From contig NC_052163.1 in assembly GCF_902713615.1 (NCBI RefSeq), positions 48,842,878 to 48,906,877 on the forward strand: a stretch of 64,000 bases of DNA, in the 5' to 3' direction. Shown here in pieces: positions 1 through 64,000 of this stretch. A model generated the notes under the pieces. It saw nothing but the letters and a program-made list of their open reading frames with translations. It made no database searches and was not told where the DNA came from. The position numbers were made by a program, and so were the translations under genes. The stretch's first letter is position 1, and every line of letters starts with the position of its first letter. The DNA is from Scyliorhinus canicula (taxonomy: Eukaryota).

Positions 1-1030
1 GCTCCGCTCGCCGGAATTCCTCAGTGTAGCAAGAGATCGGGCCACCATTTTAAAATCGTGACCCGATCTCTTGAGCACCTAACATGAACCCGATCCCCCA
101 AGCCCCAACTCACTATGAGGGGGGTCCCTGGGCCCCCCAACACCCGCTCAAGGCACCCTGGCCCGATCGCCAACCTGTGAAAAATGACAGCTTGGCACCC
201 TAGCAGTGTCATTCCGCTACCTTGGCAGTGCCCCTATCAGCAGTGCCACTTGAGCACCCTGGAAGTGCCACCTGAGCACCTTGGCAGTGCCAGGCTGACA
301 CCCAGATGGCACTGCCAGGGTGCTAGGCTGACCAAGTGGCACCAGCAGTGCCAGCATGCCATCCTGCCCAAAGGGCATGCATCTGGGGGCCTCCGATACC
401 CTGGGAGAATCTCACGAGTCCCCGTTTGTGGAGACCAGTACTGAATGTCATTCGTCCAAGGTCTCCAATGTGACCTCCAAGGTGGGCAGCACGGTAGCAC
501 AGTGGTTAGCACAGTTGCTTCACAGCTCCAGGGTCCCAGATTCGATTCCCGGCTTGGATCACTGTCTGTGCGGAATCTGCACGTTCTCCCCGTGTCTGCG
601 TGGGTTTCCTCCGGCTGCTCCGGTTTACTCCCGCAGTCCAAAGATGAGCAGGTTAGGTGGATTGGCTATGCTAAATTGCCCTTAGTGTCCAAAAAGGGGT
701 TAGGTGGTGTCACGGGGATAGGGTGGAGATGTGGAGATAGGGTGGAGGTGTGGCCTTAGGTAGGGTGCTTTTTCCAAAGACAGACTTGATGGGCCAAATG
801 GCCTCCTTCTGCATGTAAATTCAATGATTCTCTGATCCCAGTGCGCCGAAAAACTTTATATGACAGTGAGCCTCGCTGTCTCGCTCTAATATCCAGATTT
901 TCCAAAAAGTGATCCCACCCACAATGAGCAGGATTTACATCGCAACATCTCGCAAGATCGTGTTCGATCTCCCGAGGCATTGCAAGCTGGGTAGATCCCG
1001 GGAGTGGGGTCTCCTGGCTTCTATCGGCCA
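1..1030. mobile_element. Non-autonomous DNA-transposon-like repeat (ggcactgcc/ggcagtgcc micro-repeats) interrupted by a SINE
   Basis: Repeated ggcagtgcc/ggcactgcc motifs. A similar element lies at about 59995-60780. Confidence 0.45.
484..830 (+). mobile_element. HE1/V-SINE-like tRNA-derived SINE (long tail)
   Basis: A box (tagcacagtgg), B box (gttcgattcc-like), conserved core gggtttcctccgg.tgctccggttt, and tail …ccttctgca…tgattc. Confidence 0.9.
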
Positions 1031-1655
1031 TGTTGCACAATGGTGCACTGCTTTTCAGGTGCAATATGGCTGTTCGATTGCACCCATGGTATTTTAAATC
1101 AAAACCTTAAACACAATATTAAAATCTTTAACATCACACCCAAAAATGGCTCACAATTATCCTTTAAACAATACTTCTTAATGCAGTGAATACAATATCC
1201 TTACTTGCTATCGTCATTCGCACTTAAATAACAAGAATATAGATCATCCCAACTCTCAACCCACCTTAAGTACCACTGGTGCAGAAGAATACCTGCTTTC
1301 ATTAGTTATTTTTTGAGAAAGAGATATCTTGAAACTGCATTACAGAACAGATCTGACTCCGGTCTGAACCCCTGCAGAAACTCTGGCCTGATGCCCTCAA
1401 AAGCTGTTTTCAACTGGCTTGTTTCAGCTTCCCCTTGTCCTCGGACAGGTCTGCACTGCTTTAAATATAGTTAATCTCTTTAAACTAACCTACAATGAGA
1501 ACCAACTGCCTTACTTGGTCTTAGCTTCAGCCGTATGAGAACTCAACTGAAAATGCTTTCTCAAAATGCCTTAGCTCCACCCATCAATGACATAATCTCA
1601 CCAACCTGAAAATTAATTAACTCCCCAGAAAATCCCCTGAAACAAAAACAAAATT

Positions 1656-1992
1656 GGGTGGCTAGGTGGCACAGTGGTTAGCATTGCGGCCTCACAGCGC
1701 CAGGAACCCAGTTCAATTCCAGCCTTGAGTGTCTGTGTGGAGTTTGTACATTCTCCACATGTCAGCGTGGGTTTCCTCCTGGTGCTCAGGTTTCCTCCCA
1801 CAGTGCAAAGATGTGTGGGTTAGGTGGATTGGACATTCTAAATTGCCCTTAGTGTGCAAAAGGTTAGGTGGGGTTATTGGGTTATGGGGATAGGGTGGGG
1901 ACGTGGGCTTAAGTAGGGTGCTCTTTCAGAGTGACAGTGCAGACTTGATGGGCTGAAAGGCCTCCTTCTGTACTGTAGTGATTCTATGATTC
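1656..1992 (+). mobile_element. HE1-like SINE (long tail)
   Basis: Same head, core and tail as 484-830. Confidence 0.88.
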
Positions 1993-2544
1993 CAAAATTT
2001 CATTAGCCCAAGCATTTGCAATGGTTAATAGCACCGCAGGCTCTTAAAAGCTTTGTTGTATTTTAAACCATGATTCTTTTAAAACCATGACTGCAGCAGT
2101 CAAACACACTCTAACACAGGCTTTTAAGCTATACTTCACAAAATAATTGTAATACAATGGCTGGATTCACTGATCCTGCGGCTATGTCCGCAGGTTCGGT
2201 CTGGTCTTACGACCAGAAAGTCAGCGCCACCCCCACACCGATCCTCCGTCCGGTGGGAGGCTAGCAGCCGCACAGTGTATAGCCCCTGGCTTTACCTGCG
2301 GATATGGCCAGAGAATGGCTGGCTCCGTAGCCGTGCATGCGCATGGCGGTGCCCTTTCCTGTGGAAGTTTACCAATGCTTTGTGATTGTTTGGGCACCTT
2401 ACATTGTCAAACTACCAGATTATACTTGGGACATCCCTTCACCAAAGAAATGAAGATGGTTGACCAGCCAGGATTTTGTCTTTTTATTGTTTATGCATTC
2501 ATGACTGGACAAATGATCTGCAATTTTGTTTTGATGCTTTCATA

Positions 2545-3025
2545 GGATCTGGGCATCGCTGGCCTGGGCTCCATTTATTGTCCATCCTTAATTGCCCTTG
2601 AGGTGGTGGTGAGCTGCAGTCCGTGTGGTGTAGGTACGCACTGTGCCGTTAGGGACGGTCTTCCACAATTTTGACCCAGCGATAGGAAGGAACTATGATA
2701 TAGCTCCAAGTGAGTATGGTGTGTGACTTGGAGGGGAACTCGTAGGTGATGGCATTTCCATGCATTTGCTACCCTTATTCCTCCAGGAAGTAGGGAATGT
2801 GGGTTTGGAAAGTTCTGTCAAAGAAGCCTTGGTGCATGGCTGCAGTTCATCTTGAAGATGGTGCCCACTACAGCCACTGTGCGCCGGTGGTGGAGGGAAT
2901 GGACATTGAAGGTGGTTGATGGGGTGCTAATCAAGTGGGATACATTGTCCTAAATTCTGTTGAGTTACTTGAGTGTTGTTGGAGCTGAACACATCCACGC
3001 AAGTGGAGAGTTTTACATCACACTC
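2545..3025 (-). mobile_element. CR1/L2-group LINE 3' end
   Basis: Reverse complement ends gggcaattaaggatggacaataaatg…gcgatgccc, the tail also seen at 57840-57900, 51340-51400 and 27880-27920. Confidence 0.6.
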
Positions 3026-3026
3026 C

Positions 3027-3336
3027 TGGCCGCACGGCAGCACAGTGGTTAGCACTGTTGCTTTGCAGCGCCAGGCACCCGGATTCGATTCCCGGCTTGG
3101 GTCACTGTCTGTGTGGAGTCTGCATGTTCTCCTCATGTCTGCGTGCGTTTCCTCTTGGTGCTCTGGTTTCTTCCCACAAGTTCCGAAAGATGTGCTTGTT
3201 AGGTGAATTGGACATTCTGAATTCTCCCTCAGTGTACCCGAACAGGTGCTGGAATGTGGTGACTAGGGGATTTTCACAGTAATTTCGTTGCAGTGTTAAT
3301 GTAAGCCTACTTGTGACACTAATAAACAGTATTATT
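3027..3336 (+). mobile_element. HE1-head SINE with alternative (tta)n-type tail
   Basis: HE1 head followed by …ccgaacagg..ctggaatgtggtgactagg…cacagtaa…gtgacactaataaa..tattatta. Confidence 0.82.
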
Positions 3337-4309
3337 AAAAACGTGCAAATTTTACACCTGATGATCAATTCCATTATTTTAGACTAAATTTGTGACGATA
3401 ATGATGACTCTATTATGACCGGTATCTGAGTAACCAACTTCTTTGATTATGAGCAACATGTTAACCTTTCTCCACTCCACCAATGTCGCTCAGTGTCTAC
3501 TGATCCACTTATAATTATGCTTACTGTTTCACAATCCCCTGTCTCCTTGATCTCTTTCTGTGATAAATACCATCCATTACTGGCAAACCTGAAAATCCAT
3601 ATATTATTGACATAGTGCATGAACATCCTCACCACAAAATGTCCTTCCTGTTATTACAGCTTGTGATCACACTTTTTTGTCATTATATGTTGCAATGAAT
3701 TGCTATGTCAAGATCCTCATTCAATTTTGATGTCACGCCTCATAATGTAGTTGCCGTCTCTGACCACAAGGTGGTTCTCTGGGATAAATCTCTTATTGAA
3801 CTGCATTGGCATGCTGGGTATTTATCAACATTATATTTATCAACTGACCATGCCAACAAAACAGCAAATTAAAAATATATGGAGCTATACAAGTTCATCA
3901 AATGTTTCCACCTGGAGGGATTGTAACCTGGAATGTACCAAAACCCGAAACAGTATTTACACTTTGCTGATTATCTGAAAGATGCATTCGGCATTTCCCC
4001 AGCTCTTTAATGCTGGACCCTATCCAATGATTGTGGAAGGAGTCTTGACCTGAACATAAGTGGAAGATAATGCTTGGGTGGGGTTGGGCAGTCGAGGGGG
4101 GCGTGGGGGTGGGGGGATGGGGTGAAGGTCATCGAGTGGCTGACAGCAGTCCTGAATATTTTTTTTACCAGTCATGTTTCTTCTGACTTAACAGTCAGCC
4201 TAACAGTCTGCAAAACAGCCTTTGTGGCCATTTTCTGAGCCACCTTTGTAGACCCTTTAAGGACTATTGGATGAGCTTCTCAATGCCAAGTGTCAATGGC
4301 TGCACACAT

Positions 4310-5235
4310 TGACAGTGTTAAAGTCCCTGGACTAGAAATTCAGGCTAATCTCTGGGGACATGGGTTCAAATCCCACCATGGCAGCGGGTGGAAATTATAT
4401 TCAATTATTTTTTTCAAAAAGTAATGGTGATCACGAAAATATCATAGAACTGCTAAAGGAGGCCATTCAACCCCTCAAGTTTGCACGACCCTCCGAAAGA
4501 GCACTCTACTTAGGCCCACTCCCCTGCCCCATCTGTTACCCCACCTAACCTCCACACCTTTGGACTGTGGGAGGAAACTGCAGCACGCAGAAGAAACCCA
4601 CGCAAAGACAGGGAGAAAATGCAAGCTCCACGCAGACAGTCACCCAAGGCTGGAATTGAACCTGAGTCCCTGGCGCTGGGAAGCAGCAAAGCTAACCATT
4701 GTGCCACCCAAATCGATTGCCATAAAAACCCGTCTGGTTCACTAATTTCCTTCAGGGAAGGAAATCTACCATCTTTACCTGGCCTGGCCTGGCCTACATG
4801 TGACTCCAGATCCACAGTAAAGTAGTTGCCTCATAAATCCCCTCAAGGCATCAATGCTTCACAGCTCCAGGGTCCCAGGTTCGATTCCCGGCTGGGTCAC
4901 TGTCTGTGTGGAGTCTGCACGTCCTCCCCGTGTGTGCGTGGGTTTCCTCCGGGTGCTCCGGTTTCATCCCACAGTCCAAAGATGTGCGGGTTAGGTGGAT
5001 TGGCCATGCTAAATTGCCCGTAGTGTAAGGTTAATGGGGGGATTGTTGGGTTACGGGTTACGTGGGTTTAAGTAGGGTGATCATTGCTCGGCACAACATC
5101 GAGGGCCGAAGGGCCTGTTCTGTGCTGTACTGTTCTATGTTCTAATAGCCAAGCAAGCCTCTCATTTCAAGAGCAGTTAGGTATGGGCAACAAATGCTGG
5201 CTTTTCCTGTGAAGGCCACGTTTCATGAAATGATT
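4310..5235 (+). mobile_element. Older SINE with CR1/L2-type tail, interrupted by two HE1-like SINEs (4441-4709 minus; 4853-5143 plus)
   Basis: B box gggttcaaatccc at 4362, core ggttcactaat..ccttcagggaaggaaatc, homologous to 57352-57915. Confidence 0.7.
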
Positions 5236-6806
5236 TAAAAAAAACATATTTTAATGAGGCTTCCACCTGTTTTGGACAGGAGTCTTTGTTGTCAATTTTG
5301 TGGCAGTGGAAAATCAAGTCAGATAACTAATGGCTATCTGGCTTTTGGAAAATTGGTTTTCAATTTTCAACTGCTTACCATCTTGACTTTCAGCATTGAC
5401 AGGGTAAGCAGCAATTGAAATTATTCTTGTGGCATGAGACAGTTCATAGGTCAGGGCCATGGAAGTAATTACATTCAGAAGATGGAGGATGGCGCTTAAG
5501 GACCCTTTTCATGATGATGATAAGGATTGTTGTCCTCAATTAGCAATTAAAGCTCTACAATCTCATTTCCATCTTGTCTTCATTTATAACCTGTTTAGTT
5601 TGTGATTTTCACGGTTATGTAAGATTATAATGATAGAATAAGACTGCAGACCTCTTGTCTATGTATCAGAAATGATGGTTCCAGGTGAGAATTCAACCAT
5701 TTACATCCTTATTAATCACAGCATGCTTACGATGACGTATGGCAATGTTCTGCTGTGGAATATCACATGTTTCTGTTGTTGAGTTCACCGTTCTACATAT
5801 CTTCCATATTGTTTTATCTTCTAACTTTATACTACAGTTTAGTCATTTTACATTTTTCTAATTGCATTACTTTGCAATTGATACAGTTTACACCAGTTCT
5901 CATCAGCATTTTATCAAGAATCTCCAAGCCCAGGTTTTCGGCCTGAGCCCTGTGGGCCCAAGGCTAGCAGGCTGGTGTTCGGGATAACAAAACATGAATT
6001 ATGACCACTACAGCTACAGTTTTAGTCACTAAGCCATAAATACATTTGTGAGAAAGTTCAAAGTTGAAAGTAATCAATGTGTTATTGAGAGGAGGCTGCC
6101 TGTTTTATCTGTAAAGACCCCAATGTTCTGTAGGTTTTTAACAAGTGACACTTGGGACTTCTGGTGGAGACTTTTAGGTGGAGGTCGCATGTTGGGTGGC
6201 TCATGTCAGAGTTCTCGTTTTTTGGCCCCTTTCACCCAGTTTTGGGGAGAACCTTTACATGAGCTGTCTTCAATAAAGTCATGGGAATTATATGATGTTG
6301 AAATCCCAACGAAAGAATATGGCACGTAAAGGACCGAGTGCTGGTTCGCTTCTGGCCTGGGTTCGGTGCTGAGTTCTGTGGGAGGAAAGATGACGGGAGC
6401 AAGTTCGCCGGGTGGGGCTGCGCCCATTACAGTGGATATGCTGGCCGAGTTGATGGCAGTGGAGTTTGAGCAGCAGTTTGCCACGCATTTTGAGAGGCAT
6501 GGAAAGGAGATGCTGGGAACGCTCAAACAGCTGATGCGAGATACGCTGGGTCCAATAAAGGTGGCTCTTGGAAAGATGTCGGAGACAGTGCAGGAGCAAG
6601 GAGAGGTGTTGAAGGGGGTGGGGGAGGGGTGGAGGAGGGTGGGGGCAAGGGTGTTGGCCGCATTTATGAAGGAGATGGGGGAGCGGACCTGTGGCGGTTC
6701 TTACATCCAGGGGGCAGGTAGTCTGTTTTTTACAGCTATAAGATGAAGGAGAAGGTATTGAGATGGGCCAATCAGAATTGGGAGGTAAGATAGGAAGGCC
6801 TGCGCT

Positions 6807-7092
6807 TTGCAGAGTGGTGAGTCACTGCAACAATAATTGCGTGAGTTATTTACTTTAACATCGATACTAGTGATAAGGTTAACAAGATCTAACTACAGTA
6901 ACTAGCTTGAATCCACTAACCATCTGAGCTAATCTGATACTCCAGTCCTGATCACAGTCCATCCAAAAGAGAGAGAGATAGACCTGATGTGGTTTCTTTT
7001 ATACCCCTGTTGGTCAGACCCTCTAGTGATCATGTAGTGCTACTGATTACACATTAACCCCTTATGTACATGCACATGCAGAGATCACGACA
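6807..7092 (-). mobile_element. LTR-like insertion inside L1 ORF1
   Basis: AT-richer block interrupting the G-rich L1; ends …gatcacgaca (TG start on minus) and carries tataaaa on minus. No clear TSD. Confidence 0.45.
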
Positions 7093-7496
7093 GTGTGCGG
7101 TTTGGGATGGTTTACCTGGCGATGTTGAGAGATACGTATAACTCCAAGGACCATTTATTTGAGATTGCGGAGGAGGTGGAGGCGTTTGTGAGGGCTGAAC
7201 TACTGGGGCTGAACTGAGTTTGACTTTGATTCCTTCTGTTGTGGTTGGGTGGGAGTGGGTTGAGGCTTTTTTCCCTTTGTTTGGTGTTAACATGTTTGGT
7301 TCTTTAGAAGTATTGAGTGTGGGGGGGATCTCTCTATTAGCTTTTGTGTCTGGTATGTGGGGGGAAGGGGGCTCTGGTGGTGGGCCACCTCGCTAGCAAA
7401 CTTAAGTTTGTGAGTGAGGTGGGGGAGGGGCTGCAGCTGGCTGAGCCTGTGTGGATAGGTTTCAACCGGCCTTGGAGGTGTGAATGGGGCCGGGGT

Positions 7497-7534
<38 letters not shown>

Positions 7535-7581
7535 AGGGGGATAGGGAGCATGCAGAGAGGAGTGGTTTCGAGAAGAAGTGC

Positions 7582-7621
<40 letters not shown>

Positions 7622-8936
7622 CTCTGATTGAGGGAAGGGGTAGTTGGTTGACGGCGACTAGGGGCTTGGTCTCATTCATGGGGCGGTGCCGGGGACCATT
7701 TTGGGCGGATGATGGGCCTGTAAGGTTGGCGAGGGGCACCAGGTCTGTCCTGTGGGGTGGTCATGGTTAATGGGAGGGGGAGTGGGGCAGAGGTGAGAGA
7801 CCCCCAGTCCGAATGGTAACGTGCAGGGATTGGTGGGACTGGTGAAGACGGGCGAGTCTTTTCATAATTCAAGAGCCTGGGAGCCGATGTGGTGCTGCTG
7901 CAGGAGACCCATCTGAGGGTGAAGGACCAGGCTACGCTTCAGAAGGGTTGGGTGAGTCGGGCTTTGGGTGAGTCAGGTGTTGGGTGAGTCAGCTTTGATA
8001 GCAAGGCCCGGGGGTAGCGGTACTAGTGGGGAAGATTAGGTTTCACATCAAGAAGATGGTGGTAGGTCAGGGGGGCAGATACATTATAGTAACAGGCGCC
8101 TTGTGCAGAGGGTTGGGGAGGATCAGACGGGGTCTGCAAAGGGTGGGCAGTTGTCCGTGAATGTGTGGTGCTTGCTAAACATTGTGCTCTCCCCATCAGA
8201 AGGGGGGGGGGGGGGGGGGAGCAGAAGGTGGTGGTGGTGCTGGATGCGGAGAAGGCATTTGGTCAAGTAGAGTGGATTATTTGTTTGCGATGTTGGAAAG
8301 GTTTGGGATTGGGTCTAAGTTTGTGGTGTAAGTCAAATTGTTGCAGAAGGAACTGAAGGCAAGTGTTTGTACGAATGAGGTGAACGCAGGATATTTTGAG
8401 CTATATAGGAGAACGAGACAGGGGTGTCCCATATCCTCCCTCTTATTTGCACTGACGATAGAGCCCTTGGCCATTCCACTGAGATGCTCGGATAAGTGGA
8501 GGGGAATAGTGAGGGGGTGCTGGGGTGGAGCATATGGTGTCCCTGTATGCTTATGACCTGTTGGTCTATATTTCCAACCCGGTTCCCACGGTGGGGATAT
8601 AATGGGGTTGCTGAAGCAAATTGGGTTTCTCGGCGATACAAATTGAATTTGGAGAAGAGCGAGTGCGTTTTGGTCCCTCTGCCAGGGATGGGATCTGGCT
8701 TGGGGGTGGGGGGGTGGGGGGTTGCCATTTTGTGTGGTGACTATTATCTGAGGATGCAGCTGGCTCGAGATTGGCCACAGCTCCATAAATTGAATTTTAC
8801 GAGCCTGGTGGGCAGGGTCAAGGTGGATTTGCTGAGGTGGGACAGCCTCCCCCCAGGTCGGGTAAAAGCTGGAAAGATGAATGTTTTGCTGGGGTTTAGA
8901 TTTTTGATCCAGTGTTTACCGGCCGTCTTGACGAAA

Positions 8937-9268
8937 GGGCAGCACAGTAGCACAAGTGGATAGCACTGTGGCTTCACAGAGTCAGGGTCCCAGGTTCGAT
9001 TCCCCGCTGGGTCACTGTCTGTGCGGAGTCTGCACGTTCTCCCCGTGTCTGCGTGGGGTTCCTACGGGTGCTCCGGTTTCCTCCCACAGTCCAAAGACAT
9101 GAAGGTTAGGTGGTTTGGTCATGAGAAAATTGCTCTTCGTGACCAAAAAGGTGAGGAGGGGTTATTGGGTTACGGGGATAGGGTGGAGTGAGGGCTTAAG
9201 TGAGTCGGTGCAGACTCGATGGGCTGAATGGCCTCCTTCTGCACTGTATGTTCTATGTATTTCTATGA
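8937..9268 (+). mobile_element. HE1-like SINE inserted in L1 ORF2
   Basis: Complete head, core and tail. Confidence 0.9.
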
Positions 9269-11319
9269 AAAGATTTTTTATGGGGTGGAACGGTTGATTT
9301 TGCCATTTGTCTGGGCAGGCAAGGTAGTGAGGATTCAGCCTAGGCAGGTAAGGTAGTGAGGATTCAGAAGATGGTGCTTCAGAGAGGGTGACTGTCAGGG
9401 GGTTTGGCTCTGTCGAATCTGTGTTATTACTGGGTGGCAGATGCAGAGAAGGTGCAGGACTGGGGTAGGATCCCAGAGGCAATGTGGGTGAGAATGGAAG
9501 CAGGCTTTTGTAGCGGGTCAGGGTTGCGCGCGCTGGCAACAGTGCCACGCCTGTTTTCCCCAAGGAAATATTCGGGTAGTCCGGTGGTGGTGACCACATT
9601 GAAAATATGGAGGTAATTTCCACAGCATTGTAAGTTGGGGTGGGGTTGAAAATGCCGATCCGAGAGAATAATTTGTTTGAGCCGTCGAGATTGGATGCTC
9701 GATTTCGGGGTTGGGAGAAGCGAGGCGTGGTGGAACTGAAGGACTTCTGGAAGGGTGGTCGCTGGAGGGGTTTAAGGGTAAGTGGGTGGATGAGCTGGGG
9801 GTGGTGCTGGAGGAAGGGTTCTGTTGTGAGGTGTCTGCGATACTGGGTTAAATGCAACTAAAGGTGGTGCACAGGGCGTACCTGACTAGGTCAAGGATGA
9901 GCCAGTTGTTTGAGGGAGTGAAGGGCACTTAAGAGCGGCATGGGAGGGGCCCAGCCAACCATGTACATGTGTTCTGGTCCCATCCTAAGTTGGGGAAATT
10001 TTGGAGTTATTTTTTCAGCACCATGTCAGCAATCTTACACTCGGACTTGGTGCCCATTCCCCTGGGGGCCATATTTGGGGTGTTAGACCTGCTGGAAATG
10101 CAGGCGGGGGCGGGGGTGGATGTTTTAGTCTTTGCCTCGCTGATTGTTCGCAGTGGGTCCTGTTGGGGTGGATTTCAGCTTCTCCACCCTGTTCCTCAGT
10201 GTGGCTGTGGGACCTGATGGAGTTTCTGTATCTTGAGAAGGTTAAGTTCACCTTGAGGGGAGCTATTGAGACGGAGTCTGTTATTGTTCACGTTAAAGAG
10301 TTTATTTTTCGAGTCATATATGTTGGTACAGTGGGGGGCATTCTTCTGTTATTCTTTTTATTTTGTGTTGTTTTATGTATCAAATGTTAAAAAAACAAAT
10401 AGAAATATATAAAAAAATAAAGTGACATTCGACACTTGCTCCTAAGCACCTAACATTTGGATAATAGGAATGCATTATTACTTTAGGCAATCTACTCCAC
10501 AGCGCATCTTCACATTAAGGGACTTGAACTACTTAATGGGCACTTTACTGAACTTGTGCAGGGCAAGTATCAACCATTTATTTTCAAATAGGGAAACAAA
10601 CACATTAATGTCATGATACAAATCTGACTGAAGATTACATTGAAAGAATTGGAGAGATTTTCTTGGAAATCGGCAAAGGCTGGTGGCGGGTGGGAAAAGT
10701 GGCATTGAGCCCGTTGACGGCAATGGCAGTTTTACCCCCATAAAGTGCAGCACTTAGTGGCAAATATTTTTATCCATGGGTTCCACACCGAATTTCTGGC
10801 AGGGTGGCCTCTGATTCACCCACCCCACCATCACCTCAGCGCTGTGATCATCGGGGTGCCACATTTAAAGGCCGCCCAGCACACAGCAGCCACACTTCCC
10901 AGGCTGGCGGGAAATGATGGTAGCCAGGATTTCCACCCCCAATTTTTCAGACCCCTTCATGGAGAGACTGCGCGGTGCTGTAGAGGCCCAACGTGCTCTC
11001 AAGTACCTGCACGCAGGGAGGAAACAGTCAGCCAGGTGACACTCCATGCTGTATCACCATGAGAGCAGGCGAGCTGCCATTAGCCAGACAGGATTCAGAT
11101 ATTCACAGAAGCTCTGTGAGGATCCAAGCACTGTCCCCACTGCAAGACATTGTCATCCTCCTGGGATGTGGGGACTGTGGACAACCGCTGTGTTCCCATG
11201 ACAGGAGCCTTATCACAGAGAGTGTGCCCTTCATCAGTCAGACGGGGAGCAATGTTCACAGAAGCCATGTCAAGAAAATGGGATGTCCTCACTGGATGCC
11301 TTTACCATCCTCTGAGAAT

Positions 11320-12490
11320 CTAACGGCATTGAGAGGGTCCCGAACCCGTCTGCCTCATCTGGACACTCCATGCTGTATCACCATGAGAGCTATTACCTCA
11401 TGGCTGGCATCCTCTCTCTTGAGAACCGCCTCAGTCGCATCTCCTTTGAATTCCTCTTCAATGGAAAAACGCACTATGCCTCCATCCCCTCTTCGGGCAG
11501 TTCCTCCCCTCGTTGTAGTGCCAGGCTATGCAGGGCGCAGCAAGCGACCACAATGCGTAATATCCTCTGAGGATTATATTGGTGGATTCTACCAGACTGG
11601 TGCAGGCAACAAAACCTCATCTGCTCCACTAAAGTATGAGTAGCAACATGAGCCTCATGAGTCTCAACTGTACTCTGTGGCCTCCACACAGGTGTCATCA
11701 GCCAGCTCCTCAGTGGGTAGCCCTGAGGAGTCAAATCTGCAGTCTCTGTGGACCCTGAGATATGTCAGGGATCTGAGAACAGCTTAGAATGTGGTAGCCA
11801 CGCATGCTCCCTGATAATTGAGCACACAGAAGGATGCATTTGGGGTGGTTGCAGACCAGCTGAACATTCAGCAAACGGAAACCATTGCAGTGCACATAGT
11901 TCGCTGCTTGATGCCCTGGAGATCGGAGTGCCACATGAGTGCAGTTTATCACACCCTGCACCTGTGGAAAATAGTGGTTTGGTAAAGCCCATTTGCACAA
12001 AAATTGAGTGCCGCTGTAACTTTCATCAACACTGGCAGTGGGTGCGTTCCAGGTCGCTGTGGTGCCAGTTCCTGCAGTAGGTGGCAGATTTGACCAACTA
12101 GTTCTCTGGGCATGCATAAGCTTCAGTGACACTGGTTCTCAGACATCTACAGGTATGTTAGGTGCCGTCTGTAGTCCTTGGGTCTAGTGAGCTGTCTCTG
12201 AATGATGACTCTCTGGGGTTCAGCCTCTGTGTGTGGAGTAGGCCTGCCAGCTCTTCCTCTTCACGGTTCTGCTCCTGCCTTTAGCAAGCAAGGTGCCTCT
12301 GTTGATGTCTTCTTCTTCTCCTCCTGCCTATAAGTGAGAAGAATGATAGGAAGATTACCAGGCTCCATGTTCTTTTCATTCTTCTTACTGCAGTATCAAA
12401 GAGAGACTTGATGGTTAGCATTTGTCTCCTAAGGACTACCTTTGCCCATTCATTATCTGAAGCTGATGTCCTGGCCACCATAATGATGCC
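11320..12490 (-). pseudogene. Decayed PIF/Harbinger DDE transposase
   Basis: VQGVINCTHVAL, GFRLLNVQLVC, GYPLRSWLMTP, MRFCCL..SG..QYNP..IVVACCALH motifs in ORFs 11731-12132 and 11474-11734. Confidence 0.85.
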
Positions 12491-13212
12491 CAACCTGGTC
12501 TATAGGGAGCACTTGTCAATACACACTTCGGCACACAGTCAAGGATTAAGAGCACTTTCCCCACCAGTGTGCCATTGTCAACTGTCCAAGGGAATATAGC
12601 TGCTTGATCAGTTGGCCAATGATACAGATACACCATGGTAGTCATCCATTTTGGAAGTCAGTGCGCCAAGGGTTAAATGCTGAGCAGCAATTGGTGGAAC
12701 TCACACAGATAAGTAGTGCTTGAGTGGCCATAATTGCACGACTAGTTTAACTCCAGGCATGTCTTTCCATTAGCTTTCCCCTTGACAACATCTCACCTCC
12801 AGAAACCCCCGCACAGATTTGAGTGGAACCGTCAGTCCATGATGATTCCCCACCAACCCACTGCACAGCCCCAGGATTCCCTTCCCTCTGTGAGGCCCTG
12901 CTAAGAGACTTGTGGCCCAGCAGCTGGCGGCATTCTCATGTACGGTGCCTTTCCCAACTGACAGTCAACCAACCCGGTTACCAGCACCCGCCTCCCCCCA
13001 CCCCTCCACCCCCACCTCCTGTCCCTGAGCCAAGCCCTTGGTAAGCACAATGGTCCTGTGATCAAATTGTGGCTCCAATAGATTGTTTCTAGCAGCAGGG
13101 AATTTCTAAATTTAACTTGAGACCTATCTAGTCATTTAAAAAAAATTTCTGTTGAACCTAATACTAATTTCTCAGTTATTGTTTTCCTCCTTTGCACGTC
13201 AGGGGAAAGAGG

Positions 13213-13510
13213 TGATGCGACCATCTATTCACACGAGACGGAGAGTTGAAGTGAACAGTGGTTTTAATCAGCTAGATCTGTGCCTGCCTGCAACTGCTCT
13301 GTACTGAGTGCCGCCTACAGGGCTGCAGATCTATATACCTCCCCCGAGGGGGCGGAGCCATAGGCAGAGCCCACAAGGGCACCAACATAATACAATGTAA
13401 TGCAATGTAATACAATGGTGGGCCAGAGGTGGAGCCCACAAGGGCATCAACATAATACACTAATGTAATGTAATACAATGGTGAATGGTAGCAGTAATAC
13501 ATTCACCACA
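13213..13510 (-). mobile_element. Solo LTR of a related Gypsy subfamily
   Basis: Same tgatgcg…caccaca termini as the G1-G4 LTRs. Perfect 5-bp TSD agagg. TATA and ATTAAA on the minus strand. Internal imperfect duplication of about 65 bp (gagcccacaagggca..caacataatac..). Confidence 0.9.
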
Positions 13511-14489
13511 AGAGGAGAAATGCTTGCATGTAAGAGACAAGAAAAGCATTCAGCTCCAGTAAGTGTGTTCAGAGTGGTTTCTCTCAGGAAAACACTGGGG
13601 TCATTAAGCACAGATACATTTGGGATTATTTGTCTTGGAGAGAAAGTCAGAATGATGTGCTTGACAAACTGAACGTGCACTTTGGTCCCTTCAGCCGGCA
13701 GGCAGGCTGGCAGGAAGGATCTTGCGTGATACCAAGCAACCTGACTAAGAATGGATAAGGCCCCAGAGAGATTCACCGTTCACCAAGAGGGACTTCGATA
13801 TAAAGCCACTGAAACAATAGACGGGTATTATTCACCTTCACTGTCAGACCCTTCACAAAAGTACAAGAAAAATCAAATTGTTTTCCTGTTTCCAATAAGC
13901 CTAATTGACTATTTACAGTTTGTGAACAAGCTTTTAACATCCATTAGGTAATTTATTGCAGGCTCTTTTGAATTTTCAGAAAAGGGTAAGACCGGATGCT
14001 TTTAACTGAATTGTGTGTTTTGAAGTGGGAAAACCTTTCATCAAATTCCATAGACATCCCTCAGGAGATTGCATATCTTATTGTCACACATAAGACTCAA
14101 GTTACTCTTAAAGCAGACGCCAAAATATTGTATGAATTGAAGCATCTTATTTCTTTACAAATCAACATTTGCAGTCGGTGCACAGGAGCAAGCACCAGAA
14201 TATCAGCTGGGCTATTAAAGTCATGCAGCCGTATTCCCCGTCCCTGAGACTTATTAAGTGTTGACGCTGGGGCAGGATTAGTGAAGTTCTACAACAGCAA
14301 AACTGGCGCTGCACCTGGACCAATTCAATGACCGTTAAGGGGCTAGCACCGGCGGCACGTGGAACATGGTCGATTCCAATAAGAAACTTGCCGGATTTGC
14401 CAGATTCGGGATTGACATTCAGGAGGCTGACAAGCTGCCGCCGCATATACACACTTCACTTCCCACACACACTCATCCCAGCCAACAAG

Positions 14490-15315
14490 ATGGCAGCAAG
14501 ACGAGTGGCACCAAGATTTAGCAACGCGGAGGAGAGGCAGGCAACCCTGTACCTAGGGGTGGGAAGGAGCCTGACAGCTGCTGCCGTTCGCCGGGCCTCG
14601 GTGCAGGTGTCAGAGGTAGTCAGCTCCATGGGCAACACCGTCCGGACTGGCCAGCAGTATTGAATACACAGCATGACCTCGTGAGGGAGGCCAGGGTGAG
14701 TAGGCAGCACTGTGCCCCGAGCACCAACACCCGTTCCCCACACACCCACACACCCATAACTCCCCCCTCACCCGAAGGACGGCCGAACCCTTACCTTGCA
14801 CCACATGCCAGCACCCATACCGGCTGCCATAGCGAGATGCCGTGGCCACTGAAGCCACCAGGAACCCACTCCATGGGCTGCATACGTCAGAGTGTCTAAC
14901 ACTGTGCATTTTCTGTTCCTCCGCCAGGAGAAGGCCGTGCACAACCGCCGAGAGTGATAAAGATTGGAGGGGACCGCCGGACCTGTGGCCCCACATCGCA
15001 ACAGAACTGAGGGCATTGGACGTGGTCGGAGGGCCTGAGGAAAGGGAGGTTGCCGGGGAGGAGGTCGGCATCGGACAAGGAAGTGAGACCCTGCTGCTTT
15101 GCAGTTCCCTGTGACACGTGTGTCACCACCCAAAGCCCCCACCATCACACCCACACCACCCCCACATCCACCATCACCCCACACCCCTCTCCATCACCAG
15201 CCCCCTCCCCACTTACCCTCTCTCCACCCACTTTCCTCCTTTGGCCTGCGATACAATCATGCGTCCTGTCTTGTGTGTTGCAGAAGTTGCGGATGAAGGG
15301 GCGGGCCCTTCTGGT

Positions 15316-15350
<35 letters not shown>

Positions 15351-16250
15351 CACAACCAGAACTCCGTGTGTCGATCAATAACAGAAATGAGACCATCACG
15401 GATGGGAGCCCTGGAGCTTGACTTCCCATCACAGCTGTCTCCAACACCCTCCACAATCCCAGAGACAGTCACCCTGGTTGGGCACTTTAGTGAAGAGGCT
15501 CCTGGGGCACTATCTGGTGGGCACCACACATACACATGCCCCGGTACAGCAGGTGGAGGTAGGATCTCCCAAGGGGGCGAACGGTTGAAGGGACTAGCTG
15601 CCGGCCAGACGGATGTAGGGCTTCTGGAATGGACGGTCCATAGACTGTGGAGCCAGAGACTGCATGAGGGGTTGTCGGTGAGCATCCAGCACCTGCAGGT
15701 GCAGGTGGAGGAGTCCCACTGCATGCAGGAGCAGGAGGCAGTGCCGACCATGTTTGCCTCTCAGGCCAACACCGAAAGGGTGGCGTCTGGGGGTGGAGGC
15801 CTCGGGGGCGAAAGGTTCCGCCATGAGCAAACATGTCCAAGGCCTGGGGCAATCTGTGCAGGTGGTGGCCGAGGCCCAGGACAGGGCTGCCCTATCACAA
15901 AGGTACCTGGACATTGCAGGGGCGCTCCAGAGCCCAGTCACAACGGGCCATGACTGAGAGCATTGGCAGCATTGCAGAGGCATGGCCAACATGGCCCAGC
16001 CCTCAAGGGCGCTAGCGCAGTTTATGGCTGTTGCAGCAGAGACCCAGAAAGTGGTGACACAGTCACAGCATGATGTGGCACATCCCAGACGGAGGTGGTC
16101 CACTCCCCGTGCTCCATAGATGAGCACGCAGACCCTGGTCGAGATGAGAGCGGGCCTCCAGGACTGGCAGCGCCAGGTAGCGTGGGAGCCTCAGGGGTTT
16201 GCTCCGCTTGCACCCCCATCCCATGGAGTAGCTCGGGGGCCATCAGACAC
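14490..16250 (+). pseudogene. Decayed Harbinger Myb/SANT-like DNA-binding protein gene with introns
   Basis: MAARRVAPRF…EERQATLY…VRRA..QVSEVVS..GNTVRTGQQ (trihelix/Myb). GT-AG introns at 14696-14927 and 15083-15283. Coiled-coil-like last exon. In-frame stops present. Confidence 0.72.
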
Positions 16251-16621
16251 CTGCCCCATGTGGCCCACCCTGGCCCCATGGCCATTTTGTGTTTCTGGCG
16301 TTGGCCGACAGAAAACCCCATGGTGGTGAAATCTGTTCTCATCAAATGTCTGTCTCCATCTCCACATCATAAAGCTACTTTGAAATGTGCAGTGATGCTT
16401 CAACGCAATCTCACCAAATTCGTTCGAACTGTGGTAACGAGTGGGAAAGGCCGGGTGTTTTCCGAAAGCTGCCTGACAAAACCGTCACTGGTATCTAATG
16501 TTAATTGGCCCACTTAATGTGACCCCTAGGGCTTCACGTCACAAATGACTGTCCAGTGGGCTGATTCGCCAGGATCGTGCCCGGCAACTCCCCACTAATG
16601 AGGGGGAGAAAAACCGAAAAA

Positions 16622-16645
16622 TTAGGGTTAGGGTTAGGGTTAGGG
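16622..16645 (+). repeat. Interstitial telomeric repeat (TTAGGG)4
   Basis: Four perfect TTAGGG units. Confidence 0.9.
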
Positions 16646-17463
16646 GGAGCAAAACCGATTCCGCAGAGCAAACCCCACACAGGGAAATCTGGAGCTCAAA
16701 CCAGCTGCCCCTCCAGTCCAAGGTGACCCCCAGGGCTCCATGGAGCACTGAATGCCAATCTGGAGCCTTCCTACGGGGTGGCGATGGCAACCACCAGCAC
16801 CCCAGAGTCTCCACCCCTGACAACCGTGTGTGTCAGAGTCAGTGTCCAGAACATGGTGGCATCGGCAGATGGGCCTGGGCCCTCCTGTGCCAGCTCCCCC
16901 AGAAGATGCCCGCCAGGGGCATCAAAGGCTATGGGATGCGGTAAGCTGCAGGCTGCCTCCACTGCTGAGGGGGCACTGGGATGAGGGCGGGGCAGATAGG
17001 GGGAAGCGCAATTTGGGGCGAGGGACAGTTGGGGGTCACAAGTGTACAACAATAAAACAGGTTCCACCTGAGACATGTGAAGCCTGTGGCATGTTATTCT
17101 GGAATACGGGCCGGTCTCCAAACCTCTGCCCCAGTCCCCTGGGCATAGTGGTCCTGGATTTAAACACCCCCACCCAAAGCATACCATGTGCAGGTGATGG
17201 GTGTGAGTGCGCACTTAGCAGACAGACAGGAGTCAGACTATGGCAAAGAGTGAGGAGCACCGATGGCGGTCAACTCCCCCCAAGTGAGGCAGTCCCTCCC
17301 AGGGTCTCTTTTCCATGGCCCTGACCCACCCTGGGATCTCATCCCCTGGTGCACTGTGCTAGCAATCCCAGTGTCCCTGGGCTAATTGCCCGGGATCAGT
17401 GATGGCTACTCACCTCCTTGGATTGCCACAGTAGCTGGAGGCCGTCGCCGTGCGCATGCGCGG

Positions 17464-20400
17464 TGATGCACGATCAATTGCACAAAGATGAGAGTTGCAT
17501 ACAACTGAGGCTTTATTACACTAAGATGTGTGGCCTCCTACAGCAGCTGCCAAAATGGCTGCTGTACAGGGAGCACACATATTTATACTCCTCCTACTGG
17601 GCAGAGCCAGCAGGCAGAGACTACCCCCATACCTGTAGTACAGGGCCTTACCATACATACCCTAATATATACAGCAGTGGTTACTACCACATTCACCCCC
17701 TGTTAAAATTGAGTCCGGTGGGGGTGGTGGAGAACTATATACAGCACAAGTTTAATATACAGAGAAAAGAATTTTGAGTCCAGAACCGAATACAGGTTTA
17801 GCCAGTCCGGAGCCTTGATCTGACGTTGGGAGCGGCACAGTGGTGGCGGCGATTCTGGCGTCTGTTGGGTCCTTGGTGACTCCGGGAGCGTGCCGAGATC
17901 CTCTTCATCCTCGGGCGTGGGCAGGGGGAGGACAGATGTCCTCAGGGGTTGCTGCTGGGTGCGCCGGGGAGGGGAGGGTGGCGCCGGGCTGGGGGTGTGT
18001 GTGTGTGTGTGTGGAGCCTGCTGGCGCCACGTCCCTGAGAGACAGTATCTTGGTGGCCGTCGTAGGCATACTGGGGGTTGGTGTGGAGTAACTGCACCCT
18101 TTCCTCCAACGGGTCCGCCTTGTGGAGTTGTACGTTCTTACGGAGGAGTAAGTTCCTGGAGCTGCGAGCCAAGTCGGGAGCGACACCCCGGAGGTGGACT
18201 TCCTGGGGAAGGCAAAGAGACGTTCATGGGATGTGTCGTTAGTCGCAGTGCATAGGAGCGACCGAATGGAGTGCAGTGCACCGGGAGGACCTCCTGCCAG
18301 TGGGAGGCCGGGAGATTTCTGGACCGGAGGGCCAGCTGAATGGCCCTCCAGACTGTCCCGTTCTCCCTCTTCACCTGTCCGTTACCCCGGGGGTTATAAC
18401 TGGTTGTCCTGCTCGAGGCGATACCCTTGTGGAGCAGGAACTGACGCAGCTCATCGCTCATGAATGAGGATCCCCTGTCACTGTGGATGTAGACGGGGAA
18501 GCCGAACAGAGTGAAGATGGTGTTAAGGGCTTTGATGATGGTGGCAGACGTCATGTCGAGGCATGGGATGGCGAAGGGGAATCTGGAGTACTCATCGTCC
18601 ACACTGAGGAAATACGTGTTCCGGTCGGTGGAGGGAAGGGGCCCTTTGAAATCCACGCTGAGGCATTCAAAGGGGTGGGAGGCCTTCACCAGGCGCGCAT
18701 GGTCCGGCTGGTAGAAGTGTGGTTTGCACTCCGCACAGACCTGGCAGTCTCTGGTGATGGCCCTGACTTCCTCGACGGAGTAGGGCAGATTGCGGGCCTT
18801 AATGAAGTGGTACAACCGTGTGACTCCCGGGTGACAAAGGTGCAGAGTCCAGAGTTGGTCCACCTGTGCGCTGGCACATGTACCTTGGGATAGGGCATCG
18901 GAGGGCTCGTTGAGATTACCGGGGCGATACAAAATCTCGTAGTTGTAGGTGGAGAGTTTGATCCTCCACCTCAAGGTTTTATCATTTTTGATCTTGAACC
19001 GCTGTGTGTTGTTAAACATGAAACCTATCGACTGTTGGCCAGTGAGGAGAGCGAATCTCCTGCCAGCCAGGTAATGCCTCCAATGCCGCACAGCTTCAAC
19101 GATGGCCTGGGCTTCTTTTTCGAAGGAGGAGTGCTGAATTTCAGAGGTATGAAGGTTCCATGTAAAGAATCCCATGGGCTTGCCTGCCTGGTTGAGAGTG
19201 GCAGCTAGAGCGACGTCTGATGCGTCGCTCTCCACTTGAAAGGGTAACGTCTCGTCGACTGCGTGCATCGCGGCCTTGGCAATGTCGGCCCTAATACGGT
19301 TGAAGGCCTGTTGAGCCTCAACTGTCAGGGGGAAAAGGGTGGACTGGATGAGTGGGCGGGCCTTATCTGCATAATTTGGAACCTACTGGGCGTCGTAAGA
19401 AAAGAACCCCAGGCAGCGTTTGAGGGCCTTGGGGCAGTGGGGAAGGGGGAGTTCCATGAGGGGGAGAATGGGGTCGGGGTCGGGCCCCAGAACTCGGTTC
19501 TGGACCACATAGCCGAGGGTGGCTAAGCGGTTCGTGCTGAATACGGACTTCTCCTTGTTATAAGTGAGGTTTAGGAGAGTGGCGCTGCGGAGAAATTTGG
19601 CAAGGTCGGCGTCGTGGTCCTGCTGGTCGTGGCCACAGATGGTGACATTATTTAGGTATGGGAAAATGGCCCGCAGCCCGTACCGGTCGACCATTCAGTC
19701 CATCTCCCTTTGGAAGACCCAGACCCCGTTGGTGACGCCAAAGGGAACCGTAAGAAAATGGTAGAGGCGGCCGTCTGCCTTGAAGGCAGTGTATAGGCGG
19801 TCCGCCTTACGGATGGGGAGCTGGTGGTAGGCAGATTTTAGGTCTACAGTTGAGAAGACCCGGTACTGTGCAGTCTGATTGACCATATCAGATATGCATG
19901 GGAGGGGGTACGCATCGAGCTGCGTGTACCGATTGATGGTCTGGCTGTAGTCCACGACCATTCCGTGTTTCTCCCCCATTTTCACCACTACCACTTGGGC
20001 TCTCCAGGGGCTGTTACTGGCCTCGATGGTGCCTTCCCGAAGCAGCCGCTGGACTTCGGACCTGATGAAGGTCCTGTCCTGAGCACTGTACCATCTGCTC
20101 CTTGTGGCGACGGGTTTGCAATTCGGGGTTAGGTTTGCGAATAGGGAAGGTGGGTCGACCTTTAGGGTCGTGAGACCGCACACAGTGAGGGGTGGTAGGG
20201 GCCCACCGAATTTCAATGTTAGGCCCTGGAGTAACAGGCCGAGTAGCAGGGCAGCGCAGGGGTTGGGGAGGACGTGGAGGTGGAAGCTCTTGAAAACTCT
20301 ATGCCCTGGATAGTGAGCATGGCTATGCAGTACCCCCGGATCGCCATGGAGTGAGACCCGGAGGCCAGGGAGATTCTCTGATTGGCGGGGTGTACCGCGA

Positions 20401-21752
20401 GGGAGCAGCGCCTTACCGTATCGGGATTTATGAAGCTCTCGCTGTTCCCGGAGTCCAGCAGACAGGAGATCTCGTGCCCACCGATCTTCACGCTTGTGGA
20501 GGCGGTTGCTAGATTGTGCGGGCGAGACTGGTTGATCGTGACTGAGGCGAGCCGCGGCTGGTTATCGCTGGTGTCAGGCAATGGGGTGCCCGGGGGGGCA
20601 TGGGTCCTGGAACGATGGTGGCGCCCACGTGCTGTGGGGGAGACAAGATGGCGGCGCCTGCCAATCCTGAAGAGGACCAGATGGCGGCGCCCACGGGCTG
20701 CATTTGGCGGGGGTTGAACAAGATGGCGGTCGGGGTCGGAGCGATAGCAGCGACTGAGCGAGCCTGGCACACCACAGCGAAGTGCCCCTTTTTGCTGCAG
20801 GCCTTGCAAAGGGCGCTCCGGGCCGGGCAGCGTTGGCGGGGGGTGTTTTGGCTGCCCACAGAAGTAACATCTGGGGCCCCCGGGGTTGGCTGGTTGGTGC
20901 GTGGCACAGGTGTAGGGTTGGTTGAGTAGAGTCCCGGATGGGGCGGCTGTCTGCGGGGTCCACGATACGTAGGAGGGGTGGGCCGCGCGGACGGGGATGT
21001 AGGCCTGGATATTGCGCGAGGCGACCATCATCGATAGCGCCAGCGTTTTGGTTGTCGCGAGGTCGAGCGTGTCTCCCTCTAAAAGTCGCTGGCGGATGTA
21101 ATCTGACGCAATCCCCGTAACGAAAGCGTCCCGGCTGAGTACATTCGCGTGTTCCGTGGCCGTGACGGCCTGACAGTCACAGTCTCTGACCAGGGGAGTT
21201 AGGGCACGCCAGAAATCTTCTCTTGACTCACCAGGGAGTTGACGACGAGTTGAGAGGACATGCCTGTCGTAAAGCGTGTTAGTCCGCTGAGCGTAATTCT
21301 CTTTCAGTATCGCCATGGCTTCATCGTAGGTCGGCGCGTCCTGGATAAGCGGAAAAACGCTGGAGCTCAGCCGTGTGTAGAGGATCTGGATCTTCTGAGT
21401 TTCCAGAATTGGGACTGGTGCAGACCTGATGTAAGCTTTTTGGCGTTGCTTGATTCCGGATCGAGCTGCAGGCGATCCGGCTTGTTGCGGAGGTCCATCT
21501 TCTGAAAACTTTAGTGTAATAAATTGATGCACTATCAATTGCACAAAGACGAGAGTTGAATACAACTGAGGCTTTATTACACTAAGATGTGTGACCGCCT
21601 ACAGCAGCTGGCGAAATGGCTGCTGTACAGGGAGCACACATATTTATACTCCGCCTACTGGGTGGAGTCAGCAGGCAGGGACTACCCCCATACCTGTAGT
21701 ACAGAGCCTTACCATACATATCCTAATATATACAGCAGTGGTTACTACCACA
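17464..21752 (-). mobile_element. Full-length compact Ty3/Gypsy LTR retrotransposon (copy G1, 4.3 kb), decayed
   Basis: Two 228-bp LTRs (17464-17691, 21525-21752; TG...CA; about 14 mismatches by hand count). 5-bp TSD cgcgg/tgcgg. PPT agggggtgaa before the 3' LTR. Domain order gag-PR-RT-RH-IN. Confidence 0.96.
17800..21498 (-). pseudogene. Frameshifted gag-pol of G1
   Basis: Gag zinc knuckles CYFCGQPKH..CPARSALCKACSKKGHFAVVC; protease LLDSG; RT (DLKSAYHQ, VPFG, YL(N)N); RNase H (SDAS, EKEAQA, DALS); integrase HHCC and DDE (VDFKGP, HSDRGSSF, GNGQV). Spread over ORFs 20219-21565, 19695-20216, 19383-19694 and 18138-19268. Confidence 0.93.
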
Positions 21753-21942
21753 TGCGGCCTCTGACCCGGAAATACGGGGGCCAGTATCTCTAGCAAAAGC
21801 TGCAAGATTCACTCCGGGTCCCTGCTCGCACCCTGCAGGTCTATGAATTCATCTCACTTTTTTACAGGAATTTCAGGAGTAAACCTCCACCGTTTTGATG
21901 CTGGCGTGGGGACACAGTCTCAATAGTGGAGAATCCAGCCCC
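21753..21942. mobile_element. Harbinger-type terminal segment (the G1 insertion target continues from about 17400)
   Basis: Ends in the TIR-like ggagaatccagccc. G1 sits in …gtgcgcatgcgcgg|…|tgcggcctc. Confidence 0.55.
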
Positions 21943-23040
21943 ATACATTTGAAGGAGAAGATCCAAAGGCAAGACACCACGGGTTTTTCCCCAAATAGTT
22001 CACCTACATTCTACTCTGAATATCTCAGCAAATGTGCTTCAGCCTGTTGGCAAAGAAGATTCAATTTATGGCGGAACATGCACTTCATGAAATACAGCCA
22101 TACATAATGTCGAATAAAGGTTAACAACGTGTGAAACAAGATGTGTTATTATTTGTGGTACTCCCGTGACAAACTAACGTGGCAATAATTAGTTAGAAAT
22201 GCATTTTATGGGGAATAGAGTCTGAAGCATTGGATGCTCATATCATTAAAGCTTCCAGATGGAATTAATGTTGTACGAAAGTTTGATTTTACAATGAAGG
22301 TAATGACCCTTGCGTATACTGAGCTTTCCGCACCCTCTCGAGAGGTTCTTTGTTGTCTGTAAATGGAGATTAGCTGAAGGAACAAACAACTTTCCTTCCT
22401 GGTTTCAGGTTTGTCATTATTCAGAGCACAAAGACAGGAGTATGTTCTCTGGAAGCTAATTTCATGCAAGATTATAGGGAAGCAATGCTTACTGATGTAT
22501 TCTTTCCAACCTGTTCAAATGGGTTCCGTTAATAATTCTTAATGAATTGATGCCTGTCAAAGAGGCAGTTTGGCTCCTGTCAAAGAGGCAATTTGGCTCC
22601 AAAATTAGATTAATTATTGATTTTGCGCACCAATTCAAATATTCCCTGAATTTGTATGCACAAAATTTGAATTTAGGTTGAAATCTGATTTATATTAAGT
22701 CTGACTGCATTGGGCTCTTTGAATTAATCCGAGCGAGGGTAGTTCATCCAAATCTGAACTCGTCCACTGCAATTCAGAAATGAGAAATCACTTGAGAGAG
22801 AAATTTACAGCAATCATGAATAATTTAAATTGAAAAAAGGTATTGGAGTGCAGTGCACAAGATGTCCAGACTGCAAACATGCCAATATGACAATATGTAA
22901 CCATCAGCACTTTGAAAGCTTTGATCTCACAGCTTTGTATACGTTGGTTCATTGCAATAACTGTGACATTTTGCGCTGAGCAAAAGACGACCCATCACAC
23001 TTCACAACATCGATATTAATGAAGGTCAGTCAGCCCATCT

Positions 23041-23295
23041 CTATCATAGAACCATAGAATCCCTACAGTGCAGGAGGCCATTTGGCCCATCGAGTCTGCA
23101 CTGCCCCTTGGAAAGAGCATCCCACTTAAGCCCACGCCTCCATATCCCCATAACCCAGTAACCCCACCTCGCCTTTTGGACACTAAGGGGCAATTTAGCA
23201 TGACCAATCCATCTAACCTGCACATCTTTGGACTGTGGGAGGAACACGGAGGAAACCCACATAGACACAGGGAGAAAGTGCAAACTCCACACAGT
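23041..23295 (-). mobile_element. 5'-truncated HE1-like SINE
   Basis: catagaa repeats and core on the reverse strand. Confidence 0.85.
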
Positions 23296-23430
23296 GCAAA
23301 CCATGACTGGGAAGTGAAGGTTAGTGGCCAATTAGCTGCAGAAATATCACAGCTGGACTCTGTGCTCTCCTTAATTGACAACTACACTTGTGCGCTCCCC
23401 AGACAAGCTGCTTGACTGTTAGGAATTTCT

Positions 23431-23661
23431 TTTTGTTTTAAAATAAATTTAGAGTACACAATTCATTTTTTTCCAAGTAAAGGGCAATTTAGCGTGGCCA
23501 ATCCAACTAGCTTGCACATCTTTTGGGTTGTGGGGGCGAAACCCACGCAAACACGGGGAGGATGTGCAAACTCCACACAGTGACCCAGAGCTGGGATCGA
23601 ACCTGGGACCTTGGCGCCGTGAGGCTGTGGTGCTAACCTACTGCGCCACCGTGCTGCCCCC
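23431..23661 (-). mobile_element. Short A-tailed HE1-head SINE with 16-bp TSD
   Basis: TSD actgttaggaatttct at 23415 and 23662. Confidence 0.9.
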
Positions 23662-23703
23662 ACTGTTAGGAATTTCTGTCATCTGGTCGTACAGAACTCG
23701 AAT

Positions 23704-24080
23704 CTTGTTGAAAAGAGAGACATGTTGCCAAAGCTTTTCATCTTGCACTCAGCAAGACAAATGCATGAATGGTAAATTTTAAACAATTACAACAATTCAT
23801 TCTGCAGGAGCAAATGGTGCTGATTGATTGGCAAGTCGATTCTAATTGGCTGAGGCATTGCCATGGAGAAAACAGTGAGAAACTATAGGTTCCCCAAGCT
23901 GTTGGATAATTCAAAAAAAGTGCAAGGCTTGGATATATTCCTTTGTTTGAACATGTCCCTGTGTATGAATGTATTTTGCTTCTAGCAAGTGTACAAGAAC
24001 CACGTTACGAGCTTGACTGATTATCTTAAATTGGTTGTCAGTGTAACTACTAGCACACTCAGGACTGTTCAGGAATTTCC
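23704..24080 (-). mobile_element. Penelope-like element 3' end (GIY-YIG endonuclease C-terminus and pseudo-LTR)
   Basis: ORF 23911-24120 NSPECASSYTDNQFKIISQARN..HLLEAKYIH, matching the C-terminal LEA.YI motif of PLE GIY-YIG domains. Confidence 0.7.
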
Positions 24081-24397
24081 CCTCCTTAACCCAGGGGATC
24101 CTGGTCAATTGAAATGCCACAAATGCTGCCCTGGCTGAGATAAACTAACTCAGTACAAATTGGATATCAAAACTGACACCTTATTGATTGAATTTTTTCT
24201 GTTACCTGCTAAACCTAAGCTAACTGGTAAGGAAGGTACAAACTCTCATTTAAATAAAAAGCTCAGTCCTACATCTTGAAATAAGGGGGGTGTGCAAACA
24301 TCTGAGCTGGATTGGCCACATCCACAATGTCACCAGCCATATCTGTAGACTCCAGCTTCCAACTGCGAACTGCCTTGATCAGCTGTCCAAAGATTTA

Positions 24398-24575
24398 CAG
24401 GTTTGGTAGATTGGCCATGCTAAATTGTCCCTTTGTGTCCAAAACATTAGGTGGGGTTACTGGGTTGCGGGGATAGAGTGGGGGCATGGGCCTAGGTGGG
24501 GGTGCTCTTTTGGAGGATCGGTGCAGACTTGATCGGCCAAATGGTTCCCTACTGCACTCTCGGGATCCTATGGAC
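24398..24575 (+). mobile_element. 5'-truncated HE1-like SINE
   Basis: 3' half only. Confidence 0.75.
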
Positions 24576-26452
24576 TCTGGATCAGCAGGAAGCTGTGCCA
24601 TTTGTTACAAGATCACCTGTAGTCAGCCTGTGCTGTACATAAGGTTGGCATTGTCAGTTCCAGCCAAAGCCACCAGCACCCTCATCTATTTTGCCTTTGC
24701 ATCCTTCCAGAAGGGCATGGACATCAGAGTTAATCCTGAGCCCTAAACGGGCAACAATGGATGAACATTCCATCATTCATTACTAGAGAAACAGGAGTGT
24801 AATAGGATTATCCCATGCATTGTCAAAAGTACATGGGGATCCTTGGAGATGAGCAGTGAGTTATTGCTCCTCCTCACTGTTCCCTGAGTTTCAGCAACTC
24901 ACCCAGTCTAACCTCCAAAGCTCAATAAGCACATTATCTGAGAAGTGATTGATTACACTTTTGCTTGCAAATATCAGGAAGAGGAATGCAGACAGTTTTG
25001 AGGTCCTGTCTTCATGTGACCTTCAGGAAGGATTTTCGCCAGCTAATGTTACAATGCTGTCCACAAAATAAATATTCCAGCGTAAAGAAAGAAAGAAACA
25101 CTTACTTTTTTCGAGCATCTCAGGGTGTCCCAAGGTGTTTGCAGGCAACAGAGTATTTCTGAGGTGGCACCACTGTTGTAGTGTAGGAAATAGACCCTAT
25201 GTTATCACAGCCCTTGATTTCCTTGAAGCCTGCAGAACAACTGTACCTATGGTGAGGTGGAACTACTGTCCCCTGGCCATAGGGCCCTTCATCCACTTAA
25301 ATTCCCTTGATCTGTATCAAAGGCATGAGTGTCTGTGCCAGTTATGGTGCAACTGGGGTGCCTGTCTTAGGAAATTAAAGCAGGTACTAGCTACAGAGTT
25401 ACCAGCTTAAAGAAACGGCAGTGGAAAAACAGTAGCTTTCAACCCCAAGATACCATGGATGCACTGTCCCTGGATTTCCTCAGCACACACATGCCATGGC
25501 TGGCTGGTAATCCGGAAATCGACTCGGCTGGAGGAAGAGGTGGAGACTCCATGTCAGTGGGTGTTGCCCCCATTTCTGCTCCATCTGGCTCACGTTCACC
25601 TGAATATGATGCCCTAACATCAAACCCAGAAGAACTTTGGTCCCCATAAGTTGTTTGCCTGATTGCACGCGTATGTGCCTCTGTGGGAATGCGTTAAGGC
25701 ATAGAATTGCACCTAGTTTAGGGAAGGCCCATAGCTTCACTTTCACTTACGTCCTTAATATTTCTTTAGGCCAGGATGGCTCCTGACAAGAAAGTCAAGG
25801 ACATATAATTTATGAACGGGCCTTCCTTTATTCTCTATATCTTTGTATTATGTTCCATGTTGTTGTTGATGTGGAGAGCGATGTGCTGAAGTAGCACATG
25901 TATCATGACAGACCATCCATGGTACTGGTAAATGACCATCCCATCCATCATGCAGTTTTGACATGTTACAGTGCTCTTCGATCAAGTGAGAACTTAACAT
26001 TTTGTCTTTCACAACCTGATGATATCTCAAAGCACTTTACAGCCAATTAATTACATTTTTTTCAGTCACTGCGGTGAGTGACACATCTATGTGTGAGCTT
26101 CTTTGAAAAATATGACTGTCTGCCATTCAAGTGTAACTTATGGCTGCAATCTGTTCCTCATTGGTTTCCATGGTTAGTGATGAAAGAGTTGCGAATGTGC
26201 AGGGGTTGTGCAGCACCTGGGCATTCATTTCATGTGGCAGCACCTTAAAGTAATGTAAATGCTGTGTCGCGCCATCATTTGTCTCCACTGTTCTGCCTCC
26301 ATATTTATCATGTCAGCACTTTATATTGCCCCAAGTTGCTTTTGGAAAATCTGAAAGAAGTGTCTAAATGTTAAACGGTCAGGTTCTATAAATAACCTCC
26401 ACCCCCAAGTATTTATTTTTGAAGTCCCTGAACATTTTCTTAATACAACTCA

Positions 26453-27120
26453 GTTTTTTTCAATAAATATTTTTATTCTCCTCCTTTCTCACATTTTCAT
26501 CATATTTACAACAACAAATAATTAATAATAACAATGGATACAATGGCAATCCACTCGCCAACAATCCCCTCATTCCCACCCACCCTCAAACAACTCCCAA
26601 CATTTTGAATACAAAACACCAATGAAAAAGAATCATCAATAACTTATAAAATTCAACCCTCCCACCCTAATGTTCGATGTCATCCAATTCATGAAAATGC
26701 ACGATGAACATGGCCCATAAGTTGTAGATCTCTTCCATCCTCCCCCTCAACTTGAACTTTACTTTCTCGAGTGTGAGGATCTCCAGCACATCCCCCCCGC
26801 CACGCCGAGGCACAGGGCTGAGAAACTGACCTCCACCCAAATATAATCCGCCTTCGGGAAATCAGTGAGGCGAAAGCTAAGACATCTGCCCCCGCACCCG
26901 CTTCCAACCCCAGCTGACCTGATACCCCGAATATAGCTTCTAGGGGACCTGATTCGAGTCTCACGTGCACCACCCTTGAGATTATCCTAAAGACCTCCTT
27001 CCAATACCCCTCCAGTTTTGGGCAGGACCAAAATGATTTCCGGGGCCCCCACCACAGCGTTCGCAAACATCCTCCACCCCCGCAAAAAGTCGACTCAACC
27101 TCACCCTTGTGAGGTGCCTT
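26453..27120 (-). mobile_element. 5'-truncated L1-clade LINE (ORF2 C-terminus and 3' UTR)
   Basis: ORF 26689-27159 FWSCPKL…AIFGVS…ADVLAFASL, homologous to 9969-10217. T-rich tail at 26453. Confidence 0.85.
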
Positions 27121-28049
27121 AATACCACTCATAATATCACTCTGCTTCTTCACAATCACCCAAGCAACATGACAGTGAAATGGTGCTGAGTCAGTTTTAT
27201 GAGAAGGGATTATACAAACTAGGGGTGTATTCCCTAGAATTTAGAAGGTTAAATGGTTATTTGATCATTTAAGAAGCATTTAGATGAGCACTTGAAACAC
27301 CATAGCACACAAGGTTATGGACCACGTGCTGGAAAATGGGATGAGAATAGATAGGTGCTGGATGGATGGCACAGACATGATGGGCCGATGGGTCTCTCTC
27401 TGTACTGTAAAACTCTCAGACTCTATGAATGGATTTAAAAATCTTTTATGAAAGGAAATTCATAAAACAAATGTGTTTCTCCTCCTGTAAAGATAATTAC
27501 ACCAATGAGATGCACTACATTCTGCCTGGTTGTTTCTGAGTGAGTTACTAAGACTTACTGTTCAAATCCAGGTTTCATGAAAACAGCTGGATATTTTTAA
27601 CATCATGCAGTTTGTGACTTAGCAGAGAAATGGAACAGATGGCTCTCTCATTCTTTGGTATGATTGGAGTGATGTTTTCTGTTTCTGTGTATTTTCTGTC
27701 AAGCTGGGTTTGAGGCAGAGAGCTGCGTACATTAATCATTGTACTTCACAACTCTTGTTGAAAATATTATTATCTTGTGTATGAACATTGGAATTTTGTT
27801 TCAGTTACGAATACCAAACCACAAAGCACTTAACACCAAACAATGATATGGAATTGAAAGAAAGGTATTGAGGGGTATGGCTGGCTGGGCCAGCTTTTAT
27901 TACCCATCCTTAATTGCCCGTCACCGATGTGACTTGCTCGGCCATTTCAGAGTTAACCACATTGCTGTGGGTTTGGAAGCACATGCAGGCCAGACAAGGC
28001 AAGGATGGCAGATCTCCTTCCCCAAAAGGCATCAGTGAACTAGGTGAGC

Positions 28050-29263
28050 TTTTTAAAAAAGTATTTTTAATAAGGTTTTGCAGAATTTTTCATAATAAAA
28101 CAGTAGTAACCAGAATAACAAAACAAACTAGAGTGAATATTAACATAGTGTAAAAAGAGAATATACAATAACAATTAAATAGACATTACCCCACGCGACC
28201 CAGTCTTCCCACACCATCCCAATGAAGCACTCATTCCACCCCCCCCCCGTCCCCCCTCCCGACACCCCCCCCCCACGGATTGCTGCTGCTGACATTTTAA
28301 TTTTCCCCGAGAAAGTCGACGAACGGCTGCCACCTCCGAGAGAACCCTAGCGTAGACCCTCTTAAGGCAAACTTTATTTTCTCGAGGCTGAGAAACCCAG
28401 CCATGTCGTTAGCCCAAGTCTGTACACTCGGGGGCTTCAAGTCCCTCCACATTAATGAAATCCGTCTCCGGGCTACTCGGGAGGCAAAGGCCAAGACGTC
28501 GGCCCCTTTCGCCCCCTGAACTCCCGGGTCTTCTGGCACTCCAAAGATCGCTATCTCTGGACTCGGCACCACCGTGTGTTAAGCACCTTGGACATTGCCT
28601 TCGCAAACCCTTGCCAGAACTCTCTAAACTCAGGGCATGCCCAAAACATGTGGACATGGTTTGCAGGGCTGCCCTTGCACCTCATACAACTGTCTTCTAC
28701 CCGAAAAAACTTGCTCATTCTCGCTGCCGTCATGTGTGCCCAGTGGACCACCTTAAATCGAATTAGACTGAGCTTGGCACATGATGATGAGGAATTAACC
28801 CTGCCCAGGACCTCTGCCCACAGACCCGCTTTCAACTCCTCACCTAGCTCCTCCTCCCATTTCCCTTGAGCTCCTCCACCTGGGTTTCCTCCGCCTCCTG
28901 TAGTTCCTGGTAGATATCTGGCACCTTCCCCTCCCCCACCCAGGTGCTGGAGACCACCCTGTCCTGTATCCTCAGTGGTGGCAGCTTCGGAAAGGCCACT
29001 ACCTGTTTTTGTCAGGAAGGCTCGTATATGCAGATATTTAAAGGCGTTTACTGGTGGCAGATTAAATTTATCCTCTAGCGCCTTCAAACTGGGAAAGCTT
29101 CCGTCTATGAACAGATCTCCCATCCTTCTAATGCCTACCGTCTGCCAGCTCTGGAACCCACCATCCATCCTACCCGGAACAAACCTGTGGTTGGTCCATA
29201 TCGGGGTCCAGACCGACGCTCCCTCCACCTTCTTGTACCTCCTCCACTGTCCCCAGATCCGCA
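28050..29263 (-). mobile_element. 5'-truncated L1-clade LINE
   Basis: ORF 28551-29228 with zinc knuckle CMRC…NHVHMFWACP; ORF 28297-28572 ADVLAFAS…LEKIKF. Confidence 0.88.
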
Positions 29264-29999
29264 GTGTAGAACTAGGTAAGTTTTAATGACAATTGTTTCA
29301 CAGTCCAGATTTGTAACCAAATGCAAATTTCACCATCTGCCACCCCCTCCCCCCCTGACCAGACAGTGAGGTGGCTAAAACCTCATATTGGAAAACCATC
29401 CTTACCTAAATTGAGGCCCTTAAGTGATCAATAAACGGCTACTTAAGGACCGTTTCCTGTTCAGGATGGGGGGGGGGGGAGAGGGGGGGTTGTCTCCATC
29501 AGAAGCTCCGTTCTGATTGGCGGCGGCCTCTCCTTTAGGCTGGGTGTGACCTTCAGACCGCCCTTCCCCCTGACCCCTCCTCTGAGATCCTGATCGCCCC
29601 CTTCACAACTCCCCCAAAGCCTTCCCTAACCGCCCTGGGATCCCTTACACTTTTCTTGGGCTCCAGCTCTGGCACTCAGGCAGTTTGGTGTAGTTTACCT
29701 TCTGTCCACTGCAGCGCTGCAGAGACCGGGGAGCTGCCAGCCAATTAGTTTGTCCCGAGTAAGGGGCGTAAGTTCTGCTTGCAGCCAATCAGTGCTCATT
29801 TGAGTGTTAACTGGCATTCAGAGTCAGCAGGGATGTCTTCCTCACTGACCCATTGGATAGCCGGAGGGGAGCCCCCGGCCATGGAAAAAATTCCGGCTTG
29901 TGATTGAACCAGACTCACAGCTTTGATGTTTGACCCTGAACTGTCATTCCAACTCATACATCCATTGCTAAGCCCAGATATCTCCAGCTCTGTAAAAAC

Positions 30000-30710
30000 A
30001 CCTGATTCACCCCTTTTAGCTCATCAAAACACCCTAATTCATTTCTTTGTTACCTCTAGACTTGGAACCCCTGGCCAACATTCCATCTTTCATTAGGCTT
30101 GAGGTCATTCAAACTTAGTTGATTGTGTCCTAACTAGAACCAAGTCCGGTTCACTCATCGCCCCTGTGCAGCTCTCCAATGTGCACTGGCTCCCAGTTTA
30201 GTAAGGCCTGGATTTTAAAACTCTGAGCCTTGTTTTCAGATCCCTCAATGACGTTGCCCCTCTATATCTTTGTAACCTCTTCCAGCCCTAAAACCTCCAA
30301 GATATCTGGAGGGCGGTGGAGTGGGCCTCGGTAGGGTGCTCTTTCGGAAGGTCAGTGCAGACACGATGGGAGGAATGGCCTCCTTCTGAACTGTAGGGAT
30401 TCTAAGATCTGCTTTGCTCCAATTCTGGCCTCTTGTGCATCTCCGATTTAAATCACTCCGCCATTAGTGGCTGAGTCATTGGCTGCGTTAGCTCCTGGCT
30501 CAGGAATTCCTTCTCTACACTTCTTTCCCATTCCAGCTTTCCTTTTTCCTTTTGGTACGCTGCTTAAAATCTACCTCTTTGACCAAGCTTTTGATTACCT
30601 GCCCGAATATCCCCTTATCTGACTCAATGTCAGGTTTTGTTTGGTAACACTCCTGCAAAGCACCTTGGCCATTTCACTCTGTTAAAGGTGCTGGATAAAC
30701 ACAAGTTGCT
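30000..30710 (+). mobile_element. L2-clade LINE 3' fragment
   Basis: Decayed LIH.FVTSRL…LHWLPV…LDFK.L.LVF.SL..APLYL motifs typical of the L2 ORF2 C-terminus. Interrupted by a SINE tail near 30310-30405. Confidence 0.7.
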
Positions 30711-30972
30711 GACAATAGGCCCCCTCCTTGTTTACACAGCGCTTTTTTTTCCAAATGTGATTAATACCCTGAGGCACCCTGGGAATGAGCTTAACCGTTT
30801 CATTGTTTCTAGTTACAGTACAAAGCTGCAACGTATTTTCAAATCAAACAATATTCTTAATCAAAAATGATTGAATCAAATCCAGTGCTATGTATTTGTG
30901 GACACGTACAGGGTAGCTTACAATTTCCCTTTTTGAGGGTGATGAAATCACCTTCTGATCCTGCAGCTTTAT

Positions 30973-31528
30973 TCATAGAATCCCTACAGTGCAGAAGGAG
31001 GCCATTTGGCCCATTGAGTTTGCACCAACCCTCCGAAAGAGAATCCTACCTAGGCCAATGTCCCCACCTTGTAATCCCACCTACCCTTTTTGGATACTTA
31101 GGGGCAATTTAGCATGGGCAATCCACTAACCTCTTCATAAATAAATTTAGAATACCCAATTCATTTTTTCCAATTAAAGGGCAATTTTAGCGTGGCCAAT
31201 CCACCTAGCCTGCACATCTTTTGGGTTGTGGGGGGTGAAACCTGCGCAAACGTGGGAGAATGTGAAAACTCCACAAGGACAGTGACACAGGGCTGGGATC
31301 AAACCTGGGACCTCCGGCGTCATGAGGCAGCAGTACTAACCATTGCGCCACCGTGCTGCCCTGTCAATCCACTCACCTGCACATTTGTGGACTGTGGGAC
31401 GACACTGGAGCACTTGGAGGAAACACAGGGGGAATATGCACACAGACAGTCACCCAGCCGGGAATTGAACCTGGAACCCTGGCACTGTGAAGCAGCAGTG
31501 CTGACCACTGTGCCACCGTGTCGCCCCC
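30973..31528 (-). mobile_element. HE1-like SINE with a short A-tailed SINE nested at about 31138-31361
   Basis: Outer SINE is split around an inner SINE; caatccact.acct is repeated on both sides of the insert. Confidence 0.8.
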
Positions 31529-31889
31529 CCACCAGTTTTAGTTGTTCATATTGATGTTCTAAGCTACTCAACAATGCTTGAACCCTCCAGAGTATGAATA
31601 AACAATACACCATTGCTACCAAGTGGAGGCCGGGTCATTGAATGTATTCAAGGCTGAGCTAGACAGATTTCTGATCTACAAGGGAGTCCAAGGGAGCAGA
31701 AAGGAAAAGTGAGTTGATGCCATAATCGTATCAGCCATGATCTTATTGAATGGAAGAACAGGCTGACGGGGCCAAATGGCCTACTCCTTCTATTTTGTAA
31801 CGTTCTTATCTGGACAATGAGGCACACAGGTTAACAACTTCACAGTATTTCTCCGATATTGCACATACTTTTCCATCAGGAGTGAGCTC

Positions 31890-32740
31890 TAACCAACCAA
31901 ACCCACGTGTTCTGGGCGTGTCCCAGGCTTGTCAGGTTCGGGACAGCCTTCTTCGAGCAATGTTTAAGGTTGTGGGGTGAGGATGGCGACGTGCCCAAGA
32001 GTGACAGTTTTCACGGTAACGGACCAGCCAGAACTATTTATGGGGAAGAGGGCCAACGCCCTAGCCTTTGCTTCCCTAATCGCCAGCTCGAGAATCCTGC
32101 TCAGCTGGCGATCAGCAGCATCACCCACATCTTCAGACTGGCTGGCAGACCTGTCGGAATTTCTCCACCTGGAAAAGATCTGATTCGCAATCTGAGGGTC
32201 AGAGAAGGGCTTCCACTAGACTTGGAGGCCATTCACCAACTTGCTCCAGGACCTGTTCGAGGCCAACAGCCAATAGAGCAAGGGGAGGGAGGGTTTGCAA
32301 TGGAGCCAACAAGACTGCAGGGGACAGACAGGGGGTTAAAGGGAGGTGGGGGGAGGCCAGAGAGAGAGAAGGCGGAGGCTGGAGAACAGCCAAAATGGAT
32401 ATCAGGGGGCTAGAGCAAGGAACGGAACCCCCAAGGAAACACCGAAAATAAGTTAGGGGCGGGGGGATGTGGGGGGGAAAAGCAGAGTGGGGCCAAATGA
32501 CAAAGCGGGGGAGGGGAAAGCACCGCATGCATGTAAATTGAGGATAACTGCTCACTGTATAATAAGTGACATAAGAAAAGATCTTAAAACAACAAAAGGA
32601 GGGGGTGCGTGTGGGGAACCAAGGAGGGGAGGGGTGCTGTCGATATCAAGGAAAACATCTTATATATTGTACCCGATGAACATACCTTTGTTGATTGTAG
32701 TGCATAAATTAAAAACGTTAATAAAAACATTTTCAAAAAA
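31890..32740 (+). mobile_element. 5'-truncated L1-clade LINE 3' end
   Basis: HVFWACPRL…ANALAFASLIA…EFLHLEKI, followed by AATAAA and an A-tail near 32720-32740. Confidence 0.82.
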
Positions 32741-32815
32741 CAAGGATTGAGCTCTAACCATTTGTAAATCATTTGTAATTAACTTAGAAAGCTTTCCTGA
32801 ATTAACCTTCAACTA

Positions 32816-32930
32816 GTTTGCGTGGGTTTCACCCCCACAACCCAAAAGATGTGCAGGATAGGTGGATTGGCCACGCTAAATTGCCCCTTAATTGGAAAAG
32901 ATAATTGGGTACTCTAAATTTAAAAAAAAA
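32816..32930 (+). mobile_element. 5'-truncated short A-tailed SINE with 12-bp TSD
   Basis: TSD aaccttcaacta at 32804 and 32931. Confidence 0.85.
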
Positions 32931-33094
32931 AACCTTCAACTAAACTTTTATTGCCAAAATGTCCAATCTCTCATTAGATCCGGAGATTAATTTTTACTTC
33001 TACACCCTCACAAGCACTGATATCTTATACCCAATTCAATCATTCTGGATTTTGTTCATGTATGACAAAATATTTGACTGCTGAACAATAGAAA

Positions 33095-33760
33095 CAACCA
33101 CAACTTATTTGATATAACAGGAACGCTATGAAATGAAATATGACATGAAGTCACAAAAATAAATATTGGGTCAGGTGACCAAAGGTTCGCTCAGAGAGAT
33201 AGGTTTTAAGGAGTGTTTCGAAGGAGGAAAGTGAGGCGGTGTGAACGGGCGGGGACGGGGGTCGGGGGAGGTCCAGAGCTTGAGGCCGAGGCAAATGAAG
33301 GCAAGGACACCAATGGTAAAGTGATTAAAATTGGGAATGTGCAAGAGGCCAGGGTTAGAAGAGTGCAGATGGCTCCGAGGGATTTGTAGCTGGAGGAGAT
33401 TGCAGGGATAGGGAGGGGCGAGACCATGAAGTGATCCAAAAACAAGGATGAGAATTTTAAAATGAGCCCATTGCTTGGCTGCATGCCGATGTAGGCGGCA
33501 AACACAAGGTTTGAGGTAAATGGGACTTGGTGCGAATTAAGACATGAGCAGCAGAGTTTTGAACGACTTCAAGTTGACAGAAGTGGGAGATCATCCAGTA
33601 GTACACTGGAATAGTCAAGATTAAAGACAATGAAGGCTTGAATGAGAATTTCTGCAGAAGATCAGCTGAAACAAGGGTAACATCAGGGATGTTCCAGAGA
33701 TGGAAATAATGATGGCAGATGAAGCTGGATGGTCATCTCAGGGTCAGATATGACATCAAG
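33095..33760 (-). mobile_element. L2-clade LINE 3' fragment
   Basis: Reverse complement resembles 30000-30710 (ttttaaaattctcatccttgttttt…ctcgcccctccctatc). Confidence 0.6.
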
Positions 33761-34651
33761 GGAAGGATTTTCTGGCTGTTTCTGGTGGGACCCTCTGTTC
33801 CTCCGAAATCGACCCCCTGCTGCGGGTTCACTGCTGGTCGATGGTGTGAACAACGGGAAACCCCATTAACAATAAAGTGATGTGAGCGTGGGAGAGGCTG
33901 TGTTTTCAAGAGCTCTGGCTCTGCTCATCTTTTAATCCGTCTTTTCATTCTTGCACATTTCGCTTTTGTCTTTTCTTGGTTTACATAGTTTGTACTATCT
34001 CCCGAGAGTTGTTGGTTGTTATTTTTGCATCAGGGAGCCGAGGCAAAATGTTTAAATCCTTGCTTGTTTGTAGTGGCTGGAAGGGGTTGGGGTGGGGCCC
34101 TGATGTTATGGCGCAGTTGCTTTTGAGCATGCTCCCACACTGACGGTGCAGTGTACATCAACGGCTGATGGCTGCCAAAGAAGGAGCTGTTCTGGCTGGA
34201 AATTTCTGCTCCACAGTCCAGTCTTCATGGCCCAGTCCCAAGAGTTGTGGGTGTTTTTATGGATGCACTTGGTGCACACGAGGAGGTTCAAGCAGTAGAG
34301 AGAGCACTTTCCCTGGTGGGAGTCCGCCTCGATACAGTTGAGTTCCTGCTGAATGATCTGTTGTCCACCCTGACGGATCTGGGAGTGACAGAGGGGTAAC
34401 GGGAGAGGTGTACCACTCAACCCGGTCCTTGAGGTGAAGTAGTGGGGAGGGTCCCGACTGAGATCAAGAATTGGGTGCCATGTTTTGGGAATTTCGATCT
34501 GCAGGCTGGACATATTAAATTCAATGGAGCACATTGAATCCTGTCTTCAAGGCCTGGGGTTGGTTTGCCCTTCAGACCACTGGTTCTGAATTGTCCTGTC
34601 CAGATTTTAGTCATGATGAGTTGGAGGTGGCAGAACCAGTCGAGTCACGCT

Positions 34652-34690
<39 letters not shown>

Positions 34691-34917
34691 TACCAAACCC
34701 CCAGCCAGAGTCCAGATTGTTGACTACATGGGTTCTGGTGAGATAGAATGGTGGAAGTAATTGTGTCTCGTTCTTTGACCATTGGCATCCTTGAGAGATT
34801 CTGAAGAGTGCTCATTGATCGTGATCCTGCCTCATCCTTGATTTTTGCTTTCTTCATGCACCACTGAAGAAGTCTTTATCCTGAGGCTTGCCCTGCACCT
34901 CAATCGTTATCGTTATT

Positions 34918-35275
34918 GGGCAGCATGGTACCATTGTGGATAGCACAATTGCTTCATAGCTCCAGGGTCCCAGGTTCGAATCCGGCTTGGGTCACTGTCT
35001 GTGCGGAGTCTGCACATCCTCCCCGGGTGTGCGTGGGTTTCCTCCGGGTGCTCCGGTTTCCTCCCACAGTCCAAAGATGTGCAGGTTAGGTGGATTGGCC
35101 ATGATAAATTTCTCTTGGTGTCCAAATTTGCCCTTAGTGTTGGGTGGGGTTACTGGGTTATGGGGATAGGGTGGAGGTGTTGACCTTGGGTAGGGTGCTC
35201 TTTCCAAGAGCCGGTGCAGATTCGATGGGCCGAATGGCCTCCTTCTGAACTGTAAATTCTATGATAATCTATGAT
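34918..35275 (+). mobile_element. HE1-like SINE (long tail)
   Basis: Complete head, core and tail. Confidence 0.9.
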
Positions 35276-38206
35276 CCTGAACTTTGCTCCCTGTTGATCA
35301 TGTTGTTGTCTGCTTGATGGTGTCAATTTGTTCCTTTTACAGGGAAGTGTACAATGTGGGTGTGATGACCTGTACCATTGGTTTTCCTGATTTAACGACT
35401 CATATCAAGTTAATCCGAATGTTAAGTCTAAACGTATTTGTGCCTTATAGTGTCTGATAATCCTTGTGTGGTCTCTCCCCCACCCCGTCTCATTTAGAAG
35501 GAAGATGAGTGGAGCTGGAGTGGGGTGAGAAGTGGAAGGTTGGGGTTGATGGGGTCGGTTTGTCCTCACTATGACTGAGGCAGGTCCTCCCCACCGTTAG
35601 AGCTAATCAGTTCTGTTTTTTTCACTCTTGTTTAATTTTGATTTTGAGCAACTGTACTTTTATCCTTTATGGGCCCAGGCACACTGTTCTCCCATAGCTC
35701 TGGGGTTCCTGTCTATTATTTTCCTCTGTTATTTCCTTTGAAGTGATGTGATGTAACTCTGTGGTGTTGTTGGTATCCTGGTGCAGACAATCTTGTGTCT
35801 GTGAAGGGAACATGTCCGTGACACACCCTGTCTTGTTTGTTCCTATGCTTGCAGTGATCCCTGCTCTACATTGATACCTATGGATTTTTTTCTCATTTTC
35901 TTTTGTCTTGCTGTGATATTTGTGAACACTTGAAAAATTCAATTAAAATATATTGAATAAAAAACCTTTTATCGTGAACTAAATGTCTTAATACACTCTG
36001 TGGTCTGGATCTTCCAGTCTCTGGACCATTGCACAACAGACCTTCCCCCCCAACTTGTGCTACAGGATCCCTTGCAGGTCCCAGTGCATGATTCCAACTT
36101 ACTTACCTGAACAGTTAGCCAGGAGGTGTTAGACAAAGAATCCTGGGTAACTTCTGGGTAACGACACAACTGACCCTCCAATAACTTAATGAACGCCTGC
36201 CTCCCCACCATGATCTCCCAACTACATCCTGACCCCCTGAATAAACGCCTGAATTTCCTGACTTCCCCCTCAATCACCTCCACCTAAGTCCCATCACCCG
36301 TTTTGGCCCCTGATTCCTCCCTCCGACCTCCCTGACTCACCGCCAAACCCCAGCTCCCCTATGGCATGAACTCACCCCACCTCAGAACCCTACTCAGCTT
36401 CAAATTCACCCACTCGCTACCCTGGCTCCTTACCCAGTGACATCACCAACAGCACCCTCTTACCTACTTACCTTCTCTCCGTAGCTTTTCATGGAAGCTT
36501 GGGACATTTAAGCTCTTTACTTACCAGACTACGGCAGCTAGTGCTGTGAAAGTGAGACATGGCATTCCCTTTGCTGGAGCCTCCGAGGTTTTCTGAACTG
36601 AGTGCGTTTGGAAGGAACCTCCATCAGAAGATTCCCCAGAAAAATTGGAGGAAGTTAAGTGAGCATTTTGTGCCTGACCGACCCTGATCAGAATGTTTGG
36701 ACCAATGTCTAAGAAGTGATTATGCAGAGAAATAAACAACCCTACCCCACATTTCCTCTGAGGAGAGGTGTAAACATTGTTGATCTTTCGATTTTGTCGC
36801 TCTGTACAAATTATGAGGGATAGCTCAAAATCTTTATAGGTCCCAAGTCATGTATAACTGTTCAAGATAATTCAATATGGCATGGTGAAAGTTATTGTGA
36901 ACAAGATCCCCAGGAAACACAGTACAAAATATCAAAAACAAGAGTAAGCATGAAATTCTTAATATTTCATTGTGTAATTTTCCTGCAGTAAAATATTGGC
37001 ATGTTTTTGGATAAATGTAATTCTGGAAATTCTTAATTTTACAGTAAATGTAATCAAAATGATGTTTAACCAGCAGTTAATGATTGACTCTAGTTAGAAG
37101 GCAGATGGCTTCTGATTTGTATCTCATGTTTGGATTGATCTGATACACATGAGTCATGATGAATGTTATTCAAGGGAGGCAAATCAAATTTCATGTCTCT
37201 CCATAAAATGTTCCATTTATACTCTATGCTAGATGAGTATTTCCAATTACATCAATTTTAAACGCAGACAATACTGGTGTGTAATTTCTGCTTCTGATTA
37301 TGTGAACCATTATTTCTCACAGTGCCTTCTTTTTCTGATGATGTGATCCCCATGAAGTACAAAAAGTATGTTGTGGAAATGGTACTAAGGAGCAAATGAG
37401 TGGATTTTTGTCCATTATTGAGGCATGTGTTTGACTACACATTGGTCAGCAAAATGATATGGTAAGAAGCTGCTAGAAAGACCTTTGAAATTGAATCAGA
37501 GTTTGGTGGAGCAATTTGATTAAAATGGTTAGGATAATTAGTGAAACAATAAAATTAGCAGTCAAGAGATAATGTTGACACTAAGACATCTTTGAGGGTT
37601 GGGGAAATGCCCTGACTAAAATAATGGTTAGTTTCCTATCCTATTGGTATTTTCCCCTCAAAATGGCAGAAGTAAATTGATACCTGAAGGAACCATAATT
37701 TTTATTTATCTCCTTAATATATAAATATTATACTTGATATTGGGATTCCCAAGGACTGATATCTGTGATTGAGGTGAGACAACAATTTTCATCAATAATG
37801 TTTCAGTCTGAGGGTTTACACTACATCCAGTGCTGGATAAAAACTTGAGTTTGATTTAAGAGCTTTCAAAGTGTTTAATTAGATCTCAAAGTGTTTAATT
37901 CGGTCTGATTTTAACGACAGACATTACTCAGATGTGAACTGCTGGGGTGTTGTTAGCTAAGATTATTGGATTATTTCATGTGAAACTGTGTCCTATTTGG
38001 GTGAAAATGTATTTACTTGCTTACTTTAATAATTTAAGTTCAAAATTGCAGGGGCTAACTTATTATGTCCTGCATTTCTGAGATTTAAATTTTAGCGCAC
38101 TAAAGCTACGTTACAATAAAAGTAAATTAGTGTGGATGCTGGAATATGAAACCAAAGACCTGAAAGTGGCAGAGATAAAGAGGAAGCCAGTAGCTCAACA
38201 GGATTC

Positions 38207-38478
38207 TGTGATGAATGTATAACCTATAAATCCACACTGTATATTACTGTGCCCCTGTGGGCTCCATCTGTGAGCTGTTGCGCGGCTCTGCCTTCAGGGG
38301 GAGATGAGGAGCATGTACAGGGCTCTGCCCTTGGCTCCACCCCCAGCAGGAAGTATAAAATGCTGCGGTCTTGCGAGCCTGCCTTCAGTTCAGTTAGTCG
38401 CAGGCAGGCTCAGTTGGAAGTCGATTAAAGCCACAGTTTACTTCACTTGTGTCTATGAATGAATTGATGGTCGCATCA
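38207..38478 (+). mobile_element. Solo LTR of a related Gypsy subfamily
   Basis: tgtgatgaat…gatggtcgcatca termini, perfect 5-bp TSD gattc, TATAAAA near 38354, ATTAAA near 38424. Confidence 0.9.
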
Positions 38479-39245
38479 GATTCACAGCAGGGGAACTGTT
38501 ATAACCCCATTCGAAACCTGAGCTGAGAAATGTAGGTTATAATCCTACAGCCTTTCCTGCCGGCGGAATCTTCCAGGTTCCGTAAAAGTCGACCCCGCCG
38601 CGGGTTTCCCAATGGCGGCACGGGCGAGGAATGTAATTGCCATCGACTTTACCAGCACCAGGGGATCCCGCTGGCAGCCGATGGTGAGCTGCCTCCGCCG
38701 TGGGTAAGTTCACCGTAGGGAGGTTGGAGAATTCCTCCTGCAGTTTCTAGTAGTTTATATTTGATAACATTTGTTATCGGCAGGAAAGGGTTTAATTTAA
38801 TCAGCACTCGTTTCTCCTCTTACCACTCATTCGTAAACAGAAAGGTGCTTTCATTTGCTTGCCTTTTTAGAAGTGGTGGTGTATTTCCCAATCCTTTGGT
38901 TTTAGTGGAATCCAATTTCTATTAATAATCCCACAGCAATCTTGAGATAGGATGAACTCAAAACTCAGGAGGAGGGTCACAACATTTCCTCTTTTACATC
39001 CATACAGTAAAAGAGAGACAAAGAATGGAAAGATTTACAATGCAGAGACAACAGAGAAAATAAACGTTGGTCAAAATTTTCTGTCCTCGTACATGGCTGG
39101 GATTTTTTTGGTGCTGCTGAGAGTGAATGGAGTTTTGGCTAGAACAACAAATTTTCTGTTCTCGCTCGCAACGGGTCAAGCCATGGGTGAGACCGGAGAA
39201 TCTCGCCCATTGTTTCACATGGGTTCCAGAGCCTAGAATCAACGA

Positions 39246-40772
39246 TGTGGTAGTCACCACTGTTTGCATGATATGCGTATTCAAGGTAATACGGTAAGGC
39301 TCCTGTACTACAGGTACGGGGGTAGATCCCTGCCTTCTGGTTCCACCCAGTAGGCAGAGTATAAATGTGTATGCACACCGAGCTGCTACCATTTCTAGTA
39401 GCAGCTGCAGGAGGCAACACATCTCTGCTTAATAAAGCCTCGATTACTCTCTACTCTCATCTCGTCGTAATTGATAGTGCATCAATTTATTAAGCAGAGA
39501 TATTACAGCGATGGAACTACGCATCAAGCCAGATTGCCTACAGCTGCACCCCCAAGCAGACAATGCTGCGACGGCCTTCGACAACTGGCTAGCTTGCTTC
39601 AAAAGCTACCTCAGATCAGCGACTGAACAGCCCTCAGAAGCACAGAAGCTTCAGATCCTGTACTCATGGGTGAGCTCTGAGATTTTTCCCCTTATCTGGC
39701 ATGCGCCCACTTACCCTGAAGCAATGGAGCTTCTGAAAAGACACTATATCCGGCCAGTCAACAAACTCTATGCCAGGCACCTCCTGTCCACGAGGCAGCA
39801 ACTCTCCGGTGAGTCATTAGATGATTTCTGGCATGCCCTGTACATCCTGGTGAGGAACTGCGATTGTCAGGCAGTTTCGGCCGTGGAACATACAGAACTC
39901 TTAATCAGGGACGCTTTTGTTGCGGGCATACAGTCGGCGTACATCCGCCAGCGCCTATTAGAAGGGGGTACGTGACCAGACACTCGCGAACTCACTAACG
40001 GTAGCCTCCCATAACGTACAGTCGTACGCCCCCGACAGCACAGCACCCTCATGGACATCTTGGGCCCCACCAGCGGCCGCCCCCAGCCAACCCCAAGCCT
40101 CTGCCGTGCAGCAGTCGGCCAACACCGGGGGGCCCAAGTGCTATTTCTGCGGGCAGACAAAACACCCCCGCCAACGCTGCCCGGCGCGTAGTGCAACCTG
40201 CAAGGCCTGCGGAAAGAAGGGACATTTCGCTGCTGTGTGTCAGGCCTGGTCGATCGCTGCTGCACATAGGCCCAGTGTTCCTGCACCCCCCACGTGCGAC
40301 CCGTGGCTGCCACCATTTTTGTCCCCGCATACCACGTGCGGCCCGTGGGTGCTGCCATCTTTAACGCGTCCGCCATATGCACCCCGTGGGCGCCACCATC
40401 TTCGGCGCCATTTTGGACGGTGCCTCAGGACCCCTGTTTGTCGGGGACTTCATCAGGCCGTTCATCGCCTGCCACCGCCGCCGACCAGCCTGGGGCCTAC
40501 CAACACCATCCGCAACTCGCCTCCATCACGCTCAACCAGTCCCGGACGCACAACCTCGCAACCGCAATGACGACGGTGAAAGTCGATGGGCACATGACAT
40601 CCTGCCTTCTTGACTCCGGGAGCACGGAAAGCTTCATCCACCCCTCCATGGTAAGGCACTGCTCCCTCGCAGTACACCCCGTTACCCAGAGAATCTCCCT
40701 GGCCTCCGGATCCCATTCTGTGGAAATCCGGGGGTACTGCATCGTCACCCACACCATCCACGGCGTCGACTT
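39246..40772 (+). mobile_element. 5' half of a Gypsy element (copy G2: 5' LTR, gag, protease), truncated at a fusion junction
   Basis: LTR 39246-39484 (tgtggtag...gtgcatca) with TATA at 39360 and AATAAA at 39431. Gag ATG at 39511 (MELRIKPDCLQLHP). Zinc knuckles near 40140-40240 and protease LLDSGS near 40605. Confidence 0.93.
39360..39436 (+). promoter_or_regulatory. LTR core promoter and poly(A) signal of G2
   Basis: TATAAAT at 39360, Inr-like ccAtttc with the A at 39391 (31 nt after the TATA start), AATAAA at 39431-39436. The same layout is present in the G1, G3 and G4 LTRs. Confidence 0.7.
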
Positions 40773-43700
40773 CGATCGGCCGCCTTGAATAGTCGTTGCG
40801 AGCGCCACAGTTCTGGTGGCGATTCAGGCGTTGGTTCGGTCGTCGGTGACTCCGGGAGCATGTCGACCTCATCTTCATTCCCGGGTGGGAACAAGGGGAG
40901 GGCGGATCGTCCTGGAGTGGGAGCTGTGGTGGGGTGCACCGGGGGGAGGGAGGGTGGCGCTGGGGCAGAGGGGGGGGGGAGTGTGGGGACCCAGCTAGTG
41001 CCAGGTCCCTGAGGGAGACTGTGTCTTGGCGTCCATCGGGGTACGCTACGTAGGCGTACTGCGGATTCATGTGGAGTAGCTGTACCCTCTCAACCAACGG
41101 GTCTGCCTTGTGGAGCCACATGTGCTTGCAGAGGAGAACGGGTCCTTGAGCTGCCAGCCATGTTGGGAGCGAAACCCCGGAGGTGGACTTCCTGGGGAAG
41201 GCAAAGAGACGTTCATGGGGAGTTTTGTTAGTCGCAGTGCACAGGAGCAACCGAATGGAGTGAAGGGCGTCGGGGAGGACCTCCTGCCAGCAGGAGATCG
41301 GGCGATTTCTGGACCGTAGGGCCAGCTGGATGGCCTTCCAGACCATCCCATTCTCCCGCTCCACCTGCCCGTTTCCCCGGGGGTTGTAGCTGTGATGCGC
41401 TAACAATTGCACACAAAGACTTGAATCGGTACAAGAGAGGCTTTATTACCGTGAGATGTTATTCCTTCGACTGCAGCTGTAGAATGGAAGCTCAGGAGAG
41501 CTCATGAATATTTATATTGCTCCCTGTGGGTGGAGCTAGCCGGCAGGGGCTTACCGACAAACCTGTAATACAGGTACTGCTGTACATCCCCTAATACAGG
41601 CACACACACATATATATACAGTGGTGGATTACCACATTCATCCCCTGTTAAGAATGAATCCGGCGGGGCTGACGTGTAACTATATACCTGATCCGTGATT
41701 TATTTACAGAGGGGAGGGGTAAAAAAATTAAATGTCCATCTTGCAACCCGGTGCCCGTCATAGGTTGAGTCTGACCGGCGGTCTGACGGTTCGTTGAGAG
41801 CGAAGCAGCAGCGGTGGCGACGTCTGCATAGGTGGTGTCGGAGTCGACGGCATGGGTGGTGGCGGTCTTGGTCATGGCCAGTGACCGGACGACTCCGGGA
41901 GCGTGCCGAAATCTTCCATATCCTCTAGTGTGGGCAGGGGAACAAGGGATGGACCTGGTGGGGCTGATGTTGGGGGCGCCGGGGAAGGGGAGGGTGGCGC
42001 GTGGGTGGGGAGGTGTGTGGGCGTGGGATCAGCACCCGAGGGAGCCAGGTCCCTGAGCGAGACCATATCCTGGCGGCCGTCGGGGAACTCCACGTAGGCA
42101 TACTGGAGGTTTGCGTGGAGCAGGCGTATCCTGTCCACCAGAGGGTCTGCCTTGTGGAGTCTGACATGCCTACGCAGTAGGACCGGCCCTGGAGCTGCGA
42201 GCCAAGTCGGGAGCAACACCCCGGATGTAGACTTCCTAGGGAAGGTAAAAACACGTTCATGGGGTGTGTTGTTAGTCGCGTGCACAGCAGTGACCGAATG
42301 GAGTGGAGTGTATCAGGGAGGACCTGCTGCCAGCGAGCGGCTGGGGGGTTCCTGGGCCATAGGGCCAGCTGGACGGCCGTCCATACCGTCCCATTCTCCC
42401 TCTCTACCTGCCCGTTTCCCCAGGGGTTGTAGCTGGTCGTCCTGCTGGAGGCTATACCCCTGCTGAGCAGGAACTGACGCAGCTCATCGCCCATGAATGA
42501 GGATCCCCTGTCACTGTGGATGTAGTCGGGGAAACCGAACAGGACGAATACGGGCGAAGGCCTGTTGTGCCTCGGCCGTGAGGGGAAATTGCGTGGACTG
42601 GATCAGTGGGCGGGTCTTGGCCGTGTATTGTGGGCATAGTAAGAAAAGAACCCCAGGCATCGTTTGAGAGCATTGGGGCAGTGGGGGAGGGGAAGCTCCA
42701 TGAGGGGGCGAATGCGGTCGGGATCGGGCCCCAGTAGTCGCGTTTTGGACTACGTAGCCGAGGATGGATAATCGGTCTGTGCAGAAAACGCACTTCTCCT
42801 TGTTATCAGTGAGGTTGAGGAGAGATGCGGTGTGGAGAAATTTGGCACGGTTGGCGTCATGGTCCTCCTGGTCGTGGCTGCAGATGGTGACATTATCTAA
42901 GTACGGAAACGTGGCCCGCAGTCCGTACCGGTCAACCATTCGGTCCATTTCTCGTTGAAATACCGAGACCCCGTTAGTGACGCCGAAGGGAACCCTAAGG
43001 AATTGATAAAGGCGACCGTCTGCCTCGAAGGGACGGTGTAGGGACGGTCCGATTTGCGGATGGGGAGCTGGTGGTACGCGGATTTCAGGTCAATTGTTGA
43101 GAAGACCCGATACTGCGCAATCTGATTGACCATATCAGATATGCGTGGGAGGGGGTACGCGTCGAGCTGCGTGTACCGGTTGATGGTCTGGCTGTAGTCC
43201 ACAACCATCCTGTGTTTCTCCCCAGTTTTAACCACCACCACTTGGGCTCTCCAGGGGCTGTTGCTGGCCTCAATAATACCCTCCTGAAGCAGCCGCTGGA
43301 CTTCGGACCTGATGAATGTCTTGTCCTGGGTGCTGTACCATCTGCTCCTGGTGGCGACGGGCTTGGAATCTGCAGTCAGATTGGCAAAGAGGGAGGGAGG
43401 GTCAACCTTGAGGGTCGTGAGGTCGCAAACGGTGAGTGGAGGTAGGGGTCCGCCGAATTTGAGAGTGAGGCTCTGGAGGTTACATTGGAAGTCCAGGCCC
43501 AGTAAAAGTGTCGCACAGAGGTTGGGGAGAACGTACAGGCGGAAACCGCTGAATTCAATGCCTTGCACAGTGAGTTTGACCAGACAGAAGCCCCGGATCG
43601 GGACAGAGTGGGATCCGGAGGCCAGGGAGATCTGTTGGTTTGCGGGATGGACCGTGAGGGAGCAGCGCCTTCCTGTGTGCGGATGGATGAAGCTGTCGGT

Positions 43701-46700
43701 TCTCCCGGAGTCAAGTAGGCAGGAGGTCGCGTGGCCGTTGATGAGCACCGTCGTTGAAGCGGTGGCCAGGTTGCGAGGACGGGGTTGATCGAGTGTCATG
43801 GAGGCGAGTAGCGGGCGATCGTCCGAAGAGTCCGATGAGTAGCGGCAGCGACCCGGGTCCTGTGGTCCAGTCCCGAGGGGAGGACAAAATGGCGGCGTCC
43901 GAAGTACCTGCGGGGAAGAAGATGGCGGCGCCCATGGAGCGCATATTGCAGGGGCGGGGCAAGATGGCGGAGCCCACTGATCGCACATGGAGTCGGGGGA
44001 GGAAGATGGCGGCGCCCATTGGTCGCATGTGGCCCCGGGAGCAGCAGATGGCGGGGCCCATTGCGCGATCGGCTGGTGAGAGGGGGAGAGGTCGGGCGCG
44101 ATAGCGGCAACTGCGCGGGCCTGACACACCGCTGCAAAGTGGCCTTTCATGCCAAAGGATTTACAGGTCACGGTGCGGGCCGGGCAGCGCTGGCGGGGGT
44201 GCTTCTGCAGAAGTAGCAGCGGGGACCCCCAGGGTGCGCGGTGTGGCGAGCAGCGCAGGCATACTGCGCGGGAGCGGCCCCAGTAGGGGGGGTCGGTTGC
44301 GGGGTCCACGAGGGGTAGGATGGGTGGGCCATGCGGTGGGCGGGGTAGGATTGCAGGTTACATGAAGCGACCGTCATAGAGAGCGCTAAAGTCTTTGTCG
44401 CCGCTAGATCGAGTGCGGCCCCTTCCAGCAGTCTTTGCCGGATGGGGTCCGATGCAATACCCGTCACAAAAGCGTCTCGCATGAGGAGGTTGGAATGTTC
44501 TGTTGCCGAGACGCCTGGCACTCGCAGTCCCGTACTAGAGGGATAAGGGCCCGCCAGAAGTCCTCAATCGACTCACCCGGTTGCTGGACGCGAGTGACGA
44601 GTACATGCCTCGCAAACAGAGTGTTCGTCGACTGGACGTAATTTTCTTTGAGAAGTTCCATAGCACGGGCGTAGGTCGGTGCGTCCTGTATCAGCGGGAA
44701 CACGCTGGAGTTCTACCTTGAGTAGAGTAGTTGAATTTTCTGAGCTTCCGATGGTGTAGGGTCCGCTGAGGTGATGTAGGCCTCGAAGACAGCCAGCCAG
44801 TGGTTAAAGTCTTTTCTGGCGTTTGGCGATTACGGATCCAGCTGCAAGCGGTCGGGTTTAATTCTGATGTCCATGATGCGGAAAATCTCACGGTAATAAA
44901 TTGATGCGCTAACAATTGCACACAAAGACTCAAATCGGTACAAGAGAGGCTTTATTACCGTGAGATGTTATTCCTTCGACCGCAGCTGTAGAATGGCAGC
45001 TCAGGAGAACTCATGAATATTTATACTGCTCCCTGTGGGCGGAGCTAGCCGGCAAACCTGTAATACAGGTACTGCTGTACATCCCCTAATACAGGCACAC
45101 ACACATATATATACAGTGGTGGATCAGCACAAGCTGGTCGTCCTGCTCGAGGCAATGCCCCTGTTGAGCAGGTACTGACGCAGCTTATAGCTCATAAATG
45201 AGGATTCCCGGTCGCTGTGGACGTAGGTGAGGAAACAGAACAGAGCGAAGGTGGTGTTGAGGGCTTTGATGACGGGGGCAGACATCATATTGGGGCATGG
45301 GATGGTGAAGGGGAATCTTGAACATTCGTCGTCCACGTTGAGAAATTACGTGTTGCGGTCGGTGGAGGGGAGGGGACCTTTGAAGTCCACGCTGAGGCAT
45401 TCAAAGGGGCGGGAGGCCTTCACCAGGTGTGCACGGTCTGGCCGGTAGAAGGGCGGTTTACACTCAGCGCAGACCTGACAGTCTCTGGTGATAGCCCTGA
45501 CTTCCTCGATGGAGTAGGGCAGATTGCGGGCCTTTTTGAAGTGATAAAAGCGGGTGACCCCTGGGTGACAGAGATCGTCGTGCAGGGTGCGGAGTCGGTC
45601 CACTTGTGCGCTGGCACATGAACCTCGGGACAGGGCATTGGGGGGCTCGTTGAGCTTACCGGGGCGATACAAAATCTCATAATTGTAGGTGGAGAGCTCG
45701 ATCCTCCACCTCAAGATTTTATCATTTTTGATTTTACCCCGCTGTGTGTTGTTAAACCTGAAGGCAACCGACCATTGGTCAATGAGGAGAGTGAATCTCC
45801 TGCCGGCGAAGTAATGCCTCCAATGCAGCACAGCTTCAACAATAGCTTGGGCCTCCTTTTCAACAGAGGAATGCCGAATTTCGGAGGCATGGAGGGTGCG
45901 GGAAAAGAATGCCATGGGCCTGCCTGCCTGGTTGAGGGTGGCGGCCAGAGCGACTTCTGATGCATCGCTCTCCACTTGGAAGGGGAGCGTCTCATCGACC
46001 GCGTGCATCGCAGCCTTGGCGATGTCGGCCTTGATATGGTTGAAGGCCTGGTGAGCCTCGGCCGTCAGGGGAAAAACTGTGGAGTGAATGCGTGGACGGG
46101 CCTTGCCCGCATAGTTTGGGACCCACTGAGCGTAGTACGAGAAGAATCCCATGCATCGTTCGAGGGCCTTGGAGCAGTGGGGGAGGGGGAGTTCCATGAG
46201 GGGGCGCAAGCGATCGGGGCCAGGCCCTGGAACTCCATTCCGAACCACATAGCCGAGGATGGCTAATCGGTTCGTGATGAACACACACTTCTCCTTGTTG
46301 TAGGTTAGGTTGAGAGGTTTGGCGGCGTGGAGAAATTTGGAAAGGTTAGCATCGTGGTCCTGCTGGTCGTGGCCACGTGATATTATCCAGGTACGGGAAA
46401 GTGGCCCGCAGTCCGTACTGATCAACCATTCAGTCCACCTCCCGTTGGAAGACCGAGACCCCGTTAGTAATGCCGAAGGGAACCCTGAGGAAGTGCTAAA
46501 GGGGGCCGTCCGCTTCAAACGCGGTGTACGGCTGGTCCGCCTTGCGAATGGGGAGCTGATGGTAGGCAGATTTCAGGTCCACTGTCGAGAAGATCCGGTG
46601 CTGTGCAATCTGATTGACCATATCAGATATGCGTGGGAGGGGGTACGCGTCGAGCTGCGTGTACCGATTGATGGTCTGATTGTAGTCAACAACCATCTGT

Positions 46701-48490
46701 TTTTCTCCCCAGTTTTCACCATGACAACTTGGGCTCTCCAGGGGCTGTTGTTGGCCTCAATAATACGTTCCCGCAGCAGCCGCTGGACCTCAGACCTGAT
46801 GAAGGTCGAGTCCTGGGCACTGTACCGTCTGCTCCTGGTGGCGACGGGTTTGCAATCCGGGGTTAGGTTTGCAAATAGGGAAGGTGGGTCGACCTTAAGG
46901 GTCACGAGGCCGCACACAGTAAGGGGTGGTAGGGGTCTGCCAAATTTCAGGGTTAGGCTCTGGAGGTTGCACTGGAAGTCCAGGCCAAGTAGCAAGGGAG
47001 CACAGGGGTTGGGGAGGAAGTAGAGCTGGAAGACGCTGAACTCTACGCCCTGGATGGTGAGGGTGGCGGTGCAGTACCCCTGGATCGCCACGGATTGGGA
47101 GCCGGAGGCCAGGGAGCTTCTCTGGTTGATGGGTTGGACCGTGAGGGAGCAGCGCCTTATCGTATTGGGATGGATGAAGCTCTCAGTACTCCCGGAGTCT
47201 AGAAGGCAGGATATCTTGTGCCCGTCGACCGTCACTGTCGTTCGACGCGGTCGCGAGGTTGTGTGGTCGGGATTGGTCGATCGTGATGGAGGCCAGAAAT
47301 GGCTGGTCGGCGGTGGTTGCAGGCGATGAGCGGCCCGATGAGGTGCCCGACGAGCAGAGGTCCTGAGGCAGGGGAGATGTGGCGCCCACGGGCCTCATGG
47401 GTTGTGAGGCGAGGAAGATGGCGAGCAAGATGGCGGCGCTCACGGGCTGCACGTGTTGTGAGGGGAGCAAGATGGCGGCGCCCATGGGCCGCACATGGTC
47501 GGAGGCGAGGAAGATGGCGGCGCCCGCGGGTCACACATGGGACGATAGCGGCGACCGAGCGGGCCTGGCACACAGCAGCAAAATGTCCTTTCTTCCTGCA
47601 GGCCTTGCAGAGTGCGCTCCGTGCCGGGCAACGCTATCGGGGGTGTTTTGACTGTTTGCAGAAGTAGGACTTGGGTCTCCCGGGGTAGGTTGGCTGCCGT
47701 GTGGCGCAGGCCTGGGGTTGGCTGGGGGAGATCACTGGTGGGGTCCACGGTGAGGTGTTCGCTGGCGGGGTCCAGGATGCCCAGGAGGGCTGGGCCGTGC
47801 GGTCGGGAGCATATGCCTGTATATTGTGTGAGGCAACTGTGAGCGAGAGCGCTAGTTTCTTGGTCGCCGCGAGGTCAAGGGTAGCCCCTTCTAAGAGGCG
47901 CTGGCGGATGTAGGCCGACCCTATGCCCGTAACGAATGCGTCTCTAATTAGCAGGTCAGAATGATCAGCGGCCGAAACGGCCTGGCAATCGCAGTCTCTC
48001 ACCAGGACGTGCAGGACACGCTAGAAATCTTCCACGGACTCACCGGGGAGTTGATACCGCGTGGAGAGGAGGTGCCTGGCGTAGATTTTGTTGGTCTGCT
48101 GAGCGTAGTTTTCCTTCAGTAGCGCCATGGCCTCAGCAAGCTAGCCAATGTGCGAAGGCCAACTTGGCATTGTCCGCTTGAGGGTGCAGCTGCAGGCGAT
48201 CAGGCTTGATGCAGAGATCCATCGTTTTTAAAATCTCTACGTAATAAATTGATGCACTATCAATTACGACGAGACGGGAGTAGAGTGTAATCGAGGCTTT
48301 ATTACACAGAGATGTGGAGCCTCCCGCAGCTGCTGCTGAAATGGCTGCAGCTCGGAGAGCCCACACATTTATACTCCGCCTACTGGGCGGAGCCAGCAGG
48401 CAGGAATCTACCCCCGTACCTGTAGTACAGGGGCCTTACCGTAATACCCTCGTATGCAGTATACACAATACAACAGTGGTGACTACCACA
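40773..48490 (-). mobile_element. Gypsy element copy G4 (5' LTR 48250-48490, gag-pol), lacking its 3' LTR and interrupted in integrase by copy G3
   Basis: Gag ATG at 48222 (MDLCIKPDRLQLHP); PR, RT, RH and IN in ORFs 46573-47235 and 45346-46518. The integrase sequence breaks at 45132 and resumes at 41392 (…SRTTS|YNPRGNGQVERENG), then ends near 40773. Confidence 0.92.
41393..45131 (-). mobile_element. Nested Gypsy element copy G3 (3.7 kb) with an internal deletion of RNase H and the N-terminal half of integrase
   Basis: LTRs 41393-41636 and 44902-45131. Perfect 5-bp TSD agctg (41388-41392, 45132-45136). Gag ATG at 44874; RT FPYLDNVT. Near 42544 the RT connection (AEAQQAFARIR) is joined directly to the integrase core (FGFPDYIHSDRG). 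Confidence 0.95.
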
Positions 48491-49723
48491 GGAGCTAACA
48501 CAATGGCTGGAATGTTCTGACTGTTCCCCCCAGTGGGATCATCTGGTCCTGCCAATGTTGAACTCCTGCCATGGGTTCCCCTGGGACATGGAATGCATAC
48601 AACGGGAAACCTTGTTGACAGCGGCTGTCCAATGAATGTTTACCTCCACCGCTGCAAAACACGCCAGGGGGGGTGTGTGGAAAATCCCACCCATTTTTTT
48701 TCAGAACAATTTATATCTTTACAAATTAATTAATTTTCCCCCCAAACAACTCCCGTCCCCCAATCCACTCCCCTCTATTAGCTGCTGGTGACAAACAGAT
48801 CTTTTAAAACAGAGATAAAAAGCCTCCACCTTGAGTGGATGCCCTCCTCTGATCCCACAGAGGTTGTTCATGAAGGCCCTGCCTTCGCAGCCTTGCCTGA
48901 GGTGTGGTGACCCTCAGGTTACATCACCACCAGTCAGCTCTCAACTGGGAGAGCAGTCTCTGGTCCTCACAGGTTATGTTTAGTCTTGGAAAAATAATGG
49001 ACTACTTGTATAGAATGGAAGCAAACGTGGTACAGAAATTAAATCAATAAGAATGAAAATTTACTGGCAAATAGCTGGAAAGCTCTGGGACGTCATTGTT
49101 AACTGTAAACCATTTTGTACCAGAGGAAATAGAGAAAGTACTGTTCAAAATAGATTGAGCCAAATGTATAAGGGATTGGAGAATAGGAAGTAAACCAATT
49201 AACTAGTCACACTATTGAGGTTTAACATACATAAATAATTTCTTGTGACAGTGAATTGCAATTGGAATTGTAAAACTGGAAAAGGGGTTGATTTATTTCC
49301 CTGCATGAGGGCTTCAAAATTAAATCACTGTTACTTTCAGGAAAGAGACTGCTGATCAGAATACCAGTTACATCACTGGGGAAAAACACCGAGGAAGACG
49401 CTGCACAGGTTTCTCAGCAAATGTTTGCACTTATAATAAAGAAGCACGTAGCTGAAAGAGTGAAGCAATGTATCAGTTGAAATCTGCACCTGAATGTATA
49501 TAATAAGCATGCACTGCCAGATTCTTGAAGAGTCGGAAATTATAGATCCAACAGCAGTGATTCATTCCTTCCAATTGCTTTGTCACCCCTCGGGGGAAAA
49601 TGGTAGATTTTGGATAACTACATTGCAAGGAACCAAAAACAGCACAGTTAAAAATAAAATCAAAGAATTGGATACTTTGCTGTAAAAAAATCAAAGGTTT
49701 TGAAATTTCAGTCAAAAAAGATA

Positions 49724-50306
49724 GGGCGGGATTCTCCCATCTGAAGGCAGAGTGTTGACGCCGTCATATAAACTGGAGAGTTTAACGACGGCGTCATCGG
49801 ACCGCTATGTGTAGCGATCCTCTGCCCTACAGGAGGCCAGCACGGCACTGAAGTGACCCACACCGCTCCAGCTGCCGATACCGGCGTCAAATGGGCCTGC
49901 ACATGTGTGCTGTGACCAGTGCGAAAGCGCGCATGCACGGTAACCTCCTTCTCTGCGCATTCTCCGCCGCAACATGGCGTAGGTCTACAGGGGCCACTGC
50001 AAAAGAGGCCCCCACCACGAGAGGTCGGCCAGCCAATCGGAGGGCTCCGATCACGGGCCAGGCCACAGTGGAGGCCCCCAGGTGGTCGGATCCCCCCTAC
50101 CCCCCTACCAGGCCGCCCCAGACAAGATGGATGCCATGGTCCCACCGGGTAAGACCAGATATGAATGGCGCCGGCGGGACTCGTTCTTTTTTGGGTGGCC
50201 ACTCGGCCCACCCCGGGCGGAAAATTGCCGGCATTGGGCCGGCGTCGAGCGACTCGCGCCCAGCCGGCGTTTCTCTGAACCGGCGTGGGCTGAGGGAATC
50301 CCGCCC
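49724..50306. mobile_element. Non-autonomous Harbinger-type MITE
   Basis: TIRs gggcgggattc / gaatcccgccc, 3-bp TSD ata, GC-rich interior. Confidence 0.85.
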
Positions 50307-50793
50307 ATAGTCCCTCAAAATAGCTTTCACAAAGCAAGTAAATTGCATTAAGCATACAGGTTAGAGACTAACTACTGAATGAGGAGTTTGGATGCTTTGG
50401 ATAAGTTGTTGTTTAAAACGATAACTACCAAAATGGATTCTTACCGAGTTGCGATTACGGATTTCTGATAGCCAAGAGCTTGGAAGGGTCAGAGCCTCGG
50501 GAAATGCTTCGGACGTACCATTTGAAAAGTGGTACCAGGTTTTCACATCAGGGTTATAATTAAACACAGGAAGCTGAGAGTGATGCAGTGCTCCATTTTG
50601 TAAAACCCATGATATCAATAGTTCAGCACAACGTAAGAGAATTTAGGCTCCAAATTGGCTATGACAATAATTTTCCTGGCTTCAAATCTGCAAAGCGATT
50701 GTCAATTGTTATTCAAAAACATCTGGTTCACTAATGTCCTTTAGGGAAGGAAATCTGTTGTCTTTACCTGGTCTCGCCTGTCAATGTATTATT

Positions 50794-51021
50794 TTTAAAA
50801 ATAAATTTGGAGTGCCCAATTCATTTTTTCCAATTAAGGGGCAATTTAGTATGGCCAATCCACCTACCCTGCAGATCATTGGGTTGTGGGGGGGCGATAC
50901 CCACGCAAACACGGGGAGAATGTGAAAATTCCACACGGACAGTGACCCAGAGCCAGGATCGAACCTGGGACCTCGGCACCGTGAGACAGCAGTGCTAACC
51001 ACTGTGCCACCGTGCTGCCCT
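50794..51021 (-). mobile_element. Short A-tailed HE1-head SINE with 15-bp TSD
   Basis: TSD tgtcaatgtattatt at 50779 and 51022. Confidence 0.9.
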
Positions 51022-51785
51022 TGTCAATGTATTATTAATCACTGTGTATATTAATTACATTTTTAAGAGAATTTCCAGTTAAACATGTGACATTGATTAT
51101 TCTATAAAGCAGACAGCTGGAACACTTTGGTGTGAGAGCTTCTTGTGGGTCAGTAATTATGAGGATGTATCTTACAATAAACCAACTTGAACCTCTAAGA
51201 CCAGACTGGATTGATTCCTCCACTGTAGTCCCTGGTTGTAAGTAACATGGCCTAGATATGACTCCAGTCTCACAGCACTGTTGTTGACTCTGAACTGCCT
51301 GCTGCAATAACTTAGCAAGCCACTCAATGCATGGACATTTAAGGATGGGCAAGAAATGCTGGCCTTGCCAGCAATGCCCACATCCCATGAAAGAATAAAG
51401 TGAAACATGAGGATATGAAGTAGGTGTTTCATTTTGCAATGTGCCTTTTCGGTGCGAGCATTCACACTGGCTTATCAGACTCTATACTGAAGAAGAGTTT
51501 CTTCTTCCCTAGTTTTTTATTGCTTATTAAACATTTGTCAATTTGTAGTTGACCATTAAATATCACAAGATGGTCACAGCAGGACATGAAACTATAGACC
51601 AGAGAATGGGCCTGCTACCCCATGACCAACTGGAGAATGATTTAGCCAAGTTAAACCCAAGAATTCCAACCAAAAAGCTCCTTGTGATTTCAATATAATT
51701 CCAGAAAGCATGCGACATGATTCCAGAAATAGTGTAATGAAGAGTGAATAATACATATGGAAAGTGAATGTAACAAGTTTAGACA

Positions 51786-52075
51786 GGGTGGCACAGTGAC
51801 ACAGTGGATAGCACTGTTGTCTCACAGTGTCAGGGACATGGGTTCAATTGTGGCCTTGGGTGACTGTCAGTAGGAATTTGCACTTTCGCCCCGTGTCTGC
51901 GTGTGTTTCCTCCGGGTGCTCCGGTTTTGCCTGTTAGTGTCCAAAGATGTGCAGGTTAGGTGGGGGTATGGGGATAGGGTGGGGAAGTGGGCCTCGGTGG
52001 GGGTGCTCTTTCAGAGGGATGGTGCGGACCCGATGGGCTGAATAGCTTCCTTCTGCACTGTAGGGATTCTATGGA
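51786..52075 (+). mobile_element. HE1-like SINE
   Basis: Head, core and tail with small deletions. Confidence 0.85.
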
Positions 52076-52172
52076 TAACCGGATATATTTTGAAATTAAA
52101 GAATCCGCAAACCTATTTTCTGAGAAGCATCAAAATGAAAGTCTTTACTGCTTTTAACTCCAGTCTTGGCAA

Positions 52173-52770
52173 AGTTATGAGTCAGGGTTTAGAGAACCCC
52201 AAAGTGTATCATGGAGTTCACGTGACCCACAACTTTTAATAGATTGCGGTATGGGGAGCACACAGCCCACTCGACAGGTGTGGTACAGCAGAAATGGAAA
52301 AGTATTTTTAAAATCAAAACAATGTTTATTCTATGAACTCAAGTTAACTTTTTAAAACATACAGTGTACATCTTAGCAACCATTAATTCAAATACAGCCC
52401 CCAAAGAATACAACACTAAGTAATCCTTAAACTGTCCTTTTAACATCCATAAGACTTAAACAAAACCTTTAAACAGAAGCACAGCAGGTTAAAGTCACTA
52501 CTCAGAGCAATTATTTGTTTTAAATCACCAAAGGATCGATTTAGTTTTTAGATTACAGAGAGAGAGACTAATACCCCTTCTGGCTGTGACTGCAGCTATC
52601 CAGCTCTGTAAACGAAACTAAAACACCCCCTGCAGCAAACAGACTAAAACGAAAGTAAAAAGCTGTCAGACAGCCCAGCTCCACCCACACTCTGACATCA
52701 CTGATAAACACCCATTTCTTAAAGGTACATTTCTTCAACACCCATTTCTAAAAGGTTGTCTCACAAGACA
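52173..52770. mobile_element. Solo LTR, same family as 62121-62755
   Basis: Colinear high similarity to 62121-62755 (gggtttagagaaccccaaagtgtatcatggagttcac…ctcacaagaca). TSD not clean. Confidence 0.75.
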
Positions 52771-53039
52771 ACAATTAATACAATTCCTCTTACTGGAGCT
52801 GCCAATCAACAAGAACAAAATTCAGCTGGACGTACGGTCAGTCCTGAAGAATCATATCACTATTACCTTCATATTCCCTTCATGATTGAGAAGTGAGAAT
52901 TATCTGATGCTGAATAGACCAATAGTTCTACTTGGCTTCAACAAAATGAAGAGAAATTTGCCCTGGCAATGCACAGAACTGGACAGAATAAAGGGTAATG
53001 AGAAGCTACGAGATTGAAGAGGCCAGAGTTAATTTGTGT

Positions 53040-53423
53040 TCATGTGCAGCAAGACCTGGATAACATTCAGACTCCAGCTAATAAGACACAAGTAACACAT
53101 TTGTGCCAAACGTGTGTCAGGCAATGCAGACGATCACCAACAAGAGAAAACTTAACCATTTCCCATTGACATTCAATGGCATTACCATCACTGAATATTT
53201 CACTATCAACGTCCGAGGGGTTATCATTTTTCAGAAACTGAACTGGACTAGTAAGATGAATAATGTCGCTACTAGAGCAGGTCAGAGTCTGGCAACCCTC
53301 TCGAGAGTAACCCACCTCCGGACTCCCCAAGGACTGTCCACCATCTAGAAGGCACAAGTCAGGAGCGTGATGAGTACAGCTCCACCAACACTCAAGAAAC
53401 ACAACATAATCAAGACAGAGCAA
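53040..53423 (+). mobile_element. CR1/L2-group LINE RT C-terminal fragment
   Basis: QKLNWTSKMNNVATRAGQSL..LSRVTHL.TPQGLSTI*KAQVRSVM. Confidence 0.65.
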
Positions 53424-53699
53424 CTTGTACTTTATTTGTCAGCTGTGCTACTGGTAACTTTTTTTACGATAGAACATTTCGCAAGTTCTGACTAGCCCTT
53501 TAGCAACCTAGTGAGATTGATTGTCTTTAGCGAATGCAGTAGTTGAGTTTTCATTCAATTACAAATCGTCGGAATTCTTCAAATCATAATACACAGGATA
53601 ACATAATTAAGTTAAAGAGAAAATGCTGGAAAATCTCAGCAGGTCTGGCAGCATCTGTAGGGAGAGAAAAGAGCTAACGTTTCGAGTTTTATGAAGCTT

Positions 53700-54716
53700 T
53701 GATTGGCTGAAGGAAACCAAACTGATTAGAAATATTCAGTGTTGCCGATAGGGTTTCCCAGGAGCATTTATGCAAATACCACAAGGTCTTCCAGAGATAG
53801 TTGAGATGCATCAAAGGTGTGAAGGCAAAGATATACAAGTAATCGGAAGCAATACCAACATTCTTTTGCGCCAGACCTGTCTTATGCTCTACACTCGAAA
53901 GTGGAGATGGAGTTGAAGCATCTGGAAGACCTGCGGGTAATTGGTTTCAATTTTGATTCTGGCAGAATGATGAAGGGATCCAGCTAACTCTATCCAGAAG
54001 GCTGCGACGAGGGCTGTCTCTCTCTCCAGAAAGATCCAGCTAACTCTCTCCAGAAGGTTGCTGTGAGGGCTGTCTCTCTCTCCAGAAAGATCCAGCTAAC
54101 TCTCTCCAGAAGGCTGCTGTGAGGGCTATCTCTCTACAGAACTATGGTACTATATTCCTGAGACTGCAGAGCCAGAATGCAAACCACAAATTGAAAGTAA
54201 AGTTTGAACAGAAATAAAGTACCTCTCCAGAAAATGCTGTGAGTAATGCATTTCAAGACAAAAACAAAAAATCTGCATGCATGAATCGACAGAGAAGATC
54301 ATTACAGGTTACAAATCAAAGACTTTAATCTGGAAGTTTGCTGTGAAGAAAAATGTGCTGAAGACCATCATCAGAAACAAAGACTTTTCTTCCCTCCACT
54401 TATGTTTTTTTTTACCATTTTCCACCCCTCTGTGTTTATCTGTCTTGTGTATGTTGAGGGTAGGGGCAGGATAAAATGGGAATAAGGTATTAGCTAATAG
54501 TTAACCAGTTGCATTTGCTGCATATTACATTATAGTTATTGTAAATAAACAGTAATTGTGTTTACATTTATAAACCTGGTGACTGTGACTATTGGGCAGC
54601 CAAGGGCCAAAGACATTGGGTATTTGTATTGGAGCTATTAGTTAATTCACCTGTGTTGTGACTCCGGGTCAAGTGGGGCGGAAATTGACCACGCACTAGC
54701 CCAGGGTGTCCTAACA
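53700..54716 (+). mobile_element. Probable LTR fragment (3' part) containing a minisatellite
   Basis: AATAAA near 54544 and a …gggtgtcctaaca terminus typical of LTR ends. The 5' boundary is unclear. Confidence 0.5.
53977..54141 (+). repeat. Tandem repeat, 3 x 56 bp
   Basis: Units start gatccagctaactc at 53977, 54033 and 54089. Confidence 0.9.
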
Positions 54717-55300
54717 CAGGCAGAACATTAGCAATTAAGTTATTGGAAATTAAAGGGTGAGATAATGGTGGGTCTAACTTCTCAATGAGCAATATTGGGA
54801 AGCCCTTTTACATGTATTAGCATCTTATGCATACTCTTTAAAAGGCCACCTCACCGGAATTAAGGTCCCCCTCCAAATGAAGTTTCCCACCAGTGAAAAA
54901 CTGGAATGTTCGCTATTACAACTGCACATCGATAGCATGCACCTGGTGAGGTAGACTTCACCCATGATTAATGGTGAGTTGTTGTCGCATTGTGCTCTTT
55001 GGGAAACGTTTGTAAATGCCAGCCTACGCATGTGATGTGTACACGTTCTGTGGAGAATGACCAGGGAAAAGAAGAAGGGTAAGTGGGGAAGTGGAGCAGT
55101 GACTGGGCAAATGTGAAAGGGATAGTGCAGGATGTCCAGGTGCCCTTTAAATATGGTGCCCCGACCTTTGACCCCATGAGGTAATGGTGGTGGCACGGTT
55201 TCTAGCTTGCCCCATCATGAGAATCGGCAAACTCATCGTGGATGCATATGTAATGAGTTGAGCAGTGCAAGCCTGCACATGGTCAATAATCCCCCTCCCA

Positions 55301-55533
55301 GGGCAGCACGGTGGCGCAGTGGGTTAGCCCTGCAGCCTCACAGCGCCGAGGTCCCAGGTTCGATCCCGGCTCTGGGTCACTGTCTGTGTGGAGTTTGCAC
55401 ATTCTCCCAGTGTTTGCGTGGGTTTCGCCCCCACAACCCAAAGATGTGCAGGGTAGGTGGATTGGCCACGCTAAATTGCCCCTTAATTGGAAAAAAATTA
55501 ATTGGGTACTCTAAATTAAAAAAAAAAAAAAAA
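55301..55533 (+). mobile_element. Young short A-tailed HE1-head SINE with 15-bp TSD
   Basis: TSD aataatccccctccc at 55285 and 55534, with a long A tail. Confidence 0.92.
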
Positions 55534-57559
55534 AATAATCCCCCTCCCCACACAACGGAAACCACTCTCACTTCTGCGCCCGCCACTGAACTTAGAATGC
55601 AAGATTCCGACCATGGTGTGGCCTGTCAGTTTTTTTGGGGCAGTTGATATTTCACCCTTTCCCATTCCCTTCCTCTAGTCCGACAATTACCTTTGCCTCT
55701 TCCCAAGTCAAATCCCTGTACAGAGTGCTTAAGGCTGGGTGGAAATATATTTGTGATTGGCTGTTCACCTCAGATTGAGAAAGCAACGTTGGAGGCTGCT
55801 ATTGTTCTAAAAGGCACATGGCAACAAAAAGATGTGTAGTTTTTGCCGTCCAGATTTCTGTCAGAACAGGCTCCAGACTCACAATGCAATCCTCCTGTAC
55901 CCTCGAATTAAAGAACAAGGTTTACTAAGGCTTGGTTGCCAGGAGTTTCCTTACTGATCGTCCAATTTGAAGCAATGTCTTGTCCAGTTCCCTGGGACAT
56001 TCTTCTTTTTGGGACAGGAACTGGAATAGATTATTTAGCCCTCTGAGTTGGTTCTTCCATTCAAAGAGATCCTTACTGGTGACTGACAGATGGATTCCTC
56101 GGGAAAAAAGCACGGCAGAGTAATTTTGCGCGGCGTCCGTACTACGTATATGAAATTTGAATGTGTCTTCCTATTCCAGGCAGGTGCTCCTCAGAAAGCC
56201 CTAAAAAATAGGCAACAAGTACAGAGAGGGCAGAGTTTCATGAGTGTCCATCCTTATTTTCTCTGCCTTAAACTGACACATGTAAGATGGCAGGGAGAGG
56301 CTCCCTTAAAATGAGATCAGATTACACAACAAACAACAACATTAGCTATCATTCAATTTGTATATATTTGTACATCTTTAGTCAGTTGGCATCCAGGTGC
56401 GCTGACGGCAGCTTTCCTCATCTTTACTATTTGGCCCCAATTGATGAAATGTGCTGTTTATATCATCCAGTCAAATCTGCATTACTGCCTTACTGAATTA
56501 TAGATGAACTGAAGGATTTAGTAAAAATCCATTTGACAAGTTGACTTAAAAGGAATGGACGTGTATGTTTTATTTTGGTCTGGCCTGATTCACCAGGTTA
56601 CTGCAGACAGGGACGGTTACTGATAGAAGTGATTAGCAGGCTGAATTTTACAAATAGCACAACAAATGGCCAAGTTGGTAGCATGTACTGTGTGCTATGG
56701 TTGAAAACATACCCAGAACACATTGTGGTGATTTAATGTTGAGTGCTATATGGAGAAAACCTCTTCTTAAAAGAATCATGCAGGAATATATGTTGCATAT
56801 TTTTCAGATATTTAGCTGAATGGTAATCTAGTCTTCTGTTTAAAGGCACCTCCTGATTAGAGGTCCACGGACCAAAATAATAAAATAACGTAAAAGAAAT
56901 GAGAACAAAAAATATAAACATGAAGGACTCTTACACACTCCAGGTGCTGATCTCCTACCTTGGCCCTGAAGCCTTGCCAGCTTGGTCATGCTGTTTGACC
57001 TCCTCTTCCTGCTCTCCAGGTGGTGCAGCCCTCCCTTAACTTTGTCTACCTTCTTGTGTGCCAGTAGCACTCCCAAAACAGCCACAGTGCAGGAAGTCAG
57101 CTGCATTTTAAAAGGTTCCCCTTGATGCCTCCCACTGTCTCTTGGAGACCTGCTCACCTTCGTTAATTACACAGCGCTCATTGAGCTGGGCTCTTAATTG
57201 ACTTCTGCCCCACAAAAGGATTGAGTCAGAAGATGTGCAGCTGCAGCGAGTTGTCCCGACCCCCGATATTTTTCTAACTCCAGGAAATTCTGCCCTCAGA
57301 GGCTCTGAGAACCAATCAAAGACAGAACGAGGAGACAAAGTTGACAGACAGTGGGAAGACGGTAGTGTGTGGGGAATCAGTGGTGTATTGGCATTGTCAA
57401 TTAATCTGGAGATCCAGGGTAATGCTCTGGGGACCCAGATTCAAGTGTCATAATGGCAGGTGATGAATTCAATAAAAATCTTGAATTAAAAGTCTAATGA
57501 TGACCATGAAACCACTGTCGATTGTCATAAAAACCCATCTTGTTCACTTATGTCCATTA

Positions 57560-57749
57560 GGGGCTGGTTTAGCTCACTGGGCTAAATCGCTGGCTTTTAA
57601 AGCAGACCAAGCAGGCCAGCAGCACGGTTCGATTCCCGTACCAGCCGCCCCGGACAGGCGCCGGAATGTGGCGACTAGGAGCTTTTCACAGTAACTTCAT
57701 TGAAGCCTACTCGTGACAATAAGCGATTTTCATTTTCATTTCATTTTCA
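57560..57749 (+). mobile_element. Short tRNA-derived SINE with (tttca)n tail, nested in an older SINE (57352-57915)
   Basis: Head ggggctggtttagctcactggg, B box ggttcgattcc, and a tail shared with 3027-3336 and 58189-58492. Confidence 0.82.
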
Positions 57750-58188
57750 TAGGGAAGGAAATCTGCCGTCCTTTCCCAGTCTGGCCTCCAGCAATGTGGT
57801 TGACTCCCAAATGCCCTCTTAAATGCCCGAGCAAGCCACTGAGCTCAAGGGCAATTAGGGATGGGCAATAAATGCTGGCCCAGCCAACGACGTCCATATG
57901 GATGAATATTTAAAGAAACTTGCATAAAGAGGGAGTGAGGAATAATAAGGTAAAGATACAGACATGACAAGAAAATAAGGTCTGTCAGAACCAGTGACAA
58001 AAAGTACAAAATACGGAAAATCAGGCAGAGGGAAAGAATTAATTAGCGATTGCGAAGGCAGCAGAGAGAAGAAACATTCAGAAGTACAATAAAACTGAAA
58101 ATGCTGGAAACATTCAGCAGATTCCATTAACGTGCCATTAAATTTATTTTTCTCACTGCAGTTGATGCCAGATCTGCAAAGTATTGAT

Positions 58189-58492
58189 GGCACAGTAGCA
58201 CAGTGGTTAGTTTCACAGTGCCAGGGTTCCAGGTTCGATTCCCGTGTTGGGTCACTGTCTGTGCAAAGACTGCGCGTTCTCCCCGTGTCTGCGTGGGGTT
58301 TGATCCGGGTGCTCCGCTTTCCTCCCACAAGTCCTGAAAGATGTGCTGGTAGGTAATTTGGACATTCTGAATTCTCGCTTTGTGTATCCGAACAGGCACC
58401 GGAATGTGGTGACTCGTGGCTTTTCACAGTAACTTCATTGCAGTGTTAATGTATACATACTTGTGACAATAAAGATTATTATTATTATTATT
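58189..58492 (+). mobile_element. HE1-head SINE with alternative (tta)n tail
   Basis: Same structure as 3027-3336; ends gattattattattatta. Confidence 0.85.
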
Positions 58493-59994
58493 CCTCGCAC
58501 TTCCTTTTTTTAAATTTCAGATTTCCAACGTCTACAGAATTTTGTGTTTTGTATTTAGAAATGGCAGCTCGATAACATTAAACTGCAAATCTCATTCAGG
58601 GAGACCAATGGAATGTGGGAAAACATAGGTGTGATCTCTTGAGATTGGGAATAAAGGTTAGAAGATGTTTACCCGTCACTATTCTGCTTTAGTAAAGAAA
58701 AAGGCACCACGGTTAGTCTGTGCACGCAGAACAACATTTCCAGCGAGCAAACTGCTTCCTTTAGCCCAGGTCAGAAGGACTATATGTCCAGATGATACAT
58801 TCTGGCAATACCCTCTAACACATAACACAATCCCTCGCTCTTGCTGATCTTTTTTCTTCTCTCTAGATTTGGTGTTCTGAGGCTAAATGTGGTGTTGTTC
58901 CACTGCCATGTGGCTTTGATCAGAAACTCCGCAGAGAGCAAATACCCAGCGTGGTTTTTTGAATGGCTCATTCCTGTTCACCCTGATGCAACAATCCACT
59001 AAGCAAAGTGCCACATTGGTTGGAAGACCCACCAAGGCTATTCTCCCAGCCTATCCTGGACTGTGTAACTATGGCCATTAGTATACATAAGCCAACACTG
59101 ATTAGTATGCATTTCTAAATCAGATACAGGCTCACCCCAGACCCTTGGGCCCCAATGTTTAAATGGAGGTGGAGTATGTTCGGGGAGCTGAAAATACCCA
59201 TAGAGCCCGTGAATCGTTTTGAAAGTACAAATAGATTACATCCGTCATATTACCCTTATCTTTCCTTTCTGTTATTTTTTAAGTAATTAATAAGCCTGAC
59301 ATTACTTTTTTGAAATCCATACTAGCTATTCTTCATTAGCTTTCCAGTCCGAGTTGTTTTTCAGCAATATCAATAAGTAGTTTTATACAGTAAGTTAATT
59401 GAACATTTAATTTTTCTGTAATTCCCTCAGCACATTTGTGCTGAAACATAAACATGTCTTTATGTTTAATTTGGAATTATACAGTGATTATTACAAGGTT
59501 TGCCTTAATTATCGAGCTTTTCTTTGTCCTCTCCTGGGCCAGTACCTTTGTATGCGGGTGAGGTACTGTATTAGAATCTCACACACCAAGCACCCTGAGG
59601 CACAGTAAAGATAATCAATTTTAATTGTCTTTAATTGTTATTACTTGATGCAATACACTTTACATTGACAATGCAGAAAACATCTGGGATGTAATTTTTC
59701 ATAAATGTTTAATGTAGCATAAAATTATACACACAAACCTTTTGGTTATCCCACGTGAAACCAATTTAAATATTAATAGCTGCATTTTACTTTAGTTTAG
59801 ATTGGTGAATTTTGCCCTTTTGTTACACTTATTTCTAAGTTGTACCTCATAGGATTCTCTGAATTTTGCTGTAATTTACAGCTCTGCCCAATTTGTTGCA
59901 TATTTTCTGTGCGTTTGACAAGTGGAGGTCTTGTGGTGTGGTGGTAGTGTCACTGCCTCTAGAGCAGATGTTCTAGGTTCAAGTCCTATTCTAG

Positions 59995-60145
59995 TGGGGT
60001 GGTTTTAAGCTTGCATTCACCGTCAGAGAGAGCAGCGATATGGGTGGAAAATGTGATGAGATTTTCTTTGTCGGTGACATCACGCAATTCATGCTCACAA
60101 AGGGCGAGGATCTAATTTTAATGTTTTGTCAGACATTGTCGTTAG

Positions 60146-60176
<31 letters not shown>

Positions 60177-60780
60177 ACCCCGTCCCGCCACACGATCCTC
60201 CCTCACATCAGTGAGGTGCACTACAGTAATTTTAAAACGTGATTCAATTGAAGGGATCTGCCCTGGCACACAGGTAACTGTAGCTCTGTTGGGGGGGGGG
60301 GGGGGGGGGGGGGGGGGAGAGAAGAGTGACATGCCTGGGCAGTGCACTGGCACTTTGTCCTTGCACAGATTGACACTGCCAGGTTGGCATATCTGGCAAT
60401 GCCAAACTTGCAGCACCAATCTGCCAGTGGCAACTTGCACCAGGGGGCAGTGCCAGGGATAGGCAACTCCATGGAAATGGTTCCTCTTATGTGTTTGGGG
60501 AGGGCTGATATCTGTGAGAGGGGAGAGTGCCCTGAATCTACCTATGTCGGCAAGAGGGTGGGTGTGAGAGGGAGTCCTAATGGGGGGGGCCCTTATGCTT
60601 GTGAGAGGGGGTCCTAATGTGTATGCGGGGGGTTGCTAGGGGCCGTTCAGTTTCTGAGCTGAATAGGGCACCCTTTCAAGATTGCACCACGATCTCTGTG
60701 GAGTCGGCCTTGCCAGAGTGATTGCCAAAACCCACCCACTCATTTTGTGTTTCAGAGATGCTCAAGATATGGAATGAAAC
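59995..60780. mobile_element. Non-autonomous DNA-transposon-like repeat related to 1-1030
   Basis: Shared ggcagtgcc motifs and internal inverted C/G tracts. Confidence 0.4.
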
Positions 60781-60783
60781 CTG

Positions 60784-61371
60784 CGGTGGAATTCTCCGCC
60801 CCCCGTGATTCGGCTGGGGCGGGAATCGAGCCGCGCCAGTCGGCGGGCCCTCCACGGCGATTCTCCGGCCCGCGATGGGCCGAAGTCCCGCCACTGACAG
60901 GCCTTTCCCGCCGGCGTGGTTTAAACCACCTCTGGTACTGGCGGGATTGGCGGGGCGGGCAGGCTCCGGGGTCCTGGGGGGGGTGCCGGGCGATCTGACC
61001 CCGGGAGGTGCCCCCACAGTGGCCTGGCCCGCGATTGGGACCCACCGATCGGTGGGCGGGCCTGTGCCATGGGGGCACTCTTTTTCTTCCGTGGAAGAGA
61101 CCCCCTCTCCTTCGTATGCGCTGGTATGACGTCAGCAGCTGCTGACTTCCGCCGGCCCCGGCGAAGGCCTTTCGGCCCCGGCGAAGGCCTTTCGGCCCCG
61201 GCTGGCGTGGCGCCAAAGGCCGTTCGCGCCGGCCGGTGGAGTGGGAACCACTCCGGCGCAGGCCTAGCCCCTAACGGTGCGCACCTTTGGGGAGGCCCGA
61301 CGCCGGAGTGGTTCATGCCACTCCGTCCCAACGGGATGCCCTGCCCCGCTGGGTAGGGGAGAATCCCAGCC
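60784..61371. mobile_element. Non-autonomous Harbinger-type MITE
   Basis: TIRs cggtggaattctcc / ggagaatcccagcc, 3-bp TSD ctg, internal 20-bp tandem (cggccccggcgaaggccttt) at 61152-61201. Confidence 0.8.
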
Positions 61372-62120
61372 CTGGTCTGTGCTGCTGGAGAGCTACACGC
61401 TGGTTTTCAATAGAGTCTGGCACTTTGAAAAAAATATGGTAAGGTTCCGCCCCAAGGCTTGATGGCCATGGAAGCCACGTTTGATAATATGGTATGGTAT
61501 GATAAAACAGGTTGATCATTAGAATAATGAAAATTCTGTGAATGTTGGAATCTGGAAGAAGAACAGAGGCTGCTGGAAAATCGAGTTTGGACCCTTCTCC
61601 GGTTGATTATCAGCCTGTTTTTAAAAAAAAATTCACATCCTCCTGAAGGCAAGGTATTAAGATTGGGAAAGGTCTCTGATCAGCCATATTGCCAAAGGCA
61701 ATGACAAACCACTGCAGTACTTTACCAAGCATGATCATGGGCCAATTCAATGGACTTCCATTGTTGCCAATGCCCTTTTAGGGACTGGAACCTGGAGAAG
61801 GATTTGGACCAGAACCAGATTGCTCACCAATTGGCAAATGTCTTTCTGAGATACTGATCATACTAATTCTGCCCAAATGTTAGACCACCAGTACCAGATG
61901 TAAAATATTATGTGGTACAAATGCCAAATATCTGGCAGTAGTTCACCAGCCCGTTCGCTTATTAAGCCCCTTGCTCCGCTGATTTAGTTATGCTAAATAA
62001 CGGGACTGGTGTACAATGATGTTACGACAAGGCAAATCATCAAGTTTCCCCTTATTAACATTAACTCGTTCACCCAAACATAAATTGGGGTGTTCATTGC
62101 ACACTGTTACTTTTGGTGGG

Positions 62121-62755
62121 TGTTATGGGCCAGGGTTTAGAGAACCCCAAAGTGTATCATGGAGTTCACCTGACCCACAACGTTTAATAGATTGTGGTAT
62201 GGGGCGTACACGGCCCACTCTACAGGTGTGGTACAGCAGAAATGGAAATGTAATTTTTAAAAGCACAACAATGTTTATTCTATGAACTCAAGTTAACCTT
62301 TTTAAAACGTACAGTGAACATCTTAGCAGCCATTAATTCAAATACAACCCCCAAAGACTCTAGCACTAAGTAATCCTTTAAGCTTTCCTTTTAACATCCG
62401 TACGACTTAAAAAACAAAACCTTTAACAGAAGCACATCAGGTTAAAGTCACTACTGAAAACATTTATAATTCTGAATTCACAAAATGATCAAGAGATAGT
62501 CTTTTAATGGCAGAGAGAACAGCAGTACACCTGCTTGGTCTGGCTTCAGCTCCAACACTGAAAACGAAACTAAAACACACCCTGCAGCAAACAGCCTAAA
62601 ACAAAAGTAAAAAGTTGACAGATAGCCCAGCTCCACCCACACTCTGACAGCACTGCAGTTGTAAACACCCATTTCTTAAAGGTACTCTCACTACAGATAC
62701 TTACATACACACCCATTTCTAAACACTAATTTCTTAAAGGTACTCTCACATGACT
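62121..62755. mobile_element. Solo LTR of a second, unrelated LTR family
   Basis: Starts tgttatggg and ends catgac(t). 5-bp TSD gtggg. A homologous copy lies at 52173-52770. Confidence 0.8.
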
Positions 62756-64000
62756 GTGGGAAACGTAGGAACAAGTGTGGATGCTAGAGAGTCAGGGTCG
62801 TGGCTTGCTGATCAAATTCCTGTCCATGGCTATTTAGTTAACTTCAAAAATGAACAGTGGTGGGGTGGAAACTGTACCTTGAAATTGAAGGGAAGGAATT
62901 TTCCAGTCAGATAAATAACACCGTTTGAGATGACAGGAAATCATTTAATTCGTTGTAAATTGTACTTGTCTGCTAAATGTTAGCTAATCCCTATATTATG
63001 CATGGCATTTAACGACTAAATTGGAATTGAAGCTTTGAAGGTACTGATGCCGAGGTAAGCAAATCTTTTATGTGCACTCTTCATTAGAATGTTGGGATTA
63101 ATTATTAATCATTTCAGTAAATTGCCATTGCTTTTCCTTTCAGCTTCCACACGTCACCAGTTTATGGTGCACATTGTGTTTGTTCTGTGATCATTGGGAG
63201 TGCTGTATACAGCCTTTGCTCTAAGATGCTGGGAGGTACGTTGTACAAATTCTCTTTGCTGCCAGCTTGATCTGTTCAATGTTATAGTTTCTTGAAATTA
63301 GGGAAAACTTAATAGTAGGACATTTAGGTTTGCAATTGCCAGTGTCGTTAGAACACAGATTACAATCTCTCTCGCATTGTACATTATCAATCAAAAAAAT
63401 GTTTACAATCCCGATCAATTGGTCGTCATTTACACCCTTAGGAACAGAGTCATTTCCTGTGATAGCAGTCCAACGTCATTAAACTTAGCCAAATTCATTT
63501 AAGCCTCTTACAGCAACAGTGGTATTTCACAGCATATCAGATGATTAGGACTGAAACCTTGGCTTAATGAGAGCTGAGTTGGAAAGTGAAAGGTTTGAGC
63601 CTCAGTTCAACAACCCCTGTGAGTAGAGATTAGAATATGATATCCAATTACTGAATTGACATCTAGCGGGAACCTGTGACACTGGTTTAGTGGTAGTATA
63701 CCTGCCTCTGAGTCAGAGTGGTTGGTTAAGAGCCCCATTCCCGAACGCCCTCAGTGACCAGAGCTACAAGATTGTGGATCAATGTCCACTGAGGACTTTT
63801 GCGCCTGATGGGAGCAAGTATTTTAAAAGGAGGTACAGCGGCCCCAACGTAGTTGCCAAATTAGGAATGAACTAGCTGTAGTAATTTGCTATGCAAAGAA
63901 ACAATTTCAATTCTGCGACATTCTTCTCTTTTAACAAACATTTTATTCAGGCATTTATAGTTTTATAACAACAAAAGATACAAATACAAATGTAAACATC

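Follow-up and report, generated by a model that had tools for sequence, protein, structure and literature searches.

Element and stem in the window

The window analysed here, a stretch of 64,000 nucleotides of Scyliorhinus canicula DNA, carries on its minus strand a decayed Gypsy LTR retrotransposon of about 4.3-4.4 kb, hereafter G1. The 5' LTR (21525..21752, minus strand, as for all parts of G1) is 228 bp long, starts with TG and ends with CA, and differs from the 3' LTR (17464..17691) at 14 of 228 positions. The gag and protease region (20219..21498) is frameshifted, and its start codon at 21498 is preceded by a leader of just 26 nt. The region for RT, RNase H and integrase (17905..20561) is broken and arranged in the Gypsy order, with no chromodomain match. 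A polypurine tract was identified at 17692..17701, and a 5-bp target duplication at 21753..21757 (left copy) and 17459-17463, with one difference between the two copies. The TG...CA ends of the LTRs, the target duplication, the polypurine tract and the PR-RT-RH-IN order together place the element in Ty3/gypsy, and in the PDB the family profile matched Ty3 Gag-Pol best. The closest named proteins come from Scyliorhinus and rays. Elsewhere in the window, a short telomere-type TTAGGG run is located at 16620-16645, some 800 bp away from the 3' LTR, and many copies of a tRNA-derived SINE, which we take to be of the shark HE1 type, lie within 485-9141, 34918-35267 and 51803-58328.

A 13-bp inverted repeat claimed for G1 in the preliminary description was found to be real. 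Segment 21511-21523 is the exact reverse complement of segment 21573-21585, with a loop of 49 nt between them, and no further Watson-Crick pair is possible at either side. The LTR arm (21573..21585), a candidate self-primer, lies in R of the 5' LTR and ends with the six bases AATAAA (21578-21573). The opposite arm (21511..21523) occupies the primer-binding-site (PBS) position, 1 nt (21524) beyond the 5' LTR end, and contains no TGG. The 3' LTR carries the same arm at 17512-17524 and its flank holds no partner, as had been described. At the LTR end, a short inverted repeat, ATTGAT...ATCAAT (21523-21541, minus strand), is almost invariant between subfamilies and resembles a U5-IR stem.

After folding of 21490-21640 as minus-strand RNA, the stem was present in both the MFE and the centroid structures. 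None of 200 shuffles was equally stable (z = -4.39, a value that includes a second hairpin). When the bases of the 4.4-kb element were shuffled 200 times, two of the resulting sequences contained any inverted repeat of 13 bp with a loop of at most 100 nt. In the 64-kb window such repeats occur at four places, three of which are LTR/PBS junctions of the G1 family. A 14-bp inverted repeat at 61245-61314 is part of a GC-rich repeat that has no relation to this family.

Copies in the window and in the genome

Three further family stems were located in the window: G2 (48233..48313, minus strand) with 16 pairs including two G-U, G3 (39421..39501, plus strand) with 16 perfect pairs, and G4 (44885..44966, minus strand) with 16 perfect pairs, the last two each of a distinct sequence. 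The four copies thus represent four different stem variants, and none of them carries TGG at the PBS. Within 39245-48490, nested or rearranged family members form a cluster that occupies both strands and includes at least three types of stem. The compensatory substitution proposed between G1 and G2 was borne out, as two pairs are altered on both sides (U-A to C-G and A-U to U-A); two further pairs are G-U in G2, resulting from a one-sided change in G2.

Relatives of G1 usually pair over 15-16 nt, and the outer three pairs are lost in G1. Among the 30 best matches to G1, which were chosen by likeness to a query containing both arms and are thus biased toward pairing, all 13 pairs were retained in 17, 12 pairs in 10 and 11 pairs in 3, so that complementarity is kept in other G1-type copies. 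The non-pairing outer triplet of G1 is shared by 24 of these 30. Genome-wide (4.22 Gb), a pattern in which only AATAAA, the LTR end and six facing bases were fixed matched 3,219 + 3,179 = 6,398 junctions, compared with 3 + 6 = 9 for the reversed control. G1 itself is a decayed copy, and its value is that of one data point in a covariation series.

Covariation between the two arms

Covariation was analysed at 90 junctions that were chosen only by AATAAA...CATCAATTTATT. These were taken from 100 matches listed, all within the first 51 Mb of contig C1, after one near neighbour and the last nine had been left out. For the six variable pairs outside the chosen bases (540 pairs in total), 491 were Watson-Crick, 14 were G-U and 35 were mismatched, and the best of 10,000 permutations gave 308 Watson-Crick pairs. 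All six pairs were perfect at 60 of the 90 junctions, in 19 distinct hexamer types. The mean number of pairs was 5.46 of 6 in cis, in contrast to 2.88 in trans, when arms were exchanged between copies; slid controls at the 90 junctions gave 0.4-2.0. Mutual information of the six pairs ranged between 0.63 and 1.16 bits. Since the 90 copies are related, these counts do not represent 90 independent events. A chance origin of the G1 stem was rejected on the basis of the shuffle, permutation and control counts. Over the 90 junctions, a less biased set than the 30 G1 matches, the covariation is strong and includes many subfamilies, in support of the R/PBS stem originally claimed.

In a 58-row alignment, RNAalifold predicted only this helix, and each of the six variable pairs showed changes in both partners. 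The alignment was hand-picked from 56 of the 90 loci and two window copies, many degraded or redundant loci being omitted, so that its figure of 99% paired is inflated. Pairing at the shark junctions extends to about 16 nt and then ends sharply at a conserved base; in some subfamilies both arms are shorter by 1 nt. The arm is followed by GCC at 78 of the 90 junctions. Pairing between the loop and the gag start region is possible and appears, by eye, to covary.

The remaining 30 of the 90 copies are imperfect, and several of them join the arm of one subfamily to the PBS of another. Four loci (L096, L094, L081 and L116) combine an LTR arm and a PBS of different subfamily types and are possible recombinants, from which the point of strand transfer might be mapped. 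At another locus, L072 (G000:C1:27933852-27934512), a pairing of 21 nt leads into LTR-like sequence and not into gag, which suggests a fold-back or a template switch that copied past the arm.

The same data bear on the possibility that the PBS binds a host RNA, such as a tRNA half or another small RNA, and that the match to the LTR is incidental. Priming by half-tRNA does occur in some Ty1/copia lineages, according to the available part of PMC6317226. The shark genome, however, contains 19 perfect variants, each matching its own LTR and not those of others, and no single host RNA can therefore fit all of them; furthermore, no Rfam match was detected at E<=1 within 21300-21800. We regard a host-RNA primer as highly improbable. 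Conventional tRNA priming was rejected because TGG is absent, and the difference in covariation between cis and trans largely refutes the host-RNA reading in general.

Conservation in distant relatives

A search with an alignment of 33 long relatives yielded 80 metagenome loci and 7 loci in GTDB bins; a single-protein search of metagenomes gave no related loci, nor did an alignment search of viral contigs. The loci in bacterial GTDB bins (L201-L207) likely represent host contamination. In 49 loci the match extended to the vicinity of the gag start. Of these, 9 lacked enough upstream DNA and 3 lacked a junction motif, leaving 37 that were scored, each anchored at its junction. These distant relatives form 17 families at 85% RT identity and share 42-65% RT identity with G1.

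A perfect complement of 10-19 nt was observed in 29 of the 37 loci, at an offset of 1 in 28 of these 29, and each was longer than the maximum found in its own 200 shuffles. For the 8 loci below 10 nt, inspection by eye classified 5 as near matches with one change and 3 as probably wrong junctions. TGG at the PBS was found in none of the 37. The arm ends with AATAAA or ATTAAA in 14 of the 17 families and with other A-rich hexamers in the remaining 3, and GCC or ACC is nearly always next. Two loci (L122 and L157) have a separate AATAAA inside the loop. A helix of at least 5 pairs directly after the arm was detected in 7 of 20 relatives, four of the 20 being one family (shuffles: mean 2.1, maximum 6).

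As controls, six other Gypsy loci of the shark genome were examined, three of which have clear LTR ends (28-31% RT-RH identity). In these three elements the leader starts with TGG and the self-complement is 5 nt or less. No Pfam Chromo match (E<=0.01) was obtained in the ORFs of the window or in the 33 long relatives, and a search for chromodomain-bearing comparison elements returned 20 matches. In the RT-RH tree, one distant comparison group with long branches was placed inside the family with low support, and the tree carries no information on placement. The pairing has a fixed place 1 nt after the LTR end, a tRNA-type site is lacking, and the arms covary across subfamilies and distant families. 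The stem is real, and it is a functional feature of a Gypsy lineage that is widespread. Beyond what had been described for G1, the arm is the poly(A) signal, its predicted position is about 30 nt within the transcript, and the lineage is much wider.

Predicted transcription start

The distance between a TATA box and the transcription start follows an established rule. At the shark junctions, 72 loci had both a TATA box and a conserved CCATT, and in 65 of these the CCATT lies 30-32 nt downstream of the TATA box. In G1 the predicted start region is 21617..21648, with the TATA box from 21648 and the initiator-like CCATT (A at 21617) at a spacing of 31 nt. On this prediction, the arm would correspond to +33 to +45 of the RNA. 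Around the predicted start lies an upstream hairpin (21588..21640), identified by folding, which ends where the arm begins; the folding z of its counterpart was below -2 at 56 of the 90 loci. If the predicted start is correct and falls in the loop of this hairpin, the hairpin could form only in the RNA copy of the 3' LTR, just ahead of the poly(A) signal.

Transcription might instead start at or near the arm, at a conserved CATCT, so that the primer would be the capped 5' end as in plain Tf1-type self-priming. The sharp stop of pairing at 15-16 nt, at a conserved base, is in agreement with such a start, and distant relatives mostly have no TATA box in the 110 nt ahead of the arm (found in 1 of 20). 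Alternative start sites are used by Tf2, as stated in the available text of PMC5341516. Against this, the sole TATA box in the shark family is located about 60 nt before the arm, and the conserved CCATT is placed at the usual 30-32 nt. We consider a start at the arm rather unlikely, though not negligibly so; it is a sub-case of self-priming, and takes up somewhat less than a third of the weight given to self-priming as a whole.

No run on record as RNA contains the stretch. Four raw-read RNA runs labelled with the species were aligned to the G1 and G3 junctions, and 656 + 279 reads were aligned, nearly all derived from other copies, with one read at >=99% in each alignment. Neither a pile-up of starts or ends on these junctions nor a poly(A) tail among the loose ends listed was observed. 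Many reads continue beyond the LTR end into unrelated flanks, as expected of read-through copies.

Accessibility of the poly(A) signal

The predicted accessibility of AAUAAA in G1 was 0.011 in the leader, compared with 0.81 at the RNA 3' end, where the copy in the 3' LTR is predicted to be unpaired. For the 90 loci, the predicted medians were 0.013 in the leader and 0.835 for the LTR alone, and at 87 of 90 the leader had the lower value. Masking of the 5' poly(A) signal is thus a likely second effect of the stem.

The stem might do nothing else, protecting the transcript from premature polyadenylation in the 5' LTR while something else serves as primer. In the shark family the arm ends precisely on AATAAA, and 14 of 17 distant families have either AATAAA or ATTAAA at the arm end; the decrease in predicted accessibility from 0.84 to 0.01, seen in nearly all copies, agrees with masking. 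Retroviruses, too, have to silence the 5' signal, and RNA structure serves them in this (PMC3694450, in the part available). Masking alone, however, would leave the element without a primer site, as the 26-nt leader offers no other, and it would not need the fixed 1-nt offset from the LTR end. It also leaves aside the arms of non-canonical sequence in 3 of 17 families and the two loci with AATAAA in the loop (L122 and L157), which indicate that it is the LTR end, and not the signal, to which the pairing is tied. We judge it improbable that masking is the sole role. Priming is ranked as the main role because the offset of the partner is fixed, no other primer site is present and some families pair a non-canonical hexamer.

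Proposed self-priming

In the stem, the PBS is paired with a part of the same element's 5' LTR, and this part terminates in the poly(A) signal. By analogy with known elements it is likely to be a tRNA-independent self-primer for reverse transcription. As in Tf1, the arm would anneal to the PBS within the genomic RNA, and RT/RNase H would cut right after the arm (AAA|GCC in G1). The 3' end of the arm faces the LTR end, so that cleavage behind AAUAAA would leave a primer from which the loop is copied; the new 3' end would then direct synthesis of minus-strand DNA through the 49-nt loop. The minus-strand DNA could jump to the 3' end of the RNA via the short segment that separates AATAAA from the poly(A) site. 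With transcription starting about 30 nt ahead of the arm, the primer would carry a 5' extension and measure about 45 nt in total unless trimmed. It might also be copied into the plus strand.

Such copying may be the reason why the arms are strictly Watson-Crick. For the arm types observed at least twice, 87 of 90 pairs were Watson-Crick, 1 was G-U and 2 were mismatched, whereas predicted helices of the loop contained 120 G-U among 1,107 pairs (about 11%). This scarcity of G-U is compatible with a primer that serves as the template for the PBS.

The primer could also be supplied by the arm copy in the 3' LTR or by a second RNA in the particle. The 3' LTR contains the same arm, predicted to be open at the RNA 3' end, and covariation is blind to which copy pairs. 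The 5' copy, however, is only 49 nt away and is paired in nearly the whole predicted ensemble, and cutting of the 3' copy would presumably remove the stretch required for strand transfer. We give little credence to a primer acting from there.

Taken as a whole, a large animal Gypsy lineage outside the chromoviruses may have evolved self-priming independently, with its own poly(A) signal as primer. One helix would silence the 5' poly(A) site, a cut at AAA|RCC would start reverse transcription from an internal, 5'-extended primer, and the PBS would be re-templated in each cycle. We propose this combined scheme tentatively, as a serious possibility in which we place somewhat less than even confidence.

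Comparison with known systems

Among named clades, Ciona Cigr-1 is a candidate for the lineage; its presumed likeness is in a size of about 4 kb, short LTRs and one ORF. In the accessible text of PMC6238403, Cigr-1 is a recognised small Gypsy clade that is present in molluscs too, and none of the five supplement files of that paper contains a matching peptide. Assignment to the Mag lineage was rejected: Culex Mag elements have a PBS for tRNA-Leu/Ser/Arg (PMC3286476, in the part available), while neither the window copies nor the 37 relatives have the TGG of a tRNA-type PBS.

Elements of the Tf1/sushi group have no tRNA site, and their PBS, directly after the 5' LTR, is complementary to their own R region (PMC10085805, PMC4600332, PMC7175516, in the sections available). 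The shark lineage is the same as Tf1/Tf2 of Schizosaccharomyces pombe, Tj1, Tosmo1-3 and other Tf1/sushi chromoviruses in its Ty3/gypsy domain order, the lack of a tRNA site and the self-complementary PBS. In contrast to that group it has no chromodomain (0 of 33 relatives), and is therefore not filed under Tf1/sushi. As far as the available text on Tf1 describes, the arm also differs in length (13-19 nt versus 11), in ending with a poly(A) signal, and in its predicted location, which is about 30 nt into the transcript and not at the 5' end. A 'pretzel' of three duplexes as in Tf1 is supported only in part: RNAalifold gave the main helix alone in the shark copies and not the full structure, and the adjacent helix in 7 of 20 relatives resembles the neighbouring duplexes described in the accessible part of PMC10085805.

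Self-priming is also predicted for the Tcn1 clade of chromoviruses and for the plant TAR lineage of Ty1/copia (Houba, Osr-1), based on LTR-PBS complementarity of at least 10 nt (PMC6317226); these are other lineages in other hosts, and the part of that paper available mentions no overlap with a poly(A) signal. Tf1/sushi, Tcn1 and plant TAR are the groups for which self-priming was found in the literature, as far as its accessible parts extend. A self-priming animal Gypsy without chromodomain, or a primer formed by a poly(A) signal, was not encountered in the available portions of the literature outside subscription papers, Repbase Reports and GyDB (PMC3601003, PMC5006619, PMC3670739, PMC6934838, PMC11042837). 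The kind of mechanism is thus known, and its occurrence in elements that lack a chromodomain and whose arm lies at the poly(A) signal may be new. Self-priming may have been noted for some Gypsy families in Repbase, so an earlier mention is quite possible.

Self-priming has so far been treated, in the accessible literature, as a mark of the Tf1/sushi chromoviruses and one plant copia lineage. If the proposed reading is true, it is much wider, with thousands of copies in the shark and relatives in many animal-associated assemblies. Such elements would be without the tRNA-matching site that tRNA fragments use for silencing of LTR elements. As a natural source of covariation the shark genome is unusually rich, and the predicted cut site lends itself to a direct test.

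With respect to the poly(A) signal, the closest comparison is to HIV-1, foamy virus and MoMLV, in which the signal is present in both LTRs and is suppressed at the 5' end with involvement of RNA structure (PMC3694450). As described in the part of that paper available, occlusion in retroviruses takes place via U1 snRNP at the splice donor or via structures within R. In the shark lineage, by contrast, the predicted partner of the signal is the PBS, located outside the LTR, so that masking would automatically be specific to the 5' copy. If the proposed reading is true, one helix would solve two problems that every LTR element faces, the priming of reverse transcription and the ignoring of the 5' poly(A) signal.

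What the first reader, a model, noticed from the sequence alone, without database searches (positions are those of the whole stretch)
39391..39513. Gypsy family with no tRNA PBS: the PBS position is complementary to the element's own AAUAAA-containing R segment, with covariation across four copies (candidate self-priming / poly(A)-occlusion switch)
Seen: one nt after the 5' LTR end (…gtgcatca, 39484) there is no TGG-starting tRNA PBS. Instead tttattaagcagagat (39486-39501) is the perfect reverse complement of atctctgcttaataaa (39421-39436), which contains the poly(A) signal. The same geometry (49-50 nt loop, 1-nt spacer after the LTR CA) occurs in G1, G3 and G4, each with a different sequence on both arms: ttagtgtaataaa, atctcacggtaataaa, atctctgtgtaataaa. 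Established: Tf1/sushi chromoviruses self-prime using the first ~11 nt of their RNA, and HIV-1 hides its 5' AAUAAA in a hairpin. Inference: the paired segment lies about +31 to +46 from the predicted TSS (39391), not at the 5' end, and its 3' end (AAUAAA) points straight into U5. A cut after AAUAAA, or annealing of the 3'-terminal R copy, would give a correctly placed minus-strand primer. The same stem would mask the 5' poly(A) signal, since the partner exists only downstream of the 5' LTR, and it sits just upstream of the gag AUG. One RNA stem could thus couple priming, polyadenylation choice and translation. From memory, self-priming Gypsy groups have been noted in repeat databases, so novelty must be checked.
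Basis: partly seen in the sequence, partly recalled or inferred. Interest (0 to 1): 0.92.

Follow-up and report, generated by a model that had tools for sequence, protein, structure and literature searches.

The report
Self-priming Gypsy retrotransposon, poly(A)-signal primer
These shark retrotransposons, and relatives from sea anemones to insects, have no tRNA primer site: the bases right after the 5' repeat pair with the repeat's own segment ending at the poly(A) signal, so the element most likely primes its own reverse transcription, a variant of the yeast Tf1 mechanism.

Summary
In G2, 39421-39436 (ending in AATAAA) is the perfect reverse complement of 39486-39501. That partner starts one base after the 5' LTR's terminal CA.

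The same geometry, with different sequences, occurs in G1, G3 and G4. I also found it in nine fetched elements: two further catshark copies, two copies of one stingray family, a sea anemone, a damselfly, an isopod, a whipworm and two unnamed contigs.

- **Covariation:** across 12 elements 95% of stem cells pair, against 72% in shuffles. Eleven of 16 pairs change on both sides, including an ATTAAA/TTTAAT swap inside the hexamer.
- **No room for a tRNA site:** none of the sites starts with TGG, and the leader is only 17-27 nt.
- **Family:** the elements are compact (about 4.3-4.5 kb), single-ORF, chromodomain-less Ty3/Gypsy elements, so they lack the hallmark of the Tf1/sushi chromoviruses.

The best reading is self-primed reverse transcription from an R segment cut just after the hexamer. 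Masking of the 5' poly(A) signal is a plausible by-product.

A conserved TATA box and initiator place the transcription start about 30 nt upstream of the arm, but RNA reads did not settle it.

The scan reached the same reading on another piece of this genome (s1-195922). I found no published description.

The parts
39245..39484 (+). 5' LTR of G2 (TG...CA). G2 is truncated at about 40782.
   Evidence: Self-BLAST. 75-86% identical to the LTRs of G1 and G4.
39360..39366 (+). TATAAAT box, 31 nt upstream of the initiator-like A at 39391
   Evidence: Same spacing in all six catshark copies.
39389..39394 (+). CCATTT initiator/YY1-like motif. Predicted transcription start A 39391 (inferred, not mapped).
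   Evidence: The motif is conserved in catshark copies. GCCGCCATGTTTTG sits at a similar place in cnidarian-type elements.
39421..39436 (+). R arm, the proposed self-primer. It is 10 variable nt plus the poly(A) hexamer AATAAA (39431-39436). Proposed cut after 39436.
39437..39447 (+). 5' strand of the inner stem, directly after the hexamer
   Evidence: RNAalifold on six catshark copies. One pair is kept through changes on both sides in two copies.
39467..39480 (+). 3' strand of the inner stem (end of U5). It leaves AUCAA (39481-39485) unpaired as the first template bases.
39485..39485 (+). Single-base spacer A between the LTR's CA and the primer-binding site. Invariant in all 13 elements.
39486..39501 (+). 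Primer-binding site, perfect complement of 39421-39436
39511..39975 (+). Start of gag (ATG 39511), 9 nt after the stem
21525..21753 (-). G1 5' LTR. R arm 21585..21573.
   Evidence: LTR pair 93.9% identical.
21511..21523 (-). G1 primer-binding site (13 bp with its arm)
17464..17692 (-). G1 3' LTR. It carries the arm (17524..17512) but has no partner downstream.
44902..45131 (-). G3 5' LTR. R arm 44966..44951.
44885..44900 (-). G3 primer-binding site, 16 bp perfect, third sequence variant
41393..41636 (-). G3 3' LTR (arm 41457..41442, no partner downstream)
   Evidence: 90.6% identical to the 5' LTR.
48250..48490 (-). G4 5' LTR. R arm 48313..48298.
48233..48248 (-). G4 primer-binding site. 16 pairs, two of them G-U.

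Best explanation
These are self-priming Ty3/Gypsy retrotransposons.

Shown:
- In the genomic RNA, a segment of the 5' LTR transcript made of about 10 free-drifting bases plus the poly(A) hexamer pairs with the 11-16 bases that begin one nucleotide after the LTR's terminal CA. That is where other LTR elements carry a tRNA-binding site.
- An inner stem between the bases just after the hexamer and the end of U5 stacks under this duplex and leaves AUCAA unpaired.
- The pairing, its geometry and its covariation are conserved across animal phyla.

Inferred, by analogy with Tf1:
- The element's RNase H cuts the RNA just after the hexamer. The new 3'-OH is extended through the spacer and U5 back to the cut, giving a minus-strand strong-stop DNA of about 25-50 nt.
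- That DNA transfers to the 3' R copy through the roughly 20 nt between the hexamer and the poly(A) site.
- Plus-strand strong-stop synthesis copies the primer. The site is therefore rewritten from the arm in each cycle, which would explain why every subfamily has its own perfectly matched pair.
- The transcript probably starts about 30-45 nt upstream of the arm, so the primer would carry a 5' tail.
- The partner exists only downstream of the 5' LTR, so the same duplex probably hides the 5' AAUAAA while the 3' copy stays open.
For: - **Position and orientation.** The site starts exactly one base after CA in 13 elements. CAATTTATT is almost invariant, and the arm's 3' end faces U5.
- **No alternative primer site.** No site begins with TGG. 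The leader from the LTR end to the gag ATG is only 17-27 nt.
- **Covariation.** 95.3% of cells pair, against 72.3% in shuffles (0 of 500 reach the observed value). Eleven of 16 pairs change on both sides, and slid registers pair at 35-44%. Each arm pairs 7-10 of 10 variable positions with its own site; between unrelated lineages the figure is 0-5.
- **The hexamer covaries too.** ATTAAA pairs with TTTAAT in L012.
- **Breadth.** Two catshark species (Scyliorhinus), Hypanus, Actinostola, Ischnura, Armadillidium and Trichuris.
- **Age trend.** Pairing is perfect in copies with 99-100% identical LTRs (L002, L006, L012). It is imperfect in G1, L001, G4 and L007, three of which have 94-98% identical LTR pairs; G4's 3' LTR is missing.
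- **Structure.** The duplex is in the minimum-free-energy fold of all eight tested RNAs. z is -5.3 and -5.5 for the core hairpins, and there is a conserved inner stem.
- **Precedent.** Tf1, Tf2 and Tj1 self-prime using an RNase H cut and a multi-duplex structure (PMC10085805, PMC4600332, PMC5341516).
Against: - There is no direct evidence for the cut, the primer or the strong-stop DNA.
- The transcription start and the poly(A) site are unmapped. Reads from four RNA runs were sparse, mostly under 90% alike, and showed no start or end pile-ups.
- If the start is upstream of the arm, the primer has a 30-45-nt 5' tail. Plus-strand synthesis could copy that tail and leave an unpaired 3' flap at the second strand transfer. 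Tf1 avoids this because its primer is the very 5' end.
- The stem is only 11-13 bp in three elements: L008, G1 and L005.
- The host tRNA set could not be searched.
Confidence: 0.72

Rival explanations
1. This is ordinary Tf1-type self-priming. Transcription starts at the first base of the arm, so the primer is the very 5' end of the RNA (11-16 nt). Nothing is unusual apart from the hexamer lying inside it.
For: It is the only experimentally established geometry (PMC10085805, PMC4600332). It avoids the 5'-tail problem at the second strand transfer. The transcription start was not mapped here.
Against: A canonical TATAAA with an initiator-like A 30-34 nt downstream is conserved in six catshark copies, in Hypanus and in L008. 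It lies 59-77 nt upstream of the arm at variable distance. There is no TATA-like box about 30 nt upstream of the arm in the catshark copies.
Confidence: 0.18
2. The stem is only a regulatory RNA structure. It might hide the 5' AAUAAA from the cleavage machinery, or serve packaging, dimerisation or translation control. Reverse transcription would be primed by something else.
For: AAUAAA is inside the duplex in every element, and the partner is absent at the 3' end. HIV-1 embeds its hexamer in a hairpin (established knowledge, not tested here).
Against: A purely regulatory stem has no reason to begin exactly one base after the LTR's CA in every phylum. No other primer site fits in the 17-27-nt leader. 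Arm sequences turn over quickly and each has a perfectly matched partner, which is what copying of the primer predicts.
Confidence: 0.07
3. The complementarity is chance, or the site is a diverged tRNA or tRNA-fragment binding site.
For: The host tRNA set could not be screened.
Against: Seven of 13 elements have 15-16-nt perfect complements at one fixed geometry. The sequences differ between elements while each tracks its own LTR. No site starts with TGG.
Confidence: 0.02

Closest known systems
Tf1 / Tf2 / Tj1 of fission yeasts and the Tf1/sushi group (self-primed reverse transcription, 'pretzel' structure)
   Same: No tRNA site. The bases just after the 5' LTR pair with a segment of the element's own LTR transcript. 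There are additional duplexes between sequence next to the site and LTR sequence downstream of the primer. An RNase H cut at the duplex end is the expected source of the primer (PMC10085805, PMC4600332).
   Different: In Tf1 the primer is the first 11 nt of the mRNA, whereas here promoter motifs place it 30-45 nt inside. Here the primer always ends with the poly(A) hexamer. The elements have no chromodomain, so they lack the hallmark of the Tf1/sushi chromovirus lineage. The hosts are animals from cnidarians to sharks.
Plant Tcn1 (Gypsy) and TAR (Copia) lineages with predicted self-priming
   Same: Self-priming is predicted from LTR/site complementarity alone, in lineages defined by phylogeny (PMC6317226).
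   Different: Different lineages and hosts. I found no reported link to the poly(A) signal.
HIV-1 poly(A) hairpin
   Same: AAUAAA lies in a stem within the 5' leader, which could limit premature polyadenylation.
   Different: The HIV hairpin lies wholly within R and forms at both ends. Here the partner lies outside the LTR, so only the 5' copy can pair. It also occupies the primer-binding position. This comparison rests on established knowledge and was not tested here.
Retroviral U5-IR stem and tRNA primer-binding site
   Same: The site lies 1-2 nt after CA. A stem joins U5 to leader sequence next to the site. The site is rewritten from the primer at plus-strand strong stop.
   Different: The primer is the element's own RNA, not a host tRNA, so the site and primer drift together.
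Mag lineage of Ty3/Gypsy (SURL, Jule; 'Mag C' with LTRs of about 174 bp, PMC3601003)
   Same: Compact, single gag-pol ORF, short LTRs with a clear AATAAA, metazoan-wide including vertebrates.
   Different: Phylogenetic placement was not tested here. I could not read the primary papers on Jule or the Anopheles Mag elements to see what primer site they report.

Membership tests
Ty3/Gypsy (Metaviridae) LTR retrotransposon | Domain order PR-RT-RNase H-IN, flanked by TG...CA LTRs with a polypurine tract before the 3' LTR | tested here: met
   Pfam on window ORFs and on the 1350-aa L002 polyprotein. LTR pairs. A polypurine tract ending in GGGGTGAA or a close variant abuts the 3' LTR.
Self-priming LTR retrotransposons (mechanistic class defined by Tf1) | No tRNA-complementary site. 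The sequence right after the 5' LTR is complementary to the element's own LTR transcript. | tested here: met
Self-priming LTR retrotransposons (mechanistic class defined by Tf1) | The primer is the very 5' end of the mRNA | tested here: inconclusive
   TATA and initiator motifs predict a start 30-45 nt upstream of the arm. RNA reads did not map it.
Self-priming LTR retrotransposons (mechanistic class defined by Tf1) | Extra duplexes next to the primer duplex ('pretzel', U5-IR-like) | tested here: met
   Inner stem 39437-39447 with 39467-39480 in the consensus fold, with one compensated pair. Inner stems also appear in the L002, L004 and L005 folds.
Self-priming LTR retrotransposons (mechanistic class defined by Tf1) | RNase H cleaves the RNA at the end of the duplex, and the fragment primes minus-strand DNA | not testable with these tools
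   Needs biochemistry or sequencing of cDNA intermediates.
Tf1/sushi group of chromoviruses (phylogenetic family) | Chromodomain at the integrase C-terminus | tested here: not met
   No chromodomain hit at E up to 0.1 in the L002 polyprotein. The C-terminus is low-complexity and ends in RRSxRxxRPPDRL.
Tf1/sushi group of chromoviruses (phylogenetic family) | RT/IN phylogeny groups it with Tf1 and sushi-ichi | not tested
   No reference sequences could be fetched with these tools.
Mag lineage (C clade) | RT-RH-IN phylogeny groups it with SURL and Jule | not tested
   Only indirect fit: size 4.3-4.5 kb, single ORF, LTRs 132-274 bp.
Poly(A)-signal occlusion hairpin (HIV-1 type) | AAUAAA is base-paired in the 5' leader and this reduces 5' polyadenylation | tested here: inconclusive
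   The pairing is shown. The effect on polyadenylation cannot be tested here.

The most novel reading that the evidence does not exclude
In an ancient pan-metazoan Gypsy lineage, one RNA duplex does three jobs. It creates an internal, 5'-tailed self-primer by a cut right after AAUAAA. It silences the promoter-proximal poly(A) signal only at the 5' end. It gates access to the gag AUG 2-11 nt downstream. That would be a priming geometry different from Tf1, and it would need its own solution for the second strand transfer, such as a second cut or a block to copying the tail.
Probability: 0.3. Interest if true: 0.85.

Novelty: new variant of a known kind. Interest (0 to 1): 0.68.

Why it matters
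Self-priming has been demonstrated only in fission-yeast Tf1-type elements and predicted for their chromovirus relatives and two plant lineages.

Here a different, chromodomain-less Gypsy clade, spread from cnidarians to sharks, shows the sequence signature of self-priming. Several copies look recent, with uninterrupted ORFs and identical LTRs. The primer also always ends in the poly(A) hexamer.

Three consequences follow:
- tRNA-independent priming would be a widespread animal strategy.
- Annotation pipelines that look for tRNA sites will fail on these elements or mislabel them.
- tRNA-fragment-based host defences that target primer-binding sites would not reach these elements.

It also offers a natural system in which primer generation, poly(A) site choice and translation may be coupled by one stem. 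The constant CA-A-TTTATT junction is a simple search key for the whole clade.

Tried and rejected
- **RNA reads.** Two raw oligo-dT runs and two contig runs were laid on 38900-40800 at 85% likeness. Reads were few and mostly came from other copies. No pile-ups appeared, and no poly(A) loose ends appeared among those listed, so neither the transcription start nor the poly(A) site could be read.
- **Contig ends as transcript ends.** L009 and L010 stop about 30 nt inside the LTR on both sides, as assembly unitigs do, and L008 also stops inside the LTR. They say nothing about RNA ends. L009 and L010 lack the arm, so their TTTAAT site could not be paired.
- **tRNA screen.** ARAGORN found one tRNA-like gene in the window and none in nine loci. 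A host tRNA set was not available.
- **A TGG site overlapping the gag ATG.** Rejected. It varies between copies, is TGA in L004, and lies 25 nt from the LTR.
- **The palindrome around 39382-39407 as an RNA hairpin.** Rejected. The predicted start lies in its loop.
- **Clade naming.** No reference sequences for Tf1, sushi, Mag or SURL could be fetched. The Jule, Anopheles Mag and Levin 1995 papers are not held.
- **P0003.** Not on record.
- **Literature.** Eight searches found no description of a primer ending in AAUAAA. This covers the held library only.

Full report
**1. The observation**

- The G2 5' LTR runs 39245-39484 (TG...CA) and is followed by a single A (39485).
- The 16 bases 39486-39501 are the perfect reverse complement of 39421-39436. 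That segment ends in the poly(A) hexamer AATAAA (39431-39436).
- It is the only inverted repeat of 10 nt or more in 39245-39560.
- The gag ATG follows at 39511.

Self-BLAST and direct reading place three more copies on the minus strand.

| Copy | LTRs | Pairing |
|---|---|---|
| G1 | 17464-17692 and 21525-21753, 93.9% identical | 13 bp |
| G3 | 41393-41636 and 44902-45131, 90.6% identical | 16 bp, perfect |
| G4 | 5' LTR 48250-48490 | 16 bp, two G-U |

Each copy has its own arm sequence, a matching partner, a 48-50-nt loop and the junction CA-A-TTTATT. The 3' LTRs carry the arm but are followed by unrelated flank.

**2. What the elements are**

Window ORFs carry gag, aspartyl protease, RVT_1, RNase H and rve domains in Gypsy order. 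All four window copies are decayed or truncated.

The G1 gag-PR piece finds catshark proteins (Scyliorhinus torazame and S. canicula, 47-87% identity) and stingray proteins (Hypanus sabinus, 35-38%).

A Hypanus locus (L002) holds a 4548-bp element with 100% identical 212-bp LTRs. It has one uninterrupted 1350-aa gag-PR-RT-RH-IN ORF. Pfam finds no chromodomain in it.

A search with that polyprotein returned 897 proteins at E of 1e-20 or below; those listed are mostly about 1100-1350 aa. Named sources include rays, catsharks, Trichuris, the sea anemone Actinostola, the damselfly Ischnura and the isopod Armadillidium. There are also many ENA and Logan contigs of about 4 kb.

The clade is therefore compact, single-ORF, chromodomain-less and metazoan-wide. 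It resembles what the literature calls the Mag lineage, C clade (PMC3601003), but I could not test that placement.

**3. The same architecture elsewhere**

Fetching the DNA around nine homologues gave nine more elements that show the feature, plus two contigs too short to judge. In every element that reaches the arm, the bases after CA-A complement an LTR segment ending in the hexamer.

| Locus | Source | Pairing |
|---|---|---|
| L004 | S. torazame | 16 bp, perfect |
| L001 | S. torazame | 16 positions, one mismatch and one G-U |
| L002, L003 | Hypanus | 16 bp, perfect; unrelated sequence; duplex runs one base past the hexamer |
| L008 | Logan contig | 11 bp |
| L005 | Actinostola | 13 bp, plus 5 more after a bulge |
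| L006 | Ischnura | 16 bp, perfect |
| L011 | Armadillidium | 14 bp |
| L007 | Trichuris suis | 16 bp; perfect against the 3' LTR arm, one mismatch against the 5' LTR arm |
| L012 | ENA contig | 15 bp |

In L012 the hexamer is ATTAAA and the site begins TTTAAT. Loop lengths range from 24 to 51 nt.

**4. Covariation**

On a 12-element alignment, 95.3% of the 192 stem cells form standard pairs, against 72.3% in column shuffles (0 of 500 reach the observed value).
- Eleven of 16 pairs show changes on both sides, including position 2 of the hexamer.
- Sliding the 3' partner by 1-3 columns drops pairing to 35-44%.
- An 11-element alignment that included Hypanus, mis-registered by one base, gave 92.6%.

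In an anchored count, each arm pairs at 7-10 of its 10 variable positions with its own site. Between unrelated lineages the figure is 0-5.

The duplex is in the minimum-free-energy fold of all eight RNAs tested. The core hairpins have z = -5.3 (G2), -5.5 (L002) and -4.9 (L004).

RNAalifold on six catshark copies adds an inner stem, 39437-39447 with 39467-39480. One of its pairs is kept through changes on both sides in two copies. The inner stem leaves AUCAA (the LTR end plus the spacer) unpaired.

**5. Mechanism**

The position and polarity are those of a primer-binding site.
- The arm's last A pairs with the first base of the site. Extension from a 3'-OH at that A would copy the spacer and then U5.
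- No site starts with TGG.
- The leader from the LTR end to the ATG is 17-27 nt, so nothing else fits.

Self-priming of this kind is established for Tf1 and Tf2 and proposed for Tj1. In those elements a 5' segment of the mRNA pairs with the site, the RNase H domain cuts the RNA, and neighbouring duplexes form a 'pretzel' (PMC10085805 section 28, PMC4600332, PMC5341516).

I infer the same chemistry here, with the cut just after the hexamer.
- The strong-stop DNA would carry the complement of the stretch between the hexamer and the poly(A) site. That would mediate transfer to the 3' R copy.
- Plus-strand strong-stop synthesis copies the primer, so the site is rewritten from the arm in each cycle.
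- This accounts for a different, matched pair in every subfamily within one genome.
- It also fits the age trend. Pairing is perfect in copies with 99-100% identical LTRs (L002, L006, L012). Defects occur in G1, L001, G4 and L007; the three with both LTRs are 94-98% identical.

**6. Where the RNA starts**

All six catshark copies have TATAAAT/G (TATAAGT in L004) exactly 31 nt upstream of the A in a conserved CCATT(T/C) motif (39391 in G2). The arm starts 30 nt further on.
- Hypanus has TATAAAGG 34 nt before a TCAGTC initiator, and the arm starts 43 nt further on.
- L008 has TATAAGAG 30 nt before TCATTC, and the arm frame starts 38 nt further on.
- The two cnidarian-type elements carry GCCGCCATGTTTTG 18-31 nt upstream of the arm.

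This remains an inference.

RNA reads from four runs were few, mostly from diverged copies, and showed no start or end pile-ups.

An internal primer raises a real difficulty. Plus-strand synthesis could copy the 5' tail and leave a flap at the second strand transfer. Either the tail is removed, or copying is blocked, or the start is at the arm after all.

**7. Poly(A) occlusion and translation**

The hexamer is inside the duplex in every element, and the partner exists only downstream of the 5' LTR. The 5' signal can therefore be masked while the 3' one is free.

This is a plausible second function. It may explain why the primer always ends at the hexamer, but nothing here tests it. The AUG lies 2-11 nt after the stem, and any coupling to translation is speculation.

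**8. Novelty**

In the held literature I found self-priming described for three groups: Tf1/sushi chromoviruses, the related Tcn1 clade, and plant TAR Copia elements (PMC6317226, PMC3601003, PMC10085805).

I found no description of a chromodomain-less metazoan clade that uses it, nor of a primer ending in the poly(A) hexamer (eight searches). The primary papers on Jule and the Anopheles Mag elements were not available, so an older remark cannot be excluded.

A 2025 paper on Saci2-like elements in tapeworms reads strong variation in primer-site sequences as switching between tRNAs (PMC12471100). Whether that is the same phenomenon was not checked.

My evidence was gathered independently and agrees.

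**9. Verdict**

Self-priming is the best explanation (about 0.7). The internal position of the primer and the poly(A) switch are open. This is a new variant of a known kind.

Noticed in passing
L002:7001-11053 (RT motif near residue 705); window G1 about 19700-19720 (minus strand): The RT catalytic box reads YLDN (YLNN in decayed G1) instead of YxDD. The L002 copy that carries it has an uninterrupted ORF and identical LTRs. Ischnura, Trichuris and Armadillidium members keep YLDD and still have the arm/site pairing.
   Followed up: partly
C-terminus of L002:7001-11053 and of homologues P0017, P0018, P0020, P0026, P0092, P0113: A conserved C-terminal motif, RRSxRxxRPPDRL, ends the polyprotein after a low-complexity tail in elements from rays, nematodes and isopods. 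Function unknown.
   Followed up: no
window 39389-39398; L005 about 2393-2406; L012 about 1901-1914: A YY1-like GCC(G)CCAT(N)TTT(G) motif sits at the predicted start site in shark elements and 18-31 nt upstream of the arm in two cnidarian-type elements, although the LTRs are otherwise unalignable.
   Followed up: partly
window 38350-38478: A solo or 3' LTR of a sister subfamily has TATAAAA, a TCAGTT initiator-like motif, ATTAAA in place of AATAAA (38423-38428) and the usual ...TTGATGGTCGCATCA end. Unrelated flank follows.
   Followed up: partly
window 39245-48490: Family members are packed head to tail or nested. Truncated G2 is followed by an inverted 3' fragment (40782-41392), then G3 (41393-45131), which abuts G4 (45134-48490). 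This suggests repeated insertion into earlier copies.
   Followed up: no
L006:2461-2472 versus L006:6230: In the Ischnura element the two LTRs are 100% identical over 132 bp. The 5' copy runs 12 nt further (TATTTTACTACA) before the A-TTTATT site. The 3' copy lacks these 12 nt and so has no terminal CA. Unexplained.
   Followed up: no
L005:1-2296 and 6267-6904: In the Actinostola locus long arrays of a 53-bp tandem repeat lie directly upstream of the 5' LTR and directly downstream of the 3' LTR, so the element sits within the array.
   Followed up: no
window 57562-57649: ARAGORN calls an 88-nt tRNA-Phe-like gene with anticodon AAA. It may be a tRNA-derived repeat and was not examined.
   Followed up: no
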